Shown in pieces: positions 1-64,000 of a stretch of DNA of 64,000 bases. Both the position numbers and the translations under genes were made by a program. The DNA is taken from the IMG/VR virus record IMGVR_UViG_3300032456_000001; one strand, given 5' to 3'. A model generated the notes under the pieces. The model saw only the letters and a program-made list of their open reading frames with translations. It was not told where the DNA came from and did no database searches. How positions within the stretch are numbered: position 1 is the stretch's first letter; every line of letters starts with the position of its first letter. The DNA is from an uncultured virus (IMG/VR IMGVR_UViG_3300032456_000001) (taxonomy: Duplodnaviria > Heunggongvirae > Uroviricota > Caudoviricetes).

Positions 1-723
1 AATGTTTTACCTGAAACTTTAGGAGGAACTGGGCAATCGGTTTATACCGTTGGAGACGTACTGTTTGCTAGTACGACTACCGCTCTTTCCAAATTAGCTA
101 ATGTAGCTACTGGAAATACTTTAATCTCTGGCGGGGTTGGAGTTGCGCCTAGTTATGGGAAAGTTGGGCTAACTACTCATATAAGTGGTGTTTTACCTAT
201 TTCCAATGGGGGAACAGGTAGCGCTACTCAGAATTTTGTAGATTTAACTGCTGCTCAAACTGTTGGAGGCATCAAGACTTTTAGCAATACCACTCAATCG
301 ACATCTTCAACTACTGGAGCCGTAGTAATTAATGGTGGAGTAGGAGTAACTGGTATAATTACCAGCGCTAGTAAAATATTTTCCGGCAATGTAACTTCAA
401 ATTTTACCAACTCCACTGTAGGGTTGGGGGTAGGAACAGCAGGACAAGATGCCACGTTTTCTTTACACGTTTCGGGAACTGGTCTAGGTATTTTTGGGTT
501 TGATTTTAGTGCAGAAAGGTTTGTAATCGGAAGTTTTGGAGGGCAAGCTATAGATTTTTGCACAAACGTTGGGGGAACGCCGGGTGTTGATAATTTAGTT
601 TCTGCCACGGCTGTTCTTAGAGTAATCAATTCAAATATTGTCTGTCCCGTAATACCTACGTCCTCAGCAGGGTTGACAGCGGGTATGCTTTGGAGAAATG
701 GAACAGTAATAAATATAGTGTGA
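1..723 (+). CDS. Tail fibre protein, C-terminal part (5' truncated by window)
   Basis: Frame 1 is open from base 1 (NVLPETLGGTGQSVYTVGDVLFAS...LPISNGGTG...STSSTTGAVVINGGVGV) to TGA at 723. Gly/Thr-rich fibre-type repeats. Confidence 0.7.
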   Translation, partial: NVLPETLGGTGQSVYTVGDVLFASTTTALSKLANVATGNTLISGGVGVAPSYGKVGLTTHISGVLPISNGGTGSATQNFVDLTAAQTVGGIKTFSNTTQSTSSTTGAVVINGGVGVTGIITSASKIFSGNVTSNFTNSTVGLGVGTAGQDATFSLHVSGTGLGIFGFDFSAERFVIGSFGGQAIDFCTNVGGTPGVDNLVSATAVLRVINSNIVCPVIPTSSAGLTAGMLWRNGTVINIV

Positions 724-727
724 ATTC

Positions 728-1282
728 ATGCAACTAGAAACCGAATTGACCCCAACCAAAACTCAAATTGACAGAATAAGCCGTCTTGAATATAACGGTG
801 GAATCGTCAAAGTCTATTTCTCTACATCTCTGCAAATAGGTGGTGAAGAATTGGATGCAGTATTCGATATTAGCCGTCCTGTTACTTTAGATTTAGTAGA
901 AATTCAAACCGCGTTAGATGCTATTTTTACAGTAGCATTTAATGCCCGAACAACACAATTATCAACACCCGCAGACGGAACAATAGTTATCCCTCCCGAC
1001 TATAGGGGATTCTACAATGAATTAATCACAACTCAAATCTTTGCCATTGCGCGACAGCAAGCGGGTGAGAATACGCAGGCTAACGCGGCGTACACAGACT
1101 TTGCGCTAGCACTATCTAGTGCGGTTTCTGGGAGCGTGAACTTGATAGCGCTGCAAGTTTGCCTAGATGAAATACTGACTGCTTTAGCCGATGTTCTACA
1201 ACAAGAGGATTTGAGTGCGATGAACGACTTGATAGAAAAATATCGCATACCTATTTTGATAGCAGGATTAGTGCAGCCTTGA
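728..1282 (+). CDS. Hypothetical protein (possible tail fibre-associated)
   Basis: 184-aa ORF directly after the fibre gene. Confidence 0.5.
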   Translation: MQLETELTPTKTQIDRISRLEYNGGIVKVYFSTSLQIGGEELDAVFDISRPVTLDLVEIQTALDAIFTVAFNARTTQLSTPADGTIVIPPDYRGFYNELITTQIFAIARQQAGENTQANAAYTDFALALSSAVSGSVNLIALQVCLDEILTALADVLQQEDLSAMNDLIEKYRIPILIAGLVQP

Positions 1283-1287
1283 CTCTT

Positions 1288-1578
1288 TTAAGTCAGGTAA
1301 TATCTTGAATTACTTCGGACTATTTTCTTGTCCTTTTCAAGGTCTAGCAAGTATGTCCTCGTATAGTGTACTGGAATCTTGGTTGATTCAACCAATTGCT
1401 CTATTGTCTGACCGCTTTGGGTCTGCAATGCGTTTACAATTGTATCTAACAGTTTTTGCCTTGGCATAGGGGGCTTACCAACTGATAGGGTTTGCCTTCT
1501 CTTGAAGGTTCCATCTTCAACAATCGAGAACGAACCATCAGCTTGAATAACTTTCATTTTTGGCATTTCAATCTCCAA
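1288..1578 (-). CDS. Small winged-HTH protein
   Basis: C-terminal TIEQLVESTKIPVHYTRTYLLDLEKDKKI resembles a wHTH. Confidence 0.45.
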   Translation of the reverse strand: MEIEMPKMKVIQADGSFSIVEDGTFKRRQTLSVGKPPMPRQKLLDTIVNALQTQSGQTIEQLVESTKIPVHYTRTYLLDLEKDKKIVRSNSRYYLT

Positions 1579-1897
1579 GTTGTCGAGCGTAAGTAATCAA
1601 CGTTGGGCTATTTGGCAATGTAGATTTGACAGCGGTTTGTTCGCGGATAGCTTGCAACCAACCTTTGTCAATTTGAAGTTGATAACTAAGTTTCGGTATA
1701 AGCCAATCCCATTCACTAGCCCTAATATCTATTCGGGCGTTTTCTATTTTTGAATAGGTGATGTGGTCTATTTGATGTGTACGGTCTGAAAGCTCAACAG
1801 CTAACTCCCTTTGAGATAAACGTATTTTTCGCCGACCACCAAACAGCACTCTATCGAGAGTTATCAGTGATTGCATTTCATTATTGTCGTCAATCAT
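1568..1897 (-). CDS. XRE-family HTH regulator
   Basis: RRKIRLSQRELAVEL...TYSKIENARID. Confidence 0.7.
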   Translation of the reverse strand: MIDDNNEMQSLITLDRVLFGGRRKIRLSQRELAVELSDRTHQIDHITYSKIENARIDIRASEWDWLIPKLSYQLQIDKGWLQAIREQTAVKSTLPNSPTLITYARQLGD

Positions 1898-2345
1898 TTT
1901 TGTCGTCCTCTATTCTAATAAATTGGCTGCCGTAAAGCGGAACGTCTGATAAGCGTAATAGCACTTCTCCTGTTCCATGAACTTTAGGGTCTTTCGTGCT
2001 GTCATTAAAAGCCCAATGAAGAATAGGATTTTGGATATATCTATTTGAGTCATCTTGAAAAATCTTAGACTTCACAAGAACGTCTGAAATAACTTTTTCA
2101 CCTACAGACGAAAGATTTGAAGCATCTCTATTCAGAAACTTTTTACTACTACCAAATATCGTCCACTCCCATTCGGTATGTACTTTTAAAAACGGCTCAA
2201 TCCCAATGAGATTGTCAGAGACAATTTTCCTGTAAGGTTTTAAAAGTTTTTCTCGCGCCGCCCAGTGTGTCCGCATAAACGGATTTAACGAGATTGGCGG
2301 AAGAGGTAGTACGATTTCAATAATGCGGGGACTCAGTTGCTTCAT
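1890..2345 (-). CDS. RusA-like Holliday junction resolvase
   Basis: LPLPPISLN N-terminus, RDASN and DVLVKSKIFQDDS motifs. Confidence 0.65.
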   Translation of the reverse strand: MKQLSPRIIEIVLPLPPISLNPFMRTHWAAREKLLKPYRKIVSDNLIGIEPFLKVHTEWEWTIFGSSKKFLNRDASNLSSVGEKVISDVLVKSKIFQDDSNRYIQNPILHWAFNDSTKDPKVHGTGEVLLRLSDVPLYGSQFIRIEDDKND

Positions 2346-2821
2346 TTGATGTTAAAAATAGCGTGAGAGGCTAACTGGAACACTGGAATAGGCACAAGCA
2401 AACCAGAACTTTTGTAATCTTTATTTTTGCAATCTCTGCGCTGACAGGTTTTTGTCCATTCTTGTGCGGACATCTTAAGTTTGCCAAAATCAACGACAAA
2501 AGCTGTTTCACGCAAAACTAAATAATAAATCAACCAGTCAGCTTTGCTAGTGTACAACCAACCTCGGACATCTGGTCGCCCCTGTCTAATTACAGAATGA
2601 GTCTCAATGAATACGTTTCCCGTATCGTGAAAATCGGTCTTATATTCTATCAAACGTGGAAATGTTACTTCGCCACGTTTCGGAATATAAAACCTATCAA
2701 TACCTTTTTTTTGAAGCTCAAAAGGAACTTCCTTAATATCGTACCAGCGGGAGAAGAAAAAGTCTAACCTTTCTTCTCCGTCTAGTCCTAGCTGCTTTTG
2801 TTGTTGAAAATCATACATCAC
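2342..2821 (-). CDS. PD-(D/E)XK-like nuclease-fold phage protein
   Basis: QKKGID...IEYKTD...TGNVFIE...GWLYTSKADW. Confidence 0.55.
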   Translation of the reverse strand: MMYDFQQQKQLGLDGEERLDFFFSRWYDIKEVPFELQKKGIDRFYIPKRGEVTFPRLIEYKTDFHDTGNVFIETHSVIRQGRPDVRGWLYTSKADWLIYYLVLRETAFVVDFGKLKMSAQEWTKTCQRRDCKNKDYKSSGLLVPIPVFQLASHAIFNIK

Positions 2822-3067
2822 ACCCAGTCCTTGCCTACGCGGGTTGTGCCTGGTACAACAACATCAACTAGCTTGGGAATATAAAGGCGATGCTTTCTTA
2901 ATATTGCTTCGCTCTCACTGGATTTTCTTCTATCGGAACCGGGACTCGGAGGTTTTTCCGTGTCGCTTGATTCGTGTACAATTAAAGCAGAAGCCACCGG
3001 AAGTTCGACGTTGCATGATAGAAACATGATTGTTATTCCTTGCTAATCTGACAATAGCTTAGCATAG

Positions 3068-3409
3068 TTAAAACAGAGAAAGCTGGTTGGGGTTAAAGTC
3101 GGATTTTCTTCTTTCGTTGTACTCGTTTACTTTGCGGGGCTTTCTGTACGCCTGTCGCCACATCTGATAGTGTCTTACGGCAATACGAGTAGATAAAAAC
3201 TCCGAGACTAAACGAATTTCTTGACACCAAACCCTGTAAGGATGATTGACCCGCATTCCAAACGGATATTTGTTGGCGGATATCCATTGTTTACAGGTGT
3301 CAATATTGACGGATTCACCTAAGCACAACTGCTGCGCTTCGTATTCTAAAAGTCCGCTGGCAATAACATTGACCGAATGGTTTTGCCAGTCTGTTAACGG
3401 CTTATTCAT
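3068..3409 (-). CDS. Hypothetical phage protein with C-terminal QLSLF clamp-binding-like motif
   Basis: YPFGMRVNHPYRVW motif; ends QLSLF. Confidence 0.5.
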   Translation of the reverse strand: MNKPLTDWQNHSVNVIASGLLEYEAQQLCLGESVNIDTCKQWISANKYPFGMRVNHPYRVWCQEIRLVSEFLSTRIAVRHYQMWRQAYRKPRKVNEYNERRKSDFNPNQLSLF

Positions 3410-3678
3410 AGTAACTTCATTTTTTTATTGCTTACTCTTGCTCGTGGTCTGCTGCGTTCTACCATGCAACTTTCGGTGCGCCCTAAGCTTGCCGAGCGAT
3501 AGTCTTCACTGAGTACCAATTTTTGATACCGTTCCGCTAAATCTTGGGCTTTGTTTGGTGGATAGTCGCGATAGAATCTGTCAATTTGCTCTTGTACGGC
3601 GGCGGGTAGCGGTTGGTTTTCCATGTGTTTCACAAGTGAGCAACTAGGTAGAAAAACTACCTAGTTGTAAGATTAGAA

Positions 3679-4383
3679 CTAGAACTCAGACGCACTTGCA
3701 GGAAGTGCGTTAGCTGTTGCGGATGCTAAGCGTTGCTGCAACTGCAAGCTGTCTTGCGCGTTTCCACCTACTAATGCTGCTAACTCTTCAACGCTGAGGT
3801 TGTCTACGCACTGCATCATTCGCGTTCCCTGTAAATCGACTAATCGACTAGCGTTTATTGGGTCTGATAGAAGCGCCGCTGCTTGCTCAATAATCGCGTA
3901 TTGAACGTCGGAACGTTCGCTCCAAGTCCATTTTAGGGTGTAGTAATTGACTGGTTTGACTACTCCACTGTCATCTGGTTTTTGCCCAGATTGCTTGACA
4001 AACTCAGGGGTGAAAACACCCAAGGCTGGTTCGGTTCCTTTTGACTGAACCTCTGCGATAAGATTGTTGAAAGCGTCTAAGTTACGGTTCTTGAGGTAAG
4101 TTACCATTACCACACCTTGAGGGAGTTCGCCACTTTCTGCTATGAACCAAAGCTGACCCCATAATGTATTGCTAGTTTGACCAAGCGAACCAAAGAAGCG
4201 AGAGAACTTGAGAATTGTCATCGAACATTTTGAGCCGTAGTCCCTGTCTCCAATTGTCCATTGCCCTGACTGACAGTTGTTGCGAACATTCATTGCCGAA
4301 CTAGGCAGTAGTACAGCATCTTTGGGTTTTGCGCCGAATACCGAAAAGGCTGAAAATTTCGATTTGTTGTTAGGAGTAGTCAT
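3679..4383 (-). CDS. Hypothetical protein (possibly ssDNA-binding/recombination)
   Basis: 234-aa ORF in the leftward operon; function guessed from context only. Confidence 0.4.
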   Translation of the reverse strand: MTTPNNKSKFSAFSVFGAKPKDAVLLPSSAMNVRNNCQSGQWTIGDRDYGSKCSMTILKFSRFFGSLGQTSNTLWGQLWFIAESGELPQGVVMVTYLKNRNLDAFNNLIAEVQSKGTEPALGVFTPEFVKQSGQKPDDSGVVKPVNYYTLKWTWSERSDVQYAIIEQAAALLSDPINASRLVDLQGTRMMQCVDNLSVEELAALVGGNAQDSLQLQQRLASATANALPASASEF

Positions 4384-4781
4384 CTGTTTTTAGGTTTAGT
4401 TTTTGGGTTCGTTTGTGACTATAGCTAGTTAACCACACGCACTTAATGGCAGGTGTCGCCAATCGAATTAAGGCTTGATATTTCTTACCAGTAATTCGTA
4501 TACGTTGCTTTGCCGTCTCTGACGATTCTAAGTTGAATTGGGTTTCTAACATCCGTCAGTGGCCAGTTACACGGAGTTCCGTCATAATCTTTAGCTTGAC
4601 TTGCATGAATCCTACTAAACTCAAACATTGCAGATTCTTTAGTAAATCGGATTACAGATTGTCTCTCAAGTCTTTTGGCTATTTCTGAAATCTTAGGGTG
4701 CAGCATTTCTAATCCTTTGATATGGTTTAAATGTAGAATACTAGCCCTTTTAGCTCCCGCTAGAACTGAGCGCCAATCAAA

Positions 4782-5177
4782 TCAATAAATTAGTTGTAGT
4801 TCTAGTTGACCTTTGCTAGGTTTAGATGCTTCTAGAGCGTCAACAAACAGCTTAGCTAGTGGAACTACGACATCTTCCGTTTCCCATCTTGCGCTGCCTG
4901 AATCAATCAAGTGTAGGTTAATTGATTCAGCAGTCTCCCAAGCTTGCTCGTAACCGCTAACCATTACTCTTTGCTCACTCCAGTCATACAGAATCTGATA
5001 ATCTTTGTACCATTGCAGGAACTCCAAGTCATTGTTTTCAAGGAAGTCAGCAACGTATTTTTTTGTTGTAAATCCGCCATTTTCTTCAATTTCGTCAGAA
5101 AAATAAGTTGCTAGGCAGAATCGAGGGTCTACTGGTTGAAAAATCGGGACTGAAGGAAACCATTCGGGGTGAGTCAT
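4782..5177 (-). CDS. Hypothetical protein
   Basis: 131-aa ATG ORF in the leftward operon. Confidence 0.5.
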   Translation of the reverse strand: MTHPEWFPSVPIFQPVDPRFCLATYFSDEIEENGGFTTKKYVADFLENNDLEFLQWYKDYQILYDWSEQRVMVSGYEQAWETAESINLHLIDSGSARWETEDVVVPLAKLFVDALEASKPSKGQLELQLIY

Positions 5178-5219
5178 TATTTAATGTGGCGATAAGGGGC
5201 AAAGATGCCCCGGTTAACT

Positions 5220-6359
5220 CTACTTAATGCTCTCGGCTTCTAATCTCGCTTGAGTGAATCCCACGTCAAAAAGATTGTGGCAAGCTTTTCTTGAGTCTTC
5301 CTTGAGGTACTTAGTAAAAGTTTCATAGATAGCAGGTTTGCTTGGTTCGTTACGGATGTAGCCTAGGTAGCCGTCTACCAGCGCCATAATGTACAGAGGT
5401 CTAAACTCTTTTGCGACCCCTTTAGGTAAGAGTTCTCTAGCCTCTGCAATCCAGTGGGACTCGTCTTTTTCTGCTCTCGAACTAGGAAGCTTTATGTTGT
5501 AGAAGGTAGCCAAAACGATAGCCTGTTCTTCCCTGATTGACTGTCCCCGAATGGCGAAACTCCGGTTTCGACCCGCTTCAATAGCATTCAACAAGCCTTG
5601 GAGTCTTTTCTCTAGCAACTTGACACTTGAAGCGTAATGTTCCTCGGTAATAACTTCTTCACAACTAACAACCGTTGTAGCCGAAATGTCAACACAAGTG
5701 TTCTCGACTTGTTGTTTGTTAGCTGTTAAATCGCCTGTTTGATTGGATGCGTTTTGAGTTGGTGTAGGCGGCTCTCTGTCTACATTGTTTTCATCGTCTT
5801 CGTCTTCTTCTTCATTCCACTCTATAATCTCACTAGCAACAGCGCTAGTGATGACCCGACCTTGCTCCGCTTGGACGATTACTTCTTCTTTGACTGCTGG
5901 TGAAGCTTTCAACAGCCGAATAGCGATTGACTGTGTGGCTCCGGCTTCGGCAAGAGATTCAATTTCTTGTTTCGTAAAACCTTGGCTGATTTTAATTTCG
6001 TTCTCTAACTTAGCCTTGCTGAAGCCCGTTTTCTCGGTTATCTTTTCCCAGAACTCTTTGTGGCTACCGTAAGCCTCTACAAAGTAATCGCGGGCTGTAG
6101 CCAGATTCAAACCCGACAAGTATAAGTGGATGAGTGTTTGCTTCACTCTCATGCCACGGTCGGCGGCAATGAGTTGTATATCTTCGTCTGTTCCAGTCAG
6201 CCTAACAAGCCTTCCGTCAGCTAAGATAATTGTGTCTTTCTCTATAGCGGAAAGCTGGCTCATTCCTAAATCCAAGGGTAAAGCTCCAAGAGCTAAGCTT
6301 CCCGACTCTGTAAGTGCCTGCGACGAGTAAACAAGTTCGTTTTGGTTCGTAGTTTCCAT
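5220..6359 (-). CDS. Hypothetical protein, DUF3102-like
   Basis: GLNLATARDYF...HKEFWEKITEKTGFSKAKLENEIKI pattern followed by an acidic linker. Confidence 0.45.
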   Translation of the reverse strand: METTNQNELVYSSQALTESGSLALGALPLDLGMSQLSAIEKDTIILADGRLVRLTGTDEDIQLIAADRGMRVKQTLIHLYLSGLNLATARDYFVEAYGSHKEFWEKITEKTGFSKAKLENEIKISQGFTKQEIESLAEAGATQSIAIRLLKASPAVKEEVIVQAEQGRVITSAVASEIIEWNEEEDEDDENNVDREPPTPTQNASNQTGDLTANKQQVENTCVDISATTVVSCEEVITEEHYASSVKLLEKRLQGLLNAIEAGRNRSFAIRGQSIREEQAIVLATFYNIKLPSSRAEKDESHWIAEARELLPKGVAKEFRPLYIMALVDGYLGYIRNEPSKPAIYETFTKYLKEDSRKACHNLFDVGFTQARLEAESIK

Positions 6360-6412
6360 GTTCGCTTCAGTTGAGTGGTTTTTGGTTTTAGTGTTTATTT
6401 TTGGTTCGATGT

Positions 6413-6445
6413 GTTTATCTTAGCAAGATAAACATTAGTCGTCAA
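6413..6445 (-). promoter_or_regulatory. Sigma70-type promoter overlapped by palindromic operator TGTTTATCTT-AGC-AAGATAAACA
   Basis: Minus strand TTGACG-N17-TAAGAT; 10-bp perfect inverted repeat. Related sites near 6530, 12160 and 44080. Confidence 0.6.
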
Positions 6446-6562
6446 GGTCTAGATCCAAATTAATTTGTAAATGACTGAAAGCCTTGCGTTATAACGGTTA
6501 GAGTCTATACCCTTGTGCTACGGTTTAAATCTTGCTAAGATAATTGAATAGATTCCTCTAAA

Positions 6563-6805
6563 TTGAAAGCTATGACATCCGAGAAAAAAGCAATCGTACC
6601 TGCAACCCGTAAAAAGCGAGGAAAAAAACGCCTATACAGCGGGAAAAAGCAAAAAGTATCCGTGGGTTTAACGGCCGCAACGCACGCTAAATTTAAGGCG
6701 GTGGCGGTGGAGAACAATCTCAGTTTCTCGGAGTTGATTGAGCGACTAGGACGCGCTCTTACGGCTGAGATGATTCGGGAACTGCTGTTGTCAATCAATC
6801 CTTAA
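6563..6805 (+). CDS. CopG/ribbon-helix-helix-like regulator
   Basis: KKQKVSVGLTAATHAKFKAVAVENNLSFSELIE. Confidence 0.6.
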   Translation: MKAMTSEKKAIVPATRKKRGKKRLYSGKKQKVSVGLTAATHAKFKAVAVENNLSFSELIERLGRALTAEMIRELLLSINP

Positions 6806-7127
6806 ATCTTGTTGCTTCAACTTGTTCCCGGATACTTTTAGACGTAAAGCCTTGTATTTCTTTTAGTTCCCATGTACCATCTCTGACTTTTCCCCGTTTT
6901 TCCAAAAACTGGCAAGTTGTCTTGATAGGTAATCCGATTGTATCGGCAACTGTAATTAATTCAGCCCATCCAAAACGATTGTGTTTTTGAATTTCTAGAC
7001 TTTGCAACCGGATTAGAGAATCAGCACATTCATCTCGAACCTTGAAATAACTATGCCTCAAATCTAATCCGGTCAGCGGCGGGATGTAAACATAGCAGTC
7101 TATGTCTTCACGATAATTAAATCCCAT
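6795..7127 (-). CDS. Hypothetical protein
   Basis: 110-aa ATG ORF. Confidence 0.45.
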   Translation of the reverse strand: MGFNYREDIDCYVYIPPLTGLDLRHSYFKVRDECADSLIRLQSLEIQKHNRFGWAELITVADTIGLPIKTTCQFLEKRGKVRDGTWELKEIQGFTSKSIREQVEATRFKD

Positions 7128-7975
7128 GTTTACTTACTAGCAAAAAGAACTTCTAACAATCCAATTAATTCTTCCGACGAGCTTACGGAAGTCCGCGAGG
7201 CATACGGAAACAAAGTATCCTGCTGTACCTCAATCATCACTTTTTCGGTGTGTGGAAAGCTTACTTGCAAGCTCTCGCCTCTTTGGCTTAGAATTAGCTC
7301 ATACTTGGAGCTAGCTGAGGCAACTTTCCTATAGCCGATGTAATTCCTGGTCGTATTTAAATGAAAGTTAGTGTGCTGCTTCATCCAGTCTTTTGCAACG
7401 GATAGGAGATGATGTCCTCCTTCTAAAACCGTGATGTCACTAGACATTAGGCAAGGTACGCCGTCCCGTACCTCAAACCGTTGAATCAGGTCGTAAATAA
7501 CGCTTGTCCGGGGAAACTTTGGTGTTTTCATGATTATGTTACTAGATTGCAATTTGTGAGTAGGTGAGGCAGTTTTGCGACGCTGCCCGGTTGATTTTCT
7601 ACGGCGTTAATTCAAGCCTGGAATTTTGAATTGCATTTTGGGCATTTGCATAGCCCCATAATTGATGCACTCGGAGAGTGTCTATTTTGCGGGCAATTAT
7701 GTTTAGCGCCTGTCGTTTGATTCAAGAAAGCTGATTTAGCTTTGCTCCAAATAATAGGGGCTCCACAACTAGAGCATTTGTTTGGATGCAAGGACGATTC
7801 AGAATCTTTTTTGATTTCAGTTAGTAGTTGCAACAATTGCCATGTTTGCAACTTTTCGAGTCCTTCTTTAATTTGGTCAATTGCAAAGATTCTTTCGTGA
7901 GATTCCATGATTACTCCTGTAAGCTGTCTGTGATTTCTTGACTATGTAAACTATCGTATAGGCTGCCTCGACAGG

Positions 7976-8419
7976 CTAACGTGCAATTAGTCCGTTGTTT
8001 TGCAGATGGTTAATCGTCTTGTCCCAGTACATTTTGGTCAGTTGCCGACTAACACTGATTCCGCTTTTGGAAGTGAACAAAATCTTACCGCTACAAATCT
8101 GTCTGATGTCGTAAACTCCAGCATTTTTATCTACTTCAAAGTGGGACAAGTACAATTTTTCAACTTTGGCGTTCAACTCGCGGACACTTGGCTGTTTGCG
8201 TTGTTTTTTCGACTCAGTTTCAGGCTGTGAGTGCTTTTCTATCCACTCTCTGCTTGCCTGCTCTTGTTGGGCTTCTTTTTCTGCAATAGGGATGTAAATG
8301 AATGTGACTTGCAATCCGTCGATGTTGGCGTACTCAACATGGGGATGTTCACTGTAAAGCGCAAGGTAGATGTCGGTAGCTTCTTGGTCGGTTGTAGCGG
8401 TGGCAACGATAGTTTTCAT
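7976..8419 (-). CDS. Hypothetical early protein
   Basis: 147-aa ATG ORF downstream of a conserved promoter copy. Confidence 0.5.
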   Translation of the reverse strand: MKTIVATATTDQEATDIYLALYSEHPHVEYANIDGLQVTFIYIPIAEKEAQQEQASREWIEKHSQPETESKKQRKQPSVRELNAKVEKLYLSHFEVDKNAGVYDIRQICSGKILFTSKSGISVSRQLTKMYWDKTINHLQNNGLIAR

Positions 8420-8436
8420 AATTTTGAAGTAGTTCA

Positions 8437-8738
8437 GTGGTTTATTTCTTGGCTATGTAAACTATCCTATAGGCTACCCGATAGTTTGTCAAGTGTTTTG
8501 GGAAAGTATTTTTTGGATACGGGTCAAACATATACACAGCAAAGCTTTTACTCAGCTAAGGGTAGGTGCAGTCAAAGTTCACGTACTTTACATATATCGC
8601 GGGCGCGATTCTATCTAAAACAACAAAATCGCATCCCACATCTATGCTGGGCCTTTCAGACAGCCAAAGTTCAGAATTCTCAATCCGTTCTTTTCACCAT
8701 GCCAGCGCTGCTTCTGATTGCTCTAACACCGAACACGG
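8437..8738. repeat. ~300-bp direct repeat, copy 1 (copy 2 at 9313-9617)
   Basis: Alignable by eye from agtggtttatttcttggctatgtaaac to ctctaacaccgaacacgg. Confidence 0.9.
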
Positions 8739-9312
8739 TACTGATATTATCTACATTCGTATTTAATACTACAGTCGTCTAAGATTCGAGCTACGGCTGA
8801 AGTGCCGAATCCTGCTGTAGAGAGAATCGCTTCAGACCGCTTGGCTCGAATTGCGCGTCGAATTGGGCGAAGCACTACTGCATATTCGTAAGAACCCGTA
8901 GAGATACCTTTCAATGCTTTTGCCAAAATCTTTGCGCTCTCAATATCTAGTGTCCATGTACTGTCTGTTTTGGAAGAGGTTAGAGTGACCATGTGTTTTT
9001 CTTTTTAGTTTGCTTGAAGTGGTTGACTTGAGGCTGAGTGTAGGCAGTTTTGCGACACTGCCTAAGTGGTTTAGTTCAGTGCAGAAAATAAATCAGGTTA
9101 GCGGAATCTTGGCAGATAAGACAATGCTAATATGTAGCTCAGTTGAGTCAAGCTTGTCCCACAAATTGGATCCGTGTTGCCATAAACGTTTGGGGCGTTG
9201 CAGTTTGCGACCCAATACTCACGCTTAGATAGAGTCCAGCAAGCTTTTGCCGCTTCTGTTTCAACTGTATTGCTTCCGTCATCATGGACAAATGTGATTT
9301 TCATGGTTTTGA

Positions 9313-9617
9313 AGTGGTTTATTTCTTGGCTATGTAAACTATCGTATAGGCTACCCGATAGTTTGTCAAGCGTTTTGGGAAAGTATTTTTTGGATACGGA
9401 TCAAACGTATACACAGCAAAGCTTTTACTCAGCTAAGGGTAGGGGCAGTCAAAGTTCACGTACTTTGCATATATCGCGGGCGCGATTCTATCTAAAACGG
9501 CAGCACGGCATCCCATACCCACGTCGGAGCCATCTCAGACAGCCAAAGTCCAGAATTCTCAATCCGTTCTTTCCACCAGCCAAGCGCCGCCTCTGATTGC
9601 TCTAACACCGAACACGG
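9313..9617. repeat. ~300-bp direct repeat, copy 2
   Basis: Matches 8437-8738; includes the 3' end of ORF 9492-10691 and a promoter. Confidence 0.9.
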
Positions 9618-10691
9618 CACGGTCAATACTTTCTCTTTCTTCAGTCGTGGCGCTGGCTGTACCCACATACAGCAGCGAATCAAGCCAGCCGCCAACGGAA
9701 TTACCTTAGCAACGTGACCGACAACAACTGCAAGGCCGCCAGACTGAACCGCCTCAGTCTCGACAATCTCCATCGGTTCTGCCAGCAACTCTTGTACGTC
9801 CGCGTCGGGATTGTCGCCCATCAACTCATTCAGTTTTGATTCTGCCTGGTCTAGCGTACCCGCTGCCTGTAGCGCAAGGTATTTATTTTCAATGGCTCGT
9901 GCCGCTAAGGGTAGTAGTTCACCTTGAGGTTCAAAGTCGTCATCATTCCGACAATAGCCAACTACCGAACCCAATATCATCCGGTGCAACTTAACCAAAA
10001 CAAACGCCTTGTGTTTGGGAAAAGATTTAGACTCATCCCGTACCATCGGATAGTTACCATTCCCGATTTCTTGACTCCAATCCAAGCCGGTCTCTTCCAG
10101 CTTGTAGTGTTCTTTCAATCGAATCTCGCATTGTTCCGCTAGCAGTAGCGCTAGAACTACGTCAATCCCTCCGCACGGGTTAGGTTGGCGGTGACGGTTT
10201 TTTGGATCAGACCAGTCTCGTTTTTCCAGAGTGAAGAGTTGGAACTCCTGAGACAAAATCTCTCTAAACCTCATGGCAGCGTTAGTGGAATAGTACGCCA
10301 CTCCCTTCCAAAATAGTTTTAAATATTCTGCAACATAAGTCACTGGAGTCTCTACTGTAGGCGCGTTTAAGAGCGCTGACAGATTCTTGTGATTCCAGAT
10401 TATCTTGCCTTTTGCGTCGCGACTGATAACTTTTGCGTTGACAGCCGCGCAGTAAAGAAGTTCATTCAAAATCCCTAGCATTGTGAAGGTTTGCTTGAGG
10501 GTATAACCGTTGAGTTTTCTTGCTAAATTCCAGGAAATAGCCTTGACTTTTGAGGGAAAGCTTGTTACAATTGGAGGCATATTAATACTTTCTAGTTGAT
10601 TGCCCGTCCTTCTTGAACAAGGGGCGGGCGTTTTTTTGCGAACATTGAACCGGACGGAATCAAAAAACTGGTAAAAGCGTTGATAACCCAA
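9492..10691 (-). CDS. Hypothetical protein (true start probably later, e.g. MPPIV)
   Basis: 399-aa open frame next to a region rich in inverted repeats. Confidence 0.55.
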   Translation of the reverse strand: MGYQRFYQFFDSVRFNVRKKTPAPCSRRTGNQLESINMPPIVTSFPSKVKAISWNLARKLNGYTLKQTFTMLGILNELLYCAAVNAKVISRDAKGKIIWNHKNLSALLNAPTVETPVTYVAEYLKLFWKGVAYYSTNAAMRFREILSQEFQLFTLEKRDWSDPKNRHRQPNPCGGIDVVLALLLAEQCEIRLKEHYKLEETGLDWSQEIGNGNYPMVRDESKSFPKHKAFVLVKLHRMILGSVVGYCRNDDDFEPQGELLPLAARAIENKYLALQAAGTLDQAESKLNELMGDNPDADVQELLAEPMEIVETEAVQSGGLAVVVGHVAKVIPLAAGLIRCCMWVQPAPRLKKEKVLTVPCSVLEQSEAALGWWKERIENSGLWLSEMAPTWVWDAVLPF

Positions 10692-10789
10692 AGCACCTTC
10701 GCCTGCAATAATTGTAGCCCATTAGTGTCGAATTTACAACAACCTCCGTGATATCGCAGAAATCTATATACAGTAAGGGTTTCAAAGTT

Positions 10790-10909
10790 TTCAAGACTAA
10801 AACGCCTTAAGGACGTGCAGGATTTCTTTTTTCTTTGTTAACTCTTTTCTATAGAAATTTCTTTAAGAAAATAAAGAGTTAATAAACCTTAAGGCGTTTT
10901 AGTCTTGAA
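10790..10909. repeat. 23-bp perfect inverted repeat around an AT-rich core with a nested 10-bp IR
   Basis: ttcaagactaaaacgccttaagg (10790-10812) / ccttaaggcgttttagtcttgaa (10887-10909); inner ttaactcttt / aaagagttaa. Confidence 0.85.
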
Positions 10910-10927
10910 TCGTTGATATATAGTCGT

Positions 10928-11347
10928 TTGAGGGTTTTTGCTGGAGTATCATACTTAGGTTGATTGTGATTTTTGGTACGAGAACAACCTAAGTACGACG
11001 ACTTGGACTTTACCTGAATGGCTCCATATGTTTGATATCTATAAGTTTCGCAGGTCTTAAATTGATTGAAAATAGTCAATAGAAACTTACTTTTTTACTG
11101 ATCATTGACAAATAGGAGCGGATGTAGTAGTGAATTGGAAAGTGCTTTGGGCAAACTGACATTAGTCAAGCAAAAGGTAACGGACAAAGGTGGTAGGCAA
11201 CAGGTTCGCTGGGAAGTTGCCCAATATAAAATCAAACAAGCTTTGGCTGCTAGCGGGAAAGCACTTGAGGGTTTTTGCTGGAGTATCGTACTTAGGTTGT
11301 TGTGATTTTTGGTACGAGAACAACCTAAGTACGACGACTTGGACTTT
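10928..11347. repeat. ~83-bp direct repeat (10928-11011, 11265-11347), each with an internal hairpin
   Basis: ttgagggtttttgctggagtatc...gacttggacttt occurs twice; internal tacttaggttg / caacctaagta. Confidence 0.9.
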
Positions 11348-11349
11348 GC

Positions 11350-11832
11350 TCAAGTTTGCGGTCTCTCCTCAAGAAACTTTTTAAATGCTGTGGCAACAAG
11401 GTAGTTAATTTCTGCTTCGACTAATGGGATAACAAGGGCAAGCGTCAGCATACTCATGATGCCTGAGTTAGTTTTAACGCCACAAGCGTACATCGCCCCT
11501 ACAGAAATTATTCCTTTTTCATTTAGTCTCGGAAATGTTGTTGCAACAATAGGGGGAATAAAGCGTTCCTCCAAAGTGACACTTTCTACAAATACAAGCG
11601 CACAAAAATCTGCATATTTTACGCATTCCTTTCTAGCTTGATTTAGTAGTCGGTCTGGTACTTCTTCTATATTCCTGAACGGTTCTACCTCAATTGGGAA
11701 ACCACTTGTCAAAGATAGTTTGCAGTTAAGAGGCTTAACTACAACTTTGCCATCACAACAAGACTGATAGCTGAATTGTGTTGGCTTCCCGTAGCCAGTG
11801 TCTAATATCTGCCGACGTTTTTGTTCACCCAT
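11350..11832 (-). CDS. Hypothetical protein
   Basis: 160-aa ATG ORF with the shared leader motif upstream. Confidence 0.5.
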   Translation of the reverse strand: MGEQKRRQILDTGYGKPTQFSYQSCCDGKVVVKPLNCKLSLTSGFPIEVEPFRNIEEVPDRLLNQARKECVKYADFCALVFVESVTLEERFIPPIVATTFPRLNEKGIISVGAMYACGVKTNSGIMSMLTLALVIPLVEAEINYLVATAFKKFLEERPQT

Positions 11833-12204
11833 TGATTTTTCCTTTTTGCTTTTTGAAGTGGTTAAAACATCAAACGCATTAACCTAATATAGATTAATAC
11901 GTTTGACTGTAGATGAAATTACGCTGCAACTGATTCAGAAACAATTACAAATTGACTGGTTGACTCAGGTCTGTACTCGTACAAACAGACTCGATTGAGC
12001 CTTGTATTGAAATCGAGAAAGTCTACGGATGTGCATTCTTCTTCGTTTACTGAAAGCGCGACCCTGGCGTTAGGGTTACATTGCTTGAGGTATTCTATTA
12101 GCTCTGTGACTAGCATTGGTTCTTTCCTTATTCAAAACTTTTTTTGACTTAGCTGTTAATATCTTAGCAAGATAAACAACATTTGTCAAGTCGTCGCTAA
12201 ACTG

Positions 12205-12846
12205 GTGATAATATCTACAATAACTAACCAGCACTTTATGGATTCACTTCTCTCCCTTCAATACGTTCCAATCTCGGAAGCTACATTATTTGAGAAAAAT
12301 CTCAAAAAACATGACCTTGGCAAAATTGCCGACTCATTACGAAAGTATGGATTTAAATCGGCGATTAAGTGGGAGTCCAAACTAAACGGTGGCGCTGGTG
12401 GCGTAGTTGCCGGAAACGGACGAGTAGAAGCGTTATTATGGATGCAACACAACGGGGAGAAGCCACCTAAAGGAATTGCGATTGATGATAGCGGTAACTG
12501 GTGCGTCCCGGTATTGTTTGGAAATGATTCTGAGTCGGAAGTTAAGGCTCGTGCCTATGCGATAGATGACAACGCCCTGACTATGGCTGGCGGTGACTTC
12601 ACGGCGCTTGATATTTCCAGAATGTATGATGAAGGTCTGCTTGCTGAACTTCAAGAACTGGCAGACGCACAGGAGTTAACGATTGGATTTGACGGGGATG
12701 ATATTGACTTTTTGTTAAATCTTGACAATATGCAAAATGAAGATGACGATAATAGTATTAACCCTTCTTCAGCTAAAGAAATAGATGCAGATGATTATGA
12801 ATTCCAACACAAGTGTCCAAAATGTCAATTTGAATTCAACGACTAA
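12205..12846 (+). CDS. ParB/Srx-like N-terminal domain protein with C-terminal CxxC (likely start 12238)
   Basis: NLKKHD, SLRKYGF, VVAGNGRVEAL, AYAIDDN; ends HKCPKCQFEF. Confidence 0.75.
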   Translation: MIISTITNQHFMDSLLSLQYVPISEATLFEKNLKKHDLGKIADSLRKYGFKSAIKWESKLNGGAGGVVAGNGRVEALLWMQHNGEKPPKGIAIDDSGNWCVPVLFGNDSESEVKARAYAIDDNALTMAGGDFTALDISRMYDEGLLAELQELADAQELTIGFDGDDIDFLLNLDNMQNEDDDNSINPSSAKEIDADDYEFQHKCPKCQFEFND

Positions 12847-13879
12847 TCCTCATGCTTGGTTCTTAAAAGATTTGGAGTCTGTGTCAAAAAACGGATTAAA
12901 GGTAATGACAACTTTTAGTTGTGGTGGCGGCAGTTCATTAGGGTATAAATTAGCTGGTTGTGATGTGATTGCTGCTAATGATATAGACCCAGAAATGGCT
13001 TATCACTATAAATTAAATCTGAATCCAAAATATTATTTCTTGTGTCCTGTTAAGGATTTAGTTAAGCAAGAACTGCCTGACGAATTGTTTAGTTTGGATA
13101 TCTTAGACGGTAGCCCACCTTGTTCTAACTTCTCAATGTCTGGTAACAGAGAGAAAGACTGGGGGAAAGCAAAACATTTTAGGGAAGGGCAATCTAATCA
13201 AGTGCTAGATGATTTGTTTTTTGACTACTTAGATTTAGCTGAAAGACTTAAGCCTAAAATCTGTATTGCCGAAAATGTCAAAGGCTTGATTCAAGGCAAC
13301 GCCAAAGGATATGTAAAATTAATAATGGCTAGGTTTAAGGAAATTGGATATACCGTTCAACTATTTCTAGTTAACGCCGCCGATTGTGGCGTTCCACAAA
13401 AGCGAGAGCGTGTGTTTTTCGTAGCGCTACGAAATGATATTGCCAAGCCTAAATTGATTCTTAACCCTACGCACAGATGGATTAGCGCAGGCGATGCTAC
13501 AAGTGATTTACAAATATTGACTGATAGTGAGATTAGAGACACAGCGCCAACTAATTTAACGAAAAATTGGTATTACAAAATAAATCCTGGAGAAGGTTTT
13601 GAAGTTGCAACAGTGCGTGAGCTTGGTCGAAGAGCTTATTTTAATCATTGCAAGATAAGCAGCGCAACTCCTAGCAATACCTTAACCGGGAATCCTGGAA
13701 AGCTCACACATTGGTCAGAATGTCGCACTCTCACATTCCGGGAATGGAAACGCCTTGGCTCATTTCCTGATGACTATCAAGCCAAGACTGACAGAATAGG
13801 TCAATACATGATTGGTATGAGTGTTCCACCTAGAATGATGCAACGAGTAGCTGAGGCAGTTATAGAGCAATGGTTTTGA
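12785..13879 (+). CDS. DNA (cytosine-5) methyltransferase
   Basis: Motif I FSCGGG, IV GSPPC, VI ENV, VIII PQKRERVF, IX RLGSFPDDY, X GMSVPP. Confidence 0.92.
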   Translation: MQMIMNSNTSVQNVNLNSTTNPHAWFLKDLESVSKNGLKVMTTFSCGGGSSLGYKLAGCDVIAANDIDPEMAYHYKLNLNPKYYFLCPVKDLVKQELPDELFSLDILDGSPPCSNFSMSGNREKDWGKAKHFREGQSNQVLDDLFFDYLDLAERLKPKICIAENVKGLIQGNAKGYVKLIMARFKEIGYTVQLFLVNAADCGVPQKRERVFFVALRNDIAKPKLILNPTHRWISAGDATSDLQILTDSEIRDTAPTNLTKNWYYKINPGEGFEVATVRELGRRAYFNHCKISSATPSNTLTGNPGKLTHWSECRTLTFREWKRLGSFPDDYQAKTDRIGQYMIGMSVPPRMMQRVAEAVIEQWF

Positions 13880-13895
13880 CACTGCTTAGCAAAGT

Positions 13896-14258
13896 TCATT
13901 TGTCACAACATTGAACCGTACAGGCTACAATTTCAACTATTAAGCAATCAATTTCATCGCAAACTTTCCATTCATGCAACCTGTTTTCTATTTCGTCAAT
14001 TGCGCGCTGTAGTCCGTGGGATGCACAATTTTCTGAGATTAAGTTGTAAACCGTACTAGCTTTGTCGCCTTTGCCATAGAAGTTGTCTCTATCTTGTAAT
14101 GCTTCTTTAGTGAACTTAACTAACTCTTTGATAAGTCCACCCACTAACTCGTCAGTCAAACTAAGTTTGCCATTGTGGAACTCAAATGCCGCCATTGCTG
14201 AAGCAAGCTGACTGCTAATTAATACTTCGTTGTCGTTAAGCCATTTAATTATTTGCAT
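13896..14258 (-). CDS. Hypothetical protein
   Basis: 120-aa ORF overlapping the upstream HTH gene. Confidence 0.45.
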   Translation of the reverse strand: MQIIKWLNDNEVLISSQLASAMAAFEFHNGKLSLTDELVGGLIKELVKFTKEALQDRDNFYGKGDKASTVYNLISENCASHGLQRAIDEIENRLHEWKVCDEIDCLIVEIVACTVQCCDK

Positions 14259-14469
14259 CTTTTTCCCTTTTTAAATGCTTCCAAGTTTTTCTGGTCAACA
14301 CATCATGAATTGTACTTTTAGACACTCCAAACTTTTGACAAATTGATTGAATACTAAATCCTTCAGATTGGTGGAGCTTGATAATCTCCCAAACGTCACC
14401 CTCGGTTAGGATTGAACGAGGGTGATTCTCTCCACGATTGTCACGAGTCCTGTAGTTGTTAATTGGCAT
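14245..14469 (-). CDS. HTH protein resembling the C-terminal DNA-binding part of HNH homing endonucleases
   Basis: GENHPRSILTE...ICQKFGVSKSTIHDVLTRKTWKHL. Confidence 0.65.
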   Translation of the reverse strand: MPINNYRTRDNRGENHPRSILTEGDVWEIIKLHQSEGFSIQSICQKFGVSKSTIHDVLTRKTWKHLKREKDANN

Positions 14470-14504
14470 CGGTTACGCTCTTATTGGCGGGTCTTGTTGT
14501 TACG

Positions 14505-14670
14505 ACACGACAGCATCCAAACAATTTAGCAAGACTATGAACTTGCGGAGAATTTGGATATATGCGATATTTGTATCGTTGTATTATATAACTATTCTAA
14601 CAGTAAAAACCATTAATACAATAGACATATTAAGAATACGACTCACTTAAAGAAAGAAAAAAAGACGGTC
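14505..14670 (-). pseudogene. tnpB: Remnant of the tnpB 5' end and upstream IS sequence
   Basis: Aligns with 36113-36280 (acacgacagcatccaaacaatttagcaagacta...attaagaatacgactca); start codon lost. Confidence 0.85.
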
Positions 14671-14775
14671 AATAAAAGCTTTTTATTTGATGTTACTTAT
14701 TGCGCGATTTCATTGCAATAACCGTCTTTAACTGATACCATAATAAGGCAGTCAAATCACAAAGGATCAAAGTAT

Positions 14776-15237
14776 ATGTCATTGTTCAATATCGATGTCG
14801 ATTGCATACTAACCTCTGAAGAAGTCAGATATCTTCTGGAAGAATCGGAAGAAGAAGACAGAGATATTGCCAAAATCATAAAACGTTGGACGCAATACTT
14901 AAGGCAATGCTTGCGCTCGAAAGCGTTTTGCGACAACAATCCCAACAAGATTCGGGCAACAGTCCGTAAAGAAGAACAGACTTATATCTTCGAGACTGTA
15001 GGCGAGAAACCGATTTACAAACAGTCACTCTGTGCCAGAAATTGCGGTTATATGTGTATAACAGAAATTTGTTACCTGACTAAAATGCCTACGAGCGCTC
15101 AGATGGAAGGAATCTCAATATCAGTAATTGAAGAAATTTCTGATAAGTTTTATCTAGTTTCGTCACCCATTAAGTGCCTGCTAGATGCAGGATTCATACT
15201 TAAATTAATCGTACCTAGAGAGTTTCTAGGACTTTGA
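14776..15237 (+). CDS. Hypothetical protein
   Basis: 153-aa ATG ORF. Confidence 0.4.
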   Translation: MSLFNIDVDCILTSEEVRYLLEESEEEDRDIAKIIKRWTQYLRQCLRSKAFCDNNPNKIRATVRKEEQTYIFETVGEKPIYKQSLCARNCGYMCITEICYLTKMPTSAQMEGISISVIEEISDKFYLVSSPIKCLLDAGFILKLIVPREFLGL

Positions 15238-15355
15238 TTTTGTAACTCCGCTGGAGCATTCTGAATAACTTCTTTAAGCGTTACTGTGTGACTCCTTTAA
15301 GTGGTGCGGGGCGCAACTCCCGCTGATGCGATTAAAGATTAGAAATGCTGTTAGA

Positions 15356-15700
15356 CTAAATATTCGCCATGTTGTTAAACGTTCGTTGGATTGCTTCAAT
15401 CAATTGAGCTTCTGTTAATTGCTGTAAGTATTCTACCGCCAAGTCTCGTCCTTCTTCTGTGTGAAAGTTTCCTCTTGATGATTCGTAATTTTTATCAGTA
15501 TTTTTTGAAATCAGTGGAATATCATCGCCTAAACTAGAGTAGCCTCGCAAACATCCAAGTACAATCCATCCTTCGAGTATTACTATATTTGTTATCAGAT
15601 CACCCGACCCTATTAGATTGTAAATCTGGTAACTCTGGACGCTAATTCGGTAATTAACGGCATCAATTGCGATGTCTCTAGTTACGTTTAAGTGTGTCAT
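15356..15700 (-). CDS. Hypothetical protein
   Basis: 114-aa ATG ORF. Confidence 0.45.
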   Translation of the reverse strand: MTHLNVTRDIAIDAVNYRISVQSYQIYNLIGSGDLITNIVILEGWIVLGCLRGYSSLGDDIPLISKNTDKNYESSRGNFHTEEGRDLAVEYLQQLTEAQLIEAIQRTFNNMANI

Positions 15701-15812
15701 GTCAGTGTTGGTGGTTGATTAGTGGTTGCTTGCGCGTTGTGTGAGTCGCGCCCCTCTGAGTTGGACTGGTTGATGTTACTTCGCGTTTGACGGATGCGCG
15801 ACCCCCGCAAAC

Positions 15813-16514
15813 TTAGTACCGTCCCATTATGATGTCTCTGCTAATGTAGGCGTAACCTTCTGAATGCCTGGCAGAACCGGAGTAATCATCGTAATCATGG
15901 TATCGCCCTGGCACACTTTCAATCTCATTGTCAAACTCTTCTTTCAAGCTTTCAAGCGTAATTTCCTGTTGAAGGATTGCAACTTGCACCGCATCAAGTT
16001 TGTACTGTTGGATAATATTTTCTGGAAGTTTTGCACCTTTCTTGCATAGATAGGTTTGCGACTCAGACTGCCATTCTTTTTTGCCCCATAACTCCATTTG
16101 ATACCAGTCAAGCTTAGGAATAGCTTGGATTTCTTCGATTGTGCAATAGATTGATTCAAAGACTTCTATAGGTTGAATAGGTTCGGTTGGTATTGGTGTC
16201 ATGACGTTTTCCATTTTTGTATAAACGATATTACGAGCGTTCCAGATAGCCTCAAATTGTCCAAGCATTTCTGCTTGAGGATTGGCTAGGGCTCGTTGAA
16301 ACAACTTATCCTCCTGCTGGCGCAAGGTATCTAATTGAAAGCGGTAATCGGCGATTGTTGGATTGAGCGCAGGTGACTCACAAGCAGTTGCTGTGGGTAT
16401 AGAGTTTTCGACTAAAGCCTTTAACCAGGTTTCTTTCTTTCTTTTGCCTCCGGTAACTACAATTTTGCTTTCTGCTGCGTATGCTTTAAGCTGAGAGAAG
16501 TTTAGGTTTTTCAT
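15813..16514 (-). CDS. Protein with N-terminal HeH/Rho_N-like motif
   Basis: LNFSQLKAYAAESKIVVTGGKRKKETWLKAL. Confidence 0.5.
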   Translation of the reverse strand: MKNLNFSQLKAYAAESKIVVTGGKRKKETWLKALVENSIPTATACESPALNPTIADYRFQLDTLRQQEDKLFQRALANPQAEMLGQFEAIWNARNIVYTKMENVMTPIPTEPIQPIEVFESIYCTIEEIQAIPKLDWYQMELWGKKEWQSESQTYLCKKGAKLPENIIQQYKLDAVQVAILQQEITLESLKEEFDNEIESVPGRYHDYDDYSGSARHSEGYAYISRDIIMGRY

Positions 16515-16686
16515 GGTTTGTTTTTGAAGTGGTTCGTTTTTTTGACTCTAAAACTATCATATAGGCTACCCAGTAATTTGTCAAGCGTTTTGGGAAAGTA
16601 CTTTTTGAGGAGTTCTGAAACGTATACTAGGCAACAACTAGAGTAGTGTGGGAGCGGATTACTTTGCGCTCCCTTTGATTGACTTG

Positions 16687-17295
16687 CTAGCTACTGGCAT
16701 TAAGCGCCGTTATTAGTTCGGATTTTTTCATTTTTCCGTAGTTCTTAATCTTGCCTGACGCTAGCTTCTTCAACTCTCGAATACCTAGTTTGTCGTAGTT
16801 TGTAGGCGTTGGAATGCTTAGCGGTAGCGGTGCAGGGACAATTGGAGTAACTTTTGGAGGTTGCGGTGTTGCCTTGTTTTTGACTTTCTTAGTGGTAACT
16901 GGTACGGGTGGAGTAGACTTTGGCAGGGGGAGGCAGAGTTGCGGTTGCGGTACTGGCGGTAGTTGCGTCTCTATGGCGACAAAGACAAGCTCAGACTTCA
17001 ACTCCCAAGGGTTCGGAATGATTGTCAACTCCGGCAGTAGCTCCGGCTCGTGTAGCGCGGTGAGAGCTTCTTCTGCTTGTTTAAGTACCTTGAGTTCCCG
17101 TTTCATTTCTTTCAATTCAGCTTCGATTTCAGCCTTCTGTTTTTCGATTTGAGTGCGACGCTCTGTCACGCTCTTTCGGGCTCGTTCTATTTCTTTTTTT
17201 TTCTTATCCTTGGGGTACAGAGAAAGGATTGCGATAGCTACGACAGTAGCAGTGGTTGCAGTAGCAGCGGTTTTGATGGCTTTGGTGAAGTTCAT
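16687..17295 (-). CDS. Coiled-coil, Pro-rich protein with C-terminal Rho_N-like domain
   Basis: YDKLGIRELKKLASGKIKNYGKMKKSELITAL. Confidence 0.7.
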   Translation of the reverse strand: MNFTKAIKTAATATTATVVAIAILSLYPKDKKKKEIERARKSVTERRTQIEKQKAEIEAELKEMKRELKVLKQAEEALTALHEPELLPELTIIPNPWELKSELVFVAIETQLPPVPQPQLCLPLPKSTPPVPVTTKKVKNKATPQPPKVTPIVPAPLPLSIPTPTNYDKLGIRELKKLASGKIKNYGKMKKSELITALNASS

Positions 17296-17398
17296 GATTT
17301 TTGCCTTGAGTGAAGTGATTGTGTGTGACTGAAGTGGTGGTGTGCAATAGTTGAATGATTTAGGCGTGGGGCGGTTTCCCGCCCGGTTGAGGTTCTAT

Positions 17399-17746
17399 TT
17401 AGTTTTCGGAAACCTGAGAAATATAAATCTTCTCTAGGTGGTCAGGAGAGAAAATGAGTTGAAAATCTTTGAAACTTTCGAGACTCTTCTCGAGCAGCAC
17501 TGCCAGTGTTTCGTCGTCATTGTCGTCGCAGACCGAGTAACACGTCTGTACTGCGTACCCGGTGGGTGACGCTTCAGTTAAATAGATGATGGAATGAAGG
17601 AGGATATCGTCGTCTGATACGTAAGTCTTCCACCAGAATCCCGATTTGTCTTCGGTGTCGCCACCAGTCATCGTGAACTCAATTTGGTTGGACTGCTGTA
17701 GCGCTAGCAGCGCGGTGGAAATGAGCGAGGCGTTCATGTTAAGCAT
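17399..17746 (-). CDS. Hypothetical protein
   Basis: 115-aa ORF downstream of a conserved promoter copy. Confidence 0.45.
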   Translation of the reverse strand: MLNMNASLISTALLALQQSNQIEFTMTGGDTEDKSGFWWKTYVSDDDILLHSIIYLTEASPTGYAVQTCYSVCDDNDDETLAVLLEKSLESFKDFQLIFSPDHLEKIYISQVSEN

Positions 17747-17960
17747 ATTGGGTTTTCAAGGTTCAGTGGTGTTTTGTATCTGTTATCACTATAGGCTACT
17801 GTCCGAGATTTGTCAAGCGTTTTTCAAAAGTATTTTTTGAGGAGGCTTGAGACGTATACTGGGTAACAGTTGTGGACAGTAGCGGTAGTGAGGCGTTGTT
17901 GGCGGTTCGTTTTCCAGCTAAAACTACTGTCCCACAGATTTTGGGATTTGTCAAGCATTT

Positions 17961-18563
17961 TTGCAAAGAAACTGTCACAAGGGCTTAAAAAGTATGTGGT
18001 GTAACGATTACACGGAAACTGGCACAAGGGGGTTGACAGATAGCGTGACGGTAGCGTATATTCGCGGGCGTGGGTGTGATTCAGTAAATATGCTGACCCA
18101 TCAAAATCGGGGCTTCCCAAAATCCGGTCAGCATGGTAGCCTAGATGAGCACGAAAACACGGAAATCAGTAAAATGTCACTTCAGCAAAAAGAATCCTCG
18201 CAGTCGCAAGAGTCAGGCGTAACCTTTACTCGCGACGCAAGGGGAAGGACTATGCAACAAACCATCGCCATAGTCTCAGCGGGTGCGGTCACGCTACCAG
18301 ACGGAACAATTTTTCAATTAGATTCAGAACAGGGTAGGGACTGGCTGCAATCGGTTCCATCTTTTCGGTTCGTGCCTTCTCTGGGGCATAAACCTTTCAC
18401 TGCCAGAAGACAGCCACAGAATGCTCTGTGGTATTGGTACGGCTGTCGAAAAATGGGTGGGAAAAGCCCTAAAAAGAAGTATATTGGAGTTAACACGCCG
18501 GAAGTAATAACAATCACCAGACTGGAAGAGGTTGCAAGGGAATTAACCGATTTGGAGCCTTAA
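17961..18563 (+). CDS. Hypothetical nucleic-acid-binding protein (true start probably later)
   Basis: FTARRQ...WYGCRKMGGKSPKKKYIG motif. Confidence 0.45.
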   Translation: MQRNCHKGLKSMWCNDYTETGTRGLTDSVTVAYIRGRGCDSVNMLTHQNRGFPKSGQHGSLDEHENTEISKMSLQQKESSQSQESGVTFTRDARGRTMQQTIAIVSAGAVTLPDGTIFQLDSEQGRDWLQSVPSFRFVPSLGHKPFTARRQPQNALWYWYGCRKMGGKSPKKKYIGVNTPEVITITRLEEVARELTDLEP

Positions 18564-19253
18564 TTAAAATTGTGAATTAAACTCTAAACTATCTTTTTTC
18601 TGAGTGACGGCGCTACCAAAATAATGTTTGAGCAATTCAGAGTCGTTAGTTTTTTTACCTTCTATATGCGCGTAAGTTTGAGCTTTCTTAAATCCAAAGC
18701 GCTCGTCAACAAATAAAGAACGATGAAAGTGTGCATTTAACCCTGACAGCCATATTTGATTCAAGTCTTCAGTGATGTTGTCGTTCCAAAATAGTTTCGA
18801 GCCTGAGCGCACTCCAAAGGCATAGCCATCAATACTTCCACTGCTGCGAAAAGGCTTTAATCCGTGGTAGCTGGCGGCAACACAATTAGCACTAAATCCG
18901 AATAAATATGTACCTAGTTGAGTTGCTATCTCGTCAGCATTGTGAATCAACTCTGTTACCTTTTCTGGCTCTACTTTCGTTGATTCACTCTTAATTCCAC
19001 ACAGCTTTAAACAATTGATAATATTGTCACTTATAAAAAAAACGTGATTAAACTTATCCAATATCCATTTATTCCGAGTAGCGAAAGTCTCAACACTGTC
19101 AGGATATCCAATGATTTCTACGTTTGAATTATATCTTTGGTAGTCACTAACTTGAGATTCTGGAACGCACAAAGTTCCACCTTCAACTAGCTTGTGAACG
19201 ATAACGCTCGACGCTTTGTTTTTACTGGGAATAATGATTTTAAGGCTCATCAA
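18564..19253 (-). CDS. GT-A fold TAGT/GREB1-like glycosyltransferase, possibly degenerate
   Basis: IIIPSKNKA, LCVPESQVSDY, RNKWILD; the expected DDD motif reads SDN. Confidence 0.6.
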   Translation of the reverse strand: MMSLKIIIPSKNKASSVIVHKLVEGGTLCVPESQVSDYQRYNSNVEIIGYPDSVETFATRNKWILDKFNHVFFISDNIINCLKLCGIKSESTKVEPEKVTELIHNADEIATQLGTYLFGFSANCVAASYHGLKPFRSSGSIDGYAFGVRSGSKLFWNDNITEDLNQIWLSGLNAHFHRSLFVDERFGFKKAQTYAHIEGKKTNDSELLKHYFGSAVTQKKDSLEFNSQF

Positions 19254-19483
19254 ACTTCACCTTTCAGTTGCTTGCTTTCAGCTCTCCACAATTGGCAAAA
19301 CTTTTCAGCTTTGATAACGTGCGTTTGTCCAACGTGATTACCTTTAAAACTTTTGTTGGTTTCAAGTTCTAGTACGGTTTTTAAGAAAGCGTAATCCATC
19401 TCGTTTGTTGACGCAATCATGATGCAATCGTACCTCTCTGCCATCCTTGGAACGATTGGATAGACTGGTTTCGACTCTGGCAA
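19250..19483 (-). pseudogene. 5'-truncated gene fragment (probable C-terminus of a ParB-type partner)
   Basis: No ATG; overlaps the out-of-frame tail of the radical SAM fragment. Confidence 0.4.
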
Positions 19484-19818
19484 CTCCGGTTCTGCCGGGT
19501 CTGCAAGGTATATGGAATTCCTTTAAGTATAAATAATTCAAGAATGCTCAGGCTTAAGTCTTCGTTTGTCGTCGCAAACGGGTCAACGTGATTGGAAAAT
19601 AGCACGGGATAACCTTGTTGCAGTAGCCACGCTGCATAGCTTGTCTTTTTCTTGTAGCTTGTGAGAAAATTAAATATTTTCTTAGCTTCTGCTTTGCGGT
19701 TTGGTAGATTCAAGTTTGCAAAACAGTAAGCGCAATTGTGAATACACCAATTCAAGCTCAGCTCTAATGGCGCACACGAGTTGTAGAATAAACCTCCCCA
19801 ATACACGCCTAAAGTCAT
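19417..19818 (-). pseudogene. Truncated radical SAM protein
   Basis: CIHNCAYC (CxxxCxxC), then DPF and LQTR motifs; only 133 aa with an unrelated tail. Confidence 0.75.
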
Positions 19819-19868
19819 CTTGTTTATGAATTGTTGACACTATCTTTAGTGTCAACAATTGCAACCCC

Positions 19869-20306
19869 ATGACCGAGACTGTAGATTTTGACGATGAATC
19901 AACTTTAGAATCAGGGGAGGAGCAGCCAACTGAAACTTCTCGCGGCCGCCCCAAGAAAGTCTTTACAGAAGCAGAGTTACGCTCAATTGGCGTAATGGCT
20001 GGTTACGGATTACCTGTCGGACATATAGCAGCGATTTTGGGTGTGTCCGAATCAACCTTGTACCGCAATAAAAAATGGAACCCAACCATTAAAGAAGCTT
20101 ATGACAAAGGTTTAGCCAGAGCAAGGATAACTGTCGCTAAAGTGCTTTTTGAAAAGGCAACCGTTGACCGTGACATGACGGCACTAATTTGGTATGAGAA
20201 GACTCGCTGCGGGATGAAAGAAAAGACTGAAGAAGCTCCTCAACAAATCAATTTAGATAGGCCGCAAACTGTGTCTATTTACCTTCCTGAAAACAATCGA
20301 GATTAA
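19869..20306 (+). CDS. terS: Terminase small subunit (HTH type)
   Basis: GRPKK, IAAILGVSESTLYR, TALIWYEKTRCG; directly upstream of terL. Confidence 0.8.
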   Translation: MTETVDFDDESTLESGEEQPTETSRGRPKKVFTEAELRSIGVMAGYGLPVGHIAAILGVSESTLYRNKKWNPTIKEAYDKGLARARITVAKVLFEKATVDRDMTALIWYEKTRCGMKEKTEEAPQQINLDRPQTVSIYLPENNRD

Positions 20307-20314
20307 GTCTGGCT

Positions 20315-21724
20315 ATGCCCGTAAAACAATACAAGAAATTACCCGTCAAGTCATCAGATTTAATACTTAAGCCACAATCGGGACAGCAAGAAGCATTTTT
20401 AACTACCTCCGCTGACTTCTCTATTTACGGCGGCGGGGCAGGTGGAGGAAAAACTTATGCACTGCTACTAGAGGCTTTACGTCATGTAACAAATCCAAAA
20501 TTTGGTGCCGTCTTTTTTAGACAAAGTTTTCCTCAAATAACAGAAGAAGGCGCACTTTGGGATACTTCAGAAGACATCTATCCGCTATTAGGTGCAATCC
20601 CTAGAAGAGGTACGCTTGACTGGCTGTTTCCTAGTGGCGCAAAAATAGGGTTTGGACACTTGGGAAACGAGCAAGCTAAGTACAAGTATCAAGGTAGTCA
20701 AATTCCCCTTCTACTGATAGACGAATTAACACATTTTAGCGAATCAGTTGTTTTCTATCTGTTTAGTCGCAACCGCTCAACTTGTGGAATTCGCCCCTAT
20801 GTTCGTTGTACAACTAACCCCGATGCCGACTCTTGGATTGCGGGGTTTGTTGATTGGTGGCTAGATGACGAAGGGTTCCCAATTCCAGAGCATAGTGGAG
20901 TCGTTCGCTACTTTGTTCGGCAGAGTGGCGAGATTGTTTGGGGTAGCTCAAGAGATGAACTTGAGAATAGATATCCTGGCTTAATGGCAAAAAGTTTCAC
21001 TTTCATTCCTGCTAAAATCGAAGACAATCAAATTTTGATGCAGCAGAACCCGGAGTATCTGGCAAATCTTCAGGCTTTGCATCCGGTAGACCAAGCTCGA
21101 CTACTTTATGGAAATTGGAAAGTTAAGGAAGAGTCGGGGAAGTTATTTAACCGCGCTTGGTTTGAAATTGTTGATGATGTTCCGCCTTTAGATTACAACG
21201 GTGAAGAAGTTAGGTTTTGGGATTTGGCGGCAACAGAGGCGGCCGTTCGTTCTAACGCCTGCTATACCGCCGGAGTCAAAATGCGATTAGTTGATGAAAT
21301 TTATTACGTGGTTGACGTTATCGCTGAACAAGTTGGGCCGGTTGGCGGTGACGAATTAATGATAGCAACCGCGCAACAGGATGGATTGTGGTGTAAAGTC
21401 CGTTGGGAGTTGGAAGGGGGAAGTAGTGGAAAACGCGACGAGGAGCATATCAAGCAATTACTAATGGGATTACACCCAGATATTGATGCAGAAGGTGTCC
21501 GACCACTCGGAGACAAGGTGAAACGTGCAAAGCCTTTGGCGACTGACACTTTTAGGGGGAAAGTCAAGCTTCTACGAGCCTCGTGGAATGACAGATTTTT
21601 AAACTGGATGCACGATTTTCCTGATGGGAAAGTCAAAGATATTACCGATGCTGCTTCTGGTGCACATTTCTGTCTAAATGAACCTATTCGATATCAAACA
21701 GGCATTGGATATTACAAGAGTTAA
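20315..21724 (+). CDS. terL: Terminase large subunit
   Basis: Walker A YGGGAGGGKT, Walker B LLIDELTHF, TTNP, nuclease WDLAAT and KDITDAASGA. Confidence 0.95.
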   Translation: MPVKQYKKLPVKSSDLILKPQSGQQEAFLTTSADFSIYGGGAGGGKTYALLLEALRHVTNPKFGAVFFRQSFPQITEEGALWDTSEDIYPLLGAIPRRGTLDWLFPSGAKIGFGHLGNEQAKYKYQGSQIPLLLIDELTHFSESVVFYLFSRNRSTCGIRPYVRCTTNPDADSWIAGFVDWWLDDEGFPIPEHSGVVRYFVRQSGEIVWGSSRDELENRYPGLMAKSFTFIPAKIEDNQILMQQNPEYLANLQALHPVDQARLLYGNWKVKEESGKLFNRAWFEIVDDVPPLDYNGEEVRFWDLAATEAAVRSNACYTAGVKMRLVDEIYYVVDVIAEQVGPVGGDELMIATAQQDGLWCKVRWELEGGSSGKRDEEHIKQLLMGLHPDIDAEGVRPLGDKVKRAKPLATDTFRGKVKLLRASWNDRFLNWMHDFPDGKVKDITDAASGAHFCLNEPIRYQTGIGYYKS

Positions 21725-22064
21725 AACAATGGAATCAGGAATATTGGCTATTCGATTTTTAAAAGCTAGCTTCACTAATGATTTCACAAGCTTAGCGGAC
21801 TTTGGAAATGAAGACCCACAGACTATTCGCAAGGCGTGGCGACTGGCTAATATATTGCTTAATGAATCTGAGGTTGAACAATTTAAACGTGTATTAGAAT
21901 CTACCTTGAGCAATGATTCTCTTGATTTGGGCAAGTTAGAACATAGAACTTGGACGAATATTCAGAACAAGAAAGAAAAATCAAAAAGTATTCTTGAAGC
22001 CAAAGATATCAATTCGTTCAAGCAGATACTAAAGCCTAGACAGACCGACACCACTCTTTTATAG
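21678..22064 (+). CDS. Hypothetical protein
   Basis: ORF following terL. Confidence 0.4.
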   Translation: MNLFDIKQALDITRVKTMESGILAIRFLKASFTNDFTSLADFGNEDPQTIRKAWRLANILLNESEVEQFKRVLESTLSNDSLDLGKLEHRTWTNIQNKKEKSKSILEAKDINSFKQILKPRQTDTTLL

Positions 22065-22800
22065 CTTCAAATACTTGTACTTTAGACAGGTCTAACAATT
22101 CAATTATTCTATTGACGGATAGATATTCAAAGAAGTACAAGCGGATTACGGCTTCTTGATAGCTCAAGTCGGCAATATCCACTTCTAATATATTGTTTAT
22201 TTTACCTATTAACTCATTCTTTTCTAAACTATTTACTATGTGAGTTTCGTTAGCTTGCAATTCCCGCAATTTATAAAAATAAGTGGGCTCAACCTCTGAG
22301 TTAAGCGTATCTGAGACACCACTGATTGCGGTATCATAGCAGGATATGTATCTACAATCTTGATATGCTTTTTTAGCCTTGCGAAACTCAGATTGAGTAA
22401 CTCCAAGGTTGAAAAGCGATTGAAAGAACTCGTTTTTAGTGGGAGTCCGCCCCAAAGATACGCTTAATTCTCTGAGGATTCTCTTTCCTTTTTGAAGTAT
22501 CTCATGATACTTTCGAGGCAATTGAATGACATTAGAACTGTCTCTAACGAAGTTCAATAGCCGTCCCGTAATCAAGGGGATTGCAAAGGTGCTAAATTTA
22601 GCACCTATTGTAGGGTCGTACCGCTCAACTGCTAAAATCAATCCCATTGATGCAATTTGCTCTAATTCTTCGTAAGGAATAGGCACTCTTGACGCAATTT
22701 TATGTGCGACAAAACGAGCTAAATTGATATTTTCTTCTACTAATTTATTGCGAATTTTAATTGTCGGATTTGTCTTGTAGTCGTAAAAGGTAATCGCCAT
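22036..22800 (-). CDS. Phage-encoded sigma70-family sigma factor (SigF/SigB-like)
   Basis: RNKLVEENINLARFVAH, ELEQIASMGLILAVERYDP, FSTFAIPLITGRLLNFVRD. Confidence 0.9.
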   Translation of the reverse strand: MAITFYDYKTNPTIKIRNKLVEENINLARFVAHKIASRVPIPYEELEQIASMGLILAVERYDPTIGAKFSTFAIPLITGRLLNFVRDSSNVIQLPRKYHEILQKGKRILRELSVSLGRTPTKNEFFQSLFNLGVTQSEFRKAKKAYQDCRYISCYDTAISGVSDTLNSEVEPTYFYKLRELQANETHIVNSLEKNELIGKINNILEVDIADLSYQEAVIRLYFFEYLSVNRIIELLDLSKVQVFEAIKEWCRSV

Positions 22801-23205
22801 TTAGCTTCTTTGAATTTGCCCAAAGATTAGATTATTAGTATTCCCCAAAGCAAAGCCCATAGCTGCTGCAATATTTTCTACAATTTCTAGGTTTGGTCTT
22901 AGCCCTAATGTGTTCGCCAACTTTTGGATTAGGTTGTATTGCAGAATAATCATCCCTTTTGCTCTTTGTCCTTCAGCAAACCGCAAGACATCTGCTTGCG
23001 TAAGTGCCGAGTTAGGGCTGCTTAATTCAGCAGTTAGCTGTGCCGAAAGTTTCTCTAACTGCGTTAAATCTTTTTCAACCTCTTCTATTAAAAATACGCT
23101 TGTACTTTCGGCTACTTCTAGAGCGATTACAACCTCATCAAACATTTCAATTCCTAAATAGAGAGCCATTCGCACTCTATTAGTTGTTTGTCGTAAATCT
23201 TGCAT
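22801..23205 (-). CDS. Putative head-tail adaptor
   Basis: Position in the portal operon and size. Confidence 0.4.
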   Translation of the reverse strand: MQDLRQTTNRVRMALYLGIEMFDEVVIALEVAESTSVFLIEEVEKDLTQLEKLSAQLTAELSSPNSALTQADVLRFAEGQRAKGMIILQYNLIQKLANTLGLRPNLEIVENIAAAMGFALGNTNNLIFGQIQRS

Positions 23206-23648
23206 TAGTTTATTCTCGTAAATGTTCCAGAAATGGGGGTAACTTCTTGAATACCTGATGCTATTAGAGACGGGCTTTGAGGCGTTGGAAGCAGTTGAAA
23301 CTCGCCTTTTTCAATTAATGGTTCAGGGATTCCTAGACTTGAGTTTTGCAATCCTGTGGCAATTTCTGCGTCCGCTAGCATCCCTGGCTTGATTGCAGAA
23401 GGCATTAACAACGGCTCAACAAGATAACCTTTCCACGTTTCCACAAGCTGAGCCGCCCCGGAAATAGCGTTCGGACTTCCTTCTTGGGTTCGCTGGAATC
23501 GCGTGCCTTGGGACATCTTAAGCGCGGCTATCACTACAACAGACGTTGTTTTGGGTGTTCGATTCCCAGCACTATCAAGCACCATCTCGGCAGATGGAAC
23601 ACGAAACGATAATTTTGCGTTAGCGACTGACTCAAACGGCGAAGCCAT
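23205..23648 (-). CDS. Putative head closure/structural protein
   Basis: Position in the portal operon; beta-rich. Confidence 0.4.
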   Translation of the reverse strand: MASPFESVANAKLSFRVPSAEMVLDSAGNRTPKTTSVVVIAALKMSQGTRFQRTQEGSPNAISGAAQLVETWKGYLVEPLLMPSAIKPGMLADAEIATGLQNSSLGIPEPLIEKGEFQLLPTPQSPSLIASGIQEVTPISGTFTRIN

Positions 23649-23742
23649 AATTTACAAAATAAAAAATAGGTGATATAAACACTTACTTTTATTAAAACAG
23701 AAATTTTCAAACAAATCGGGTTGCGAGGTTGTAATTATAAAA

Positions 23743-24651
23743 TCAGTCTAATTCCGCTGGAGTCCATGCAGCAACAGGCGGACTGGTAATGCCGTTCATC
23801 TTCTCAAATGCGCTCAACCCGTTATTTAGCGTTCCAGTAAATTCATTCCGAACGGTTTCATTGAATCGCTTAAGCCACGAGTCATTTTGACTCCAGTCGG
23901 GACTCCACGGCATCAAGGTACACCGACAGCGCGGATGGAACGGTACAGAGACATCTCGAATTCGGTATGCCTTTAAATTTCGAGCAACACAGGTTCCGCA
24001 AGTTCGCAAGTCGCCTGTGGCAATCACTTGGACATACTCAATGCCTGAATTGTCGTAGGATGCTACCACGGCTTGATTAAAACTGCTAAGCACTTCTGTC
24101 CGAGCGATTACTTCGGCCCTACCCTTTTTTATGCCAAGTTCGTTTCTAAGCAAGCTTGCAACTTTGGCGGTTCCCCAGCCTTGGATTACGCCCTGAGTAA
24201 CTAAAACAGTTGCCTGACTGGCAAACTCAGAAGAGTAGCGATTGAGATGCGCGACCATATTAGCAGCCGCAAATCCAGCCGCTTCGATAGGGATTTCACC
24301 TGACTTAACTTGCCAGTCTTCACCCGCTCTAGCTCGTGTCATCTGAGTGGCTAAAGTGTCCCCAGCCTCATTTGTTAATTGTAAGATTTTTTGGAATTCA
24401 GCCTGCAATTCTTGAGAAGACTGGGGGTTCAAAAGTTGCAAAACACCTTTCAATTTTTCTAGTCGCAGTATTGAGTCTCTGGTAACCATCAAAGACCCAG
24501 AATTAGCCAACGATGGATACTTCTTTCTGAGTTCTGCTTCTATCTCTTTGTACGCAGAGTCAAGCGCTTCGTTTAATGTATTTGCGGCTCTATTTTCTAA
24601 CTGGCTAGTGACCGTTTCAAATCTACTGATAAATTGCTGCGGGGTTGTCAT
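23743..24651 (-). CDS. Head morphogenesis protein (SPP1 gp7/Mu gpF family)
   Basis: RAEVIARTE, DLRTCGTC, PFHPRCRC. Confidence 0.9.
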   Translation of the reverse strand: MTTPQQFISRFETVTSQLENRAANTLNEALDSAYKEIEAELRKKYPSLANSGSLMVTRDSILRLEKLKGVLQLLNPQSSQELQAEFQKILQLTNEAGDTLATQMTRARAGEDWQVKSGEIPIEAAGFAAANMVAHLNRYSSEFASQATVLVTQGVIQGWGTAKVASLLRNELGIKKGRAEVIARTEVLSSFNQAVVASYDNSGIEYVQVIATGDLRTCGTCVARNLKAYRIRDVSVPFHPRCRCTLMPWSPDWSQNDSWLKRFNETVRNEFTGTLNNGLSAFEKMNGITSPPVAAWTPAELD

Positions 24652-26158
24652 TTGCTAATGCCGTCGCCTTACTTAATTGTGTTGCCATCTCTTGCTTCAT
24701 TTTACTCTCTAGTTCTTCAACTTCGGCATCAACATCAAAGTCTTTACTCAATACATCGCCTTTGCGTAACTCTTCTAAGAATGTTTGACGAGTAATCTCA
24801 CCAGCGGCACGGATTTGTAATAACAATCCGGCTTTCGCTTCACTCATTCCAACTTCAACAATCTTTTTATTAACTTTAATAGTTCCACCTTTGCCAGGTG
24901 CATTCATATACAAACACCAAGTATCAAACAGTTGTTGCACAATGCTTTCTTTAGCTCTAGCCATTGAGCCTAAACTAGCTTGTGCCGTGGCTGAATCACG
25001 CGCAATCTCTGTAGCTGTGGGCGGTGCAGCGTATCCGCTTTGAAAAGCGAGTGTTTTTTTCTCAATAGTTAGCTCTAGCTTTTCAATGTCAGCTTGTGTA
25101 TGTCCTAGTGCTGAACCCGATGGTTCAACAAATGAAGCGTTCACGTTCCACAGACAAGTGTTCGGCCCTATTGTTGCAACACGAGCTTCGTCTTTGTCAG
25201 ACCTCACTCTAGGAGGACTTGTTTCTTGAATTTGCAAAATAGCCATATTCGCTTTGTGCATCGCTTCATCTTTTTCAGACTGCTTTTGGAATAGTTTTAA
25301 ATTCAATTCGGCAATATCGTACAACGGTGGTTTGCCAGTAAAAAAATCTGAATCTCTCGGTAGCAAGCAATAGGGAATCAACGGTACAAAATCTAGCGTG
25401 GTTGTACCTTCTTCAACTAAAATTAAATCAGTCCGCGTCGGCGTTTCTTCTGTTTCTTCTATTTCATATACCTTATAAGCGCCTGGGGTTAACACTCGAT
25501 AACGAGTCGCCTTTTCACTACCGTATAGTCCAGTTTTTCTAACAAAAGTTTCCCGAACTGTGGCTTGAGTCACCATCATTTTATTGTTCTTGATTTCAGT
25601 ATTCCAGTTAATAACATCCCTAGCATCAATTAATAAAAAATACGGGCGAGTTTTGTATTTTGATTCAGTATAAGCGTCAGTTATTTCGGTGTTTCGCTTT
25701 GGAAAATCAACCATGACAAAGCAGTGGTCATCTCGCAGACTTTTTATATCTGCTGCCTTCAAGAATACCTCCAGACTGTTACCACAGAGGTCAACGTTGT
25801 CGATACTGGTTTTAATACTTTCGTGTACATCATCATTCAACAAAAAGCGAGACAAAAATCCGGCACTACTGTCGATAGCATCTGCAAACTTTCTGTCAAA
25901 GTAACTTCGAGTCATGCGCTTCGCATACTCTTCTTCAGGTTCAGCCTCTTCTCTGGGCAAATATCTTGCGCCTATATTGATGTCAAGAACCATACTTGAC
26001 CCAGTTCGGAATGGCTCAATCATATACCATGCCGTTCTACCTTCGTACATATCAGCTACGAATTCCCAGAACGGCAACTGATTCAAGTATTCTTCACTCA
26101 AATAAGATGGCAAGTCTGGGTCTTGTTCGATGGCTTGATGCTTGAATTTAAGCGACAT
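24623..26158 (-). CDS. Portal protein (DUF4055-like)
   Basis: YLPRE.AE..EEY..R, NVDLCGNSL, VDFP, PPLYDIAELN, TATE; ATG at 26158 preferred over 26197. Confidence 0.85.
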   Translation of the reverse strand: MSLKFKHQAIEQDPDLPSYLSEEYLNQLPFWEFVADMYEGRTAWYMIEPFRTGSSMVLDINIGARYLPREEAEPEEEYAKRMTRSYFDRKFADAIDSSAGFLSRFLLNDDVHESIKTSIDNVDLCGNSLEVFLKAADIKSLRDDHCFVMVDFPKRNTEITDAYTESKYKTRPYFLLIDARDVINWNTEIKNNKMMVTQATVRETFVRKTGLYGSEKATRYRVLTPGAYKVYEIEETEETPTRTDLILVEEGTTTLDFVPLIPYCLLPRDSDFFTGKPPLYDIAELNLKLFQKQSEKDEAMHKANMAILQIQETSPPRVRSDKDEARVATIGPNTCLWNVNASFVEPSGSALGHTQADIEKLELTIEKKTLAFQSGYAAPPTATEIARDSATAQASLGSMARAKESIVQQLFDTWCLYMNAPGKGGTIKVNKKIVEVGMSEAKAGLLLQIRAAGEITRQTFLEELRKGDVLSKDFDVDAEVEELESKMKQEMATQLSKATALANDNPAAIYQ

Positions 26159-26199
26159 GGTGATTATAATAAAGATTGAAGCCTCTATTATAATCACCT

Positions 26200-26970
26200 A
26201 TGCCTTCAGAAATCGAAACTGAAACTACCGGAACCGAAACAACGATTACACAGGCAGAGCCTCAAGAGATTCAAAATCTGTTGTCTGCACTTGAAAAAGA
26301 AAGAACGGGGCGAGCTCAGGCAGAAAAAGAACTGAAGGCTCGAACAATCAAAGAGCAAGAACTGCAAGCACAGCTAAAACGAGTTGAAGCTATTGACCCA
26401 GACCAATACAAGAAGCTGCAAGAAGCGCAGGCAAGAAGAGACGAAGACGACCTTTTGCGCCGGAAAAAGTTTGATGAAGTAAGACAACAGTACCTGAACG
26501 AAGCTGACGCAGCCCGCAAACAAACGACAGACCTGAAGAACCAGTACAACAGTTTGCTGACCAAAACCGCTATTGAGAAAGCTTTTTTTGAGGCAGGTGG
26601 GCGTAAGTCTAGCTTTGATTTGTCTGCCCAAGGAACTGAAGACGTAACCCCCGCAGAGGCAATCCTGTACGTTCTCCAGCATCGAATTAGACTAGAAGAA
26701 ACTGGTCAAATTGTCTTCCTCAATTCGGTCGGAAATACTGAGATGAACAGCGAAGGAAGGGTAAAATCAATTAGCGAAAAGATGGTTGAGCTTAAGAAAG
26801 GCTCAATGGGTGCATTGTTTGAACCTGAAAATACCAACTCTGGCACGGGTGCAACCCCAACCGTTAGCTCAAACGGAAAACCGGTTAAAGTCTATTCCGT
26901 AGAACAAGCTCGAAATGGTCGTGCCAGTATGGATGATATTGCCTCTGGCAAGGCAATTATTACCCGATAA
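26200..26970 (+). CDS. Capsid scaffolding protein
   Basis: ALEKER coiled coil, LFEP...SGTGA tail, upstream of capsid. Confidence 0.8.
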   Translation: MPSEIETETTGTETTITQAEPQEIQNLLSALEKERTGRAQAEKELKARTIKEQELQAQLKRVEAIDPDQYKKLQEAQARRDEDDLLRRKKFDEVRQQYLNEADAARKQTTDLKNQYNSLLTKTAIEKAFFEAGGRKSSFDLSAQGTEDVTPAEAILYVLQHRIRLEETGQIVFLNSVGNTEMNSEGRVKSISEKMVELKKGSMGALFEPENTNSGTGATPTVSSNGKPVKVYSVEQARNGRASMDDIASGKAIITR

Positions 26971-26997
26971 TCAAAACTTTTTGCTGAATATCTTACA

Positions 26998-27021
26998 AGC
27001 CGGACGGTCTCCGGCTTTTTT
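26998..27021 (+). terminator. Intrinsic terminator
   Basis: agccgga-cggtc-tccggct followed by T run. Confidence 0.65.
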
Positions 27022-27116
27022 GTTGACTATAAAGTTAGCCCAAGGTTGGCGTGATGCCTTTCTTCTACGAGTGATTCGGAGCGCGGCTGAATACTCCCCT
27101 CTTCATTTACAAAAAA

Positions 27117-28259
27117 GTGGCTAATAATTTAGAAGCAGTAATCCCTAAAATTCTCGCCCAAGGTATTGTGGCGTTGCGTGAAAACTCAGTCATGGGTGCG
27201 CTCGTTAATCGAAACTTTGACACCGACGCAAGGCAACGCGGTTCAACTGTCGATGTTCCAATTCCTTCCAGCATGGGCGATGCCGTAGATGTAATTCCCA
27301 ATCACATCCCCTACCCCGCTCCAGCAATTTCACCGAGTATGGTGCAAGTAAAGCTTGACCAGTGGAAGAAGGTTGAATTTGCGATGACAGACAAAGACCT
27401 TCTTCAAGTAATGGATGGATTTCAAAATTTGCAAGTTCTCGAAGCCGCTCGTAGTTTGGCGAACTCGATTGACAAGTCAATTATGGGATTGTACAAACAG
27501 ATTCCAGGTATCGCCGGAACCGCTGGACAAACACCTTTTCAACCGGAAGTAGCTGGAACTTATGCCTCGCATCGTGGGTTGGGTGCAGCACAAGAAGCAA
27601 GAAAAGTTCTGAACCGACAACTTGCTCCAATGGCTGACCGCCGAATTATCTTAGATGTTGATGCTGAGGCAAACGCAAGCTCACTCCCTCAATTTATTTC
27701 TGCATCCGACTCTGGGTCTGTTGCAACAATTCAAGAGGGGATGATTGGTCGAAAACTCGGCTTTGACTGGTACATGACCCAAAACTCCCTTACTCACGTA
27801 ACCCAAGCTGCGGGTACGATTGTTACGACGGGCGCAGCCAACACGATTGGGGTGAAAACTTTAACTGTTTCTGGTGCAACAGTCGCGCCTGTCGAAGGTG
27901 ATTTGTTCAAGATTGCAGGCGACCCGAACGGCTACGTTGTAGGAAAGGACGCCACCTTAACAAGTTGGCCAATTTCTCCAGCACTAAAAACTGCTCCCGC
28001 CGCGAGTACAGCTATCACGGTTGTAGCTAGTCACGTCGTCAACATGGCTTTCCACCGAGACTCCTTTGCGCTTGCTGTTCGCCCATTGTTAGACATCGAC
28101 CCAATCGGAAATCGAATTGAATCTTTTACCGATGACCTGTCGGGAATGACAATGCGGTTGGAGATTTCTCGCGAATACAAGCAGACAAAGTTTTGTTTCG
28201 ATGTTCTCTACGGATGTGCTGTTATCAGGCCCGAATGTGCCTGTAGAATCTTAGGGTGA
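27117..28259 (+). CDS. Major capsid protein (P22 coat/gp5-like)
   Basis: LVNRNFD..GSTVDVPIP, G.IGRKLGFDWY, MAFHRDSFALA, FDVLYG. Confidence 0.92.
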   Translation: MANNLEAVIPKILAQGIVALRENSVMGALVNRNFDTDARQRGSTVDVPIPSSMGDAVDVIPNHIPYPAPAISPSMVQVKLDQWKKVEFAMTDKDLLQVMDGFQNLQVLEAARSLANSIDKSIMGLYKQIPGIAGTAGQTPFQPEVAGTYASHRGLGAAQEARKVLNRQLAPMADRRIILDVDAEANASSLPQFISASDSGSVATIQEGMIGRKLGFDWYMTQNSLTHVTQAAGTIVTTGAANTIGVKTLTVSGATVAPVEGDLFKIAGDPNGYVVGKDATLTSWPISPALKTAPAASTAITVVASHVVNMAFHRDSFALAVRPLLDIDPIGNRIESFTDDLSGMTMRLEISREYKQTKFCFDVLYGCAVIRPECACRILG

Positions 28260-28468
28260 AATCATGGTTGAACTAATCAAAGTCAGAGATAATCGCCGTC
28301 CTGAATTGGAATTTGTGTTGATTGAAGTCACGGACTTTAATAAAGAATTTCACACAAAAATTGAAGAAAAAGCAATCCCGATATCTCCCGACCTGCCAAC
28401 AGAACCTCAGCAACAGCTTTTGCTCGAATCCAAGGCAAAGAGCAAGCCACCAAAAGAGGTAGAAGGCA

Positions 28469-29269
28469 ATGGCTAACGGAACGATATCAGGCTGGCTTGC
28501 TAACAAAATCCAAGACGCATTGCTCGGTGGGATTAATTTCCCACCACCGAGCAAGCATATCGGGTACACGATGACAGCATCAGGTCCAAACGGTTTTGGA
28601 ACCGAACCTGTTGGCGCTAACTACGCTCGAATTAGCGCTATTCCAACCGTTTGGAGCGTAGCTGTAGATGGCACGGTCACTAATATTGCAGACCTGGAAT
28701 TACCAAGAGCGTCCGGGGCGCAAGGAACCCCAGTCGCTTTGACTATTTACGATTCTAGTGTGGGTGGAAACCCGTTGCTTTTCATCCCAATTGACGGGTC
28801 TTTGACTATTCAGAATCGAAATAGTTTAATAATCCCTACTGGTGTTGTCACCCATAGATTTAAAGCTACTTCGCACTACAGTCAATACTGGCGAACTGCG
28901 ATTATGAACTGCCTTTACTTGGGTACACCTTTGCCGCTTGAGCCAATTCTGTGGGCGGGATACACGAGTTCAGCGCCAACGGCGACCGCCAGCGGAATCG
29001 AACCCGCCGCTGCTGAATACGTTAGGCAAGCACTTAACAATAATAAGACTTCATTTACCTCAGCCGTAAATGGTAGTTTGGGAACCGCTCTAAACTTACA
29101 ATTTCCAATAAGTGCAAGCGCTCAAGGCAATATTTCTCATGTCGCTTTATTTGGTTCAGAGGATGGTGGGCCATATCTTGCTAGCGCCCCTCTTGTTCCA
29201 GATGTAAACATGGCTACTAACGCGCAAATGATTCTACAGGCGGGTTCGTTCACTTTCCAACTTAAGTGA
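28469..29269 (+). CDS. Tail-associated structural protein with duplicated domain
   Basis: Two GTEP..ANYAR / GIEP..AEYVR units. Confidence 0.6.
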   Translation: MANGTISGWLANKIQDALLGGINFPPPSKHIGYTMTASGPNGFGTEPVGANYARISAIPTVWSVAVDGTVTNIADLELPRASGAQGTPVALTIYDSSVGGNPLLFIPIDGSLTIQNRNSLIIPTGVVTHRFKATSHYSQYWRTAIMNCLYLGTPLPLEPILWAGYTSSAPTATASGIEPAAAEYVRQALNNNKTSFTSAVNGSLGTALNLQFPISASAQGNISHVALFGSEDGGPYLASAPLVPDVNMATNAQMILQAGSFTFQLK

Positions 29270-29303
29270 CATGACTCTGACCTGAAGGTACGGAGCTTCT
29301 AAG
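29266..29303 (-). mobile_element. IS200/IS605 right-end remnant
   Basis: Minus strand gaagctccgtaccttcaggtcagagtcatgTCAC. Confidence 0.45.
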
Positions 29304-29378
29304 AATTACTTCAAAGATTTCCTAATAAAATTAAAAGGGTACTGTTGAAATGCCCTTTTAAATTCTTGGTTTATTATC

Positions 29379-30068
29379 ATGCCCCAGTTTTTCCCCGCTG
29401 CATCAGCGCTAACCGAAACTGAAACTGTTGAAATATTAGCATCGGGACTAAGGAAACGTATTTATCCTGACGCTGCAACAGTTTCAGAAACCGAATCTAT
29501 GGCGACCGAGCTAGGCCTTAAATGGTTTCTATCAAGTCAATGGTTGAGAGAGGTAGAAACGGAGTCAAATGGTAAAGCTACCGCGCTTATCAAACACTTT
29601 CCGGCAAGCTTAGTTAATACTGAAACTGAAACCGCTTGCAGTAGTCTAGCTATTTGGCCTGAATCGCCAGCACCTACAGCGGCAATTTCCTGTGTTGGGA
29701 AAAACTTGCACCGGCAGAGTCTAAGACAGGGTAATTCCCATCAAATCAGCTTAGCAATTAACTTTACAGAAACAACCGTTTTGGCCGTTGAATTACTGCA
29801 AGTAATTTTTAAAATCAACCAACCTGGAACAGATGTCGTTATTTTAACCAAAACCAGGTTCGGAGCGCCAGGTGGAATAATAACTGACTTTGTTCAAGAT
29901 TTGGGAGATGGGAAAATATTACTTTTGGCAGCCTTGCAGTTACGCCCTAATCAAGTTATTTTTTCTGGTACAGAGTCAGAGTTTGATTTTGTGGTAATAG
30001 TTGAAAATAGCACAATCAGTCAAAGGGCTAATGTTGCAAGTGGAACCCTTATTTTAGCCAAGGATTAA
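29379..30068 (+). CDS. Virion structural protein (putative)
   Basis: ETET repeats; lies in the late operon. Confidence 0.45.
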   Translation: MPQFFPAASALTETETVEILASGLRKRIYPDAATVSETESMATELGLKWFLSSQWLREVETESNGKATALIKHFPASLVNTETETACSSLAIWPESPAPTAAISCVGKNLHRQSLRQGNSHQISLAINFTETTVLAVELLQVIFKINQPGTDVVILTKTRFGAPGGIITDFVQDLGDGKILLLAALQLRPNQVIFSGTESEFDFVVIVENSTISQRANVASGTLILAKD

Positions 30069-30070
30069 CG

Positions 30071-30442
30071 ATGATTAAAAATTATTCTCGATTCACAATT
30101 GACGATGAAGACGCTGACGGTCAATCGCTAAAAATGGGGAAAGATTATTTTTGTCAAATTGTCATCCAAGGCGCAAACCAAACAGGCGCAACGTTAAAAT
30201 TCTTGGCCAAACAATTGATAACAGACCCTGACTCTGCGGCAGTTCTTACGGTTGCGGGTGCTGCAATGACAACTACAATCGGAACAAATTCTTTAAGTGC
30301 AACCTTTGTTATAGCAGGTTCTGATACCGAAAGCCTTGAAAGCGGCTTAAGCTTAATTTACGGAATTCAGCGCTCAATTGGAACTCAAGACGTTGTAGTA
30401 GAAGAAGGTAAACTTAAAATAGAAGCCTCGGTCATTGAATAA
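30071..30442 (+). CDS. Virion structural protein (BppU-like beta domain, putative)
   Basis: Late-operon position; ends YGIQ...VVEEGKLKIE. Confidence 0.45.
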   Translation: MIKNYSRFTIDDEDADGQSLKMGKDYFCQIVIQGANQTGATLKFLAKQLITDPDSAAVLTVAGAAMTTTIGTNSLSATFVIAGSDTESLESGLSLIYGIQRSIGTQDVVVEEGKLKIEASVIE

Positions 30443-30852
30443 TGGATTATAGCAAATTGCGAGAACGAATTATCAAAGTGTTGGCAAGCGAATTAGGGGT
30501 CTATACTTTTGCTAACAATACCTCTGTTCCCGCGATTGCTATCGCTTCAAACAGGCCTTATCCACAGCCCGGAACAAATATCACGGGATTGGAAGTGGTT
30601 ATTTACCCTCGCATTTCAACCAATATTAGATTTCTGTTGGGCGGAACATTGCTTGAGCATGAAAGTAGGCTGGTTGTGAATCAGTGGAATTTGACAAAAG
30701 ATACAACCTTTGCTCACGATTTATTAGTTGCGAATCTTTGGGACTTGGTACAAAGAATAGGGCCTCGAATCTTGGCTGACGGGTCTATGCAAACAGTTGA
30801 GAGCCAATCGTTTTACTTGAAAGAATCTGCTGTCATCAATTGGCAGAGGTAA
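30442..30852 (+). CDS. Putative tail terminator/completion protein
   Basis: Size and position just before the tail tube gene. Confidence 0.5.
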   Translation: MDYSKLRERIIKVLASELGVYTFANNTSVPAIAIASNRPYPQPGTNITGLEVVIYPRISTNIRFLLGGTLLEHESRLVVNQWNLTKDTTFAHDLLVANLWDLVQRIGPRILADGSMQTVESQSFYLKESAVINWQR

Positions 30853-30902
30853 TTTTGTTGATACTAATAATAGTAATAGTACGGTTAATATTCTTAAAGT
30901 AA

Positions 30903-31601
30903 ATGGCTGTAAAACTGGCTTCTCACGCTCCGGTAGAAGGAAAGGCAACCGAGATATATGTTGCCGTCCTTCCCAAAGGTAAACGAACAAAACCCATAAA
31001 GTCTACGTTAACTGCAACGGCAGCCGCGAAGGGTGCAACTTCAATCACAGTCGCCGGATTGATTGGGATTATCCAGAAAGGCCAATACTTAATGTTTGTG
31101 GGAACTGATGGCGAAGAATTTCTCTGTCAAGTTAATACAACTACTGAGGCCAATGCAACCTCCCTAACTGTTGTAGTTTTACCTGAAGCAATTCCTACTG
31201 GCGCAATTGCCGAATTCCCTACCTATATTTGGGATAGAAAAAGTGCCGACCTTGACCGGAGTTACAATTTCTCTGGCGTGACCACGTTTAATACTGGTGG
31301 CTCTCAAGACGGTATCATCACAGGCGTTGAGAAAAAAATCTCGTTACCTGGCTTGTACTATTTTAAGAACGCAGGTTATAAAACAATCAAATGGTGTGCT
31401 GAGAATGACCGCGAATTTTGGATGATTCGCGAAATGCCCGCGCCTACTGATGGCTATACGGCAGGCGACCGTATTGAAGGCCCTGCCGTTTGTACTGGTA
31501 TCAAGGAAGGCGCGCCGGACGATGGGTTCGTCAACGCAGATATGGATGTAACCCTACTTGGAAAGATAGTTGAAACAGACCCAATTCCCGTAGTTGTTTA
31601 A
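30903..31601 (+). CDS. Major tail tube protein
   Basis: Position before the chaperone pair; C-terminal EGPAVCT...DGFVNADMDVTLLG. Confidence 0.7.
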   Translation: MAVKLASHAPVEGKATEIYVAVLPKGKRTKPIKSTLTATAAAKGATSITVAGLIGIIQKGQYLMFVGTDGEEFLCQVNTTTEANATSLTVVVLPEAIPTGAIAEFPTYIWDRKSADLDRSYNFSGVTTFNTGGSQDGIITGVEKKISLPGLYYFKNAGYKTIKWCAENDREFWMIREMPAPTDGYTAGDRIEGPAVCTGIKEGAPDDGFVNADMDVTLLGKIVETDPIPVVV

Positions 31602-31833
31602 GCTTATGCGGCAATTTTTTAGGTGCTTGCGTTCCTTGGATGTATTTGCTTGTCATTGTTGGGCTACCGAGGGCAATGTACAGGTCGGAATTCTGTTAGT
31701 AAGAAAAACCAAAATCCAAGGAACCGTTTGCATTTTAAAAGATGGTGATTCTGTCAAACAAATAACGGTTCGATTACCTGACAGTTTAAATCTTGTGAAT
31801 CTGAATATTGAGCTACCAATCAATCACTAAATT

Positions 31834-32292
31834 ATGCCAGAAGATAACTTATTCCCGTTCAAATCTTATCAAGAAGACCCCGGCACTCACGCGGTATCCG
31901 ATGGTATTGGCAATGAAATTATATTACCAAAATACGGTAGTTTAACCTGGATTGAGGAAGACTTACTTAACACGTACATCCTCAACGCAGAAAAAGATAA
32001 GGACGGTCAAAAGCTACCTATGAGCGCGGCTGAATCAGAAATTGTTTCTCAACTTTTGCAGTTTCGGGCTGGCAAGAAGCCAAACGAGTTTTTGTCGAAA
32101 GAAGAAGTTTTGGTTATGCCGTCCAAAAGTGGTAAAGCCAAGCGTCCGATGTCATCGCTGTTAGTTCATGCCATCTATGAATATTTCACGATTGATGAAA
32201 AAAGTGGATGGAAAGAACGCAAGCTAGAAGTTCCTCCATCGCCAGAGCAGCAAGCTGAAATAGATGCTGTAGCCAAGCCTGAAAAAAAATAG
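31834..32292 (+). CDS. Tail assembly chaperone (G)
   Basis: Ends GAA AAA AAA TAG, a slippery site. Confidence 0.7.
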   Translation: MPEDNLFPFKSYQEDPGTHAVSDGIGNEIILPKYGSLTWIEEDLLNTYILNAEKDKDGQKLPMSAAESEIVSQLLQFRAGKKPNEFLSKEEVLVMPSKSGKAKRPMSSLLVHAIYEYFTIDEKSGWKERKLEVPPSPEQQAEIDAVAKPEKK

Positions 32293-32654
32293 ATTGGGCT
32301 GGATATTGGTGGAAGTTGCAATTCTATTTCCCCAATGATGCTCGATTTAATGCTGATAATTTTGCATATCAACCATTGACTTTCGTGTTTCAAGCCTTGA
32401 GGGCGATTGATAAACATTTACTAGAGAATGCCAATCAAAGTGCTATCCCAATCGCAGGTCTAGGAGTCGCAACCTTGTCCTCTCAGGGAGTTAAAAACCC
32501 AAAGATTGAATGGTTTAACCCTTACGCTAAAATGCTTGAAAGTTTTGATGAAATGGATGCCGGAATTCCAGGCTATGTATCTGAAACATTCTCTCAGTTA
32601 TCGAAAGAAGGAAAAGTCCCAAGCTGGGCAACCAACTATTTGGAGATTGATTAA
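32289..32654 (+). CDS. Tail assembly chaperone -1 frameshift extension (T)
   Basis: The -1 frame is open from the A run (IDWAGYWWKLQFYFP...) and has no ATG start. Confidence 0.7.
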   Translation: MDWAGYWWKLQFYFPNDARFNADNFAYQPLTFVFQALRAIDKHLLENANQSAIPIAGLGVATLSSQGVKNPKIEWFNPYAKMLESFDEMDAGIPGYVSETFSQLSKEGKVPSWATNYLEID

Positions 32655-32995
32655 TGTCACTGCAAGAATTGGAAAACAAAATCGAGCAAGCTTTTAAACA
32701 AACCTCTTTTCAGTTTGGGGCGGAGATGACGCAAGTTATTTCTGAACCTGGCGCTTTTCCAGATTACAGTGGCGATATCGTGGACACAGGAGCGTTCAGA
32801 GCTAGTCAACTAACACTTTTCCCCACTAGGTTTCTCGCTGATTATATATGGGGTGTTAACTATGCAATCTACCTCCACGAAGGAGTAACTTACCGGAATG
32901 GAAGCAGTAGACCGGGCAGACCTTGGACTTGGGAAGCGTTGAGACGGTTTGATTGGGAAAGGAAGTTTGCAGAAAACCTACGGAGGTTGTCATAA
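32654..32995 (+). CDS. HK97 gp10-like tail/neck protein
   Basis: IVDTGAFRAS, YAIYLHEG, PGRPW. Confidence 0.75.
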   Translation: MSLQELENKIEQAFKQTSFQFGAEMTQVISEPGAFPDYSGDIVDTGAFRASQLTLFPTRFLADYIWGVNYAIYLHEGVTYRNGSSRPGRPWTWEALRRFDWERKFAENLRRLS

Positions 32996-33057
32996 AGGTT
33001 CGCGAAACACATAAACAATTGATCTAGATTCACTACATTGAAACCTCTATTACTACA

Positions 33058-33507
33058 GTGGAAATCATTGGCTGGAACGCGACTAACGTTGACCTTGATT
33101 TATTTAGCAATTGTTTACAGCTATTGCTATATGTGTCTATCATATTAAGTACAATCAATATTGTTGCTTTTCTTTTCCTGTTGAAAAAAGTTAGAAAACT
33201 TGAAGGTGCTTATGCAATACTTGTCAAATTGGTTGATGCGGCGAAAACGAAGACTCAAGAAAACCAGAACAATGTAAACAAACTTCTTCGCAAAGTCGAA
33301 CCAAATGCCAACAATATTGAAATGCTTCAACAGCAAATGGCTTTAGTCCATGAACTATTAGGAACGGTCATGGGTGCTAGTGACTTCATCGCGGGTGGAT
33401 ATGATTCACCCGCAGACAGAGTAGAAGGGCTAAGAGAAAAGCTTAAATGGGAGAGAGAAAGACGACGACTAAATCAAGTTAACGAGTCCGACTTTTATGA
33501 GGGTTGA
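33058..33507 (+). CDS. Membrane-anchored coiled-coil protein (lysis accessory?)
   Basis: One hydrophobic segment plus coiled coil, in the lysis region. Confidence 0.45.
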   Translation: MEIIGWNATNVDLDLFSNCLQLLLYVSIILSTINIVAFLFLLKKVRKLEGAYAILVKLVDAAKTKTQENQNNVNKLLRKVEPNANNIEMLQQQMALVHELLGTVMGASDFIAGGYDSPADRVEGLREKLKWERERRRLNQVNESDFYEG

Positions 33508-33512
33508 GATAA

Positions 33513-33932
33513 ATGAAGCAGTTATTTTTAGCGGATTATGTAATTGTCACTATGGCGACAAGCGCTATATTGATAATAATTAGTTATATGCTTTTGACCT
33601 GGACAAATAAAACAATCCCAACAGACTTAATCGCATTGCTTGGTAGTTTTGGTGGAGGAAGCGTTATGTCTAGTGTATTCAAGGCGACAGGTCTTAAACA
33701 AGAATCAAAAGTAAAACTATCAACCGTTGATTATGCGCTGGTAGGCTTAGCCATTGCTATGGTAACTGCGGTTATCAACTACAACTTGCTAATATGGGTA
33801 GGCCGCGAAATCCCCTCTCAGATGATAGTTGCAATCAATACTATGGTGACAATAGTAGTATCTGGAACCACTTTCAGAAATTCTAACACCGTAAAAGATG
33901 ACTCATTAGAAGAGATTGACAACAATAATTAA
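33513..33932 (+). CDS. Putative holin (4 TM, internal duplication)
   Basis: Two DY...LL.W...IP units; upstream of the peptidase gene. Confidence 0.5.
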   Translation: MKQLFLADYVIVTMATSAILIIISYMLLTWTNKTIPTDLIALLGSFGGGSVMSSVFKATGLKQESKVKLSTVDYALVGLAIAMVTAVINYNLLIWVGREIPSQMIVAINTMVTIVVSGTTFRNSNTVKDDSLEEIDNNN

Positions 33933-34198
33933 AATCGTAAAATTTTACAGATTTAATTCTGAAGAACAGTGCCAGAATATCAAGTTTCTCAAGTATTGGA
34001 AAATCCAGAGGTCACCTTACAAGAATTGCTGTATGCTTTAGAAGATATGTCGATTCAATATGGGTACATATCGGGAATGGCGGCACATGGATTAAGGGAA
34101 AATGCTGAAGCTGACCTAGTAAGAACTCTCTGTATCATTAAAATAATTAAACTACGAATTCATAAAAAAGTTAAAAAGTTCAATTACCGTGAGAATTT

Positions 34199-34795
34199 AT
34201 GACTACTAAAAAGCTGTTAAATGTTGACCACTTTGACCAAACTGATAACGATTCTAACTTGTTTGGGCCGGGTTCGAGACAGTGCGGCATGACATCGAAT
34301 GCGGGGGCTGCAAATTACATTTTGAAGCGTCACGGATTAGAGTCGCTGACTGATGCGGCGAAACGTTTAGGTTACAGCGAGGGAGAGTCCTATTATGGCC
34401 GCATATTGAACACTTTCGGGGATACGACAGACCATACCGCAAACACTCGCGCACTCGCAGAACTAGGGCTGGAATCATACTTCAGCACGTCGCTAAATAT
34501 TGACCATGTAATCGCCTCCATTGACGCAGATATGCCTATGCCAGCGGGACTTATTTACAAGAAAGACGGACATATTGTTTGCATAGTTGGATACGATAGA
34601 AACACCAAGCAAATCATTGTAAATGACCCATACGGTGTCCGCGAAGGTGCTCAGAACTTCTATCGGAAAATTGGGGGCTATACTGGCAAGAATGACCGCT
34701 ACAGCTTTGACTTGATGCGTGAACTTTGGGCTAATCCGAGCGATGGCTGGGGACGGGTGTTTACTCGCGTCAACGGCAAACCTACAGGACTGTGA
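34199..34795 (+). CDS. C39-like cysteine peptidase (putative endolysin)
   Basis: RQCGMTS, GHIVCIVGYD, IVNDPYG. Confidence 0.8.
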   Translation: MTTKKLLNVDHFDQTDNDSNLFGPGSRQCGMTSNAGAANYILKRHGLESLTDAAKRLGYSEGESYYGRILNTFGDTTDHTANTRALAELGLESYFSTSLNIDHVIASIDADMPMPAGLIYKKDGHIVCIVGYDRNTKQIIVNDPYGVREGAQNFYRKIGGYTGKNDRYSFDLMRELWANPSDGWGRVFTRVNGKPTGL

Positions 34796-34805
34796 ATCTG
34801 TACGC

Positions 34806-34845
34806 AAAAGCCCCGCAACTAACTAGCTAGTTGCGGGGCTTCTTT
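34806..34845. terminator. Bidirectional terminator
   Basis: aagccccgcaacta...tagttgcggggctt between convergent genes. Confidence 0.8.
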
Positions 34846-34953
34846 ATTTTCTCAATGTGTTGAGCAGTGATTCAATCAGGGGCATTAATAGTGAGCAAAT
34901 GTAGCTAGATGCTGCTCAAAGTCCTTGACCCGCACACTGAAGCTATTCTCAGC

Positions 34954-36337
34954 TTGACATCCTCCCTACTGATGAATCAGGGGGATTCCAATCTACCCAA
35001 ACAACGAAAGCTGTCTAGGGAACTGGTGGGTTGACGCTTCACTGGAAGATGCCACATTAACTGCGGTCTTACTCCGTCCTCCACGTCCGTTTATAGTCTC
35101 AGGCAATCCGCCCGCGACTTTTATATTAATCGCTGCATTCTCATCTCGGTCGTGAACCGCCCCACAAAACAAGCAAGTCCATTCGCGAACTGAAAGCTCT
35201 TTCTTTCCACCAATTTGTCCACAACAAGAGCATCGTTGGCTAGTTGGTTCCCAGCGACTGATAACTCTAAAGTCTCTGCCGTACATTTCTGATTTGGCTT
35301 CCAGTATTGTCCGAAAACTTCGCCAGCCCAAATCAGAAATAGCACGGGATAACTTACGGTTTTTTATCATACCGGAAACGTTGAGGTCTTCTAGGATTAT
35401 CGCTTGGTTCTCACGAATAATCCTGGTACTCAATTTGTGCAAGAAATCGTTACGGATATCGGAGATTTTGGCGTGAATTTTTGCAACCTTCCGACGCGCT
35501 AATTCTCTCCGCTTGCTTCCTTTTTTCTTTCTAGCTAACTTGCGTTGTGCCTTGTGAAGCTTCCTTAGATTCTTTTTGAGAGGCTTGGGAGCCTTCACTT
35601 TCTCGCCTGTACTCATGGTTGCGAAATCAGTTATACCGAGGTCTATACCAACTGATTGCCCGTTGTCGGGTAGTTTCGTCGGAGCGACTTCAACTACAAA
35701 GCTGATAAAGTATCGGTTCGCAGCATCTTTAATTACCGTGACCGAGCTTGGCGGGGATGGCAACTCTCTTGACCAGACGACTTTGAGTTTTCCAATTTTA
35801 GCAAGATAGATTTTCCCATGTTTAATAGAGAAGCCTCCGATTCTGAATCGTGCCGACTGTCTGCTGTTACGCTTTTTGAACTTGGGACGACTAATTCTCC
35901 GACCTTTTCGCGTACTTTTTAGCGAGTCAAAGTAGTTCTTCCAAGCTACTCCTAAATCAGCAATTGATTGCTGAAGGGGAATGTTTGAAACTTCCGCTAG
36001 CCATTCCCGTTCTTCCGACTTCTTGGCTTGAGTAATGAATGTTTTTTGTAAATCTCCATTACTGGGTAGTTTCTCGGATGAATTGCACGATGCTAGCGAA
36101 TCGTTCCATACAACACGACAGCATCCAAACAATTTAGCAAGACTATAAACTTGCGGAGAAGTTGGATATATGCGGTACTTATATCGTTGTTTCATAGAAC
36201 TATTTTAACAGTAAAAAAAACCATTAATACAAATAGATATTAAGAATACGACTCATTTGAAGAAACAAAAGAAGGCGGTTGAAACCGCTGCCGACTTTTC
36301 CCGTGTTTAAAGCCAGGGGCTTGCGTCTCGCACTTCG
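34954..36337 (-). mobile_element. IS200/IS605-family non-autonomous (tnpB-only) element
   Basis: Left end follows TTGAC (36342-36338) with a subterminal hairpin; right end hairpin ends TCAA at 34954; no tnpA. Confidence 0.85.
34993..36195 (-). CDS. tnpB: RNA-guided endonuclease TnpB
   Basis: YKYRIYPT, GIDLG, ILEDLNV, CSCC/CLFC, HDRDENAAINI. Confidence 0.96.
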   Translation of the reverse strand: MKQRYKYRIYPTSPQVYSLAKLFGCCRVVWNDSLASCNSSEKLPSNGDLQKTFITQAKKSEEREWLAEVSNIPLQQSIADLGVAWKNYFDSLKSTRKGRRISRPKFKKRNSRQSARFRIGGFSIKHGKIYLAKIGKLKVVWSRELPSPPSSVTVIKDAANRYFISFVVEVAPTKLPDNGQSVGIDLGITDFATMSTGEKVKAPKPLKKNLRKLHKAQRKLARKKKGSKRRELARRKVAKIHAKISDIRNDFLHKLSTRIIRENQAIILEDLNVSGMIKNRKLSRAISDLGWRSFRTILEAKSEMYGRDFRVISRWEPTSQRCSCCGQIGGKKELSVREWTCLFCGAVHDRDENAAINIKVAGGLPETINGRGGRSKTAVNVASSSEASTHQFPRQLSLFG

Positions 36338-36499
36338 GTCAATACCGCAAACGGTCGCTTCTACTAACTTAGCTTCTGTAACCGTACCTGTGAATTGCTC
36401 GGTCTTTGTTGTGGTTTTCGTGGCTTGCATGGTTTTAGTGTGTGGTAATTTGAAGTGGTTAGAATTGAACGGGGCTAATTAAGCCCCGATTGCTATTAG

Positions 36500-37152
36500 T
36501 TAGTCAATGTCGTCAATGGCAATGCCGTTGCATTCAAGTTGCTGGTCAAGGTCAAAGCCTTCCCAGTTTCCTGTTAGTTCATCGCCTGATTTTAGAGCTT
36601 CAACACCCCAACCGCATCCAACTGCCCAGTAGAGTCCAGCTTTGTCTTGACCCCATCGGAGATGCCATCCTTTAACGTCGGAACGGCTAGCAATAGCTTT
36701 GCCAATTTCTATTCCTATTCCCGTCAACTCTTGAATTATGATTTTGAACTGTCTGCTTTGAACGGGGCGGTCAGGAAAAGAAGTATCGCCAAAAACAAGT
36801 TTTTGGTAGTCTTTCGTTTCAGCTTTAGCGCATGACTGAGTACGCTTGGACTGCTTTACAACTTGCGGAGTTTTAACTTCAGTTTGTGTAGCACATTCGT
36901 CTTCCTCGTCTTCCATAAACTTGAATTTAGCGTCAATCGCCACTTTAAATGCAGCAATTTCCTTTAATCCAAACTCATTAGACAGTCCGACTAGACACAA
37001 CCTGTCAAGAACCTTATCAATCGCTACCAATGCAGCGTCGCAGGCAGGCTTAACTGACGCTAGCAGTTCTCGACGGTCTTGCGCTTCCGCTAGCTTGGAT
37101 TGCAACTCGGTAATCTCTGCGTCAATTTGAGCAAGTTTAGCTTGAGTGTTCA
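36500..37152 (-). CDS. Hypothetical protein with N-terminal coiled coil
   Basis: Start MNTQAK preferred because it lies downstream of the promoter at ~37240; C-terminus resembles ORF 38283-38588 (W.L.W....A.L.W....GW.V). Confidence 0.5.
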
Positions 37153-37638
37153 TTTGGTTTTCGTGGTTCAGTTCGGTGTGTGTCGGGCAGTGGTTTGCTT
37201 CCCAACTAATAACAGTATAGGCTACCCGATTAGAATTGTCAAGTGTTTTGTAAAAGTATTTTGCCGACACGCTCGGAACGTATGTGGTACAACGGTTTCA
37301 GTGGATAAGCTTAACTGGTTACAATGCTCTAGGTCGCTTGTCGGGAGCGAGTGAGCTTTATTCTGCGTCTCACTCTTCGGTCAATGGTGTCAACTCTTCC
37401 GATATTTCAAATACTGGACTTTTGCCCAATCTTCTTCAGAGTCTAATTTTCTGCGGTTTCCTACTTCTTCGACAAAAGCCCACTGACTGTAATTAAATTT
37501 AGCAATATCTGGCATTGCCACCACCTGTAGGCAATTGCAATAAAAGACGACGATAAGTAGTCCAATGCAATTCAACCTCGGCGATTAGACTTGTTTGGTA
37601 GGGGCGGAGTTGGTAGGATTGAACTGCTGTTGCTGTCA

Positions 37639-38022
37639 TCAATACTTTGGAAAAATATAAGAACCGTTGTCAATCCAGTCTGTCAAGCGTATCAGAACAT
37701 CGGCTGAGGTATGTCCATCCCATTCCGGCGCACACTCCTTGTAGTCCAACCTGTCTTCAGCAATTCCCAGGTACTTATTAGGCAGTTGATATGTAATTTG
37801 CTTACCTTCTTCTATCTCAACGCCAGCAATAAACCAGCCGCTCCACTCAGACCCGTCACTATGCTTTTTAGAATACCAAGCATTATTAACCAACGTTAAC
37901 AATGCGAGAAACAAGGTGCAGCGATGGTCGTACAATTCATTAAAAGTGTGAAACCCGTCTGACACTTCACCAACTTCGGAAGGTAGAATTAATTTGTTTT
38001 CTGACATAGTACCTATGGACAA
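37639..38022 (-). CDS. WDGH-domain phage protein
   Basis: SDGFHTFNELYDHR, WFIAG, QITY, WDGHT. Confidence 0.8.
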   Translation of the reverse strand: MSIGTMSENKLILPSEVGEVSDGFHTFNELYDHRCTLFLALLTLVNNAWYSKKHSDGSEWSGWFIAGVEIEEGKQITYQLPNKYLGIAEDRLDYKECAPEWDGHTSADVLIRLTDWIDNGSYIFPKY

Positions 38023-38051
38023 AGTACGTTTAGAGCTATTTTACCAGAAAA

Positions 38052-38086
38052 CTGGGTAAAAGCCCCGTCTTTCAAGACGGCTAAAA
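38052..38086. mobile_element. IS200/IS605 end-like palindrome remnant
   Basis: gggtaaaagccccgtctttcaagacggct. Confidence 0.4.
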
Positions 38087-38282
38087 TTACAATTATTCAA
38101 GTCTTTGCCTCATTGAATCCATATTAAAAAATCGGGATGCCTCTTCTCCAGCCACAGTTTGAGCATAGCCAGAGACAATCCATCTGGTTTAACATCGTGA
38201 AAACTACAATAGTTGACCCACTGGTCGTATAAATCAGGATATTCGACCTGCAACTTCGCTAACAATTCAGACATACTTAGTT

Positions 38283-38588
38283 TCAATCCTCACAATACCA
38301 CAAATAAGTGTTAACTCCTCTTCCTCTCAAGTATGAATCAATACTAAAATTTCTCCAATTACTGCCTAATGTCTCCCCCTCTACAGGGTCAACATCCCAG
38401 CCATTCTTGTTGCTCCACCACAGTTCTGCTTCTTGCCCTTCCCAGTCCAACATCCAGCGCTTGAGATGTTCAACATCAGAGAGCTGTTCTTTTACGCTAA
38501 CTCCAATAAAGCTCAACTCTCTTTTTATTATCTCTAGTTCTCTGATGTGTTTTTTGTCAGAACCGTGAAAAAGTACATCGGTATTCAT
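38283..38588 (-). CDS. Hypothetical protein, paralog of the 36500-37152 C-terminal domain
   Basis: Shared Trp-rich pattern. Confidence 0.5.
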   Translation of the reverse strand: MNTDVLFHGSDKKHIRELEIIKRELSFIGVSVKEQLSDVEHLKRWMLDWEGQEAELWWSNKNGWDVDPVEGETLGSNWRNFSIDSYLRGRGVNTYLWYCED

Positions 38589-39012
38589 GCTTTGTTTTCC
38601 GTGGTAATTTGCTTACTTTCTTCTATCTCAACGCCAGCAATAAACCAGCCGCTAAGTCTTTTTTGTAAGTAGCATACGCCGACAGGCCGTGCTTCAAGTA
38701 GTAATCGCGCACTTCCGTCCAAGGCGCTTCCGCTCGTATAGGTTTAACGTTAATCCCACTCCCCGAAGCTAATGTACAATAATTAGCACAGTAGCACCAA
38801 CTACTCGGATATACAACTATCCCAACAGTTATCTCGATACCAGGCTCCTGGTGAATTATATTTCTGAAAAAAACACTCCCGTAGCCTAGCGCACCAGTCT
38901 CAAACCATCCAGGCTCATTGAGAACAGGAGCGAACCGAGAATAAAACGCTTTATCGATTGATGACATAGCAATAACTTGCAACTGCATATCAATTATACC
39001 GTGGTTGAACGG

Positions 39013-39681
39013 CTAATCATCATTCCGTTCACCATAGTAGTCTTCATCAAAAATTGTCCTATCTTGCGCTCGTGCAATGTACGCCCGTCGTGCATCGTGT
39101 GCCAGTATCGCGTCCCGTGCTTTGTCTTCCTCTGTATCAACGCTCAATTCCCCAAAGTCTAGGACTAACGAATAAGTGCCTTCCACGGTCTTCTTTTTTG
39201 ACTTTTTGGGTGCATTCTTCTTGTCCTCAGCACGTTTTTCGGCTAGCAATTTCTTTTGTGCCTGTAACTGTGCTACTAATTCCGCTCTTTCTTGAGCTTC
39301 CCTTTCTTGTTTCTGTATCAACTTCCAATATTCACCGACTGAGGTTTTGCGAGTGCGTTCTATTGCTGGAGTATTGACAAAGCAGTCATCGCACCAAGCG
39401 TCAAGTTGTTTTGGCGGGATACTTTGATACAGCTTGGAGAAAACTCCACATTTGCTACACCGTTTAATTTGTACTTTGCTGACTAGCTGCAACTGCCAGT
39501 TAATTTCTTCGATATCTCCAGGTTGTGGTGAGTCGCTACTAGATAGTTGCAACTGCTGGTTAATCTCAATTTCGGATTGCGGTGAGTCGCTATTAGGGAG
39601 TAATTGCACGATATTATTGAAGGAAGTGGCAAATATCATCATTATAGACGATACTGTTAATCTTGTCAAGATATTCGACAC
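39013..39681 (-). CDS. Hypothetical protein with internal repeat and CxxC motifs
   Basis: SDSPQ..IEIN.QLQL twice; CSKC, CDDC. Confidence 0.45.
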   Translation of the reverse strand: MSNILTRLTVSSIMMIFATSFNNIVQLLPNSDSPQSEIEINQQLQLSSSDSPQPGDIEEINWQLQLVSKVQIKRCSKCGVFSKLYQSIPPKQLDAWCDDCFVNTPAIERTRKTSVGEYWKLIQKQEREAQERAELVAQLQAQKKLLAEKRAEDKKNAPKKSKKKTVEGTYSLVLDFGELSVDTEEDKARDAILAHDARRAYIARAQDRTIFDEDYYGERNDD

Positions 39682-39822
39682 TAGGCTTTGATTTCAAGGT
39701 TCAATTCCAATAGGTTTTAGTTTGATTGTGGTAAATTAGTACCGTAACTCATTACGAAACCAATGGTTTTAATCCTCTAGCTCTTCTAGTAACACCATCC
39801 GTAGTGTCAAAGGTTAAATCAA

Positions 39823-40416
39823 ATGGAATCCATACTGGTAAGTATCGAAAAGATTAGACCGTATCATGCTAACGCTAGACTGCACCCACCAGAACAGATA
39901 GAAAAAATCATTCGCTCTATCGGACTGACCGGATTTGACCAACCAATTGTCACAGACAAATCGTTCGTTATTGTTAAAGGACACGGGCGACTGCTAGCTG
40001 CACAAAAGATGGGGTTAACGAAAGTTCCAGTCATCATTTTGGACGTCTCCAAAGATGTTGCGGACAAAGCTCGACTTATTGACAACAAATCCAGTGAATC
40101 GAGTTACGACTTAGAAGTTTTACTGGCAGAAATTAACAGGTTTGAAGACGAGATATTTGACACCGGGTACAACCCCGACGAATTTAAGGAATTACTAAAT
40201 CAGCTAGAAGCAGATACGGCTATAGCTGACTACGACTGGAACAGCTTAGATGACGCGGAGAAAGAGGAAGACAATGAAGACAATGAAGAGGCAACAATCA
40301 CGTTAAAATTTGAAATCCCCGCGAACAAAAAAAGCCTTGTTTTAGGCTTTCTTGGCGTGAAGTCTACTAAACCCAATCTACTCGGCAATGCGTTGTCAAA
40401 ACTATGCGAAAACTAA
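39823..40416 (+). CDS. ParB/Srx-like protein of the DNA-modification module
   Basis: NARLHP, GFDQPIV, GHGRLLAA, LIDNK. Confidence 0.85.
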   Translation: MESILVSIEKIRPYHANARLHPPEQIEKIIRSIGLTGFDQPIVTDKSFVIVKGHGRLLAAQKMGLTKVPVIILDVSKDVADKARLIDNKSSESSYDLEVLLAEINRFEDEIFDTGYNPDEFKELLNQLEADTAIADYDWNSLDDAEKEEDNEDNEEATITLKFEIPANKKSLVLGFLGVKSTKPNLLGNALSKLCEN

Positions 40417-41018
40417 GAGTTCAAGAGATTATCCCTTTAACGGTACAGGGCGAAGGTTTCAACGCAGGTATGCCGTGCAGCTTTGTCCGACTGTTCGGCT
40501 GTCCTGTTGGTTGTTACTTCTGTGACACGGGTTACTCGGCAAACGAGAAGAAGCCGCCAGTTTACCATGAAATGACTACTGATGAAATCAAAACGGAATT
40601 GCTAAGCGATAATGTCGTTGTTACTGGTGGCGAGCCGTTTGTTAATTTAAATTTTGCGTACTTATTACTCGAACTGTTTGACAAGCGAGTTAGTATCGAA
40701 ACTTCTGGGATTAAATTCAGCGATACCTTGACAAATGAGTGGGTAACTCTATCTCCGAAAGAGCATTTAAACAAGGACGCACTAATTGACAGGCGACTTG
40801 CTCAAAGAGCGAATGAATTAAAATTAATAATATCGAAGGAGTCTGATTTTGACTACTATTCAAGCCTAGTTCAACACTTCAAAGAGCAAAGCAAGCCTGT
40901 CTATATTCAGCCTGAATGGGGTATCATGAGTCAGAGCCTTGAGATGTTGATAGGGCTAGCCAATGAAAACGAGGTCAAGCTGTCACTACAAACGCATAAA
41001 TTAATAGGAGTGAGATAA
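40404..41018 (+). CDS. queE: 7-carboxy-7-deazaguanine synthase
   Basis: TVQGEG, FVRLFGCPVGCYFCDT, TGGEP, IETSG, LSPK, SLQTHK. Confidence 0.93.
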   Translation: MRKLRVQEIIPLTVQGEGFNAGMPCSFVRLFGCPVGCYFCDTGYSANEKKPPVYHEMTTDEIKTELLSDNVVVTGGEPFVNLNFAYLLLELFDKRVSIETSGIKFSDTLTNEWVTLSPKEHLNKDALIDRRLAQRANELKLIISKESDFDYYSSLVQHFKEQSKPVYIQPEWGIMSQSLEMLIGLANENEVKLSLQTHKLIGVR

Positions 41019-41063
41019 TCAAAAAGTCGCTTAACAAGTTAAGTAATTACAGGATATAATAGA

Positions 41064-41468
41064 ATGCCTTGGACGATTAGCAAAACTTTCACTTTTGAAG
41101 CTGCACATCAACTGCCTTACCATGATGGGAAATGTCAGCGATTACACGGACATAGTTGGCAGTGTAGCCTCTACCTCGGCAGCAGTCAGTTAATCGAGAC
41201 AGGTAGTAAGCGCCAAATGGTCATGGACTATAGCGATGTCAAGGCTGCATTCAAACCAATACTTGACGACTATTTAGACCATCACTACCTCAATGACACT
41301 TTAGGGCTTGAGTCTCCAACCAGCGAAGCCATTTCTCGCTGGATATATGACCGCGTTAAACCCATTCTTCCCGATTTACTAGGAGTCAAGATTAATGAAA
41401 CCTGCACTTCAAGCTGTTACTACTCACCCGAACCAGAGTCAAGTCCTACTAGAAGCTTTGTTGATTAA
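41064..41468 (+). CDS. queD: 6-carboxytetrahydropterin synthase
   Basis: FEAAHQL, CQRLHGHSW, LDHHYLND, PTSE. Confidence 0.95.
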   Translation: MPWTISKTFTFEAAHQLPYHDGKCQRLHGHSWQCSLYLGSSQLIETGSKRQMVMDYSDVKAAFKPILDDYLDHHYLNDTLGLESPTSEAISRWIYDRVKPILPDLLGVKINETCTSSCYYSPEPESSPTRSFVD

Positions 41469-41961
41469 CTTCTGGAAGGGAAAGGTTGAGCCAGATACCG
41501 CGCGAAGAATCTTAGGATACTGGAAAGAATTCAACTCGAACGACAGTGACGTGGGAGACTTGTTCAAGTCGTTTGAGTGTGACAATGACCAGTTGGTAGT
41601 AGTCCGAGATATCAATTATCAAAGTATGTGTGAACATCACCTACTCCCTTTCTACGGAAAGGTACACATCGGTTACATCCCAACCGGTCGCGTACTGGGG
41701 CTTAGTAAGTTCGGGCGAATCGTAACCCACTTTGCGAAAAATCCACAGCTTCAAGAGCGACTTACTCAGCAAATTGGTACAGCCATTATGGATAACCTGT
41801 CTCCGCTAGGAGTTATCGTAGTGACGGAGGGTGTTCACACCTGCATGATTGCGCGAGGCATTCTGAAGCAAGATTCCAGCACTAGAACAAGCTTTATTTC
41901 CGGCGTATTTAAGAGCGATGCGAGTGCAAGACAGGAAGCTCTGAATTTGATTCTTCACTAA
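41395..41961 (+). CDS. folE: GTP cyclohydrolase I
   Basis: SMCEHHLLPFYG, GLSKFGR, QLQERLT, HTCMIARG. Confidence 0.95.
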   Translation: MKPALQAVTTHPNQSQVLLEALLINFWKGKVEPDTARRILGYWKEFNSNDSDVGDLFKSFECDNDQLVVVRDINYQSMCEHHLLPFYGKVHIGYIPTGRVLGLSKFGRIVTHFAKNPQLQERLTQQIGTAIMDNLSPLGVIVVTEGVHTCMIARGILKQDSSTRTSFISGVFKSDASARQEALNLILH

Positions 41962-41976
41962 ACAAGGAACTAAGTC

Positions 41977-42666
41977 ATGTCGAAGGCATTAATAGTATTA
42001 TCCGGTGGTCAAGATTCAACGACGTGCGCGGTCATCGCTAAACAGCAATTTGATGAAGTTTTTGCCGTCACGTTTAACTATGGACAAAAGCATTTAACCG
42101 AGGTGCAGTCGGCTATAAAAATAGCAGATTTCTTGTCGATTCCATTAGAAATTATCGACTTAGGTTCTTCCATCTTGAAAGGGAGTTCTCCGCTAATAAG
42201 TAGCAGCGCACTTGGGCTTTACGACAGTCCAGAAGAATTGCCATCGGGAGTAGAGCCGACTTTTATTAGCGGTCGTAATACCTTGTTCTTGACCGTAGCA
42301 GCTAATCGAGCTGATTGCTTGGGAATTACAGATATTTTTACGGGTGTATGCCAAGCAGACTTTGCGGGTTATTGGGATTGTAGGCAAGTCTTTATTGACA
42401 AGATACAAACCGCGTTGAATGAGGGTTTTTACGGAGAGGAAAAGTTTAAAATCCATACGCCGCTAATGGATTTAACCAAAGCAGAATCAGTACAACTCGC
42501 TCACGAAATATTAGGCGCGGAAAAGTTTAACGAGCTTTTCTCCCTAACTCATACCTGTTATGCCGGACAAAAAGGCGGCTGCGGAAAGTGCCACGCTTGC
42601 ATCTTACGGGATAAAGGGTTCACGGAGGCAGGGATTGCCGACCCTATCTGGCAGTTCAGAAAATAA
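41977..42666 (+). CDS. queC: 7-cyano-7-deazaguanine (preQ0) synthase
   Basis: LSGGQDSTTC, FNYGQKH, RNTLFL, YWDCR, TCY..CGKCHAC. Confidence 0.95.
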   Translation: MSKALIVLSGGQDSTTCAVIAKQQFDEVFAVTFNYGQKHLTEVQSAIKIADFLSIPLEIIDLGSSILKGSSPLISSSALGLYDSPEELPSGVEPTFISGRNTLFLTVAANRADCLGITDIFTGVCQADFAGYWDCRQVFIDKIQTALNEGFYGEEKFKIHTPLMDLTKAESVQLAHEILGAEKFNELFSLTHTCYAGQKGGCGKCHACILRDKGFTEAGIADPIWQFRK

Positions 42667-42685
42667 ATAGGAGTAGGTTGATAGT

Positions 42686-43882
42686 ATGTTGATTTACTTT
42701 GCGGGTGCAGTCTAGGGACAAACGCATCCATAAGGAAATTTATGGCTCTGGATTAGTTTTAAATCATTTATCGACCTATGCAGACTTGCCCGAAGTAACG
42801 GCAAAAATATCTTCAATGTTTCTACACTTGACGGACACAACTGCAAGAATACAAGGGAACTTAAGTTGCAAAGCTTAATGGGAGAACAAAGTTATGCAAA
42901 TTCTCTCTATAGCTTCGCCTATCCCAATCAAAGAGAACAATGGGAAGAGTATTATAGTATGTTGATTCATCTTGCCGATGCCACTCCAGAGAGAGGGCAG
43001 TATCAATCGTTGGTGGATGTGAAATTTCCCTGCCACTTAATGAGCTTCGCTTACCGGAATCAAGCTTTTGAAGGGTTTACAAAGACTTGGAATATGTTAA
43101 TTCATCTTGCTAGACATTCTGCTACTAAAGCCACAGAACAAGTGAAAATTAATCATCAATCTCACCTGACAACTTTTGCAGACAAGCAAGAGATATCGAA
43201 CTTGTTCGACACCTGCGTCAACGACAGATTACTACCAAGAATACTCATAGATTCTGGCGCTTTTACTGCTTACACGACGGGCAAAGTGATTACTGTAAAA
43301 GAGTATGGAACATGGGCGCTAGAGTTCAAGAAACAGTGGGAGTGCAAAGTAAAGAGTTTACGCTTCTTCAACTTGGATGTAATCGGTTCTCAAGAAAAGT
43401 CCGATATCAACCTACACAGATTAGAGCAAATGGGTTTAGAACCTATTCCAATCTTCACTTATGATGCGGATATCAAACACTTAATTTACTACTTAGAAAA
43501 CTACGAATATATAGGCTTTGGAGGGCTGGTAGGCAGAAGCCCCGCGGTCGTTATGAAATGGTTGGATTATTGTTACAAACAAGTCAATAATCACTACAAG
43601 AAAACAGGGACTTTAAGAAAGACCCACTTGCTAGGAATTACAAAACAACAAATACTAGAGCGTTATCCGTTATATAGCTGTGACAGTAGCGGATGGGTTG
43701 CCTGCTTGCGGTTTGGTCGTGGTAAAGCAATAGGAAAGTCAAAGATTCCAAGATATAACGAGTCACCAGAAGCGCTGAAGATTACGATAGTAACGCTAAG
43801 AGCCGAGATTGAGAAGTACAAGAAGTTGCAAGACGACGTTACGAAGTTATGGGCAAAGAGAGGGGTTGTGTGGGACGAGTAG
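42686..43882 (+). CDS. TGT-fold DpdA-like deazaguanine insertase with tandem N-terminal cassettes (continuous frame 42866-43882; first two cassettes frameshifted)
   Basis: ILIDSGAF, NLDVIG, PIPIF, IGFGGLV, HLLG, SCDSSGW; last gene of the preQ0 operon. Confidence 0.75.
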
Positions 43883-44076
43883 TTTCAATCCAAAACAAAA
43901 GAGCGAGATTGTTCCCACTCTTTTGCCCTACCAGATAATTATCCTGTTTGGGTTTCCCCGCATCTTTCGATTTTTCAGGATTGCTGTCTTACGACTAGCT
44001 TCAAGCTGCTTTCGCTACACTCGCTTTCTTGAGTCAAAGCTCACAGGTAATGGGGTGAAAGCTCCCTACCTTTATA
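43882..44076 (-). ncRNA. Putative tracr/omega-like guide scaffold RNA
   Basis: Minus-strand promoter TTTACA(44110-44105)-N17-TATCTT(44087-44082); several hairpins; internal CAATCCTGA anti-repeat; ends GGATTGAAAC, the last 10 nt of the CRISPR repeat. Confidence 0.6.
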
Positions 44077-44134
44077 TTGCTAAGATAACATGATATACTG
44101 AGCTTGTAAAGCCCTTCGCAAAAGATTTTCAATT

Positions 44135-45970
44135 ATGCTCACACTAGAATTTAAATGTTTTCCATCTCTCGAACAGAAAGAAAAAATAGAAAAGTGGTTG
44201 CAAATTTCTAAGTCTGTGTGGAATTGTGGATTGTCAGCCTTAGAAGATTTTGAAACAAATTATTACTACTACAAAGCTACAAACGGTTTAGACGGTAAAG
44301 AGAGTGGCGGGTACGCTCCATGCTGTCGATTACCTTGGAAGTATTGGAGTCACCTTGTAGATGAGGAAGGTGCAATCGTTTCAAAAGACAAGGGTAAGTC
44401 AATAATCCAAGCGCCCTACAGTGTCATTTACGATGATAAGTCTCATTGGTATATCCGAGAGTTGAAGCGGGTAAAGGTTCCGCAGCCAGCAGAGAAGAAA
44501 GAATCTTGGGGCTGGCAGAACTCAGAACATGGGTCGGTTACTGGTTACAGTTGCCCTTTGTCGGTTGACTTCACTGAAACGTTGATTTCTAAGCCTGGTT
44601 TGCAACAGGCGGGCGGGTTAGGTCAAGTCATCAAAGGGGACAACCTAACAGCACACCGCGAATTTATGACAGAAATGCCGTACAAGTTTCGCTCTGGGGC
44701 TCTTGCTGGATTAGATACTAGCTGGCAAGAGTACACAAAGTCAAGAGCCGGGGTTCAGAACGGTGCAAAGAAGGGGCGACCTCGGTTTAAACGCAGACGT
44801 GACAAGGTTGCAACCCTGGTTCACAACAACCCAAAAGGTGTCATCGTTCCCAAGGTAAACTCTCAATCTCTAATAGGTATACCAGGTCTTCGTGAATTGC
44901 GACTAAAAGGACTAGCACGTCGGTGGAAAAATCCAGACGGCACAATTCCAGAAATTGCCGCCTTCAAAATATGCCAATACGCTTCAGGCTTCTATGTTCA
45001 ATTAACGGGCGAGTTGGTTCGGGGGCGACGCATCAAACAAACAACTAAGTCGATAGGAATCGACCCTGGACTAGACAGCTTTATCAGTTTAAGCAACGGC
45101 AAGCAGTACGGAAATCCGCGTTACTACCGGAACGCTCAAATTAAATTAGCGGAGCTTCAGAAAGAACTAGCTAACAAAATGACTCACCGACTGATTCTCT
45201 GGTTAAATCATCCTGAACGGCGACACAAAGACATCAAAGCTCTTATTAATTGCTCACCTGACAAAGCCAAAAAACTTTGTGAAATCAAAAGTGAATCTGA
45301 AGGTGTTGCCCTAATCGGAGGGATGTACTGGCAAAAGTTAAAGTGGAACTGTCAAGCACCTTCAAGTGAACAGAAAAAGATTCAGAATCGGATTGGCAAA
45401 CTACACGAGAAGATTAAACGTCAACGCAAGGGATTCAACCAAAAGCTTAGCTCTGAGATTGTAACCAACTATCAATTTATTTCCTGTGAAAACGGGCTGC
45501 AATCACAAAATCTTCGAGCACAAGCTAAGCCACAAGAAGATACAGAGAAAGGTGGCTACAAGAAAAACCGGAAAGCTCAAAAAACTGGGTTAGCAAAGTC
45601 GTTATCTGACGCGGGACACGGCGATTTCATTGCACAACTAGAACAGAAATCTGCACGTGACGGACGTACTTTTTTGAGAAATCCGGCTGCCTACACTTCG
45701 CAAACTTGCCCAGTCTGCCTAAACAAGATGGCGTCAATGAGTGACCCTAAAATTAAATTGTATGAATGTACCTGCGGCTGGAAGTGTCACCGTGATATCA
45801 ATGCGGCGGTCAACGATGAACTAGCACTGTTCACAGGATTGGTAGCAACAAAGAAAGCGAAAAAATGGGGCGAATTAAGCCTTGAACTTCTACAGAAGGA
45901 AGTTTCAATTGGTTTGTCTAAGTGGGCGTTACAGGCAAAAACAAAAAGGATAGATTTATTATCCCGGTGA
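44135..45970 (+). CDS. Enlarged TnpB-like / compact type V (Cas12-like) RuvC effector, 611 aa
   Basis: TnpB-like N-terminus (LEFKCFPSLEQ...VWN), GRPRFK, RuvC-I GIDPG, RuvC-II ISCEN, Zn finger CPVC/CTCG, RuvC-III HRDINAAVN; CRISPR repeats begin 9 bp after the stop. Confidence 0.85.
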   Translation: MLTLEFKCFPSLEQKEKIEKWLQISKSVWNCGLSALEDFETNYYYYKATNGLDGKESGGYAPCCRLPWKYWSHLVDEEGAIVSKDKGKSIIQAPYSVIYDDKSHWYIRELKRVKVPQPAEKKESWGWQNSEHGSVTGYSCPLSVDFTETLISKPGLQQAGGLGQVIKGDNLTAHREFMTEMPYKFRSGALAGLDTSWQEYTKSRAGVQNGAKKGRPRFKRRRDKVATLVHNNPKGVIVPKVNSQSLIGIPGLRELRLKGLARRWKNPDGTIPEIAAFKICQYASGFYVQLTGELVRGRRIKQTTKSIGIDPGLDSFISLSNGKQYGNPRYYRNAQIKLAELQKELANKMTHRLILWLNHPERRHKDIKALINCSPDKAKKLCEIKSESEGVALIGGMYWQKLKWNCQAPSSEQKKIQNRIGKLHEKIKRQRKGFNQKLSSEIVTNYQFISCENGLQSQNLRAQAKPQEDTEKGGYKKNRKAQKTGLAKSLSDAGHGDFIAQLEQKSARDGRTFLRNPAAYTSQTCPVCLNKMASMSDPKIKLYECTCGWKCHRDINAAVNDELALFTGLVATKKAKKWGELSLELLQKEVSIGLSKWALQAKTKRIDLLSR

Positions 45971-46012
45971 AATCTTTCGTTTTAATTCCTAGTAGGGATT
46001 GGAGATTATTGC

Positions 46013-46837
46013 GTTTCAATCCCTAGTGGGGGTTTAGGTTGATTGCGACCTTTCTGTTGGTGTTAACAAAAAGGTAGTTAGAATGTTTCAATCCCTGATA
46101 GGGGTTTAGGTTGATTGCGACGTTAATGTCGAAGAAGGCCGCGACCGAGTTCGTTTCGTTTCAATCCCTGATAAGGGGTTTAGGTTGATTGCGACGATTG
46201 AGGGATGCTGAGGTATTGTTCGCGTTTTGTTTCAATCCCTGATAGGGGTTTAGGTTGATTGCGACCCGGCTTAGGGCCTGACTGGTCGCGTAAGTAACCG
46301 TTTCAATCCCTGATAGGGGTTTAGGTTGATTGCGACCGCAGAAAGCTAAGTCCACAGCAGCTTTACTCTTGCCGTTTCAATCCCTGATAGGGGTTTGGGT
46401 TGATTGCGACCCGACAGGTTTCCGCTCATCACCAAAAACTACTGTTTCAATCCCTGATAGGGGTTTAGGTTGATTGCGACGCTGGCAAGGTGAGGTAAGT
46501 GTTCTGAAACAGATGTTTCAATCCCTGATAGGGGTTTAGGTTGATTGCGACGCAAGGAAGTTAGCGAGAATTCGGCAGAGTTCGCAGTTTCAATCCCTGA
46601 TAGGGGTTTAGGTTGATTGTGACTTACCGGGCATTGGAGCATCGGAGAGCACGGAGAAGTTTCAATCCCTGATAGGGGTTTAGGTTGATTGCGACGGCAG
46701 AAAACTGGAATGGGTGAGTACAACTGGGAGGTTTCAATCCCTGATAGGGGTTTAGGTTGATTGCGACGCAATCCGGGATATGCAGCCAAGAAAAATATCA
46801 GTTTCAATCCCTAGTAGGAATTTAGCTTGATTGCGAC
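46013..46837 (-). CRISPR. CRISPR array: 12 repeats (37 bp, GTCGCAATCAACCTAAACCCCTATCAGGGATTGAAAC on minus strand), 11 spacers of 33-37 bp, plus a degenerate repeat at 45979-46013
   Basis: Repeat starts on + at 46013, 46085, 46158, 46229, 46300, 46374, 46444, 46515, 46587, 46659, 46731, 46801; all spacers differ. Confidence 0.98.
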
Positions 46838-46993
46838 CGCCGACGTGTGAAATCGTTGGTGTATCTAGTTTTCAAGGTTGCGTTGCGTCAAACCGACTCC
46901 CGCAATTGCAAAAGTGTTATGGAAAGATTGAATATTATTTAGTTTTCGTGGTTCGGTTAAGTCCATTGTAATCGAAGATGCGAATCCTGTCAA
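46838..46993 (-). promoter_or_regulatory. CRISPR leader and promoter
   Basis: Minus strand TTGACA(46993-46988)-N17-TACAAT(46970-46965); leader contains ACCTTGAAAAC, as recalled from cyanobacterial leaders. Confidence 0.75.
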
Positions 46994-47007
46994 CCCAATT
47001 TTCTAAT

Positions 47008-47107
47008 AAAAAAACCCGCTTTCGCAGGCTTGAGATGAAAACCACTTCAAATGAAAACACACTAAAACCGCTACTCACTGCACGCAATTGCCGTAAACGT
47101 ATCGATT
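47008..47107 (-). ncRNA. Putative ~100-nt trans-acting sRNA
   Basis: TTGACG(47142-47137)-N17-TATTAT(47119-47114) promoter, GAAA-loop terminator with U run, no ORF, central segment complementary to early-gene leaders. Confidence 0.6.
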
Positions 47108-47147
47108 GATTTAATAATAGCAGGTTAATAAGAATACGTCAAGTATC

Positions 47148-47175
47148 AAAAAAACCCGGTGTGACTGCCGGGTTG
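47148..47175 (-). terminator. Intrinsic terminator after the BRO gene
   Basis: aacccggcagtcacaccgggttttttt on minus strand. Confidence 0.7.
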
Positions 47176-47205
47176 GTGGGTAAGATTTGAGCGTATTAAT
47201 TGCAT

Positions 47206-47544
47206 TTAATCAAGCCACTCAAGGGAATAACTGTTAGTTCTGAATACAACCGGAAAGACCACAAGTATCGCCCACTTGCGGAACTCTTTAGCCTCTGGTT
47301 TTTCATTTGAGGAAACTAAGACAAGCATTCCAGACTCTGAAATTACCGACATATCTTGATTGCCTTCAAGGGTGTCCACAGAAGCAATACTTTTCTTGCC
47401 TTCATCTAAAAGGCTCAATGCTTGACTAACATTTTCAAGACCTAAAATGACACAAACGTCATTAGCCACAAACCAAGGCAGTCCTTCAATAGTAACTACT
47501 CGAACTTGTTGAGTATTAAAGTCAAACTCTGTTAGATCAGTCAT
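47206..47544 (-). CDS. BRO-N domain (antirepressor-like) protein
   Basis: VRVVTIEGLPWFVANDVC, ISESGM, KPEAKEFRKW. Confidence 0.9.
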   Translation of the reverse strand: MTDLTEFDFNTQQVRVVTIEGLPWFVANDVCVILGLENVSQALSLLDEGKKSIASVDTLEGNQDMSVISESGMLVLVSSNEKPEAKEFRKWAILVVFPVVFRTNSYSLEWLD

Positions 47545-47590
47545 AGATGTTGTACTTCTTTTATTAAAAGTAAAAATAGAGTTCTACAAT

Positions 47591-47935
47591 TTACTCTAAA
47601 TTTAACTTGTTTTTCATCCTCGCCAATTTACCGTCAACCAAAGCTTCTTGGTTGTCAATCCATCCCCGCGCCTCGATTCTTGACTCTTCCGTATTAAAAC
47701 AGTAATCACCCTTAGATAACAAGATGTCACCGAAATATATTGAGTAACTACACGTGTAGTATTCGCTTCTCATTGCATTAACCTTAATAGTACACAGTTT
47801 GTATTGAGACACAGAAACTTCGTTTGTTGCGTTACAAAGAGACAGGCGACCTCTTCTCTTGAGGTTTTCAATTGCAGCGTTATTCACAGCCGCAAGTATA
47901 ACTGTTGGTAATGACCGAAACATTTTAGATAACAT
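47591..47935 (-). CDS. Hypothetical protein
   Basis: 114-aa ATG ORF. Confidence 0.4.
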   Translation of the reverse strand: MLSKMFRSLPTVILAAVNNAAIENLKRRGRLSLCNATNEVSVSQYKLCTIKVNAMRSEYYTCSYSIYFGDILLSKGDYCFNTEESRIEARGWIDNQEALVDGKLARMKNKLNLE

Positions 47936-48148
47936 AGATTTAAATTGACCTTCACTAGGGGTTAATGTCTTTGAATCTGCGGTTTTGTGCTATCCAGTAA
48001 TCTAACGCTACTGGCACATTGTTGGGCATCGGCGGTATTGAATTATATTGGCAAGAGATTCACCCATGCCAAGTAGTTAATTACATTACTTGGCAAGACA
48101 AGCTCACAGCCGGAACAGAGAGAGAGAGAAGATATGCACATTCCTATT

Positions 48149-49198
48149 TCAAGAAATGCAATCTATGTCCGCAATTAGTGGAAATAGTTCTTTTTTTATT
48201 GCGTGAAGTTGCTTTAAGTCCACTTCATTTAAAAAATGAAATAAAGCAGTCTGACAGTATTGAATAATAAGAGTCTGAGTCTTGACAGACCATACTCGCC
48301 CCCCTTTTGAATCTCTGTCTGCTCGTAAATCAGAGAGTTTGCCATTGAATAACACGGCGGCATTGTCTATATTGCCTCGCTCCACTCTCTTGTTTTTCAC
48401 GCAAGCACAGAATTCTTTCAGCCTGTCTCTTTCTTCAGTGCGACAATAATAAGCTTTAGCAATCACCGCTAAGACACCTCCCATATTCCAGATCCCATTA
48501 CCTGCTAGATTGTTAACAGCAAACTCTAGCCCGTTCCTGTATTTGCCAAGAAAGATAACTAGGTCTTCTGTTGCAGTCTTTTTGGGATGATAGACACGAG
48601 CATCGCTAAGCTTGGCTTGCATAAAAGCAGCCGCTGACGTATGCTTAGAGTCTACCCAAGTTAAGCCATACATTCTTGAAACGTCCACGGTAGTACGTTT
48701 ACGACCTCGGTCAATATTTGTCGAGACAGTATCTGGAAGCCCTATTATCACAACAAAACGCTGAGAGGATTTGGCTCTCACTACCGCACTAAGCCTGTGC
48801 TGTCCATCAATCAAATAACCCGTATTTGAGAAAATTAATGGAGCCGAAAGACCCCATCGGCCTTCTTTCATCAGCTTAGAGTAATCCAAGATGAATCCTT
48901 CACCCACTGGTCGATTATTTTCCATGTTTAGGGATAATAATTCTTCAGCTAGTTTTGGAGAGATTTCAGCAATAAATAATTCAACTCCGTCAAAATAGTC
49001 AGCCCCAGTATCAGTCTCGGCTTCTTGAATCAAAGCTCTAGTTCGCTCAAAACTGACTTCTTTGCCTGTATTTAGGTCTTCGTCCGAAAACAGGTCGGGG
49101 AATGCGTCTTCCAGGCTTGATTCTCCATTATTGGCAAGTCTTTTAGGCTCGTCGTCTTCACCCCAAACAAAGCTAGTTGCCGACTCGATATTTTTCAT
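48149..49198 (-). CDS. ParB-like N-terminal domain protein
   Basis: ISPKLAEELL, NNRPV, LIDGQHRLSAV, IDRGRKR. Confidence 0.8.
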   Translation of the reverse strand: MKNIESATSFVWGEDDEPKRLANNGESSLEDAFPDLFSDEDLNTGKEVSFERTRALIQEAETDTGADYFDGVELFIAEISPKLAEELLSLNMENNRPVGEGFILDYSKLMKEGRWGLSAPLIFSNTGYLIDGQHRLSAVVRAKSSQRFVVIIGLPDTVSTNIDRGRKRTTVDVSRMYGLTWVDSKHTSAAAFMQAKLSDARVYHPKKTATEDLVIFLGKYRNGLEFAVNNLAGNGIWNMGGVLAVIAKAYYCRTEERDRLKEFCACVKNKRVERGNIDNAAVLFNGKLSDLRADRDSKGGRVWSVKTQTLIIQYCQTALFHFLNEVDLKQLHAIKKELFPLIADIDCIS

Positions 49199-49499
49199 GG
49201 TAGATTAGATTAGGTAAATTAACACCCACCCAAGAACATCTAAACTCTCTTGGGTGGTTTTTTCTATATTACACGATTACTTGGGTGATGACAAGCTTTT
49301 CTTGATTTATTTTAAGTTCGCTCGCTCGCTTTTTGCATCATGCGCTAGTGTTTGTCTAGTAATAAAATGATGTTTACGCTTTCTGTTTACGAATTTCATA
49401 AAGAGTCTTTTGTAATATTTGCAATCAAGCGGAATCCTTACAGCGTAACAGTTGCAGCAACAATTCACAAAACCTCACTTCAAGATAATGAACTATGCA

Positions 49500-49552
49500 A
49501 CACACTATTTGTTAACACTTTTGTTTACAGATTGTTTACAGATTGTTTACGG
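49500..49552. repeat. Tandem 10-bp repeats TTGTTTACAG upstream of the replicase
   Basis: ttgtttacag-attgtttacag-attgtttacgg, plus ttgttaacac. Confidence 0.6.
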
Positions 49553-50007
49553 TCACGTCTTACTTAAACCGTCTTGCACTCTACCGCAAACACGAGAAAG
49601 CAACATACTAAGTGTGTTACGAAGCTATTGAATAAAACCATATTTAATAGTAATTATTTACAGAGACTCTTGTATTTAATATAGAAACCTGATAAAATTA
49701 ACTTGTGTTGAGCAGTTGAACCGTGTCTTTGCCCGCAGCTAGCGCTTTGAGACTGCTCTCACATCAAAAAGCAACCCGCCCACAAACGAATTGCTTTTTG
49801 AGTTTATTTTTCCCGTACATCCTAACTTTGTTGAAGTCTTAACGGAACAAACAAAATTAGGGCTAGCCGTAAATCGGCATCTGTAACTTATATGATAGCT
49901 TATACTTTGCCTCTTGGCAACATCTTTCTCGAAAAACTTGAAACTTTTTTCTGTAGCTCTAGCTTAGCACAATATACCCAAGGTAATCAAGTAATTGGGG
50001 GTATATT

Positions 50008-53000
50008 GTGAGTAACAAAGTATCACTCGATTATCTTTTGTACAATGACCTGATAGTGAAATCAGGCATTGATGAGGATATTGCCCGTTTGAATTTCCTT
50101 GCCTCACAAGGCCTTGCGACCTACGGACTCCTCTACAGCGAAACAGATAAAACGACTAATAGCGATAGCAGCGGTGGCAGCAGTGTAGAGGTGGCCCGCA
50201 ATCTTGCTCGGTGTACTGGGAGTGCTGGGTATACGCTAGGCAACAAATTTTATCTACCCGCAGATTTAGCCGGAGATACCAAAGCAGCCAGATTTGGGAT
50301 TATCAAAGCAAAAGGTATTTACTGGTCTGCGGGTCAACCTGCGAGGGGATGGACTTGCAATGGCCGGTTTAAACAACTTGATGGGATACCGCTTGGCTAC
50401 AAGCAAAAAAAAGAACGCAAAGGATTTGGCTTGGAGCCCCGGACATACTTCCAGCCTAAAGGGGAGCCATTAGAAATCTTCTTTCCTTTAGTAAATGAAA
50501 GTATTGGGAAACTGATACTAGCCAAGGCTAATTTGCCTGTACCAGAATTTCCTGTAATTGGGTTACGGGGAGAATGGATTGATTTTTGGGATTTGATACT
50601 TAATAATCATTGCCCAATTGTAATTACTGAAGGTGAAAAGAAAGCAGCAGCGGTAATCAGTCGCGGGTATGCAGCAATCGGATTACCAGGAATAAACACC
50701 GGGTACAAAGTTACCGAACGCGGCGAGAGCGTCACAAAAGCTGATGGAACACAATATCAAAGAGCAACTGCACGAGAACTCCACGAATCACTCAAACCGT
50801 TTGACACAGAAGGTCGTGCAATAACAGTTCTCTTCGACTACCGAACTGGGGATTATTCACAAAGTTCAGAATTCAAAGCGTCCAGCACTTTAAGCAAATT
50901 ATTCAAAAGTGCAATTGTTAAAGTTGCACTTTTGCCAGGCCCGGACAAAGGTGCTGATGATTTTGTAGTTGGGGGCGGTAATCTTGCCAAGGTAATTACT
51001 GACGCTCAAGATTGCCGAAAGCTGGAAATAAAAGCACAGTGGCGGCGCTATAGGAATTACATTCCCGATTGCATAATCAACTCCCGATTCTTTCATGCAC
51101 CCGCACCAGCCTCCGGCACAATTACAGCCGTTAAAAGCGGTCTAGCAACGGGGAAGACTCAATGGCTCAAAGATATCATTGCCAGCAATCCAGAAGGCAG
51201 AATCATTGTTTTGGGGAGTCGGAATGGGCTGTTACTCCAGACAGCCGAAAAATGCGAGTTTTACCACCTTGATGCTCACAATGGGTATTTGATGTTTCGC
51301 GACCCTAACGCCCGCCTATGCCTGTGCTTTGATTCGCTGCTCAAACTTCCTCCTGATATTTTTGAAGGCGCGACAATCATTTTGGATGAAACCGAAAGCG
51401 TTATCAGGCACTTACTAATGTCCCCGACTCTGAAGCACAATAGGGAAGCGATTAAACAACTATTCGCTCAAGCTTGTCTAGATGCTAGCCGAATAATCTT
51501 GCTGGATGGGCATCTAACAGATTACACAGTTAGTGTGATTGCAAAGCTCGCGGGCAACAAGCCAATCACAAAATACCTGAACGAATACAAAGGGAATTGC
51601 CCGAAAATTAGCGTTTACCAAACTGAAAAGGCAACTGCGACAGCAGCCGAAAAACAGGACTTTATTAATAGAATCCTAGCCTCGGATTGCCCAGTAATTG
51701 CCACAGATTGCTCTGTAGCCGAATCAGAAGCCCTTGCCTTGAGCCTAACCGAGGTAAAAGGTAAAGGCCTTTTAGTATGCTCAAAAAACTCAAATGACCC
51801 TGAAGAAACTGCCTTACAAACCAACCCCGATGCCCATCTTGAAAAAGAAATCCTGAACTGGTTTGCGTATACCCCTACACTTGAGAACGGGCTTGATATT
51901 AGCACGTCTGGAAAGTTTTCGGATGTATTCGGATTGTTCTGCGGGAATCTGGGGATTAATTCACTAATCCAGATGTTACGGCGTGTAAGGCATCCTATCA
52001 ATCAAATCTCGGTTCTTTGCCCTCAAATTGGGCTTAGCAGCAGTGACGATAAAAAGTCGTATTACGATAATCAAATCAGGCATCAAATAGAAGCTACTAT
52101 TTCTATTGAAAGCACGTTGCTATGCCCATCAGAGTATGAAGAAGCTGTCAGGGCTGACATTCTCCGGCAATTGGATGACCCGCTATTTTACGCCTATTGT
52201 CACTACAAAGCTCAGGAGAATTTAGAGAAATCCAATCTAAGAGAATTCTTGATAGAAGCCTTGATAGACGGCGGATACGAGGTTAATGAGCCGATATTGA
52301 ATGAAGATGAATCCGGCGACCATGCTAACAAAAAAACTGCCTGCAAGGAGCAAGAATCACAGGAAATATTCGACTCTCCTGATATCGCGCTAGAGGAAGC
52401 TCAAGAAATATCTCGCAGAAACAAAGCAAGGTGGCCCGAAAGATGCCAAGCTGAAAAAGCGTTTCTCAAAGCAAGATTGCCAGCAATTGAAAATACAGAA
52501 CTGTGGAAATGGGAATTTGTACACAGAATTCGAGGTAAGGATAGTTCCCTATTATCTCAATTAGAGAATTCTTGGCTATTCCACAATCCAGAGGATGCTG
52601 AATACTTGCAGAAATCTAAATGGGAATCGGGCGGGCTTGAATCCTTCCTACCTGACCACAGCACCCGCTGGCTGAAACTCCAAGCACTTCGCGAACTCAA
52701 CATAATACAATTCCTAAATCCTGCTGACGCTTCTTGGACTAATAAATCAATAGAAATTAAAAAGCTCTTGAAAGGTGGAGAGCGCAAAGGCATTCGGAAA
52801 ATACTGGGGGAGCCGGGCAAGGACGGCATCAAGTACCTTAATAAATTGTTGGGGCTGATAGGAATAAAGTTGGTGTCCAGACGGACGCGGGGAGGAGATG
52901 GGAAACGGGGATATGAGTATTTCTACCAGCCGGAGGTAACGTGGAAGGAAAGCAAAACCGGTCTGACCCGTATATGCTCCTTGGCTGAAAATTGGCACGA

Positions 53001-53370
53001 ACTTTTTGACCTAACAGCAGCCAGGATGAGCCAAAAAACTGAAGCAAAAAGAGCATCTGTAAAATCGGCTGAAACCGCTAGCCCGTCTAGTGTTGGGGCT
53101 GGCCTAGATACTCCTATTTTTATTAATAATCAAATAGGAGTATCTAGGACAGCATCAGCTACCCAAACAGAGCCATCGACTAACCTCCAAAAACCCAAAT
53201 CCTCCGAATCTATCAGCAGGATGGGCTGGGTGAGTCGATGGGGGAAATGGGTTAGAGCAAGCTTTGTGGCAGCCACGGACGACGCGCAGTACCGGATGCT
53301 GATAGAGCAAGTAGGCGAGGTTCTGGCCTGGCCCGACAAGATTCGATGGGAGGTGCCCCTTGAAGTTTGA
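50008..53370 (+). CDS. Primase-helicase replication protein (DUF3854 / CyRepA1-like)
   Basis: TOPRIM ITEGEKKA and DKGADD, Walker A GLATGKT, ILDETE, PTLENGLDI, QMLRRVR. Confidence 0.9.
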   Translation: MSNKVSLDYLLYNDLIVKSGIDEDIARLNFLASQGLATYGLLYSETDKTTNSDSSGGSSVEVARNLARCTGSAGYTLGNKFYLPADLAGDTKAARFGIIKAKGIYWSAGQPARGWTCNGRFKQLDGIPLGYKQKKERKGFGLEPRTYFQPKGEPLEIFFPLVNESIGKLILAKANLPVPEFPVIGLRGEWIDFWDLILNNHCPIVITEGEKKAAAVISRGYAAIGLPGINTGYKVTERGESVTKADGTQYQRATARELHESLKPFDTEGRAITVLFDYRTGDYSQSSEFKASSTLSKLFKSAIVKVALLPGPDKGADDFVVGGGNLAKVITDAQDCRKLEIKAQWRRYRNYIPDCIINSRFFHAPAPASGTITAVKSGLATGKTQWLKDIIASNPEGRIIVLGSRNGLLLQTAEKCEFYHLDAHNGYLMFRDPNARLCLCFDSLLKLPPDIFEGATIILDETESVIRHLLMSPTLKHNREAIKQLFAQACLDASRIILLDGHLTDYTVSVIAKLAGNKPITKYLNEYKGNCPKISVYQTEKATATAAEKQDFINRILASDCPVIATDCSVAESEALALSLTEVKGKGLLVCSKNSNDPEETALQTNPDAHLEKEILNWFAYTPTLENGLDISTSGKFSDVFGLFCGNLGINSLIQMLRRVRHPINQISVLCPQIGLSSSDDKKSYYDNQIRHQIEATISIESTLLCPSEYEEAVRADILRQLDDPLFYAYCHYKAQENLEKSNLREFLIEALIDGGYEVNEPILNEDESGDHANKKTACKEQESQEIFDSPDIALEEAQEISRRNKARWPERCQAEKAFLKARLPAIENTELWKWEFVHRIRGKDSSLLSQLENSWLFHNPEDAEYLQKSKWESGGLESFLPDHSTRWLKLQALRELNIIQFLNPADASWTNKSIEIKKLLKGGERKGIRKILGEPGKDGIKYLNKLLGLIGIKLVSRRTRGGDGKRGYEYFYQPEVTWKESKTGLTRICSLAENWHELFDLTAARMSQKTEAKRASVKSAETASPSSVGAGLDTPIFINNQIGVSRTASATQTEPSTNLQKPKSSESISRMGWVSRWGKWVRASFVAATDDAQYRMLIEQVGEVLAWPDKIRWEVPLEV

Positions 53371-53429
53371 GTGCTGACTACCGTGGTATAATTAAAATGC
53401 CTCTCGCGAGTTAGTGTTTAAAAATCCGA

Positions 53430-53479
53430 CTCTGGACTCTTCAAGAATCCCCTCGCCTTTAGGCATGGGGGAGTATCAA
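53430..53479 (+). mobile_element. IS200/IS605 right-end remnant
   Basis: gaatcccctcgcctttaggcatgggggagtaTCAA. Confidence 0.6.
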
Positions 53480-53953
53480 TACAAAGGTTGTCGGATTGCT
53501 GTCAATCAGACAATGAAACGGCACAAGGCACAAAGAGTGCGAACACTCGCCTACCGCTTCCACATTTGGATGCCAGAGGGACACCAGTGCATCAGCAAGA
53601 AGTCCGAATCCTTGGCGACAGAGAACGAAGCTCTAGCAGCAGCTCAGCAGATAATTGATACAATCCTTACATTTATAAACAGACATGACTAACACTTGGC
53701 GCGATTACAGAAGCTTCAAGATAACAACAAATAAGACCTACGAAGAGGCGCGAGACAGAATTGCTAGGGGTTTAACTGAGCCAGTAGTTACTGGGCATTA
53801 TTTCTATGTTTGGCGTCGTTGTAATCCTGAACAGGGTTTTCAGGGGTTTTGCCGAATGCTAGACTTGCCCATTGTAGATTATCCTACTGAATCCGAGGCA
53901 GTGATTAAGGCGCAAGAGGCTATTGACGAGATTTTGAATAGCGAGAACTAATA

Positions 53954-54319
53954 ATGAGTTACCTTCCCGAAAATACTCGACTTGGCAAACTTGAGTATGT
54001 AGATATTTTTAATCAATACGATAATCAGCCCGTCTTCTTCTCCTGTCGAAATCAGGACGAACAAAACTATCTTGGACTTTGGGTAGATGAAATAGACGAT
54101 GGCAACAGGTGGCTTTACGCAGCTATTTCACCGACCAAATTGAAGTGGCTGAAAAGGGGAACGATTGACATTAGAAGCGCATTTACTGAAGCAGCGAATG
54201 GGTTTATTTACGATGCTAGAACCGATAAAAAGGGTATTTCAAACGTAAAGATGTTGAGTTGTTTTGCTTTGACTGATAAATTGCTGCCTGTAGCTGGCGA
54301 GTTTTTGAAGTACAATTAA
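53954..54319 (+). CDS. DUF6575-like protein
   Basis: YDNQPVFFSCRN, YLGLW, WLYAAIS, IDIRSAF. Confidence 0.6.
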   Translation: MSYLPENTRLGKLEYVDIFNQYDNQPVFFSCRNQDEQNYLGLWVDEIDDGNRWLYAAISPTKLKWLKRGTIDIRSAFTEAANGFIYDARTDKKGISNVKMLSCFALTDKLLPVAGEFLKYN

Positions 54320-54837
54320 TCTTGTATCCACTTACTCAGGCTGGGGAAATCAGCTTTATTTTTGAGCATTCCACCGTGATACAACGAAGCTATTCCAGCG
54401 TGGTAACAATTACCAGTTGCCGCACTCAATCAAATAGCTGTCGCCAACTAATTCAAATTTGTTGCAGTATTGCTCTTGAATTGCTTTTAAAACTACCCAC
54501 GCAGCACAGATGCCGTCAGGACAGTCAGTACCAGGCTTGACTTGGTGATAAACTACAATTGGTTTGTTCATGGAGTTTTATTTGTCATGGTTCTCGCGCG
54601 GTTCTATTCAGCCGTACCGCAGATTGGCGCTGATTACTACATATCGATTTGTGGCTGCATTAACTTCACTCTAGCTAGTCCAGCCCTGAGTGCCATAGCT
54701 TCGCTGTGTTCGTTTCTTGCCAAGAATCCAGCGCTAGACTTTTGGACGCAGAGCCATTTACCTTGGCTTTCTTCAATCTCGTATATACCTGCTTTTGCAG
54801 ACTCGAGTCTGAGTTGTTCGACTGATTTCATGCTTTA

Positions 54838-55527
54838 CTATTGAATTTTTTGCTCGAAATCGTTGCAATCATGACTCGCGTGAGCCAGTCTCCCATCAAC
54901 CAGCTCTAGTTCGCTACCGTCGGGTTGCGGACAAAGTCTGACTGCACAGATAAGAACCTTAGACTCTATAGGCTGTCTGTACTCTCTTTTGTATTCACTG
55001 GGTGACCCTATTAGACCGCTCCAATATTTACAGTCACAGCATTTTACCAATGGCTCTGTCTGAGTGTTTAAAGTCCGCTCTTGTGGCTTTTGTTCTCTTT
55101 CGTAAAAATCTATCATTGGTCTTGAATTTACCTGAATGTATTCGATTGTTTTCATTGGTTTAAACTGAGTGACTAAGTTGCTGCTTCGCGTGCAGGCTTC
55201 TGTATCTCTCTTGTAAAACTCATCAAAGAAATCGTAAAAAAAGTCCATCACATTCTTCCACCGCTCCATAACGGAGATATTGTGATGCTTAGGATATTGC
55301 TCGATTTCTTCAAAGGATTGTAAAATATTTGTTTTTAGTTTGCTTCTCCTGGCTCCGGTCACTCTCAATACGTCAACTGCCATTGTGCTGAAATCTTTCC
55401 ATTGTTCAAATTGGAATTGATTCACTGAATTACCTTTTGGCTTAATGAGTGGTCTGCTGTTTCGCGTGTACCATGCGCGACCCGGTTGTGTGCTAGTTGA
55501 CTTTATCCGCAACGGTTCCGTCAACAA
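54838..55527 (-). CDS. Hypothetical protein with Cys-rich C-terminus (possibly fused fragments)
   Basis: CCDCKYW, CAVRLCP, CNDFE. Confidence 0.4.
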   Translation of the reverse strand: MLTEPLRIKSTSTQPGRAWYTRNSRPLIKPKGNSVNQFQFEQWKDFSTMAVDVLRVTGARRSKLKTNILQSFEEIEQYPKHHNISVMERWKNVMDFFYDFFDEFYKRDTEACTRSSNLVTQFKPMKTIEYIQVNSRPMIDFYEREQKPQERTLNTQTEPLVKCCDCKYWSGLIGSPSEYKREYRQPIESKVLICAVRLCPQPDGSELELVDGRLAHASHDCNDFEQKIQ

Positions 55528-55723
55528 TTTGATAGCCCCACATAGAATACTTTTCAGCTAGTCGCTTTGCTATGTCAAGCTCTCCCCAAGCACAGAGTTC
55601 AGTCAATTGTTGAAATCCAGAATATTTCTCTTGTCGTTGCCGTTCTCGCAACAACTTCTTGTGTTCACCTTCGGTTGGGTGCTGTTCGTTGCCAAATGGT
55701 TTGACGTTTTTGATTTGGGACAT
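55493..55723 (-). CDS. Hypothetical protein
   Basis: 76-aa ATG ORF downstream of a conserved promoter copy. Confidence 0.5.
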   Translation of the reverse strand: MSQIKNVKPFGNEQHPTEGEHKKLLRERQRQEKYSGFQQLTELCAWGELDIAKRLAEKYSMWGYQIVDGTVADKVN

Positions 55724-56262
55724 AACTTTCTAGTAAGGGATGTGAAAACTTGTAGACAGATACATAAACTACTATAGGCTACTCGACTAGGATTGTCAAG
55801 TGTTTTCTAAAAGTATTTCTTTGGCATGACTCAAGCATATAAGGCGTAAGCGTCTTGGCTGTTGTAGTAACAATGTAGCTGACGCTTGCACAGGCTGCAA
55901 GCGGGTACGCTCGGTTCTGTTATAACAAGGCTGGCAAAACAAAAACCACCCACAGCGGTTGGGACTGTGAGTGGTTTTTGTTGATTTCCTGTTTGTTCAG
56001 CTAAGGTTCGTCAGGAATTGCCGCAACCCTGGCGAGATGCAATGCCAAGTCTTCCGTCACCTTACCTGCAATAATCCTAGTTCGTTCTCCGCAACTTTGA
56101 TGAATTTCTCTAAGTGCAGTTTTTAGGTTTTTACCTTTACAGAATACGGTAACTAATTGATTAGCAATGTACTCTTTTCGCTGTCTTTGGAGTTGACTGA
56201 GGCTTTGATGGGATAGAATCAGCTTTTTTAGGTCTGTCTTTATTTCTTCCATTTTTGCACCC

Positions 56263-56613
56263 TTAAGGACAAAGTTTCAACCCGTTCGCAATCACCGGGT
56301 TCAAGTTTTTGTACAATCGTGGGCTACTTGGATCAGGTTTATGGATTGATTCGACAGGTCGGAAAAAGCCTGAGCTACGGGCAATACCATTCAGCGCATA
56401 TTCAGTTCCGTTTGGTGCGATGAACGTCACAACTTGCCGACGTTCGGAAAACCAGACACAAGACAGCCTCCCTTCCTCCACTGTAAACGGCCAATCTACT
56501 CCATATTCGTTCTGCCGAATCGCTTTACCTTTCTCGCCGCCACAGCCGACCAGCGATAAAGCCAACAATGTCAATAAAACTGTATTAATAGAAATTGATT
56601 TTTTGGCAATCAT
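56263..56613 (-). CDS. YebY/DUF2511-like lipoprotein
   Basis: Lipobox LVGC, WPFTVEEGRLSC, YALNGIA. Confidence 0.75.
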   Translation of the reverse strand: MIAKKSISINTVLLTLLALSLVGCGGEKGKAIRQNEYGVDWPFTVEEGRLSCVWFSERRQVVTFIAPNGTEYALNGIARSSGFFRPVESIHKPDPSSPRLYKNLNPVIANGLKLCP

Positions 56614-56840
56614 GCACTTTTTCCCTTAGTTCGTTTTTTCTGAATCTTCTCAAACTCTGTCGCTATCTCGCTTTTAGGTGCTACCTTCTCTCGGTAGTCA
56701 AAATAAAACTTGAGTACGTTTTCCAGTGCTTGGGAGTTGTCCATCTCTTCTTCAACACAATACGCCTTGAAACGTTTATACAGGTCTTTCGGGACGTGAC
56801 CCCGCAGTGGTGAATAAGCGGGGTCTTCTTTTTTTGCCAT
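56610..56840 (-). CDS. Ribbon-helix-helix regulator
   Basis: LRGHVPKDLYKRFKAYCVEEEMDNSQALE. Confidence 0.75.
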   Translation of the reverse strand: MAKKEDPAYSPLRGHVPKDLYKRFKAYCVEEEMDNSQALENVLKFYFDYREKVAPKSEIATEFEKIQKKRTKGKSA

Positions 56841-57069
56841 GTAAATGCTCTACTACTTCGCGACTTCTTTAAGTGTCTCACAGAAAAACCTAGTCGTCTA
56901 GCGGGTTTCAGCAAAAGTACAAAAATAGTTTGCGTTGCCCCTTGACAACTTCGCGCAGCATCCTTTACAGTGTGTTCATGTTCGTTAAAAGTTCGTTAAA
57001 AGTTCATTAGAAGTTTGTCGAACTAATAACGTGCACATAATGAACATTTAGCAACCTTAGAAATTTACC

Positions 57070-57435
57070 ATGTACGCCCAGGTTTATAGCCAGTTCAAAC
57101 CGTTATCGGCAATAGTTCCAGACGAGATTGACTGGTTAAATACTGATCTGATGGCTGCAACGATGGGTATCTCTTTAGGGCAATTGCGTCGGGATGTGGT
57201 GACACTCCGAAAGCTGGAGTTGATTCAGTTGGAAGAAGTAACAAGGGAAACTCAACTTACTGAAATGTTCCCAAACAGAAAGAAGCCCTTTCGATGTCGC
57301 CGAAAAGGGTTTACACGGGAAGAAGCGCAGGTTATCTGGCTATTCCGACAAGCTGTTAGACAACGCGGACGAATACCTGCAATCAAGTCAATCATCCAAA
57401 CCATAGAGGACTACTTCAATGACTACTCAATCTGA
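57070..57435 (+). CDS. HTH DNA-binding protein
   Basis: MAATMGISLGQLRRDVVTLRKL. Confidence 0.55.
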   Translation: MYAQVYSQFKPLSAIVPDEIDWLNTDLMAATMGISLGQLRRDVVTLRKLELIQLEEVTRETQLTEMFPNRKKPFRCRRKGFTREEAQVIWLFRQAVRQRGRIPAIKSIIQTIEDYFNDYSI

Positions 57436-57784
57436 ACAAGAAGCAATCAATCAAGCCAAATCTGCAAATCGTGGTGGCGGTCGAAAGACTAAAGCAGCTA
57501 AACCGCTTGATACTAATGCCGGAGTCGGCAACATTCAGGCACAACTAGACAAGGCTAGAAACGACGTTCGGCGGAGCACTAAGGCATACGTTTTAGGCGG
57601 AATTACTGACGCTATCGGCGACATTTCAAGAGGAGATTTTGGCGATATTGGAGACGAAATTTTTGGACATCTTGAAGGATTTTCTACCTCTCTTGCAGAA
57701 CTGGAAGATGAATCGCGTTTCCAACTGCCTTCGACAGACCCAAAAAAAATGCTTGTGTCTGCGGATGTCATAGACGTAGCGTAG
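57419..57784 (+). CDS. Hypothetical protein
   Basis: Coupled ORF in the rightward operon. Confidence 0.5.
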   Translation: MTTQSEQEAINQAKSANRGGGRKTKAAKPLDTNAGVGNIQAQLDKARNDVRRSTKAYVLGGITDAIGDISRGDFGDIGDEIFGHLEGFSTSLAELEDESRFQLPSTDPKKMLVSADVIDVA

Positions 57785-58000
57785 TCAATCGGTGGGAGAA
57801 TCGATTGCTGTTTCAATTGATTCTCCTGTCGTTAATCAATCGACGTTTAACCACGGAAAATCAACCAATGTTTACCAAGATTATTCGACTGTTTTCTCGG
57901 ATTGTTTCTAATAGTATTCGAGCAAATGACCGCATTCTTTCTCTTGAACTTTTACATTGTTAATCAACGACCGAGAGCCAACACTTAAAGAGGTTAATTC

Positions 58001-58321
58001 ATGAACACAGTTACGAAAGAACGTCAACAGTTAGCTAATTTACATCTAAACGCAGGTGGAGCGGTAGTTGTTAGCAGTTCTCAAGCGGATTTCAATCAAC
58101 ACTCAGAGCCGTCAAACAGTAAACAACTCTTGGTATTTGGAGGTGCGTTAAGCCTACTGGCCCTGGGTGCGATTACTGGCTACTTAGCTACCAACGCCAT
58201 TAATCAAAAAGCGCTTTCTGAAGCTGAGTCAAAAGCAATAGTTGCTAGTTTCAACCTACGACAAAATCAAGCCAAGATTGACGAGTTTTGCAAAACTAAT
58301 TCATCATTTGGGGGTAGGTAA
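58001..58321 (+). CDS. Single-TM membrane protein
   Basis: Hydrophobic segment; AGAGG RBS. Confidence 0.55.
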   Translation: MNTVTKERQQLANLHLNAGGAVVVSSSQADFNQHSEPSNSKQLLVFGGALSLLALGAITGYLATNAINQKALSEAESKAIVASFNLRQNQAKIDEFCKTNSSFGGR

Positions 58322-58950
58322 TGGCTAAGGCTGGAAAGAAGTTGGCAAAAGCTCACGACGTAGACCTTGCGTTAGCTAATGTCCCGCAATGGCTTTCAGG
58401 TATTAAGATTCCACCAGCGTTGGTTCGATTTTTTGGCATCAATCCTGGTTTAATTGGTGCTTTAAATCTCGAAAATATGGCACAAGCAAAAGCCGTGAAA
58501 GAAGGAGGGCTTTTGCAAGTTGAAATGGCTAATAAATTCTTTGAGTACCTTACGAGTATCTGCGAGTCACACGAAGAAATCGAAAGCTTAAGAGCCGAGG
58601 CGGTTAAACTCATGTACGCCACCAAAACCAAAGAGGACGGATTTGTTATGTCTTCCCTATTGGCAGGTACAGAGTATGAAGAACATTACCGCACCTGGCA
58701 ACATCAACTAACAGAAGAACAAGGGTTAATTCAAGGAAAAGGAGATATAGAAAGGGATTACCTGACTCAAGACTTCAAGAACCGTCTTCTAATAGCTGCT
58801 GACGCTACAAAAAGGAAGAGAGAGAAGTCAGATGGTCAAGTCGAGAAAACCAAAAGTCAAGTTTCCGACAGGGTAAAAGAAGAAACGGAAGACGACCAAA
58901 AGATAGCGGCAGCCAGAACCAAGCTTGAAAAGCTTTTTAGTAAGAGGTAG
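58321..58950 (+). CDS. Coiled-coil protein
   Basis: 209-aa coupled ORF. Confidence 0.55.
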   Translation: MAKAGKKLAKAHDVDLALANVPQWLSGIKIPPALVRFFGINPGLIGALNLENMAQAKAVKEGGLLQVEMANKFFEYLTSICESHEEIESLRAEAVKLMYATKTKEDGFVMSSLLAGTEYEEHYRTWQHQLTEEQGLIQGKGDIERDYLTQDFKNRLLIAADATKRKREKSDGQVEKTKSQVSDRVKEETEDDQKIAAARTKLEKLFSKR

Positions 58951-58953
58951 TCA

Positions 58954-59475
58954 ATGTTTATGTACCCAATGGGGGAGGAAGAAAACACTCCGATTACCCC
59001 CTACAAATCAGCCGAGGTGACGATTGATGTAGCATCTGAAGATTACGCAGAAAACGATGTTATTCCAATCGAAAACGACCTTTATAAAAGGGTTACAAAG
59101 CAATGGGTGTTAGCTCAGGAATTAGCGGGTTTGACCATCTTTATAAGCGGCGCATCACTACTTTTCCTAATCTTTCGTTCAATCGACTGGTTTGTTGTCG
59201 TCATAGCGTTGTTTGGATTAGCATTAGTCGGAGTCGGACTGATATTCGCCTTTACTTGGGGGCAACTCAAGACACTTGACAAATTTCGATTGTTTACTGG
59301 TGGCATCGGAACTGGTTTCGCTGCTGCTATCAGTAACTCTGACCTAATGTTGGATTGGCTCGCCAAGAATCAGCAGTTGGCTGTTACAGTGCTTGTCGGA
59401 TTCCTGGTTGTGGCGGCACTTACAGCCGTTAAGTTCGCTAGTAGCTTCCTACCCAAAAGAAAGAGGGGTTACTGA
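58954..59475 (+). CDS. Multi-pass membrane protein
   Basis: About four hydrophobic segments. Confidence 0.6.
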   Translation: MFMYPMGEEENTPITPYKSAEVTIDVASEDYAENDVIPIENDLYKRVTKQWVLAQELAGLTIFISGASLLFLIFRSIDWFVVVIALFGLALVGVGLIFAFTWGQLKTLDKFRLFTGGIGTGFAAAISNSDLMLDWLAKNQQLAVTVLVGFLVVAALTAVKFASSFLPKRKRGY

Positions 59476-61283
59476 TGAAAAAGAACCTCAAAGCAGTAGC
59501 AATGTTTTCTGGCTGTGTGACGGCTGCTTACGCGCTGATGATACTCGGTGCAATGGTTCCCAAACAAACCCGCTATCAATTAACCAGTACCGAGCAAATC
59601 GTCACAGAGCACGAATACAAAGTGCTCAAGAAGCCCGCCATCAAAGTTGCGTCAAACTACACAATTCTAGCCATTCTGTTGTTAATGGGTTCGGTTCCTC
59701 TGTCGGTGATGGCATTCCTGATAGTCTCTAATCGACTCCCAGAAGTCGAGCTAGAGGCAGAAGAATACCAGAAAGCAACGCGCGTTCGCAAGATTCGCAC
59801 TGAGTCCGAACTTCAGACAGAGCGGGAGTTGTGCGAGGCAAACAAAACAACAACTGTTACAGCACACCAGAAAGACCTTGAAAGCGCGTTTATTGAACTT
59901 GCAGAAGTTAGCAATTGGTACGCTAGTGAGCCGGAAACACGCCAGCAACAGCAATTACCCGCCGTTAACACTCAATCAGTCAATCAACAAGCTTCCTTGC
60001 CGTCAGCAAGCGAAAACGAGGCTGAAAAAAAAAGTATCTTGACTGACGGTATTGTTGACACGTTTGGGGTGACTGAAATTGCTAGCCAACCAGTGCTTGA
60101 ACCGGGTTTGTTACATCCGTCCGAAACTAAAGCGAAAGCTATTCTTAATCAGCTAGCGCTTTCAAGGAAATCCCTGCTATTGATTGCAGGTACAGGTGGC
60201 GGTAAAAGCGTTACTCAAGCGGCTTTGATTTCAATACTCAAAGAGAAACAGCCGTCCGCAGAGTTCTGGGTAGTTAGTCAGAAAAATGATAGTTTCTGTG
60301 GGTTGAAAGAGAAGGGAAGAGTCACAATCTTTGACATCAACCAAGTCAAAAAAACACTCGATACTATTCACCATGTATGGAGTATCTATGACAAGCGCAG
60401 ACACTTAGACGAGGAAAAGAGGAAGAATCTATCACCTGTTCGTCTACTACTGGCTGACTGGTTCAGCATCAGCTTAGCGTTAGAGAAGTTAACCGCTCAT
60501 CCCGACGTTAAAGACTCTAACTACTTGGTTGAATTAGTAGATATTGTTCTCAACGGGCGTGACTTCAATGTTTGCTTGTGGGCAGATTTACAAAGTTTCA
60601 ATCTAAAAGCAATTGGCATGAAAGCTGACAACAACTCGCGTCAAAACTTCAACCTAATTGGGCTAGGAAATTACTATACAACCGATGAAGGAGTGAATGA
60701 TTCTTATGGTGTTTTGTCCTACATGATTCAAAGTCAGCACATCATCAGCGACAAAGATATTCGAGTTAGATTAAATGCCGAGTTTGAGAAGCTTAGACCA
60801 ATCTCACAACACAGCGAACGTCCTATTATTTTCTCGACATTGGAACCAGCGAGTGTTTGCCTTCAAGCTGATGTCAGGTACTATCAACAGCAACATCAAA
60901 ATACTGCTGTAATTGAATTAGAACAACCTAAAGGAATGGAATTGATTGAGCCGCAAACTGAAATCAAGACAGACAAAGAGAGTGAGGTTGAGAGGCTGGA
61001 ACGGATTTTCGGTCTTAAGCCGGAGTTAGGCGAATCTGAAATGGTTTCAGATACCGCTCAAGGCATGAAACAACCATCTGACAATGGTTTCACCGATTCT
61101 GGTATTGCTTATTTCACGCCATTGAAACTCGGCAGAAATCAAGTAATTGAGCTAATTCAAAAACTGAAACATGAAACGAAACACAACCAAACCGAAATTA
61201 TCTGGATATTGTGGAATGCACGACCAGGTAAGACGAAAGCTTATGAATCAGCACTTGCAGAATACAAGGAGTTGACAGGATGA
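59475..61283 (+). CDS. Membrane-anchored P-loop ATPase (FtsK/HerA/coupling-protein-like)
   Basis: Two N-terminal TMs, Walker A AGTGGGKS, divergent Walker B LLLADW, GRDFNV...DLQS motif. Confidence 0.7.
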   Translation: MKKNLKAVAMFSGCVTAAYALMILGAMVPKQTRYQLTSTEQIVTEHEYKVLKKPAIKVASNYTILAILLLMGSVPLSVMAFLIVSNRLPEVELEAEEYQKATRVRKIRTESELQTERELCEANKTTTVTAHQKDLESAFIELAEVSNWYASEPETRQQQQLPAVNTQSVNQQASLPSASENEAEKKSILTDGIVDTFGVTEIASQPVLEPGLLHPSETKAKAILNQLALSRKSLLLIAGTGGGKSVTQAALISILKEKQPSAEFWVVSQKNDSFCGLKEKGRVTIFDINQVKKTLDTIHHVWSIYDKRRHLDEEKRKNLSPVRLLLADWFSISLALEKLTAHPDVKDSNYLVELVDIVLNGRDFNVCLWADLQSFNLKAIGMKADNNSRQNFNLIGLGNYYTTDEGVNDSYGVLSYMIQSQHIISDKDIRVRLNAEFEKLRPISQHSERPIIFSTLEPASVCLQADVRYYQQQHQNTAVIELEQPKGMELIEPQTEIKTDKESEVERLERIFGLKPELGESEMVSDTAQGMKQPSDNGFTDSGIAYFTPLKLGRNQVIELIQKLKHETKHNQTEIIWILWNARPGKTKAYESALAEYKELTG

Positions 61284-61711
61284 AGAAGCTTAGCAATCGC
61301 TATATCAATGGTGTTCGCAATGATTATGTGCCAGGCAGTGTCTACATCTTTAAAGACACAAAAGGCTTCTACAAAATCGGATTAACTGGTCGCGAAATTC
61401 ACCTACGAAAACGCGAATTAGAGGAAGATTGGGGCAAGCTAGAGTTGGTAGAGTTGGTACATACCTCAAGCATGAGAGCGTTAGAAGATAAGATGCACAA
61501 TCATTTCCGCAGGTTTAATGTTTACATGGGTCGGAAGTCAGGGGGTACAGAATTCTTTCGACTACCCTATTTCGAGCAATGGAAAGCTCGATATCTACTT
61601 CATTGTTGGAGTGAAAGTAATAAGCCTTTGTGGTTTTATTTTTACTTTGTTGGCAGTTGGATTAAATACGCTTTCACACAGCTATGGAAAATTGCAAGGA
61701 AAAAGAAATAA
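61280..61711 (+). CDS. GIY-YIG (T5orf172/MUG113-like) protein
   Basis: GSVYIF..YKIGLT, LEDKMHNHF, TEFF. Confidence 0.8.
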   Translation: MKKLSNRYINGVRNDYVPGSVYIFKDTKGFYKIGLTGREIHLRKRELEEDWGKLELVELVHTSSMRALEDKMHNHFRRFNVYMGRKSGGTEFFRLPYFEQWKARYLLHCWSESNKPLWFYFYFVGSWIKYAFTQLWKIARKKK

Positions 61712-61857
61712 ACTTCTTGCACACCACCTCGGAGTCGGAGTGTGCAGGTCTGCCGGATATCGGCAACAGTTAATTAACACAACTAACAAATGTTAAACAA
61801 GCTTGTCAAGTTACTTCCAAGTAAGCCTCTCAACGCCAAACCGACAGGAGTAAATCA

Positions 61858-62292
61858 ATGAGCAACATCATCTCAGTAGCAATCAATAAACTCTTGGGCG
61901 GATTAGGCGAAATACGTCTCTACACCCAAGAAGAGACAAACGAACTCGCGGGTGAAACAAAGAGACTACAGGAAGCCGTCAGCCCAACAGTGCAGAACTT
62001 GAGACTACAAGGTCAGGCGCTTCGAGCTAAAGCAGACATTACCATTGCCCAACTTCAAGGGGTGTCAGAGAAAGCTAGGGCAACAACTGATGTAGCCGTA
62101 GCAGTGGCAGACACCATAGAAGTTGTCGTTACCGAGTCGCAGAGGTACTACGAAGCCGAGCAGCGAGTCAAATCTGTTGCAGCACAAGTTCTCCCTGATT
62201 ATGCAGCTTTACTCTCTGGGGACAGCCCATTTAGCCGTCCCGAACAAATTGAGCAATCTCGCAATTTTCCACAACTACCTTACAGGAAATAA
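61858..62292 (+). CDS. Hypothetical helical protein
   Basis: AGGAG RBS, 144 aa. Confidence 0.55.
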   Translation: MSNIISVAINKLLGGLGEIRLYTQEETNELAGETKRLQEAVSPTVQNLRLQGQALRAKADITIAQLQGVSEKARATTDVAVAVADTIEVVVTESQRYYEAEQRVKSVAAQVLPDYAALLSGDSPFSRPEQIEQSRNFPQLPYRK

Positions 62293-62293
62293 A

Positions 62294-62548
62294 ATGTTTC
62301 CACTCGCATTAGGATTAACTGTTTTAGTTTCGACCAACTTTCTAATTTACGCAATCAAATCTCAGTTACTAGCCGCCAATATAGGGATTATCATTCTAGG
62401 GTTAGTTATCTGTTCAAATCTTTTAGCAACTCTTATGCCTACGCTGTTCTCGGAACTATGGAGCTTCCCGGTCAATAAAGTTATCGCCTACTCTATCGGG
62501 TTTTGGTTTTGCATCACTTGTGGACTTATCGTAGGGGTTGCAACCTAA
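62294..62548 (+). CDS. Small membrane protein
   Basis: ATG right after the previous stop; three hydrophobic segments. Confidence 0.5.
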   Translation: MFPLALGLTVLVSTNFLIYAIKSQLLAANIGIIILGLVICSNLLATLMPTLFSELWSFPVNKVIAYSIGFWFCITCGLIVGVAT

Positions 62549-62913
62549 TGTCGAAAACGACTGAGCATTTCTTTGGAAATCTTTTTAACGAGAAAGATTT
62601 CAACGCTCTAACCACCAAAACAACCGTAGCAATATCCATATCTGGTGGTGCGTGGTTAGGAAGTCTATTCTTTGGTGGCAAACCATCAAACCTTAAAACG
62701 GCAAGTCTGTTGCTTGCTATTGCCATAGGAGTTTTGGCAAGCTCGTTAGCGCTCAAAAGACAGAAGTTAGTACGGAAAAAAGCCGTAATGATGCAGGTGG
62801 AAAACAACGACTTCCTGCAAAAGACAGGTGTTCTCACTGGGTTAAACGCAGAGCTAACAACAAAGCACCTAGAAGAGTGCTTGAAGCAAGATGTCAAGCC
62901 AAATTCTAAATAG
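62548..62913 (+). CDS. Membrane protein
   Basis: TAATG coupling; two hydrophobic segments. Confidence 0.5.
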   Translation: MSKTTEHFFGNLFNEKDFNALTTKTTVAISISGGAWLGSLFFGGKPSNLKTASLLLAIAIGVLASSLALKRQKLVRKKAVMMQVENNDFLQKTGVLTGLNAELTTKHLEECLKQDVKPNSK

Positions 62914-62924
62914 CAGGAGAGCGA

Positions 62925-63443
62925 ATGGATTTATTTCAAAGGATTGTCGATGTCTGGGCACCGCCAGTTAAACAAGGTAATACCACTGAATCAGTACCTA
63001 CTGAAACCGCTAGCAGACAAAGGATAGACTCAGGTTCGAGCCTTGAAAATCAAATATTGATTGAGGTCAATAAGTACAGAGAGAGTCGAAACCTCAATCC
63101 CTTGACAATGGATGCAAGACTTAGCGAGATTGCTACCAACCACAGTAGGTGGATGGATAAAAGCAGTCGCTTAACTCACGATGGCTGGAATGAGGCAAGG
63201 GGCCCGCAAGTTATGAAATCTTTTGCGAGAGCCGGAGAAAACTTGGCGGGTGGAGAGTGTTACGATTTTCAATTTTCCGAGCAACGCACATTGATTGTCC
63301 CTGGCTGGATAAACAGTTCAGGACATCACACAGTAATGATTCAACCTTATTTCACGCATACCGGAATTGGTATTTCCATCTCACGACTCCAGGGTGATGA
63401 TGGAAGAATCAATTATTTTGCAACTCAAATATTTGGAGCGTAA
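62925..63443 (+). CDS. CAP (SCP) domain protein
   Basis: VNKYRESRNLNPL, HSRWM, GENLA, WINSSGHH, TGIGI, TQIF. Confidence 0.9.
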   Translation: MDLFQRIVDVWAPPVKQGNTTESVPTETASRQRIDSGSSLENQILIEVNKYRESRNLNPLTMDARLSEIATNHSRWMDKSSRLTHDGWNEARGPQVMKSFARAGENLAGGECYDFQFSEQRTLIVPGWINSSGHHTVMIQPYFTHTGIGISISRLQGDDGRINYFATQIFGA

Positions 63444-63448
63444 AAGCA

Positions 63449-64000
63449 ATGTTCAATAAAAAAAATCTTGAGAAATCAGAAATCTCAAGAGACGAAATCG
63501 AGAAAATGTTAAAAATTGTCCACTCCGGCGACGTACATCGAGAACGAGGGGGACTTTTCAAAACAGACGGCACGGTAACAGAAGAACCTAATACGGGTGG
63601 CAGGTTCTGTCGAAGTATGCTCATTTTGGACACCGACTCGTTTGACTGGGATAAAGTTAAAGCACTTTGGATTAGCAACGAAATTGAACCGGAAGAGGGG
63701 TATTTCGATGAATGTTGTAGCCGTTGTGTAACAGCACGAGAAGCTAAAGTGAAAGCCCCTAGACTGGATTTTGTCACTCCAGCTCAAGGAAATTGGGCGG
63801 ATGCCTTTAAGATTCCGCTGGCGGTGTACCAAGCTGAAAGTCCGACAATACTTGGAAGTTTCGACTACTATGACCCAACCGGGGAAACGTTGGGAGTTAA
63901 TTTCTACCCTTGGTCAGAACAGGCAGGAATTGCGCGAAAAGACCCTAAGCTATTAACGGCAACTGCTTTAAAAGCCGTAGAGTTTATCAAAGCAAGGGAG
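63449..64000 (+). CDS. Hypothetical protein, 3' truncated by window
   Basis: Frame open from ATG 63449 (MFNKKNLEKS...) to the window end. Confidence 0.6.
   Translation, partial: MFNKKNLEKSEISRDEIEKMLKIVHSGDVHRERGGLFKTDGTVTEEPNTGGRFCRSMLILDTDSFDWDKVKALWISNEIEPEEGYFDECCSRCVTAREAKVKAPRLDFVTPAQGNWADAFKIPLAVYQAESPTILGSFDYYDPTGETLGVNFYPWSEQAGIARKDPKLLTATALKAVEFIKARE

Follow-up and report, generated by a model that had tools for sequence, protein, structure and literature searches.

A CRISPR array that lies beside a single TnpB-like gene on a phage raises the question of which effector its guides arm: the nuclease encoded next to it, the class 1 complexes of the host, or both. The locus considered here (Table 1) belongs to a 64,000-nt stretch of DNA, hereafter the window, whose phage nature is apparent from terminase, portal and coat genes among the Pfam-scanned ORFs and whose virus infects filamentous cyanobacteria; the only DNA match between the window phage and deposited phages covers 91 nt of leader/repeat sequence shared with Nostoc phage YongM, to which the leader is 75% identical. 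In our judgement it is probable that the locus is a phage-borne type V-U2 (C2c8) system, filled by the type I-D machinery of the host and aimed at rival mobile elements. No expression, activity or functional study of type V-U2 was found in the literature searched, where, among the small V-U groups first defined, it alone still lacks experimental characterisation. C2c8 is a family described before, on cyanophages as well, and as a discovery the locus is modest; what it adds is a host-type I-D repeat and leader, an inverted array, GTT flanks, sister phages that have lost the effector, purifying selection and a conserved upstream region. It offers a compact testable case: the effector is intact and subject to purifying selection, the promoter and orientation of the array are defined, a GTN PAM is predicted, and the effector-minus sister phages are natural controls. 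It also bears on the idea, so far drawn from sequence comparisons alone, that type I-D adaptation and Cas6 processing feed class 2 effectors.

Table 1. Features of the locus, with positions counted along the window.
Feature	Position	Strand	Remarks
10-nt copy of the repeat 3' tail	43882..43891		GTTTCAATCC (plus) / GGATTGAAAC (minus)
Conserved structured non-coding region, candidate scaffold/tracr-like RNA	43883..44078	listed as -	folding favours minus, the 10-nt anti-tail favours plus
Long terminator-like hairpin	43893..43928	-	core CAAAAGAG / CTCTTTTG (43896-43903 and 43918-43925), then UUUUGUUUU on the minus strand
Promoter-like site for the effector	44071..44099	+	TTTATA-17-TATACT, TG; 9/12 matches
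Promoter-like site, possible divergent RNA	44110..44082	-	TTTACA-17-TATCTT, TG; 9/12 matches
Effector gene, type V-U2 (C2c8 / Cas12u2)	44135..45970	+	611 aa; RuvC triad and zinc ribbon intact
Repeat-like stretch within the effector ORF	44863..44904	+	TCAATCTCTAATAGG ... TGAATTGCGAC; same orientation as the array repeats
Degenerate terminal repeat copy, truncated by 3 nt	45979..46013	-	joined directly to the last full repeat, without a spacer; 8 nt past the effector stop codon
CRISPR array	46013..46837	-	12 repeats of 37 nt, 11 spacers; repeat in crRNA sense GTCGCAATCAACCTAAACCCCTATCAGGGATTGAAAC
Leader	46838..46964	-	motif common to host arrays (ACGCAA..GCAACCTTGAAAACTAGATA..)
Array promoter	46993..46965	-	TTGACA-17-TACAAT; 11/12 matches; conserved in sisters G001 and G500
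Terminator-like hairpin	47031..47012	-	ends upstream minus-strand genes just ahead of the array promoter

The effector belongs to type V-U2

The protein is a TnpB-derived type V effector encoded beside an array on a phage. A preliminary description of this DNA had credited the protein with three RuvC acidic motifs and a zinc finger, and both were confirmed: Pfam scanning returned a Cas12f1-like TNB zinc ribbon and OrfB_IS605, and an alignment of 26 family sequences shows D310 and E452 without exception, D554 in at least 90% of the sequences, and conservation of the CxxC...CxC cysteines (C525/C528/C545/C547). The protein scored 394.7 bits (E 6.7e-118) against NF038192, the NCBIfam model of type V-U2 C2c8, above its curated cut-off of 350 bits, and its best PADLOC match was Cas12u2 (E 1.1e-116, profile positions 1-434 of 445). 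The earlier proposal of an independent TnpB-to-type V lineage is contradicted by these two assignments and by the V-U2 locus described in 2018 on a phage, vB_AphaS-CL131 of Aphanizomenon (PMC6293099). The CL131 protein is 29.5% identical to the effector over 82% of the query. As in type V-U2 loci including that of CL131, which occur in cyanobacteria and on a cyanophage, a lone TnpB-like effector accompanies an array without adaptation genes.

That an ordinary mobile TnpB of the IS200/IS605 type chanced to land by the phage array is highly improbable, even though the OrfB_IS605 and TNB domains and a second, ordinary TnpB in the same phage (34993-36195, minus strand, 400 aa) would suit such an origin. 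The effector does share a RuvC and zinc-ribbon core with the omega RNA-associated TnpB of IS200/IS605 elements, and TnpB structures were among its top fold matches. However, it reached 124 bits against the IS200_TnpB model, failing the cut-off of 425 while passing that of C2c8, and it is array-linked, with no TnpA, no element ends and two insertions of about 170 aa in total. Its length of 611 aa exceeds that of the ordinary TnpB by 211 aa, close to the roughly 210 aa given earlier, and BLASTP aligned the two proteins over effector residues 5-40, 172-348 and 417-564, so that the extra segments are 41-171 in the N-terminal lobe, 349-416 after RuvC-I, both placed as first described, and the C-terminal tail. 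The absence of a tnpA partner was also borne out, as no Y1 transposase or TnpA was detected among 44 Pfam-scanned ORFs, nor by PADLOC in 101 ORFs, and C2c8 is rare, occurring above the cut-off in 6 of 401 genomes with one copy each.

An AlphaFold model of the effector (pLDDT 82) and profile searches placed Cas12p and TnpB as its nearest solved relatives. Cas12p (PDB 9jfs, 9jg3) was the best of these, with a profile E-value of 2.6e-38 mainly over the RuvC half and a Foldseek E-value of 6e-19 (TM 0.51-0.59), although identity in the structural alignment is just 16-18% and the HMM families differ. Cas12p, termed 'Cas12 hacker' or type V-P, is described as a phage-encoded group of 500-700 aa with 12 proteins, which binds and depends on the thioredoxin TrxA and cleaves DNA, using 37-nt repeats ending in AAAC, a GTN PAM and a 185-nt tracrRNA whose 5' GUUU pairs with the repeat tail (10.1101/2025.01.20.633832). 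C2c8 might instead be an RNA-guided DNA binder or regulator, as suggested for the small V-U effectors in general and likewise for CL131, in whose description a gene-regulatory role was raised (PMC6293099), and short repeat-tail motifs do occur just 5' of the effector start codon in several loci. We regard this as unlikely, in view of the three RuvC acidic residues conserved across the family and of DNA cleavage by Cas12p, its closest characterised relative (10.1101/2025.01.20.633832).

The array is of host type

The array has spacers of 33-37 nt and a repeat whose 3' end is ATTGAAAC, and Rfam CRISPR-DR5 matches it on the minus strand, with scores of 26-37 bits that fall under the gathering score of 40. 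It lies 8-43 nt from the effector stop codon, and the early observation that repeats start right after the stop holds for the degenerate copy beginning at 45979. The leader supports its orientation, as does the side on which the PAM lies in three protospacers. Unlike eight other V-U2 loci, in which the array is downstream and co-directional at a distance of 260-550 nt, the window array is inverted and convergent with the effector gene. The opposite-strand promoter and leader first attributed to the array were both recovered. Through a common motif the leader aligns with those of sister G001 and of two orphan arrays from hosts, L069 and L071, a similar motif being found in the leader of L076; across the whole scanned region, promoter-like sites were not above chance (7 found against 5.1 +/- 2.2 expected).

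Copies of the repeat with at most 3 mismatches were found in 17 of 401 cyanobacterial genomes, none of them among the six genomes bearing an above-cut-off C2c8, and arrays align in 79 of the 121 genomes of the host family Nostocaceae. Among the host arrays examined, four of five are orphan, whereas one (G314) lies directly 3' of a complete type I-D operon encoding Cas10d/Csc2/Csc1/Cas6/Cas4/Cas1d. The window repeat and leader are near-identical to such Nostocaceae arrays, in keeping with the class 1 origin initially proposed, and from this likeness the array looks borrowed from a host type I-D system. By comparison, the repeats of CL131 have, according to the authors, little similarity to host repeats (PMC6293099). 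None of Cas1/2/4/6, already noted as missing, was detected by PADLOC among the 101 window ORFs of at least 70 aa, and no type I-D cas genes adjoin the array in the window.

The resemblance to host arrays, one of them I-D-linked, also favours a different reading, in which the array serves host class 1 systems only, through Cas6 processing followed by effectors of type I-D or type III, with C2c8 a separate or decaying passenger; the inversion of the array relative to other V-U2 loci points the same way. We consider this possible but clearly less probable than a C2c8 system. On this reading the phage would use the array for cas-less hijacking, in the manner proposed for Nostoc cyanophage N-1, and C2c8 may use another RNA, such as the upstream one carrying a fixed guide. 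Against it stands the adjacency of gene and array: of the 14 loci examined, which include homologues of only about 31% identity, 13 have C2c8 adjoining an array and the remaining one is cut by a contig end, and two lineages share a spacing of 8 nt between effector gene and array. Array linkage of homologues had been set beforehand as a check. The repeat also resembles that of Cas12p in its 37 nt and AAAC end.

Spacer targets and PAM

Three spacers (46337-46373, 46624-46658 and 46768-46800) match metagenome contigs in a non-array context, and these contigs are other DNA from the same samples, as expected from the suggestion that competing elements are targeted. The right flank of the protospacers on the plus strand is AAC in all three, equivalent to 5'-GTT in crRNA sense, while no consensus emerges on the left (CCA, CAA, ACT; n=3). 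A diverged copy of one target (32/37), flanked by GTA, was located in a Nostocaceae genome within an ORF of the AAA_25 replication type. The spacers gave no match to deposited phages, and in viral contigs three scans with the spacers returned arrays only. GTN is reported as the PAM of type I-D and of Cas12k (10.1101/2021.02.06.429022) and also as that of Cas12p, and the 5'-GTT flanks reveal an acquisition bias rather than the effector's own PAM. A GTT PAM suits type I-D interference as well as type I-D adaptation, which agrees with an array used by the host alone, whereas the combination of 37-nt AAAC-ending repeats with a GTN PAM in Cas12p, the nearest characterised relative (10.1101/2025.01.20.633832), argues for use by C2c8.

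The upstream non-coding region

A divergent scaffold RNA had been placed upstream of the effector. Analysis bore this out in part, in the form of a conserved structured region that may be transcribed from either strand and may be tied to the repeat. Only 3 differences in 196 nt separate it from the copy in sister G005, against 6.8% divergence at synonymous sites of the effector gene. Minus-strand folding (z -2.88, 1/200 shuffles as good) exceeded plus-strand folding (z -1.66, 13/200), as in the matching region of homologue L075 (minus z -5.77, 0/200; plus z -2.26, 5/200). Three compensatory pairs between the window and L075 fall in hairpin 1, and the terminator-like hairpin, with a minus-strand stem of 17-18 bp, has an L075 counterpart of CAAAACCC / GGGTTTTG followed by the same U-rich tail. 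The two promoter-like sites near the effector start overlap back-to-back, and the evidence for them is weak because regional site counts were not above shuffles.

The 10-nt tail copy is the sole exact anti-tail match within 1.5 kb, array excluded, the corresponding place in L075 reading TTTCAATCCC, and it forms the exact edge of the DNA shared with sister phages (junctions of the window, G001 and G005). On the plus strand it would suit a Cas12p-like tracrRNA, but folding favours the minus strand and the duplex energy is within that of shuffles. In pairing between the upstream RNA and the crRNA repeat, 89/300 and 47/300 shuffled repeats reached the observed energy for the two strands; a tracrRNA is therefore not demonstrated, as pairing on either strand is no better than with shuffled repeats. 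The best duplex of the locus with the crRNA-form repeat was formed by the repeat-like stretch inside the effector ORF (-32.0 kcal/mol, z -5.3). The lack of a significant anti-repeat in the shuffled-repeat test is in line with an array serving only the host, as is the arrangement of a minus-strand upstream RNA followed by the tail copy, which resembles a truncated repeat unit.

Sister phages without the effector

In sister G001, a complete phage 96.7% identical over shared DNA, the effector gene is cut at codon 170 and fused to a repeat, and in sister G500 the gene and its upstream region are absent while 18 perfect repeats are present. In both sisters the array retains its leader, its promoter and perfect repeats but has different spacers. 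Since the gene is truncated in one sister and absent in the other, the array persists without the phage effector, which fits a host-only array. Set against this, the effector is under purifying selection where the gene is retained, with a dN/dS of 0.10 between the window and G005, whose copies differ at 6.8% of synonymous sites.

A model for the locus and its relation to known systems

For the C2c8 system that we favour, the parts would be the TnpB-derived nuclease gene, the upstream structured region as candidate scaffold RNA and the convergently transcribed array. Host Cas1-Cas2-Cas4 most likely fills the array in trans during infection, picking 5'-GTN-flanked protospacers out of rival mobile elements. 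The pre-crRNA would start at the minus-strand promoter near 46965-46993 and, by likeness to Cas12p, C2c8 may combine the repeat tail (...GAAAC), the spacer and the scaffold RNA to cut GTN-flanked competitor DNA; the crRNA processor, the use of the crRNA by the effector and DNA cleavage are what we infer here. The repeat retains a hairpin of the host Cas6 type, so that host class 1 complexes can probably be armed by these crRNAs too, which would account for the array being kept in the effector-less sisters. It is tentatively suggested, as a less secure extension, that the array has a dual use: filled by host Cas1-2-4 with a GTT PAM and processable by Cas6, it would supply guides against rival plasmids and phages to phage C2c8 and host class 1 complexes alike. 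With such dual use phage lineages could drop the effector, as in G001 and G500, and still profit if the host supplies one.

Filling of class 2 arrays by type I-D adaptation has been proposed in cyanobacteria, where near-identical spacers are reported across Cas12k, type III, I-D and V-U2 arrays (10.1101/2021.02.06.429022). The window array resembles Cas12k (V-K) arrays in its 37-bp repeats, I-D-like ends, common leader feature and GTN PAM, but no transposon genes occur at the locus. Cas12k repeats are said to be without the Cas6 stem-loop, which keeps the guides private (10.1101/2021.02.06.429022), whereas the window guides are probably not private, as no more than 3 mismatches separate the repeat from those of host arrays. 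A parallel to the sisters G001 and G500, which are effectively cas-less, is the Cas-less array of N-1 (Chenard et al. 2016, as described in PMC6293099), likewise a phage of a filamentous cyanobacterium with a host-type (DR5-like) array; unlike N-1, the window phage additionally bears an intact type V effector.

Effector protein and family assignment

The locus in the window is real, well-formed and of a known kind, and its effector belongs to the catalogued V-U2 family (C2c8, Cas12u2) and does not form a new lineage, as follows from curated models, conserved residues, and fold and profile matches. The effector scored 394.7 bits against NF038192, the NCBIfam type V C2c8 model (curated cut-off 350), and 124 bits against the IS200 TnpB model (cut-off 425), while its best PADLOC model was Cas12u2 (E 1.1e-116). 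Among 5.8 billion clustered proteins, 33 matches were found, comprising 26 full-length relatives (219-1393 bits) and 7 short TnpB-like proteins; an alignment of 26 sequences shows D310 and E452 to be invariant, with D554 and the four zinc-ribbon cysteines conserved. The AlphaFold model of the effector (pLDDT 82, pTM 0.64) is closest in fold to Cas12p (E 6e-19, TM 0.51-0.59), followed by TnpB, LaTranC, Cas12f and Cas12m, and the family profile also found Cas12p as the best of the solved chains (E 2.6e-38). The independent TnpB-to-type V lineage proposed in the preliminary description was therefore abandoned, since the protein passes the curated C2c8 model and is best matched by the Cas12u2 model. 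The anatomy given in the same description, a 611-aa TnpB-like protein larger than the TnpB of the window, with an array beside it and no cas1, cas2, cas4 or cas6, was confirmed by ORF, alignment and PADLOC analyses: relative to the 400-aa TnpB, the effector carries extra residues 41-171 and 349-416 and a C-terminal tail, and PADLOC gave no match to Cas1, Cas2, Cas4 or Cas6 in the 101 window ORFs of at least 70 aa.

A putative V-U2 system was published in 2018 for cyanophage CL131 (PMC6293099, in its accessible text), the protein of which has 29.5% identity to the window effector. V-U2 is still listed without a named Cas12 letter in the available part of a 2024 review (PMC11641405), no functional study of V-U2 was found in the literature searched, and the accessible portion of a 2026 Anabaena-phage preprint (10.64898/2026.02.14.705889) holds nothing on it. 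A bench test is worthwhile because V-U2 is uncharacterised and the clade of the window offers natural effector-minus controls.

Features of the window and of the upstream region of a homologous locus (L075)
Feature	Coordinates	Strand	Remarks
Large terminase gene	20315-21724		
Portal-like, Mu F-like and P22-type coat genes			In the window
Sigma factor, C5 methyltransferase and primase-helicase-like genes			In the window
Ordinary TnpB	34993-36195	-	400 aa; HTH, OrfB_IS605 and TNB domains
Weak promoter-like site	44110..44082	-	
Effector ORF	44135-45970	+	611 aa
Degenerate repeat copy	45979-46013		3 nt short; starts eight bases past the effector stop codon and abuts the first full repeat
CRISPR array	46013-46837		Twelve 37-nt repeats, 11 spacers of 33-37 nt
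Promoter-like site TTGACA-17-TACAAT	46993..46965	-	11/12 matches
Terminator-like hairpin	47031..47012	-	Precedes the TTGACA-17-TACAAT site
L075 upstream layout, part 1			Repeat-tail copy TTTCAATCC
L075 upstream layout, part 2			Hairpin with three compensatory pairs, CAAAAGAG/CTCTTTTG vs CAAAACCC/GGGTTTTG
L075 upstream layout, part 3			Later GAAA-loop hairpin

Array linkage and sister phages

Homologues of the effector proved to be consistently linked to arrays, which were found at each of the 11 loci in the initial set (the window, seven cyanobacterial genomes, two sister phages and the distant phage G004) and at two of three further metagenome loci, the third being cut by the contig end 126 nt past the match. 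The family is rare: of the 401 cyanobacterial genomes sampled, 6 have a C2c8 match above the cut-off. Eight loci have the array 260-550 nt downstream, where it reads ...ATTGAAAC/G in the sense of the gene, and two V-U2 loci have it upstream and divergent; among the loci compared, a downstream, convergent array occurs only in the clade of the window. Several C2c8 homologues (P0001, P0011, P0012, P0026, L015 and L076) were observed on contigs of 87-94 kb, the size of a phage genome, two of them IMG/VR virus records, so that much of the family may be phage-borne.

Three sister phages show what becomes of the locus among close relatives. The complete 83.9-kb genome of G001 is 96.7% identical to the window across 50,339 common bases, and its effector gene stops at codon 170, where it is fused directly to a repeat. 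G005 (91.7 kb) has an intact effector gene, 98% identical to that of the window, and a mosaic array in which several repeat variants are combined. G500 (58.6 kb, ~70% complete) is syntenic with the window on both sides, lacks window positions 43883-45978 entirely, and carries an array of 18 perfect repeats. The spacer sets of the sisters are almost completely different, G500 having in common with the window one spacer plus the oldest, diverged one, and with G001 a single spacer. Purifying selection acts on the effector gene where it is retained (27 synonymous vs 10 non-synonymous differences, dN/dS 0.10), yet the gene is truncated in G001 and absent from G500; the effector is thus useful but dispensable, and the array is kept and renewed without it. 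This maintenance and renewal in effector-less sisters is the main argument for the alternative that host Cas proteins use the array.

In the G005 array (positions 6879-7987 of its locus), at least four repeat variants were seen, with four sites at which a truncated repeat of 33-34 nt abuts a full repeat without a spacer. These joints resemble the degenerate copy at the effector end of the window array. The composition of the G005 array suggests stacked or recombined mini-arrays.

Spacer targets and PAM

Spacer targets were sought by mapping contigs from four metagenome runs to the locus. Three spacers had matches outside arrays: 46337-46373 (runs X2, X3 and X4), 46624-46658 (run X3) and 46768-46800 (run X1, a contig of 6,744 nt). 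The right plus-strand flank is AAC in all three protospacers, that is 5'-GTT in the minus-strand (crRNA) sense, and the left flanks are CCA, CAA and ACT. The flanks therefore fix the crRNA strand as minus and give a GTN-type PAM. A GTN PAM has been reported for Cas12p, type I-D and Cas12k. In a Nostocaceae genome, an AAA_25 replication-type ORF of 927 aa contains a diverged copy of the 46337-46373 target (32/37) with a GTA flank; this ORF is unrelated to the phage's own primase-helicase. Together with the non-array metagenome matches, this identifies the targets as other replicons of the same habitat. Only self matches were obtained for 29 spacers against four phage genomes, matches of three whole spacers in viral contigs were confined to arrays, and a DNA comparison of the array with 121 genomes of the host family gave repeat-driven alignments (~70% identity), none of the matches listed showing spacer identity.

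Origin of the array

The proposal that the phage uses an array of host class 1 type gained support. With three mismatches allowed, the window repeat occurs in 17 of 401 cyanobacterial genomes, in up to 236 copies, and in none of the six with an above-cut-off C2c8. Five host arrays were examined: four are orphan, and one (in the host genome G314) directly follows the same-strand genes for Cas10d/Csc3, Csc2, Csc1, Cas6, Cas4 and Cas1d; a leader motif in the 50 nt beside the leader-proximal repeat is common to the window and the host orphan-array leaders. Such arrays gave alignments in 79 of the 121 host-family genomes, and in the metagenome containing the exact variant of the window the repeat words reach a depth of 18,750, against ~27 for the phage. 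On minus-strand repeats, Rfam CRISPR-DR5 scored 26-37 bits, under its gathering score of 40. The V-U2 locus L076 has a leader similar to that of the window, and V-U2 arrays in general seem to have a repeat and leader of I-D type, in agreement with a preprint in which Cas12k, type III, I-D and V-U2 arrays were reported to have spacers in common.

Promoter-like sites over the scanned region were not above chance (7 vs 5.1 +/- 2.2 expected). No spacer of the array matched deposited phages, among which the sole alignment, to Nostoc phage YongM (MT426122), covered leader and repeat: the leader-proximal repeat with 54 nt of leader (46801-46891) is 75% identical to 62709-62799 of that genome, annotated there as a hypothetical protein.

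Genomic neighbourhood

The window is a fragment of a phage genome, and its effector locus had no megablast match among deposited phages. G005, like the window, carries an ordinary TnpB. A cassette at 39677-43881 encodes ParB-like, QueE-like radical SAM, QueD/PTPS, GTP cyclohydrolase I, QueC and queuine tRNA-ribosyltransferase-like (DpdA-type) products and presumably serves 7-deazaguanine DNA modification. It is missing from the equivalent junction of all three sisters, its insertion point being exactly before the GTTTCAATCC motif. A TTGACA-17-TATAAT site (window ~39640-39676, minus strand), read off the junction strings, faces the leftward genes from 39681 to 37639; in the cassette-free sisters it sits just beyond the terminator-like hairpin.

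The upstream RNA

Between 43883 and the effector start codon (252 nt) there are 7 differences from G005, just 3 of them within the structured non-coding region 43883-44078, against 6.8% at synonymous sites of the effector gene. The same upstream layout is found at L075, a locus with 43% protein identity. A divergent scaffold RNA, as first described, is supported by folding, which favours the minus strand in the window (z -2.88 vs -1.66 for plus) and in L075 (z -5.77 vs -2.26), by a terminator-like minus-strand hairpin of 17-18 bp followed by a U-run, and by a weak minus-strand promoter-like site. Its reading as a simple tracrRNA is weakened, because the duplex energies of either upstream strand with the crRNA repeat do not stand out from those of shuffled repeats. 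A clear connection with the array comes only from a 10-nt motif at 43882-43891, which on the plus strand is complementary to the repeat tail and placed like the 5' GUUU of the Cas12p tracrRNA, and on the minus strand is identical to the repeat tail just past the hairpin, resembling a truncated repeat unit. Folding speaks for a minus-strand upstream RNA, the Cas12p-like placement of this motif for a plus-strand one. For covariance modelling, a three-sequence MAFFT alignment was left out as it misaligned the 5' motif.

Sliding duplex scans gave no consistent anti-repeat position across loci, the matches being the degenerate terminal repeat and an intragenic repeat-like stretch. The latter (44863-44904, effector residues ~243-257, NSQSLIGIPGLRELRLK) consists of matches to the two ends of the array repeat with a 15-nt filler between them, and has the orientation of the array. 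A tracrRNA in the 3' end of the effector ORF found no support, the C-terminal tail being predicted as helical with high confidence (AlphaFold). A repeat-tail fragment was also observed just 5' of the effector start codon, at 44126-44132 in the window, at ~2258-2269 in L075 and 12-20 nt before the ATG in L039, L076 and L040; it is always oriented as the array of its own locus (TTCAAT in the window and L075, GATTGAAC in the three co-directional loci) and could be a regulatory site. Degenerate antisense repeats lie between gene and array, or in the 3' end of the gene, at the co-directional loci L042 (5372-5410 and 5597-5630) and L076 (5886-5904), and are candidate anti-repeats of an antisense tracrRNA.

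Follow-up and report, generated by a model that had tools for sequence, protein, structure and literature searches.

The window, the complete 64,000-nucleotide stretch of DNA from a virus of cyanobacteria that was analysed, carries a gene for a Cas12-like protein that is followed by a CRISPR array and preceded, on the opposite strand, by a region with the features of an RNA gene. The effector gene, the array and the promoter-like sites at this locus are as follows.

44071..44099, plus strand: effector promoter-like site, TTTATA-17-TATACT with TG, from a consensus scan
44082..44110, minus strand: promoter-like site of the non-coding RNA, -35 at 44105-44110 and -10 at 44082-44087, with TG before the -10, from a consensus scan
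44135..45970, plus strand: Cas12-like effector of 611 amino acids, type V-U2 (C2c8), from profile and residue evidence
45979..46012, minus strand: degenerate repeat without a spacer, immediately next to the last (trailer-end) repeat
46013..46837, minus strand: CRISPR array of 12 repeats (11 of 37 nt, one of 38 nt) and 11 spacers
46838..46993, minus strand: array leader (46838 to ~46957) and promoter-like site (46965-46993)

The effector gene and its CRISPR array

The effector scores 394.7 bits against the NCBIfam model V_cas_c2c8 (NF038192; cutoff 350, E = 6.7e-118) and contains the Pfam domains TNB and OrfB_IS605. In a comparison of 24 homologues, D310 and E452, both RuvC positions, do not vary and D554 is present in at least 90%, and from their positions in the TnpB/Cas12 fold these would be the catalytic residues. 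No Cas1, Cas2 or Cas4 family was recognized among the 11 neighbouring ORFs scanned, there are no Tn7 genes among the ORFs scanned, and neither transposon ends nor TnpA were found at the locus. The score above the cutoff of the curated model, the adjacent array without adaptation genes and the RuvC triad together place the effector in type V-U2 (C2c8), a catalogued, functionally untested Cas12 subtype. By profile, the nearest solved relative is Cas12p (E = 9.2e-40); in the pairwise comparison the sole significant stretch is residues 382-538, in the RuvC region (E = 1.9e-15), and with the similarity confined to these residues the effector was not assigned to the Cas12p (type V-P) family. As the effector family is present in just 2 of the 401 cyanobacterial genomes searched, few additional loci could be recruited. 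Further effector homologues exist at 66-86% identity, and the RNA comparison covered the sister phages and the more distant loci named below. The DNA from 42800 to 47000 gave zero matches in the phage collection.

The array starts 43 nt past the effector stop codon. Because a minus-strand promoter-like site (TTGACA-17-TACAAT, 11/12, 46993-46965) is present, a leader block common to the window and to loci L005 and L009 lies on the minus-strand side, and shared spacers sit at the far end of the array, the array is, on these sequence features, read on the minus strand, with repeats ending in the 10-mer considered below. This is the direction that had been assumed in an earlier note on this DNA. 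Comparison of the array with phages returned matches to other arrays only, and the window spacers and two candidate guides have no target in the window or in the loci compared. None of 122 spacers from 8 arrays has a protospacer in any sequence compared and so no PAM is derivable.

A probable divergent RNA upstream of the effector gene

The earlier note had proposed that a divergent non-coding RNA, with a 5′ motif and an internal anti-repeat that pair with the repeat, is transcribed upstream of the effector gene, and the sequence features that it listed are all present where it placed them. The elements now recognized in this RNA are listed below.

43893..44073, minus strand: predicted tracrRNA, ~181 nt to the U-run, with 5′ hairpin, internal stems, anti-repeat and terminator-like hairpin
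44045..44071, minus strand: 5′ hairpin P1, from the fold and the homologue alignment
43941..43981, minus strand: stem P4 region, in which 43976-43981 pair with 43941-43946 and enclose two small GAAA-loop hairpins
43926..43940, minus strand: anti-repeat, pairing with repeat positions ~-19 to -5 through 15 bp, including G.U pairs, with one bulge
43893..43928, minus strand: 16-bp hairpin then U-run, from the fold and the homologue alignment

The minus-strand promoter that had been described as overlapping the extended -10 of the effector promoter was recovered as TTTACA-17-TATCTT with TG, from 44110 to 44082, interleaved with the effector site, and would direct initiation at ~44073-44075. These sites are consensus matches only, three in 601 nt compared with 1.0 +/- 1.1 in shuffled sequences. 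At the equivalent place, the consensus scan called a minus-strand site in L005 and none in L008 and L009. The minus strand folds with -56.7 kcal/mol (z -3.0; 2 of 200 shuffles as good), the plus strand with -44.6 kcal/mol (z -1.2; 26 of 200). The 16-bp hairpin is confirmed and is a feature of the minus strand alone; its G.U pairs form on that strand only, and the plus-strand model match shows 4 non-standard pairs. The hairpin and U-run are presumably an intrinsic terminator; a simple terminator scan left the hairpin uncalled in all four loci scanned. There are no Rfam matches in the window, and no tRNA or tmRNA was found in it.

A covariance model, the check that the earlier note had suggested, revealed the same RNA at homologous loci. 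Built from the window and L003 and run with filters off, the first model matched L008 (43.9 bits, E = 1.9e-12) and L005 (20.4 bits, E = 3.4e-5); run with default filters, it found zero homologues. A second model matched L009 (E = 5.7e-4), L006 (E = 0.011) and L004 (E = 0.069), three of the five homologue matches for which E-values are weak and unrelated matches with similar scores exist, although each is the best match at its own locus and lies antisense to the gene, upstream of it. The RNA is therefore positioned upstream of, and divergent from, five more distant effector homologues, and this arrangement, to which attention had already been drawn, is by covariance-model matches a conserved trait of the clade. 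No convincing match was obtained in the more distant relatives L001 and L020-L023. As expected for a tracrRNA, the RNA is conserved with the effector across homologous loci.

In a four-row alignment (A7), 97.3% of the cells in paired positions do pair and 22 of the 53 pairs have changed on both sides, in an alignment that was fitted to the structure and contains just three independent lineages. None of 500 shuffles reaches this number, and slid controls give 3-6 pairs. Both sides have changed in 4 of the 6 pairs of the P4 stem (helix 6) and in 9 of the 16 pairs of the terminal hairpin (helix 9). G.U or U.G pairs occupy 23 of 182 paired cells and so would be mismatches on the opposite strand. 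A full-length MAFFT alignment of six RNAs was of too low a quality to be used.

The anti-repeat directly adjoins the terminal hairpin on its 5′ side. It is the best repeat-pairing site along the window RNA, and background windows that pair with the repeat tail of the same locus as well or better number 16 of 4412 in the window, 19 of 3432 in L003, 0 of 2402 in L005, 28 of 3018 in L009 and 25 of 3354 in L004, placing the anti-repeat in the top 1% in all five loci. The duplex in the window is weak (-15.6 kcal/mol), with many G.U pairs, and an energy-only scan of 43000-45978 singled out no site. The RNAs of the window and L003 have only 3 differences over 192 nt: the hairpin loop holds two, and the third is in the anti-repeat, where the window has G and L003 has A. 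All 19 L003 repeats carry the matching change, which converts a C-G pair to U-A, and G001 has window-type repeats together with a window-type anti-repeat. Between sister phages that are 98% identical, anti-repeat and repeat have thus changed in step, and the anti-repeat is, as is characteristic of a tracrRNA, complementary to the repeat of its own locus. The site originally put forward as the internal anti-repeat, a 9-mer at 43975-43983, did not survive this comparison. It pairs with the repeat tail with -10.1 kcal/mol, 398 of the 4412 background windows are as good, and it lies in the P4 stem, of which it forms the conserved 5′ arm.

The 7-mer noted near the 5′ end falls in the loop of P1 (44056-44062), and the proposal that it pairs with the end of the repeat holds, in that repeat positions -6 to -2 have their complement in loop bases 44056-44060. 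By analogy with the R:AR-1 duplex of Cas12p, this loop would be the pseudoknot partner of the repeat end. Opposite repeat position -1, the loci with repeats ending in C (L009, L006) have a G, and those with repeats ending in G (L004, L005, L008) have a C; in the window, the loop leaves a C.C mismatch at this position.

The minus strand from 43893 to 44073 is probably the gene for the tracrRNA of a phage-borne type V-U2 (C2c8) CRISPR-Cas12 system, the role in relation to the array that the earlier note had also foreseen. Sequence, conservation of structure, complementarity and covariation are the direct basis for this assignment, and from them we infer transcription, the RNA ends, effector binding and activity. 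The tracrRNA would be transcribed divergently from the effector gene from one of two interleaved promoters, with most transcripts ending near 43893, at the hairpin and U-run. A promoter of its own would drive minus-strand transcription of the array through the leader and so generate crRNAs that each carry the repeat 3′ end and then the spacer. Each crRNA would be bound by the tracrRNA at two places, by the anti-repeat and by the P1 loop, the latter forming a pseudoknot as in the solved Cas12p complex.

The repeat stub and the edge of the cassette

Directly after the U-run, there is a sequence, here designated R10, that is identical to the last 10 nt of the repeat in the crRNA sense. As had been pointed out, it lies at the stop codon of the upstream ORF (42866-43882), base 43882 being also the G of the TAG. 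R10 and the neighbouring repeat-like elements are arranged as follows.

43882..43891, minus strand: R10, 10-nt copy of the repeat 3′ end, a truncated repeat
39823..43882, plus strand: six-gene 7-deazaguanine (dpd/que) cluster, between two truncated repeat ends
39699..39775, minus strand: relic mini-array of a truncated repeat end (39766-39775, one mismatch), a 30-nt spacer (39736-39765) and a degenerate full repeat (39699-39735)

The window contains 14 exact copies of the 10-mer, 12 of them in the array and the others at 38280 and 43882; with one mismatch allowed, 8 sites lie outside the array, compared with 5.7 expected. The count alone is a weak argument, and so the case for R10 rests on its conserved position in relatives. 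After the hairpin there is a repeat end of 9-10 nt in the window, L002, L003, G001 and L008. In L008, which encodes a protein only 43% identical and in which the hairpin sequence has otherwise diverged, 9 of the 10 bases are kept at the same place; by our own arithmetic, chance alone would give a 9-mer match within ~20 positions with a probability of ~1e-4. As R10 recurs in place in sister phages and in this 43%-identical homologue, its position is unlikely to be due to chance, and this conservation suggests some function. There is no repeat tag after the hairpin in L004 and L005, only a poor match in L009, and the last base of the tag differs in G001. R10 abuts the flank, beyond the hairpin and U-run that resemble an intrinsic terminator, and so is probably outside the main mature RNA. 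The conservation of R10 in L008 is hard to reconcile with the tracrRNA reading if this sequence is never transcribed.

By sequence comparison, R10 marks a recombination-prone boundary of the CRISPR cassette. R10 would be a truncated repeat at the cassette edge, the stub of a one-spacer mini-array that, in the window phage, was split by insertion of the 4.1-kb dpd gene cluster. Sister phages lack the dpd/que cluster, the homology of L003 or G001 with the window begins exactly at 43881-43883, and the cluster is bracketed by copies of the tag, at 39766 and 43882, with the degenerate full repeat nearby. Searches for a target of the relic mini-array gave chance-level matches only. Among relatives there are five states of this site, namely empty, array only, truncated effector, full, and full plus dpd, and the tracrRNA of L006 has a full array after it on its own strand. 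All of these observations would be accommodated were R10 a mere scar of array decay or repeat recombination at the boundary, with no function as RNA, which would leave the tracrRNA reading unchanged. We regard this as a reasonable possibility that falls somewhat short of being probable, as a neutral remnant should not have kept 9 of 10 bases in place in L008. Whatever the role of R10, the sister phages show a CRISPR cassette and a DNA-modification cluster coming and going at junctions that resemble repeats.

The alternative put forward in the earlier note was that a read-through RNA, containing the repeat tag and the adjacent flank, functions both as an omega-RNA-like single guide and as the tracrRNA. 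The presence of a repeat end after the hairpin at five loci is consistent with this, as are reports that the Cas12p structure shows only 10 nt of repeat and 17 nt of guide, that Cas12k uses truncated repeat-spacer units and that a fusion of tracrRNA and half repeat has been proposed for RpoE-linked TnpB proteins, as described in the parts of those papers considered below. In L008, the first 16 nt after the tag match at 15 of 16 positions a site that lies 230 nt further downstream, within the 5′ portion of the minus-strand ORF that comes next (local score 16, compared with a maximum of 15 in 300 shuffles). Against this model, the tag lies beyond a stem and U-run, is absent or altered at some loci as listed above, and is followed by unrelated 'guides', antisense to the DpdA-like gene in the window and hexamer repeats in L003 and G001. 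This complete difference between 98%-identical relatives results from the 4.1-kb insertion in the window phage. No second target was found for the guides of the window and L003, for which 184 and 112 of 200 shuffles, respectively, score as well. Homing to the empty site in L032 found no support, as the opening 7-19 nt of the guides in L003 and G001, which are hexamer repeats, have no match there. A possible degenerate repeat 33 nt past the L008 tag was also discarded, as it has no alignment with the repeat family and resembles a repeat only in its hairpin-plus-tail shape.

On balance, the single-guide model as originally formulated is unlikely. Marginally less doubtful, from the sequence arrangement, is a limited version in which, in this clade, the tracrRNA gene and the 10-nt tag form one unit with a leaky terminator between them and read-through generates natural single guides beside a normal array. 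If so, the locus would represent a stage, still extant, between the two-RNA arrangement of tracrRNA and crRNA and an omega-RNA. The L008 match hints that the fixed guide might control a gene next to it; alternatively, sibling phages without the cassette might be its target.

It is very improbable that there is no RNA gene and that the region is simply the promoter and 5′ region of the effector gene plus a bidirectional terminator for the upstream gene. The hairpin does directly follow the stop codon of the DpdA-like ORF, and the plus-strand complement of the 5′ hairpin was called terminator-like in the window and L005; however, L003, G001 and L008 retain the whole structure with no plus-strand gene ending at the hairpin, and covariation, anti-repeat matching and the G.U asymmetry all favour a minus-strand RNA. 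A plus-strand scaffold RNA within the 3′ end of the effector ORF, as for TnpB and Cas12n, with the array also read on the plus strand, is scarcely credible, since, although L019 has a lone repeat-end-like motif downstream of the gene on its strand and L009 has half a repeat inside the ORF, the plus strand of 45730-45978 has no fold signal (z +0.89; 164 of 200 shuffles as good), there is no plus-strand promoter-like site in 45900-47200, and a strong minus-strand site precedes a leader block that is on the minus-strand side.

Relationship to known systems

In the literature available to us, in part as excerpts, there was no paper describing a V-U2/C2c8 tracrRNA, and one review table lists none. 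The tracrRNA as defined here supplies what reconstitution of the system needs, namely the strand, the ends, the anti-repeat, the pseudoknot partner and the array direction.

One close likeness is to Cas12p ('Cas12 hacker', type V-P), which, in the sections of the report available, is a phage-borne miniature Cas12 with a tracrRNA of ~180 nt (bioRxiv 10.1101/2025.01.20.633832). Nucleotides 7-10 of this 185-nt tracrRNA pair with the last 4 nt of the repeat, so that a motif close to the 5′ terminus of the tracrRNA and the end of the repeat make a pseudoknot; the repeats end in AAAC, and in the complex the ordered part of the repeat is limited to its final 10 nt (bioRxiv 10.1101/2025.01.20.633832). 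In contrast, the window effector is only distantly related and is filed by NCBIfam as C2c8, and those sections describe no repeat stub after the Cas12p tracrRNA and give neither the place nor the strand of its gene. The cyanophage vB_AphaS-CL131 has a TnpB-like effector of the same V-U2 (C2c8) subtype and an array without adaptation genes and, in the portion of the paper available, a tracrRNA is unreported and the array direction is left open (PMC6293099). Its effector differs, having 466 amino acids and 29.5% identity over 82% of the query, and the best match of our second covariance model in its locus (E = 0.65) is in an unrelated place.

According to the available part of the description of Tn7-CRISPR-Cas12k elements, these also have a partial repeat with a tracrRNA-pairing end outside the regular array (~13 nt there, 10 nt here), and their cyanobacterial 37-nt repeats have a related 3′ end and a related leader motif (bioRxiv 10.1101/2021.02.06.429022). 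The Cas12k unit, however, follows the array and has a 17-nt spacer that matches a tRNA attachment site with a GTN PAM, whereas the stub in the window follows the tracrRNA and no target was found for it; the window effector also retains the RuvC triad, and is without Tn7 genes among the ORFs scanned.

The 'RNA splitting' described, in the part of the source available, for TnpB omega-RNAs and TranC is similar in that the scaffold 3′ end is the repeat end and guides follow (bioRxiv 10.64898/2026.03.27.714800). An omega-RNA, however, overlaps the 3′ end of tnpB on the strand of the gene, and the window RNA, being upstream and antisense, does not qualify as one by position. For RpoE-linked TnpB proteins, the accessible text reports a half repeat near the tracrRNA, on the same strand and with the repeat 3′ end kept, and a scenario in which fusion of the tracrRNA and half repeat re-creates an omega-RNA, with the array lost and the nuclease inactivated (PMC10691335). 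In the window, by contrast, a 12-repeat array and an apparently intact nuclease accompany the stub, and a terminator-like hairpin separates the tracrRNA from the half repeat. If functional, R10 would bear directly on the interconversion of omega-RNAs and tracrRNA/crRNA pairs.

Predicted tracrRNA upstream of the effector gene

Comparative evidence makes it highly probable that the predicted minus-strand RNA upstream of, and divergent from, the effector gene (44135-45970) is a tracrRNA. An earlier note had proposed this, and the proposal holds except for the segment named there as the anti-repeat; that role is better assigned to 43926-43940. We infer transcription, RNA ends and activity of the system from the sequence. 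Every sequence feature listed in the note is present in the window, and the overlapping promoters that it described were called by a promoter scan as two interleaved promoter-like sites. Folding of 43882-44074 gives -56.7 kcal/mol for the minus strand (z -3.0, equalled or bettered by 2 of 200 shuffles) and -44.6 kcal/mol for the plus strand (z -1.2, by 26 of 200).

Anatomy of the predicted RNA (window coordinates; RNA numbering follows the minus strand, with position 1 at 44073)
44045-44071, minus: 5' hairpin
Two to three internal stems, minus, including a conserved stem with an internal loop
43976-43981 with 43941-43946, minus: stem around two small hairpins
43926-43940, minus: single-stranded stretch
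43893-43928, minus: 16-bp hairpin, then a U-run

On the plus strand, the sequence opposite the 5' hairpin is classed as terminator-like in the window (44051-44068) and in the related locus L005 (3885-3901), just before the effector promoter, and may insulate the effector from upstream transcription.

The comparison loci encode relatives of the effector (identity in L003 and L007, 98%; L008, 43%; L005, 34%; L004 and L006, 32%; L009, 31%). A covariance model of the window and L003 RNAs found no homologues with default filters; with filters off, it matched L008 (43.9 bits, E 1.9e-12) and L005 (20.4 bits, E 3.4e-5), in both directly upstream of the effector gene on the opposite strand. Across the four-row alignment, pairing holds in 97.3% of cells and both-side changes are seen at 22 of 53 pairs, a level reached in 0 of 500 shuffles and compared with 3-6 pairs in slid controls. 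These counts are biased towards the structure because the alignment was fitted to it and holds only three independent lineages. By our tally of the alignment table, 23 of 182 paired cells are G.U or U.G; a plus-strand model match on the hairpin has four non-standard pairs. A second model hits the window at the expected site only (E 1.7e-39), and its matches in L009 (E 5.7e-4), L006 (E 0.011) and L004 (E 0.069) are each the best of their locus and in the same relative place. L006, a chromosomal homologue, has an array of 22 repeats upstream of the gene, ~190 nt after the predicted tracrRNA and on its strand (features at 1859-3440 and 3631-3759). A weak match in L010 (995-1104, E 0.16) falls between the gene end and the array, antisense to the gene; RNA location may vary within the effector family.

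Effector and CRISPR array

The window resembles a cyanophage genome in its many small ORFs and in encoding replication proteins and a Bro-N protein. Among cyanobacterial genomes the effector family is rare, being present in 2 of the 401 searched. The 611-aa product has Cas12f1-like TNB and OrfB_IS605 domains, scores 394.7 bits (cutoff 350) against the NCBIfam type V-U2 effector C2c8 model, and has 35 database relatives, 26 of them full-length family members. Alignment of 24 of these shows no variation at RuvC positions D310 and E452 and almost none at D554. By profile comparison, the closest relative with a solved structure is Cas12p (9jfs, E 9.2e-40), pairwise similarity to which is restricted to the RuvC region.

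46013-46837: CRISPR array of 12 repeats and 11 spacers, 3' of the effector gene
Preceding this array: a degenerate repeat without spacer

The predicted reading direction of the array is the minus strand, so that it and the effector gene converge. A minus-strand promoter-like site (46993-46965), which fits the consensus at 11 of 12 positions, closely follows a terminator-like site on the same strand, and the promoter scan found no plus-strand promoter-like site in 45900-47200. The ~80 nt before the first minus-sense repeat contain a block that is common to the leaders of L005 and L009, at equal distance from the first repeat; the arrays of these two loci run in the direction of the effector gene. 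Spacers common to the window and sister phages sit at the array end distant from the leader. Read in this direction, the repeat part of the crRNA would end in the sequence of the 10-mer noted earlier (43882-43891, minus). Spacerless repeat doublets, 34 nt from start to start, in which a repeat lacking 3 nt abuts the next, occur once in the window (45979-46049) and three times in L003 (5842/5876, 6125/6159 and 6300/6334).

Pairing with the repeat

The internal 9-mer that had been taken for the anti-repeat (43975-43983) is instead the 5' side of the stem around the two small hairpins, where 4 of 6 pairs have both-side changes, and its pairing with the repeat (-10.1 kcal/mol) is equalled in 398 of 4412 background windows. 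The best repeat-tail pairing site along the window RNA is the segment immediately 5' of the terminal hairpin, which falls in the top 1% of background windows in all five loci whose array is known. For L005 the pairing amounts to a 15-bp duplex, and for the whole upstream region the duplex energy of -31.7 kcal/mol is reached by 0 of 200 shuffles. Departures from the perfect complement are transitions, giving G.U pairs in the duplex of minus-strand RNA and crRNA. Only 3 of 192 positions distinguish the RNA of the window from that of L003: two lie in the hairpin loop and the third in the anti-repeat. This third difference is matched by a complementary one in every one of the 19 L003 repeats, converting a C-G pair to U-A. 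The matched change is the most telling evidence for the anti-repeat. The related contig G001 has window-type repeats together with a window-type anti-repeat. In L009, the 3' half of the locus repeat (at least 19 nt) is embedded in the effector ORF, in its 3' part and on the gene strand (5868-5895).

A 5' motif able to pair with the repeat had also been proposed, and in the window the 5'-loop pentamer is indeed the complement of repeat positions -6 to -2. The loop base opposite position -1 tracks the repeat across lineages: it is G in L009 and L006, whose repeats have a terminal C, and C for L004, L005 and the L008 tag, where the terminal base is G; the window lineage, with a C.C mismatch, is the exception. 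For Cas12p, a preprint describes pairing of tracrRNA nt 7-10 with the four terminal bases of the repeat, and a structure with only 10 nt of the repeat ordered (bioRxiv 10.1101/2025.01.20.633832).

The repeat-end tag and the single-guide reading

In window coordinates, homology with L003 starts at 43881-43882 and homology with G001 at 43883, at the 10-mer tag. After the tag (L003 3716-3757; L026 2251-2275, in G001), a hexamer from the repeat end is present in five (L003) or three (G001) copies, followed by the promoter of the next minus-strand gene; the G001 tag ends in T, not C. Both lack the six-gene 7-deazaguanine (dpd) cluster, which is present only in the window and L002 and missing from four sister contigs.

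39823-43882, upstream of the effector: dpd cluster (ParB-like, QueE-like, QueD, FolE, QueC, DpdA-like transglycosylase)

In the window, this cluster lies between the tag, which its last stop codon overlaps, and a second copy with one mismatch (39766-39775), beyond which, in minus sense, come a 30-nt spacer and then a full but degenerate repeat. A third exact copy, in the same orientation, lies over the stop codon of a 101-aa minus-strand ORF (38280-38289; ORF 38283-38588). With further relatives recruited through the neighbouring 222-aa gene, the site is found in five states:

L032: empty, without window 39677-47008 (L032 2466-2500)
L031: orphan array only (2307-2448)
G001: array, 5' part of the effector gene (truncated effector) and tracrRNA
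L003: full cassette
Window: full cassette plus dpd cluster

The tag thus marks a recombination-prone edge. L008, with a 43% identical protein and a different hairpin sequence, nevertheless has an 11-nt repeat end 8 nt after the U-run, and survival of the tag there would not be expected of a neutral scar. The tag is absent in L004 and L005, and L009 has a poor match only.

The tag could also make the RNA a natural single-guide hybrid, as the earlier note suggested, a reading we consider unlikely. In L008, the first 16 nt beyond the tag agree at 15 positions with a site 230 nt further downstream (1977-2012 and 1757-1781, minus; score 16, null maximum 15 in 300 shuffles). This site lies in the 5' coding part of the next minus-strand gene, a 434-aa ORF in which no Pfam family was found. 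This likeness may reflect a self-directed regulatory guide or a local duplication; no comparable second site was found for the window and L003 'guides'.

Among more distant relatives, the GC-rich L020-L023 (~27% identity) have matching inverted sequences on both sides of the gene and seem to form a separate sub-family that may be transposon-like. In L019 (cyanobacterial genome G184; 564-aa relative), the covariance model found no upstream RNA, and a single repeat-end-like motif lies just downstream of the gene on the gene strand (700-709), the classical omega-RNA layout. Described parallels to a single-guide hybrid are the truncated repeat-spacer units of Cas12k (bioRxiv 10.1101/2021.02.06.429022) and a proposed fusion of tracrRNA and half-repeat (PMC10691335).

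Follow-up and report, generated by a model that had tools for sequence, protein, structure and literature searches.

A predicted small RNA in a tailed cyanophage genome is complementary to a sequence tag in the leaders of several phage genes

Results and Discussion

The genome and the locus

The window, by which we mean the whole stretch of 64,000 nucleotides that was analysed (IMG/VR record IMGVR_UViG_3300032456_000001), is the genome of a tailed cyanophage with a G+C content of 42.7%. It codes for a large terminase, portal, scaffold, major head protein, tail protein and endolysin together with a sigma factor, and also for a primase/helicase-like protein of 1120 aa and a C-5 DNA methylase. 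The likeness of its CRISPR array to one on a Nostoc plasmid makes a filamentous cyanobacterium the probable host. The relatives in IMG/VR form a mosaic phage family, in which common segments are 86-98% identical and 55-80% of the window is covered. They are labelled G002, G003, G004, G005 (a fragment) and G006, with WIN standing for the window itself; G006 has a mean identity of 93.6% to the window genome-wide. Public records of phages and plasmids yielded no relative for the locus described below, the sole likeness being to the CRISPR repeats of the Nostoc plasmid array. A 7-deazaguanine DNA-modification cluster (Table 1) has no DNA similarity in G004 or in the G005 fragment, and G002 has no long match to the window there.

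Reading along the minus strand, a Bro-N gene (47544-47206) is followed by its terminator (47174-47153), the promoter P1, about 100 nt of non-coding sequence, an intrinsic terminator and a second promoter, P2. The minus strand of 47008-47107 reads GCGGTTTTAGTGTGTTTTCATTTGAAGTGGTTTTCATC and contains the string quoted in an earlier annotation made from the letters alone (the sequence-only reading). No ORF of at least 60 aa is found on the minus strand within the unit; the only frames that run over it are short, one of 50 aa from a TTG on the minus strand (46935-47087) that extends beyond the terminator and one of 43 aa from an ATG on the plus strand (46978-47109). Of 19 promoter matches of the strength of P1 across the window, 16 fall in the 16% that is non-coding, so that matches of this strength are mostly real promoters here. 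The sequence-only reading had described a stand-alone minus-strand unit of promoter, about 100 nt and terminator, and this description holds: a near-consensus sigma-70 promoter with a TG element and an intrinsic terminator delimit 47142-47005, where a stand-alone transcription unit is very likely. We think it probable that the unit is a real RNA gene.

Table 1. Positions of the predicted RNA unit, of the leaders complementary to it and of other elements of the window
Feature	Position	Strand	Remarks
Promoter P1 of the sRNA	47114..47142	-	Sigma-70; TTGACG, 17-nt spacer, TG, TATTAT; 10/12 consensus matches
Predicted sRNA, ~100 nt	47005..47107	-	Start placed from the -10 box, end from the terminator
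5' stem-loop domain of sRNA	47066..47107	-	15 predicted pairs, RNAalifold consensus
Seed block 2, GGUUUUAGUGUGU	47057..47069	-	Complement of the 13 nt abutting the ATG of gene 36430
Seed block 1, UUUGAAGUGGUUUU	47038..47052	-	Complement of leader tag AACCACUUCAA
Intrinsic terminator of sRNA	47005..47031	-	8-bp stem, GAAA loop, T7; stem-loop 47031-47012
Promoter P2 facing CRISPR array	46993-46965	-	TTGACA-17-TACAAT; 12 nt past sRNA terminator
Main predicted target, leader of gene 36430	36431..36460	-	Two 13-nt blocks, 4-nt loop between, ends at ATG
Exact matches in leader 36430	36448-36460, 36431-36443	-	13 nt each
Leader tag, 13 nt	9308..9320	-	4 nt before ATG of ORF 9098-9304
Leader tag, 12 nt	16523..16534	-	9 nt before ATG of ORF 15813-16514
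Leader tag, 12 nt	11852..11863	-	20 nt before ATG of ORF 11350-11832
Leader tag, 11 nt	9014..9024	-	21 nt before ATG of ORF 8747-8992
One-mismatch leader tag	8424..8434	-	4 nt before ATG of ORF 7976-8419
Leader of ORF 5220-6359	6374..6394	-	Partial copies of both blocks, 11 nt (6384-6394) and 9 nt
Early-promoter family, n = 6	-35 boxes at 8492, 9369, 16584, 17816, 37242, 55799	-	TTGACA-17-TAnnnT
Hairpin upstream of gene 11832 tag	11864-11905	-	Paired changes, AACGTATTAA/TTAATGCGTT vs AACGCATCAA/TTGATGCGTT
IS200/IS605-type tnpB element, 400 aa	34993-36260 (34993-36195)	-	Cuts gene 36430 after ~codon 28
Promoter of 222-aa gene	39608-39669; in G005 4968-5026	- (window)	Perfect 12/12 sigma-70, TTGACA-17-TATAAT
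7-deazaguanine DNA-modification cluster	39823-43882	+	ParB-N protein, radical SAM QueE-like, PTPS, GTP cyclohydrolase I, QueC, TGT/DpdA-like 338 aa
Type V-U2 effector C2c8	44135-45970	+	611 aa; NF038192, 394.7 bits, cut-off 350
Degenerate repeat	45979-46012		Adjoins first array repeat without spacer
CRISPR array	46013-46837		12 repeats of 37 nt, directly after c2c8

The predicted RNA has a G/U-rich and largely open middle, with a predicted unpaired stretch of 35-42 nt, which carries the two seed blocks. Its fold is not unusually stable (z = -0.6) and the single-sequence folds of the variants disagree. Seed block 1 is mostly unpaired in the folds of G005 and G006, and its accessibility is only moderate in the fold of the window. 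The sequence-only reading had itself offered an alternative, in which the site is the leader of a dead plus-strand mini-ORF. This is weakened, because the ATG of the mini-ORF is ATA in G005 and because no plus-strand promoter-like site was found for it at the locus; in G006 the mini-ORF is kept with an in-frame AAC insertion.

Beyond P2 lies a CRISPR locus with a gene for the type V-U2 effector C2c8. The repeats of its array come nearest to the Rfam family CRISPR-DR5, on the minus strand and below the gathering score; the effector and the likely crRNA strand thus converge, as the repeats score on the minus strand and P2 points in from the far side. Sister arrays are present in G002 (18193-19059, 6 repeats), G004 (50804-52057, 18 repeats) and G006 (47465-50415, about 16 repeats) and have very few spacers in common, and the spacers of the four arrays have no match elsewhere in the five genomes compared. 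C2c8 is reduced to residues 1-169 in G002 and is absent in G004. Two candidate relations of the RNA to the repeats were examined. A tracrRNA was rejected, as its duplexes with the two repeat strands lie inside the range of shuffled sequences (84 and 220 of 300 shuffles were at least as good). For a repeat-derived 5' handle the likeness is marginal: a permissive alignment of the 5' domain with the repeat has 22 of 32 identities and two gaps (p ~0.05-0.12), the stringent alignment gave nothing and the repeat hairpin is lost.

A tag before the start codons of leftward genes

The sequence AACCACTTCAA occurs in the window in 6 exact copies, and in 9 when up to one mismatch is allowed, where 1.93 would be expected; none of 100 shuffles reached 9. 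Five of the exact copies are on the minus strand, 4, 9, 19, 20 and 21 nt before the ATG of ORFs of 68-233 aa, and the sole plus-strand copy, at 47040, is inside the sRNA unit. Counting the motif by strand and by distance to starts, as the sequence-only reading had proposed, therefore bears out both of its statements on the motif, namely that leftward genes carry the complement just upstream of the AUG and that the copy in the unit is the only one it noticed in the opposite orientation. Two copies with one mismatch, at 30590 and 54140, are not leaders and lie antisense inside coding sequence. The 7-mer AACCACT shows the same bias, with 14 of its 17 occurrences on the minus strand and 8 of these 14 located 8-25 nt before a start. 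For AACCACTTCA, the counts on the two strands are 1 and 5 in WIN, 1 and 2 in G002, 1 and 5 in G004 and 1 and 3 in G006, and in all four the lone-strand copy is that of the sRNA.

Common to the tagged leaders are a short distance to the ATG and a sequence rich in C and A that is almost devoid of G and has no Shine-Dalgarno run. The tag AACCACTTCAA itself contains no G, and five of the six tagged leaders are without a Shine-Dalgarno-like run. As the leaders are without a Shine-Dalgarno sequence, the tag may be a cyanobacterial translation enhancer. Weaker forms (AACCACT, ACCACTG and CCACTTCC) are found in further leaders, and the 8424 leader has a second partial tag, AACCACT, close by at 8436-8442. 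In the orthologous leaders of the relatives (genes 11832 and 16514) the tag is fixed while the bases immediately upstream differ.

The surroundings of the tag vary. The tagged leaders at 8424, 9309 and 16524 follow members of an early-promoter family, and three others follow hairpins. Upstream, the six members of this family have in common a AAAATACTTT..AAAAC element; they also have a GGTAGCCTATA box, in part within a palindrome, which overlaps with the -10 region. These elements look like an operator for some regulator. P1 is without the elements common to the family, and the sRNA may therefore be regulated differently. The hairpin upstream of the tag of gene 11832, with its paired changes, is probably a real terminator or processing hairpin. 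The 222-aa gene, which has a perfect sigma-70 promoter, carries a weak match to seed block 1 in its short leader, 9-12 nt from the start: GCCACTTCC in the window, ACCACTTCC in the two relatives G005 and G006. In G006 (83012-83110) about 295 bp between the two tag copies of window 9014-9319 are missing, which brings the promoter of gene 9304 in front of gene 8992 with AACCACTTCAA as the exact joint; the tag thus also serves as a breakpoint in deletions or in the exchange of modules.

Predicted targets

When the plus strand of the unit was scanned for exact matches to minus-strand DNA elsewhere in the window, all matches of at least 12 nt fell in 47039-47069 and met leaders. An 11-nt match within the Bro-N coding sequence (47300-47310) looks like chance. 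In all, 6-8 leftward early genes have a start region that complements the middle of the sRNA, and of these gene 36430 is matched in full by both seed blocks. This gene is a 68-aa stump in the window, where it is cut by the tnpB element, and an intact ORF of 249 aa in G002, G004 and G006, where the element is absent at the site. Nine homologues of the 249-aa protein were found, none of them named, with only a sub-threshold hint of an OB-fold; its distant homologues are 55-72% identical, and none of these is in IMG/VR. The leader of gene 36430 and the sRNA occur together in WIN, G002, G003, G004 and G006, 4-10 kb apart and with their motif copies on opposite strands. The other tagged genes belong to no recognisable family, nothing in Pfam, PHROGs or NCBIfam being above threshold.

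Duplex energies were calculated in two ways. With the seed alone, the leader of gene 36430 gives -37.2 kcal/mol and ten other leaders give -15 to -21, and most of these duplexes reach into the start codon or stop 0-3 nt short of it. In a free duplex model the leader of gene 36430 reaches -38.0 and that of gene 9304 -31.0, against a minimum of -30.1 among random windows; the leader of gene 16514, at -28.1, is beyond the first percentile of -26.0, and the other tagged leaders rank within the best few percent of the random windows. By free duplex energy, no more than 1-3 of the 104 start regions exceed the random-window background, and ten reach -23.7 or lower where about 5 would be expected.

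Conservation of the unit among relatives

The unit was found in five distinct IMG/VR contigs, in which the RNA has four sequence versions, and four further DNA runs from four studies contained only the same versions. A metagenome scan returned G004, G006 and one G006-like contig, and scans of genome contigs for the unit found nothing. Searches with 23-mer and 16-mer seed patterns recovered only close relatives (41 of the 44 16-mer matches are chance), a terminator pattern recovered the five true contigs and three unrelated ones, and patterns for the 5' domain gave no further copies.

The most telling arrangement is that of G005, where both the Bro-N side and the CRISPR, c2c8 and deazaguanine side are absent around the unit. 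Its homology to the window is limited to 4789-4928 of G005, beginning shortly ahead of the -35 box and extending to the T-run, and the promoter of a different gene begins 33 nt beyond it. Because G005 keeps the unit with both flanks different, the unit is a cassette of its own, and neither a piece of the CRISPR leader nor of the Bro-N operon.

Within the unit, the -35 box, the TG and -10 positions 1, 2 and 6 of P1 are without variation in the five contigs, and variation is confined to -10 position 4, the base that follows the -35 box and three sites in the spacer. The terminator stem-loop is identical in all five, followed by T7 in four and by T6 in G005. The core of seed block 1, GAAGTGGTTTT, does not vary in any of the five contigs, and seed block 2 is the same in all sRNA variants and in all copies of the leader of gene 36430. 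The linker between the two unchanged blocks carries indels and substitutions. In the 5' stem-loop all three substitutions are on unpaired columns and a 4-nt deletion in G006 takes only the tip, with no compensatory pair, the stem having been fitted to the same alignment by whose substitutions it is judged. This pattern of change fits an expressed RNA and is suggestive, falling short of proof because the events are few, none is compensatory and the stem was fitted to the alignment.

Overall, the unit is conserved no better than the non-coding flanks or the genome average: compared with the G006-like variant it has 6 substitutions and 2 indels in 103 nt, the adjoining CRISPR leader 6 in 155 nt. 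Compensatory changes between seed and target were not found among the four close RNA versions, in which the seed cores and the tags are constant. In G006 a C for A in the sRNA at the edge of block 1 and an extra T in the leader of gene 36430 reduce the pairing of block 1 from 13 to 8 contiguous bp, which is the opposite of compensation.

A possible mechanism and its alternatives

We infer that the unit is transcribed, that its RNA pairs with leaders in vivo and that repression is the direction of the effect, as well as when it would act. The reading we favour, and to which we would give about an even chance, is that of a GcvB-like anti-leader sRNA that regulates several leaders by pairing. The phage gene would give an RNA of about 100 nt made up of a 5' stem-loop, an open G/U-rich middle and a terminator hairpin. 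Its middle would pair with C/A-rich, Shine-Dalgarno-poor leaders at AACCACUUCAA, 4-21 nt before the AUG, and translation would fall because the pairing would cover a translational enhancer or the place where the ribosome lands. Gene 36430 would be one target of high affinity, held by two blocks of which the second abuts the AUG, and several targets of lower affinity would be held by block 1 alone. As to its use, the sequence-only reading had thought of lysogeny maintenance or of the early-to-late switch. The former is unsupported, as Pfam and PHROGs scans of the submitted ORFs (sets of 25, 37 and 53) gave no family annotated as integrase or repressor, two small HTH proteins being the exception; a role in the latter is speculation.

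It could be, though we find it rather unlikely, that the RNA is a dedicated antisense regulator of gene 36430 only, derived by inverted copying of its 30-nt leader, and that the 11-13-nt matches elsewhere are by-products of the common tag within that leader. The match of 13+4+13 nt abutting the ATG gives -37 to -38 kcal/mol where the next two leaders give -31 and -28 in the free model, with the seed alone it gives -37.2 where the others give -15 to -21, block 2, which matches this leader only in full, is as constant as block 1, and the sRNA and the leader occur together in four of the four lineages that cover both (WIN/G003, G002, G004 and G006). Yet WIN and G003, where the insertion element cuts the gene, and the G005 fragment, where the gene is absent, all retain the RNA. 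Moreover, 11-13 bp of perfect pairing no more than 25 nt from a start codon usually suffice for an sRNA to act. We regard it as improbable that the unit is a non-functional remnant, an inverted 'hairpin plus leader' fragment left by mosaic recombination whose promoter and terminator are fortuitous or act as insulators. In G005 the cassette is exact from promoter to terminator with both neighbours gone, the critical promoter positions are kept while neutral ones vary, and the changes avoid both seed blocks; against this must be set that the unit is conserved no better than its flanks, that its plus strand shows a layout of hairpin, about 10 nt and tag like that of the leader of gene 36430, and that tag copies act as recombination junctions, as where the promoter of gene 9304 meets gene 8992 in G006.

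Two further explanations would do without an antisense RNA of this kind, and both seem to us very improbable. If AACCACTTCAA were a site in the DNA bound by a phage or host protein, as an operator or roadblock, the copy at 47040 would be one more site in the other orientation. Such binding would also account for the conservation, and three of the six leader copies, at 8424 (with one mismatch), 9309 and 16524, are 21-29 bp downstream of the -10 box of an early promoter. The three other copies, however, follow hairpins with no promoter nearby, and the trait common to all is the distance of 4-21 nt to the ATG and not a distance to a promoter. The motif is also asymmetric and strictly on the coding strand, and block 2 and the bracketing by promoter and terminator would be left unexplained. 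The unit might instead belong to the phage CRISPR system, as a tracrRNA, a leader element or a solo crRNA-like guide for C2c8 against the phage's own leaders. An anti-repeat is lacking, the repeat duplex energies are within the shuffle range, the stringent repeat alignment is empty and the repeat hairpin is not kept, and the RNA persists in G002 with its truncated c2c8, in G004 without c2c8 and in the G005 fragment, which has no array either. What speaks for a CRISPR role is the position of the unit 12 nt upstream of the array leader promoter in four of the five contigs, an open part of 35-42 nt that is close to the length of a spacer, and a faint likeness between the 5' domain and the plus-strand repeat, equalled or exceeded by 50-122 of 1000 shuffles and by 85-138 of 1756 genome windows.

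Significance and comparison with known systems

If the multi-target reading is true, silencing of a class of early genes through a leader tag would be a new way to time a phage programme. The tag would gain a function, which bears on how cyanobacterial translation starts without Shine-Dalgarno pairing. What might well be new here, and our confidence in this is middling, is a phage regulatory antisense RNA that is trans-encoded, has several targets and acts on leaders without a Shine-Dalgarno sequence. Should the RNA not be made, the locus is merely a small curiosity of mosaic phage evolution.

To our knowledge, most phage antisense RNAs described to date regulate a single gene next to them. 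Antisense regulators of phages include the c4 RNA of P1/P7, the sar RNA of P22 and the CI RNA of P4. The c4 RNA is located in the ant operon, is processed out of the operon transcript under its own control and acts on one pair of sites. The cyanophage unit resembles this type in being a short phage RNA that would pair through two short blocks beside the ribosome-binding site of a phage gene, and in adjoining a Bro-N/Ant-like gene as c4 sits in the ant operon. It differs in having its own promoter and terminator, in lying 4-10 kb from its best target and in facing several dispersed leaders, and an immunity function is not evident for it.

Another phage-encoded, trans-acting base-pairing sRNA, PreS, is described for lambda, where it works in the lytic cycle (bioRxiv 10.1101/2024.10.31.621285). 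The cyanophage unit is predicted to give an RNA of this kind. According to the parts of that report used here, PreS acts on the host replication machinery, and not on early leaders of the phage itself.

On the side of the tag, the nearest described kind, judging by the sections of the source drawn on here, is the start-associated sequence (SAS) of cluster K mycobacteriophages, a short asymmetric tag that precedes the start codons of many non-structural genes by a few nt, in one orientation, and often stands before unrelated genes (PMC3203893). SAS are 13 bp long with an AGGAG Shine-Dalgarno core and number about 93 sites across six genomes; four K1 phages have each a single copy in the opposite orientation, and the authors leave open whether the tag is bound by a phage RNA or protein (PMC3203893). 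The cyanophage tag is likewise asymmetric, near starts and in one orientation, a likeness of kind with no sequence relation. It has 11 nt and 6-8 sites and is without AGGAG, and in the sections consulted no RNA gene is tied to SAS. We suggest, as a doubtful generalisation by analogy, that a lone inverted copy of a start-associated tag is a general signature of phage 'anti-leader' small RNAs. In many unrelated phages a class of early genes would bear a shared tag that promotes translation independent of a Shine-Dalgarno sequence, and one sRNA gene, arisen by inverted capture of a tagged leader, would switch the whole class off together. If this were true, the cyanophage would be a clean case and the single reverse SAS of the four K1 phages (PMC3203893) another, and an explanation would be offered for the start-associated sequences of mycobacteriophages.

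For the sRNA, the comparison that guides our reading is with the enterobacterial sRNA GcvB, whose G/U-rich R1 seed silences C/A-rich translational enhancers that contain ACA (PMC3879156). There is no sequence or Rfam relation: a cmscan of 43500-48500 on both strands at E up to 1 gave no match to C4 or GcvB, and its matches were CRISPR-DR families and one chance snoRNA only. The cyanophage RNA would also differ from GcvB, as described in the portion of that paper used here, in being encoded by the phage and aimed at the phage's own genes, and its target leaders are mostly without a Shine-Dalgarno sequence and carry a tag that is a putative enhancer only. The likeness lies in the design, in which one sRNA sets an open G/U-rich stretch against C/A-rich elements upstream of many start codons.
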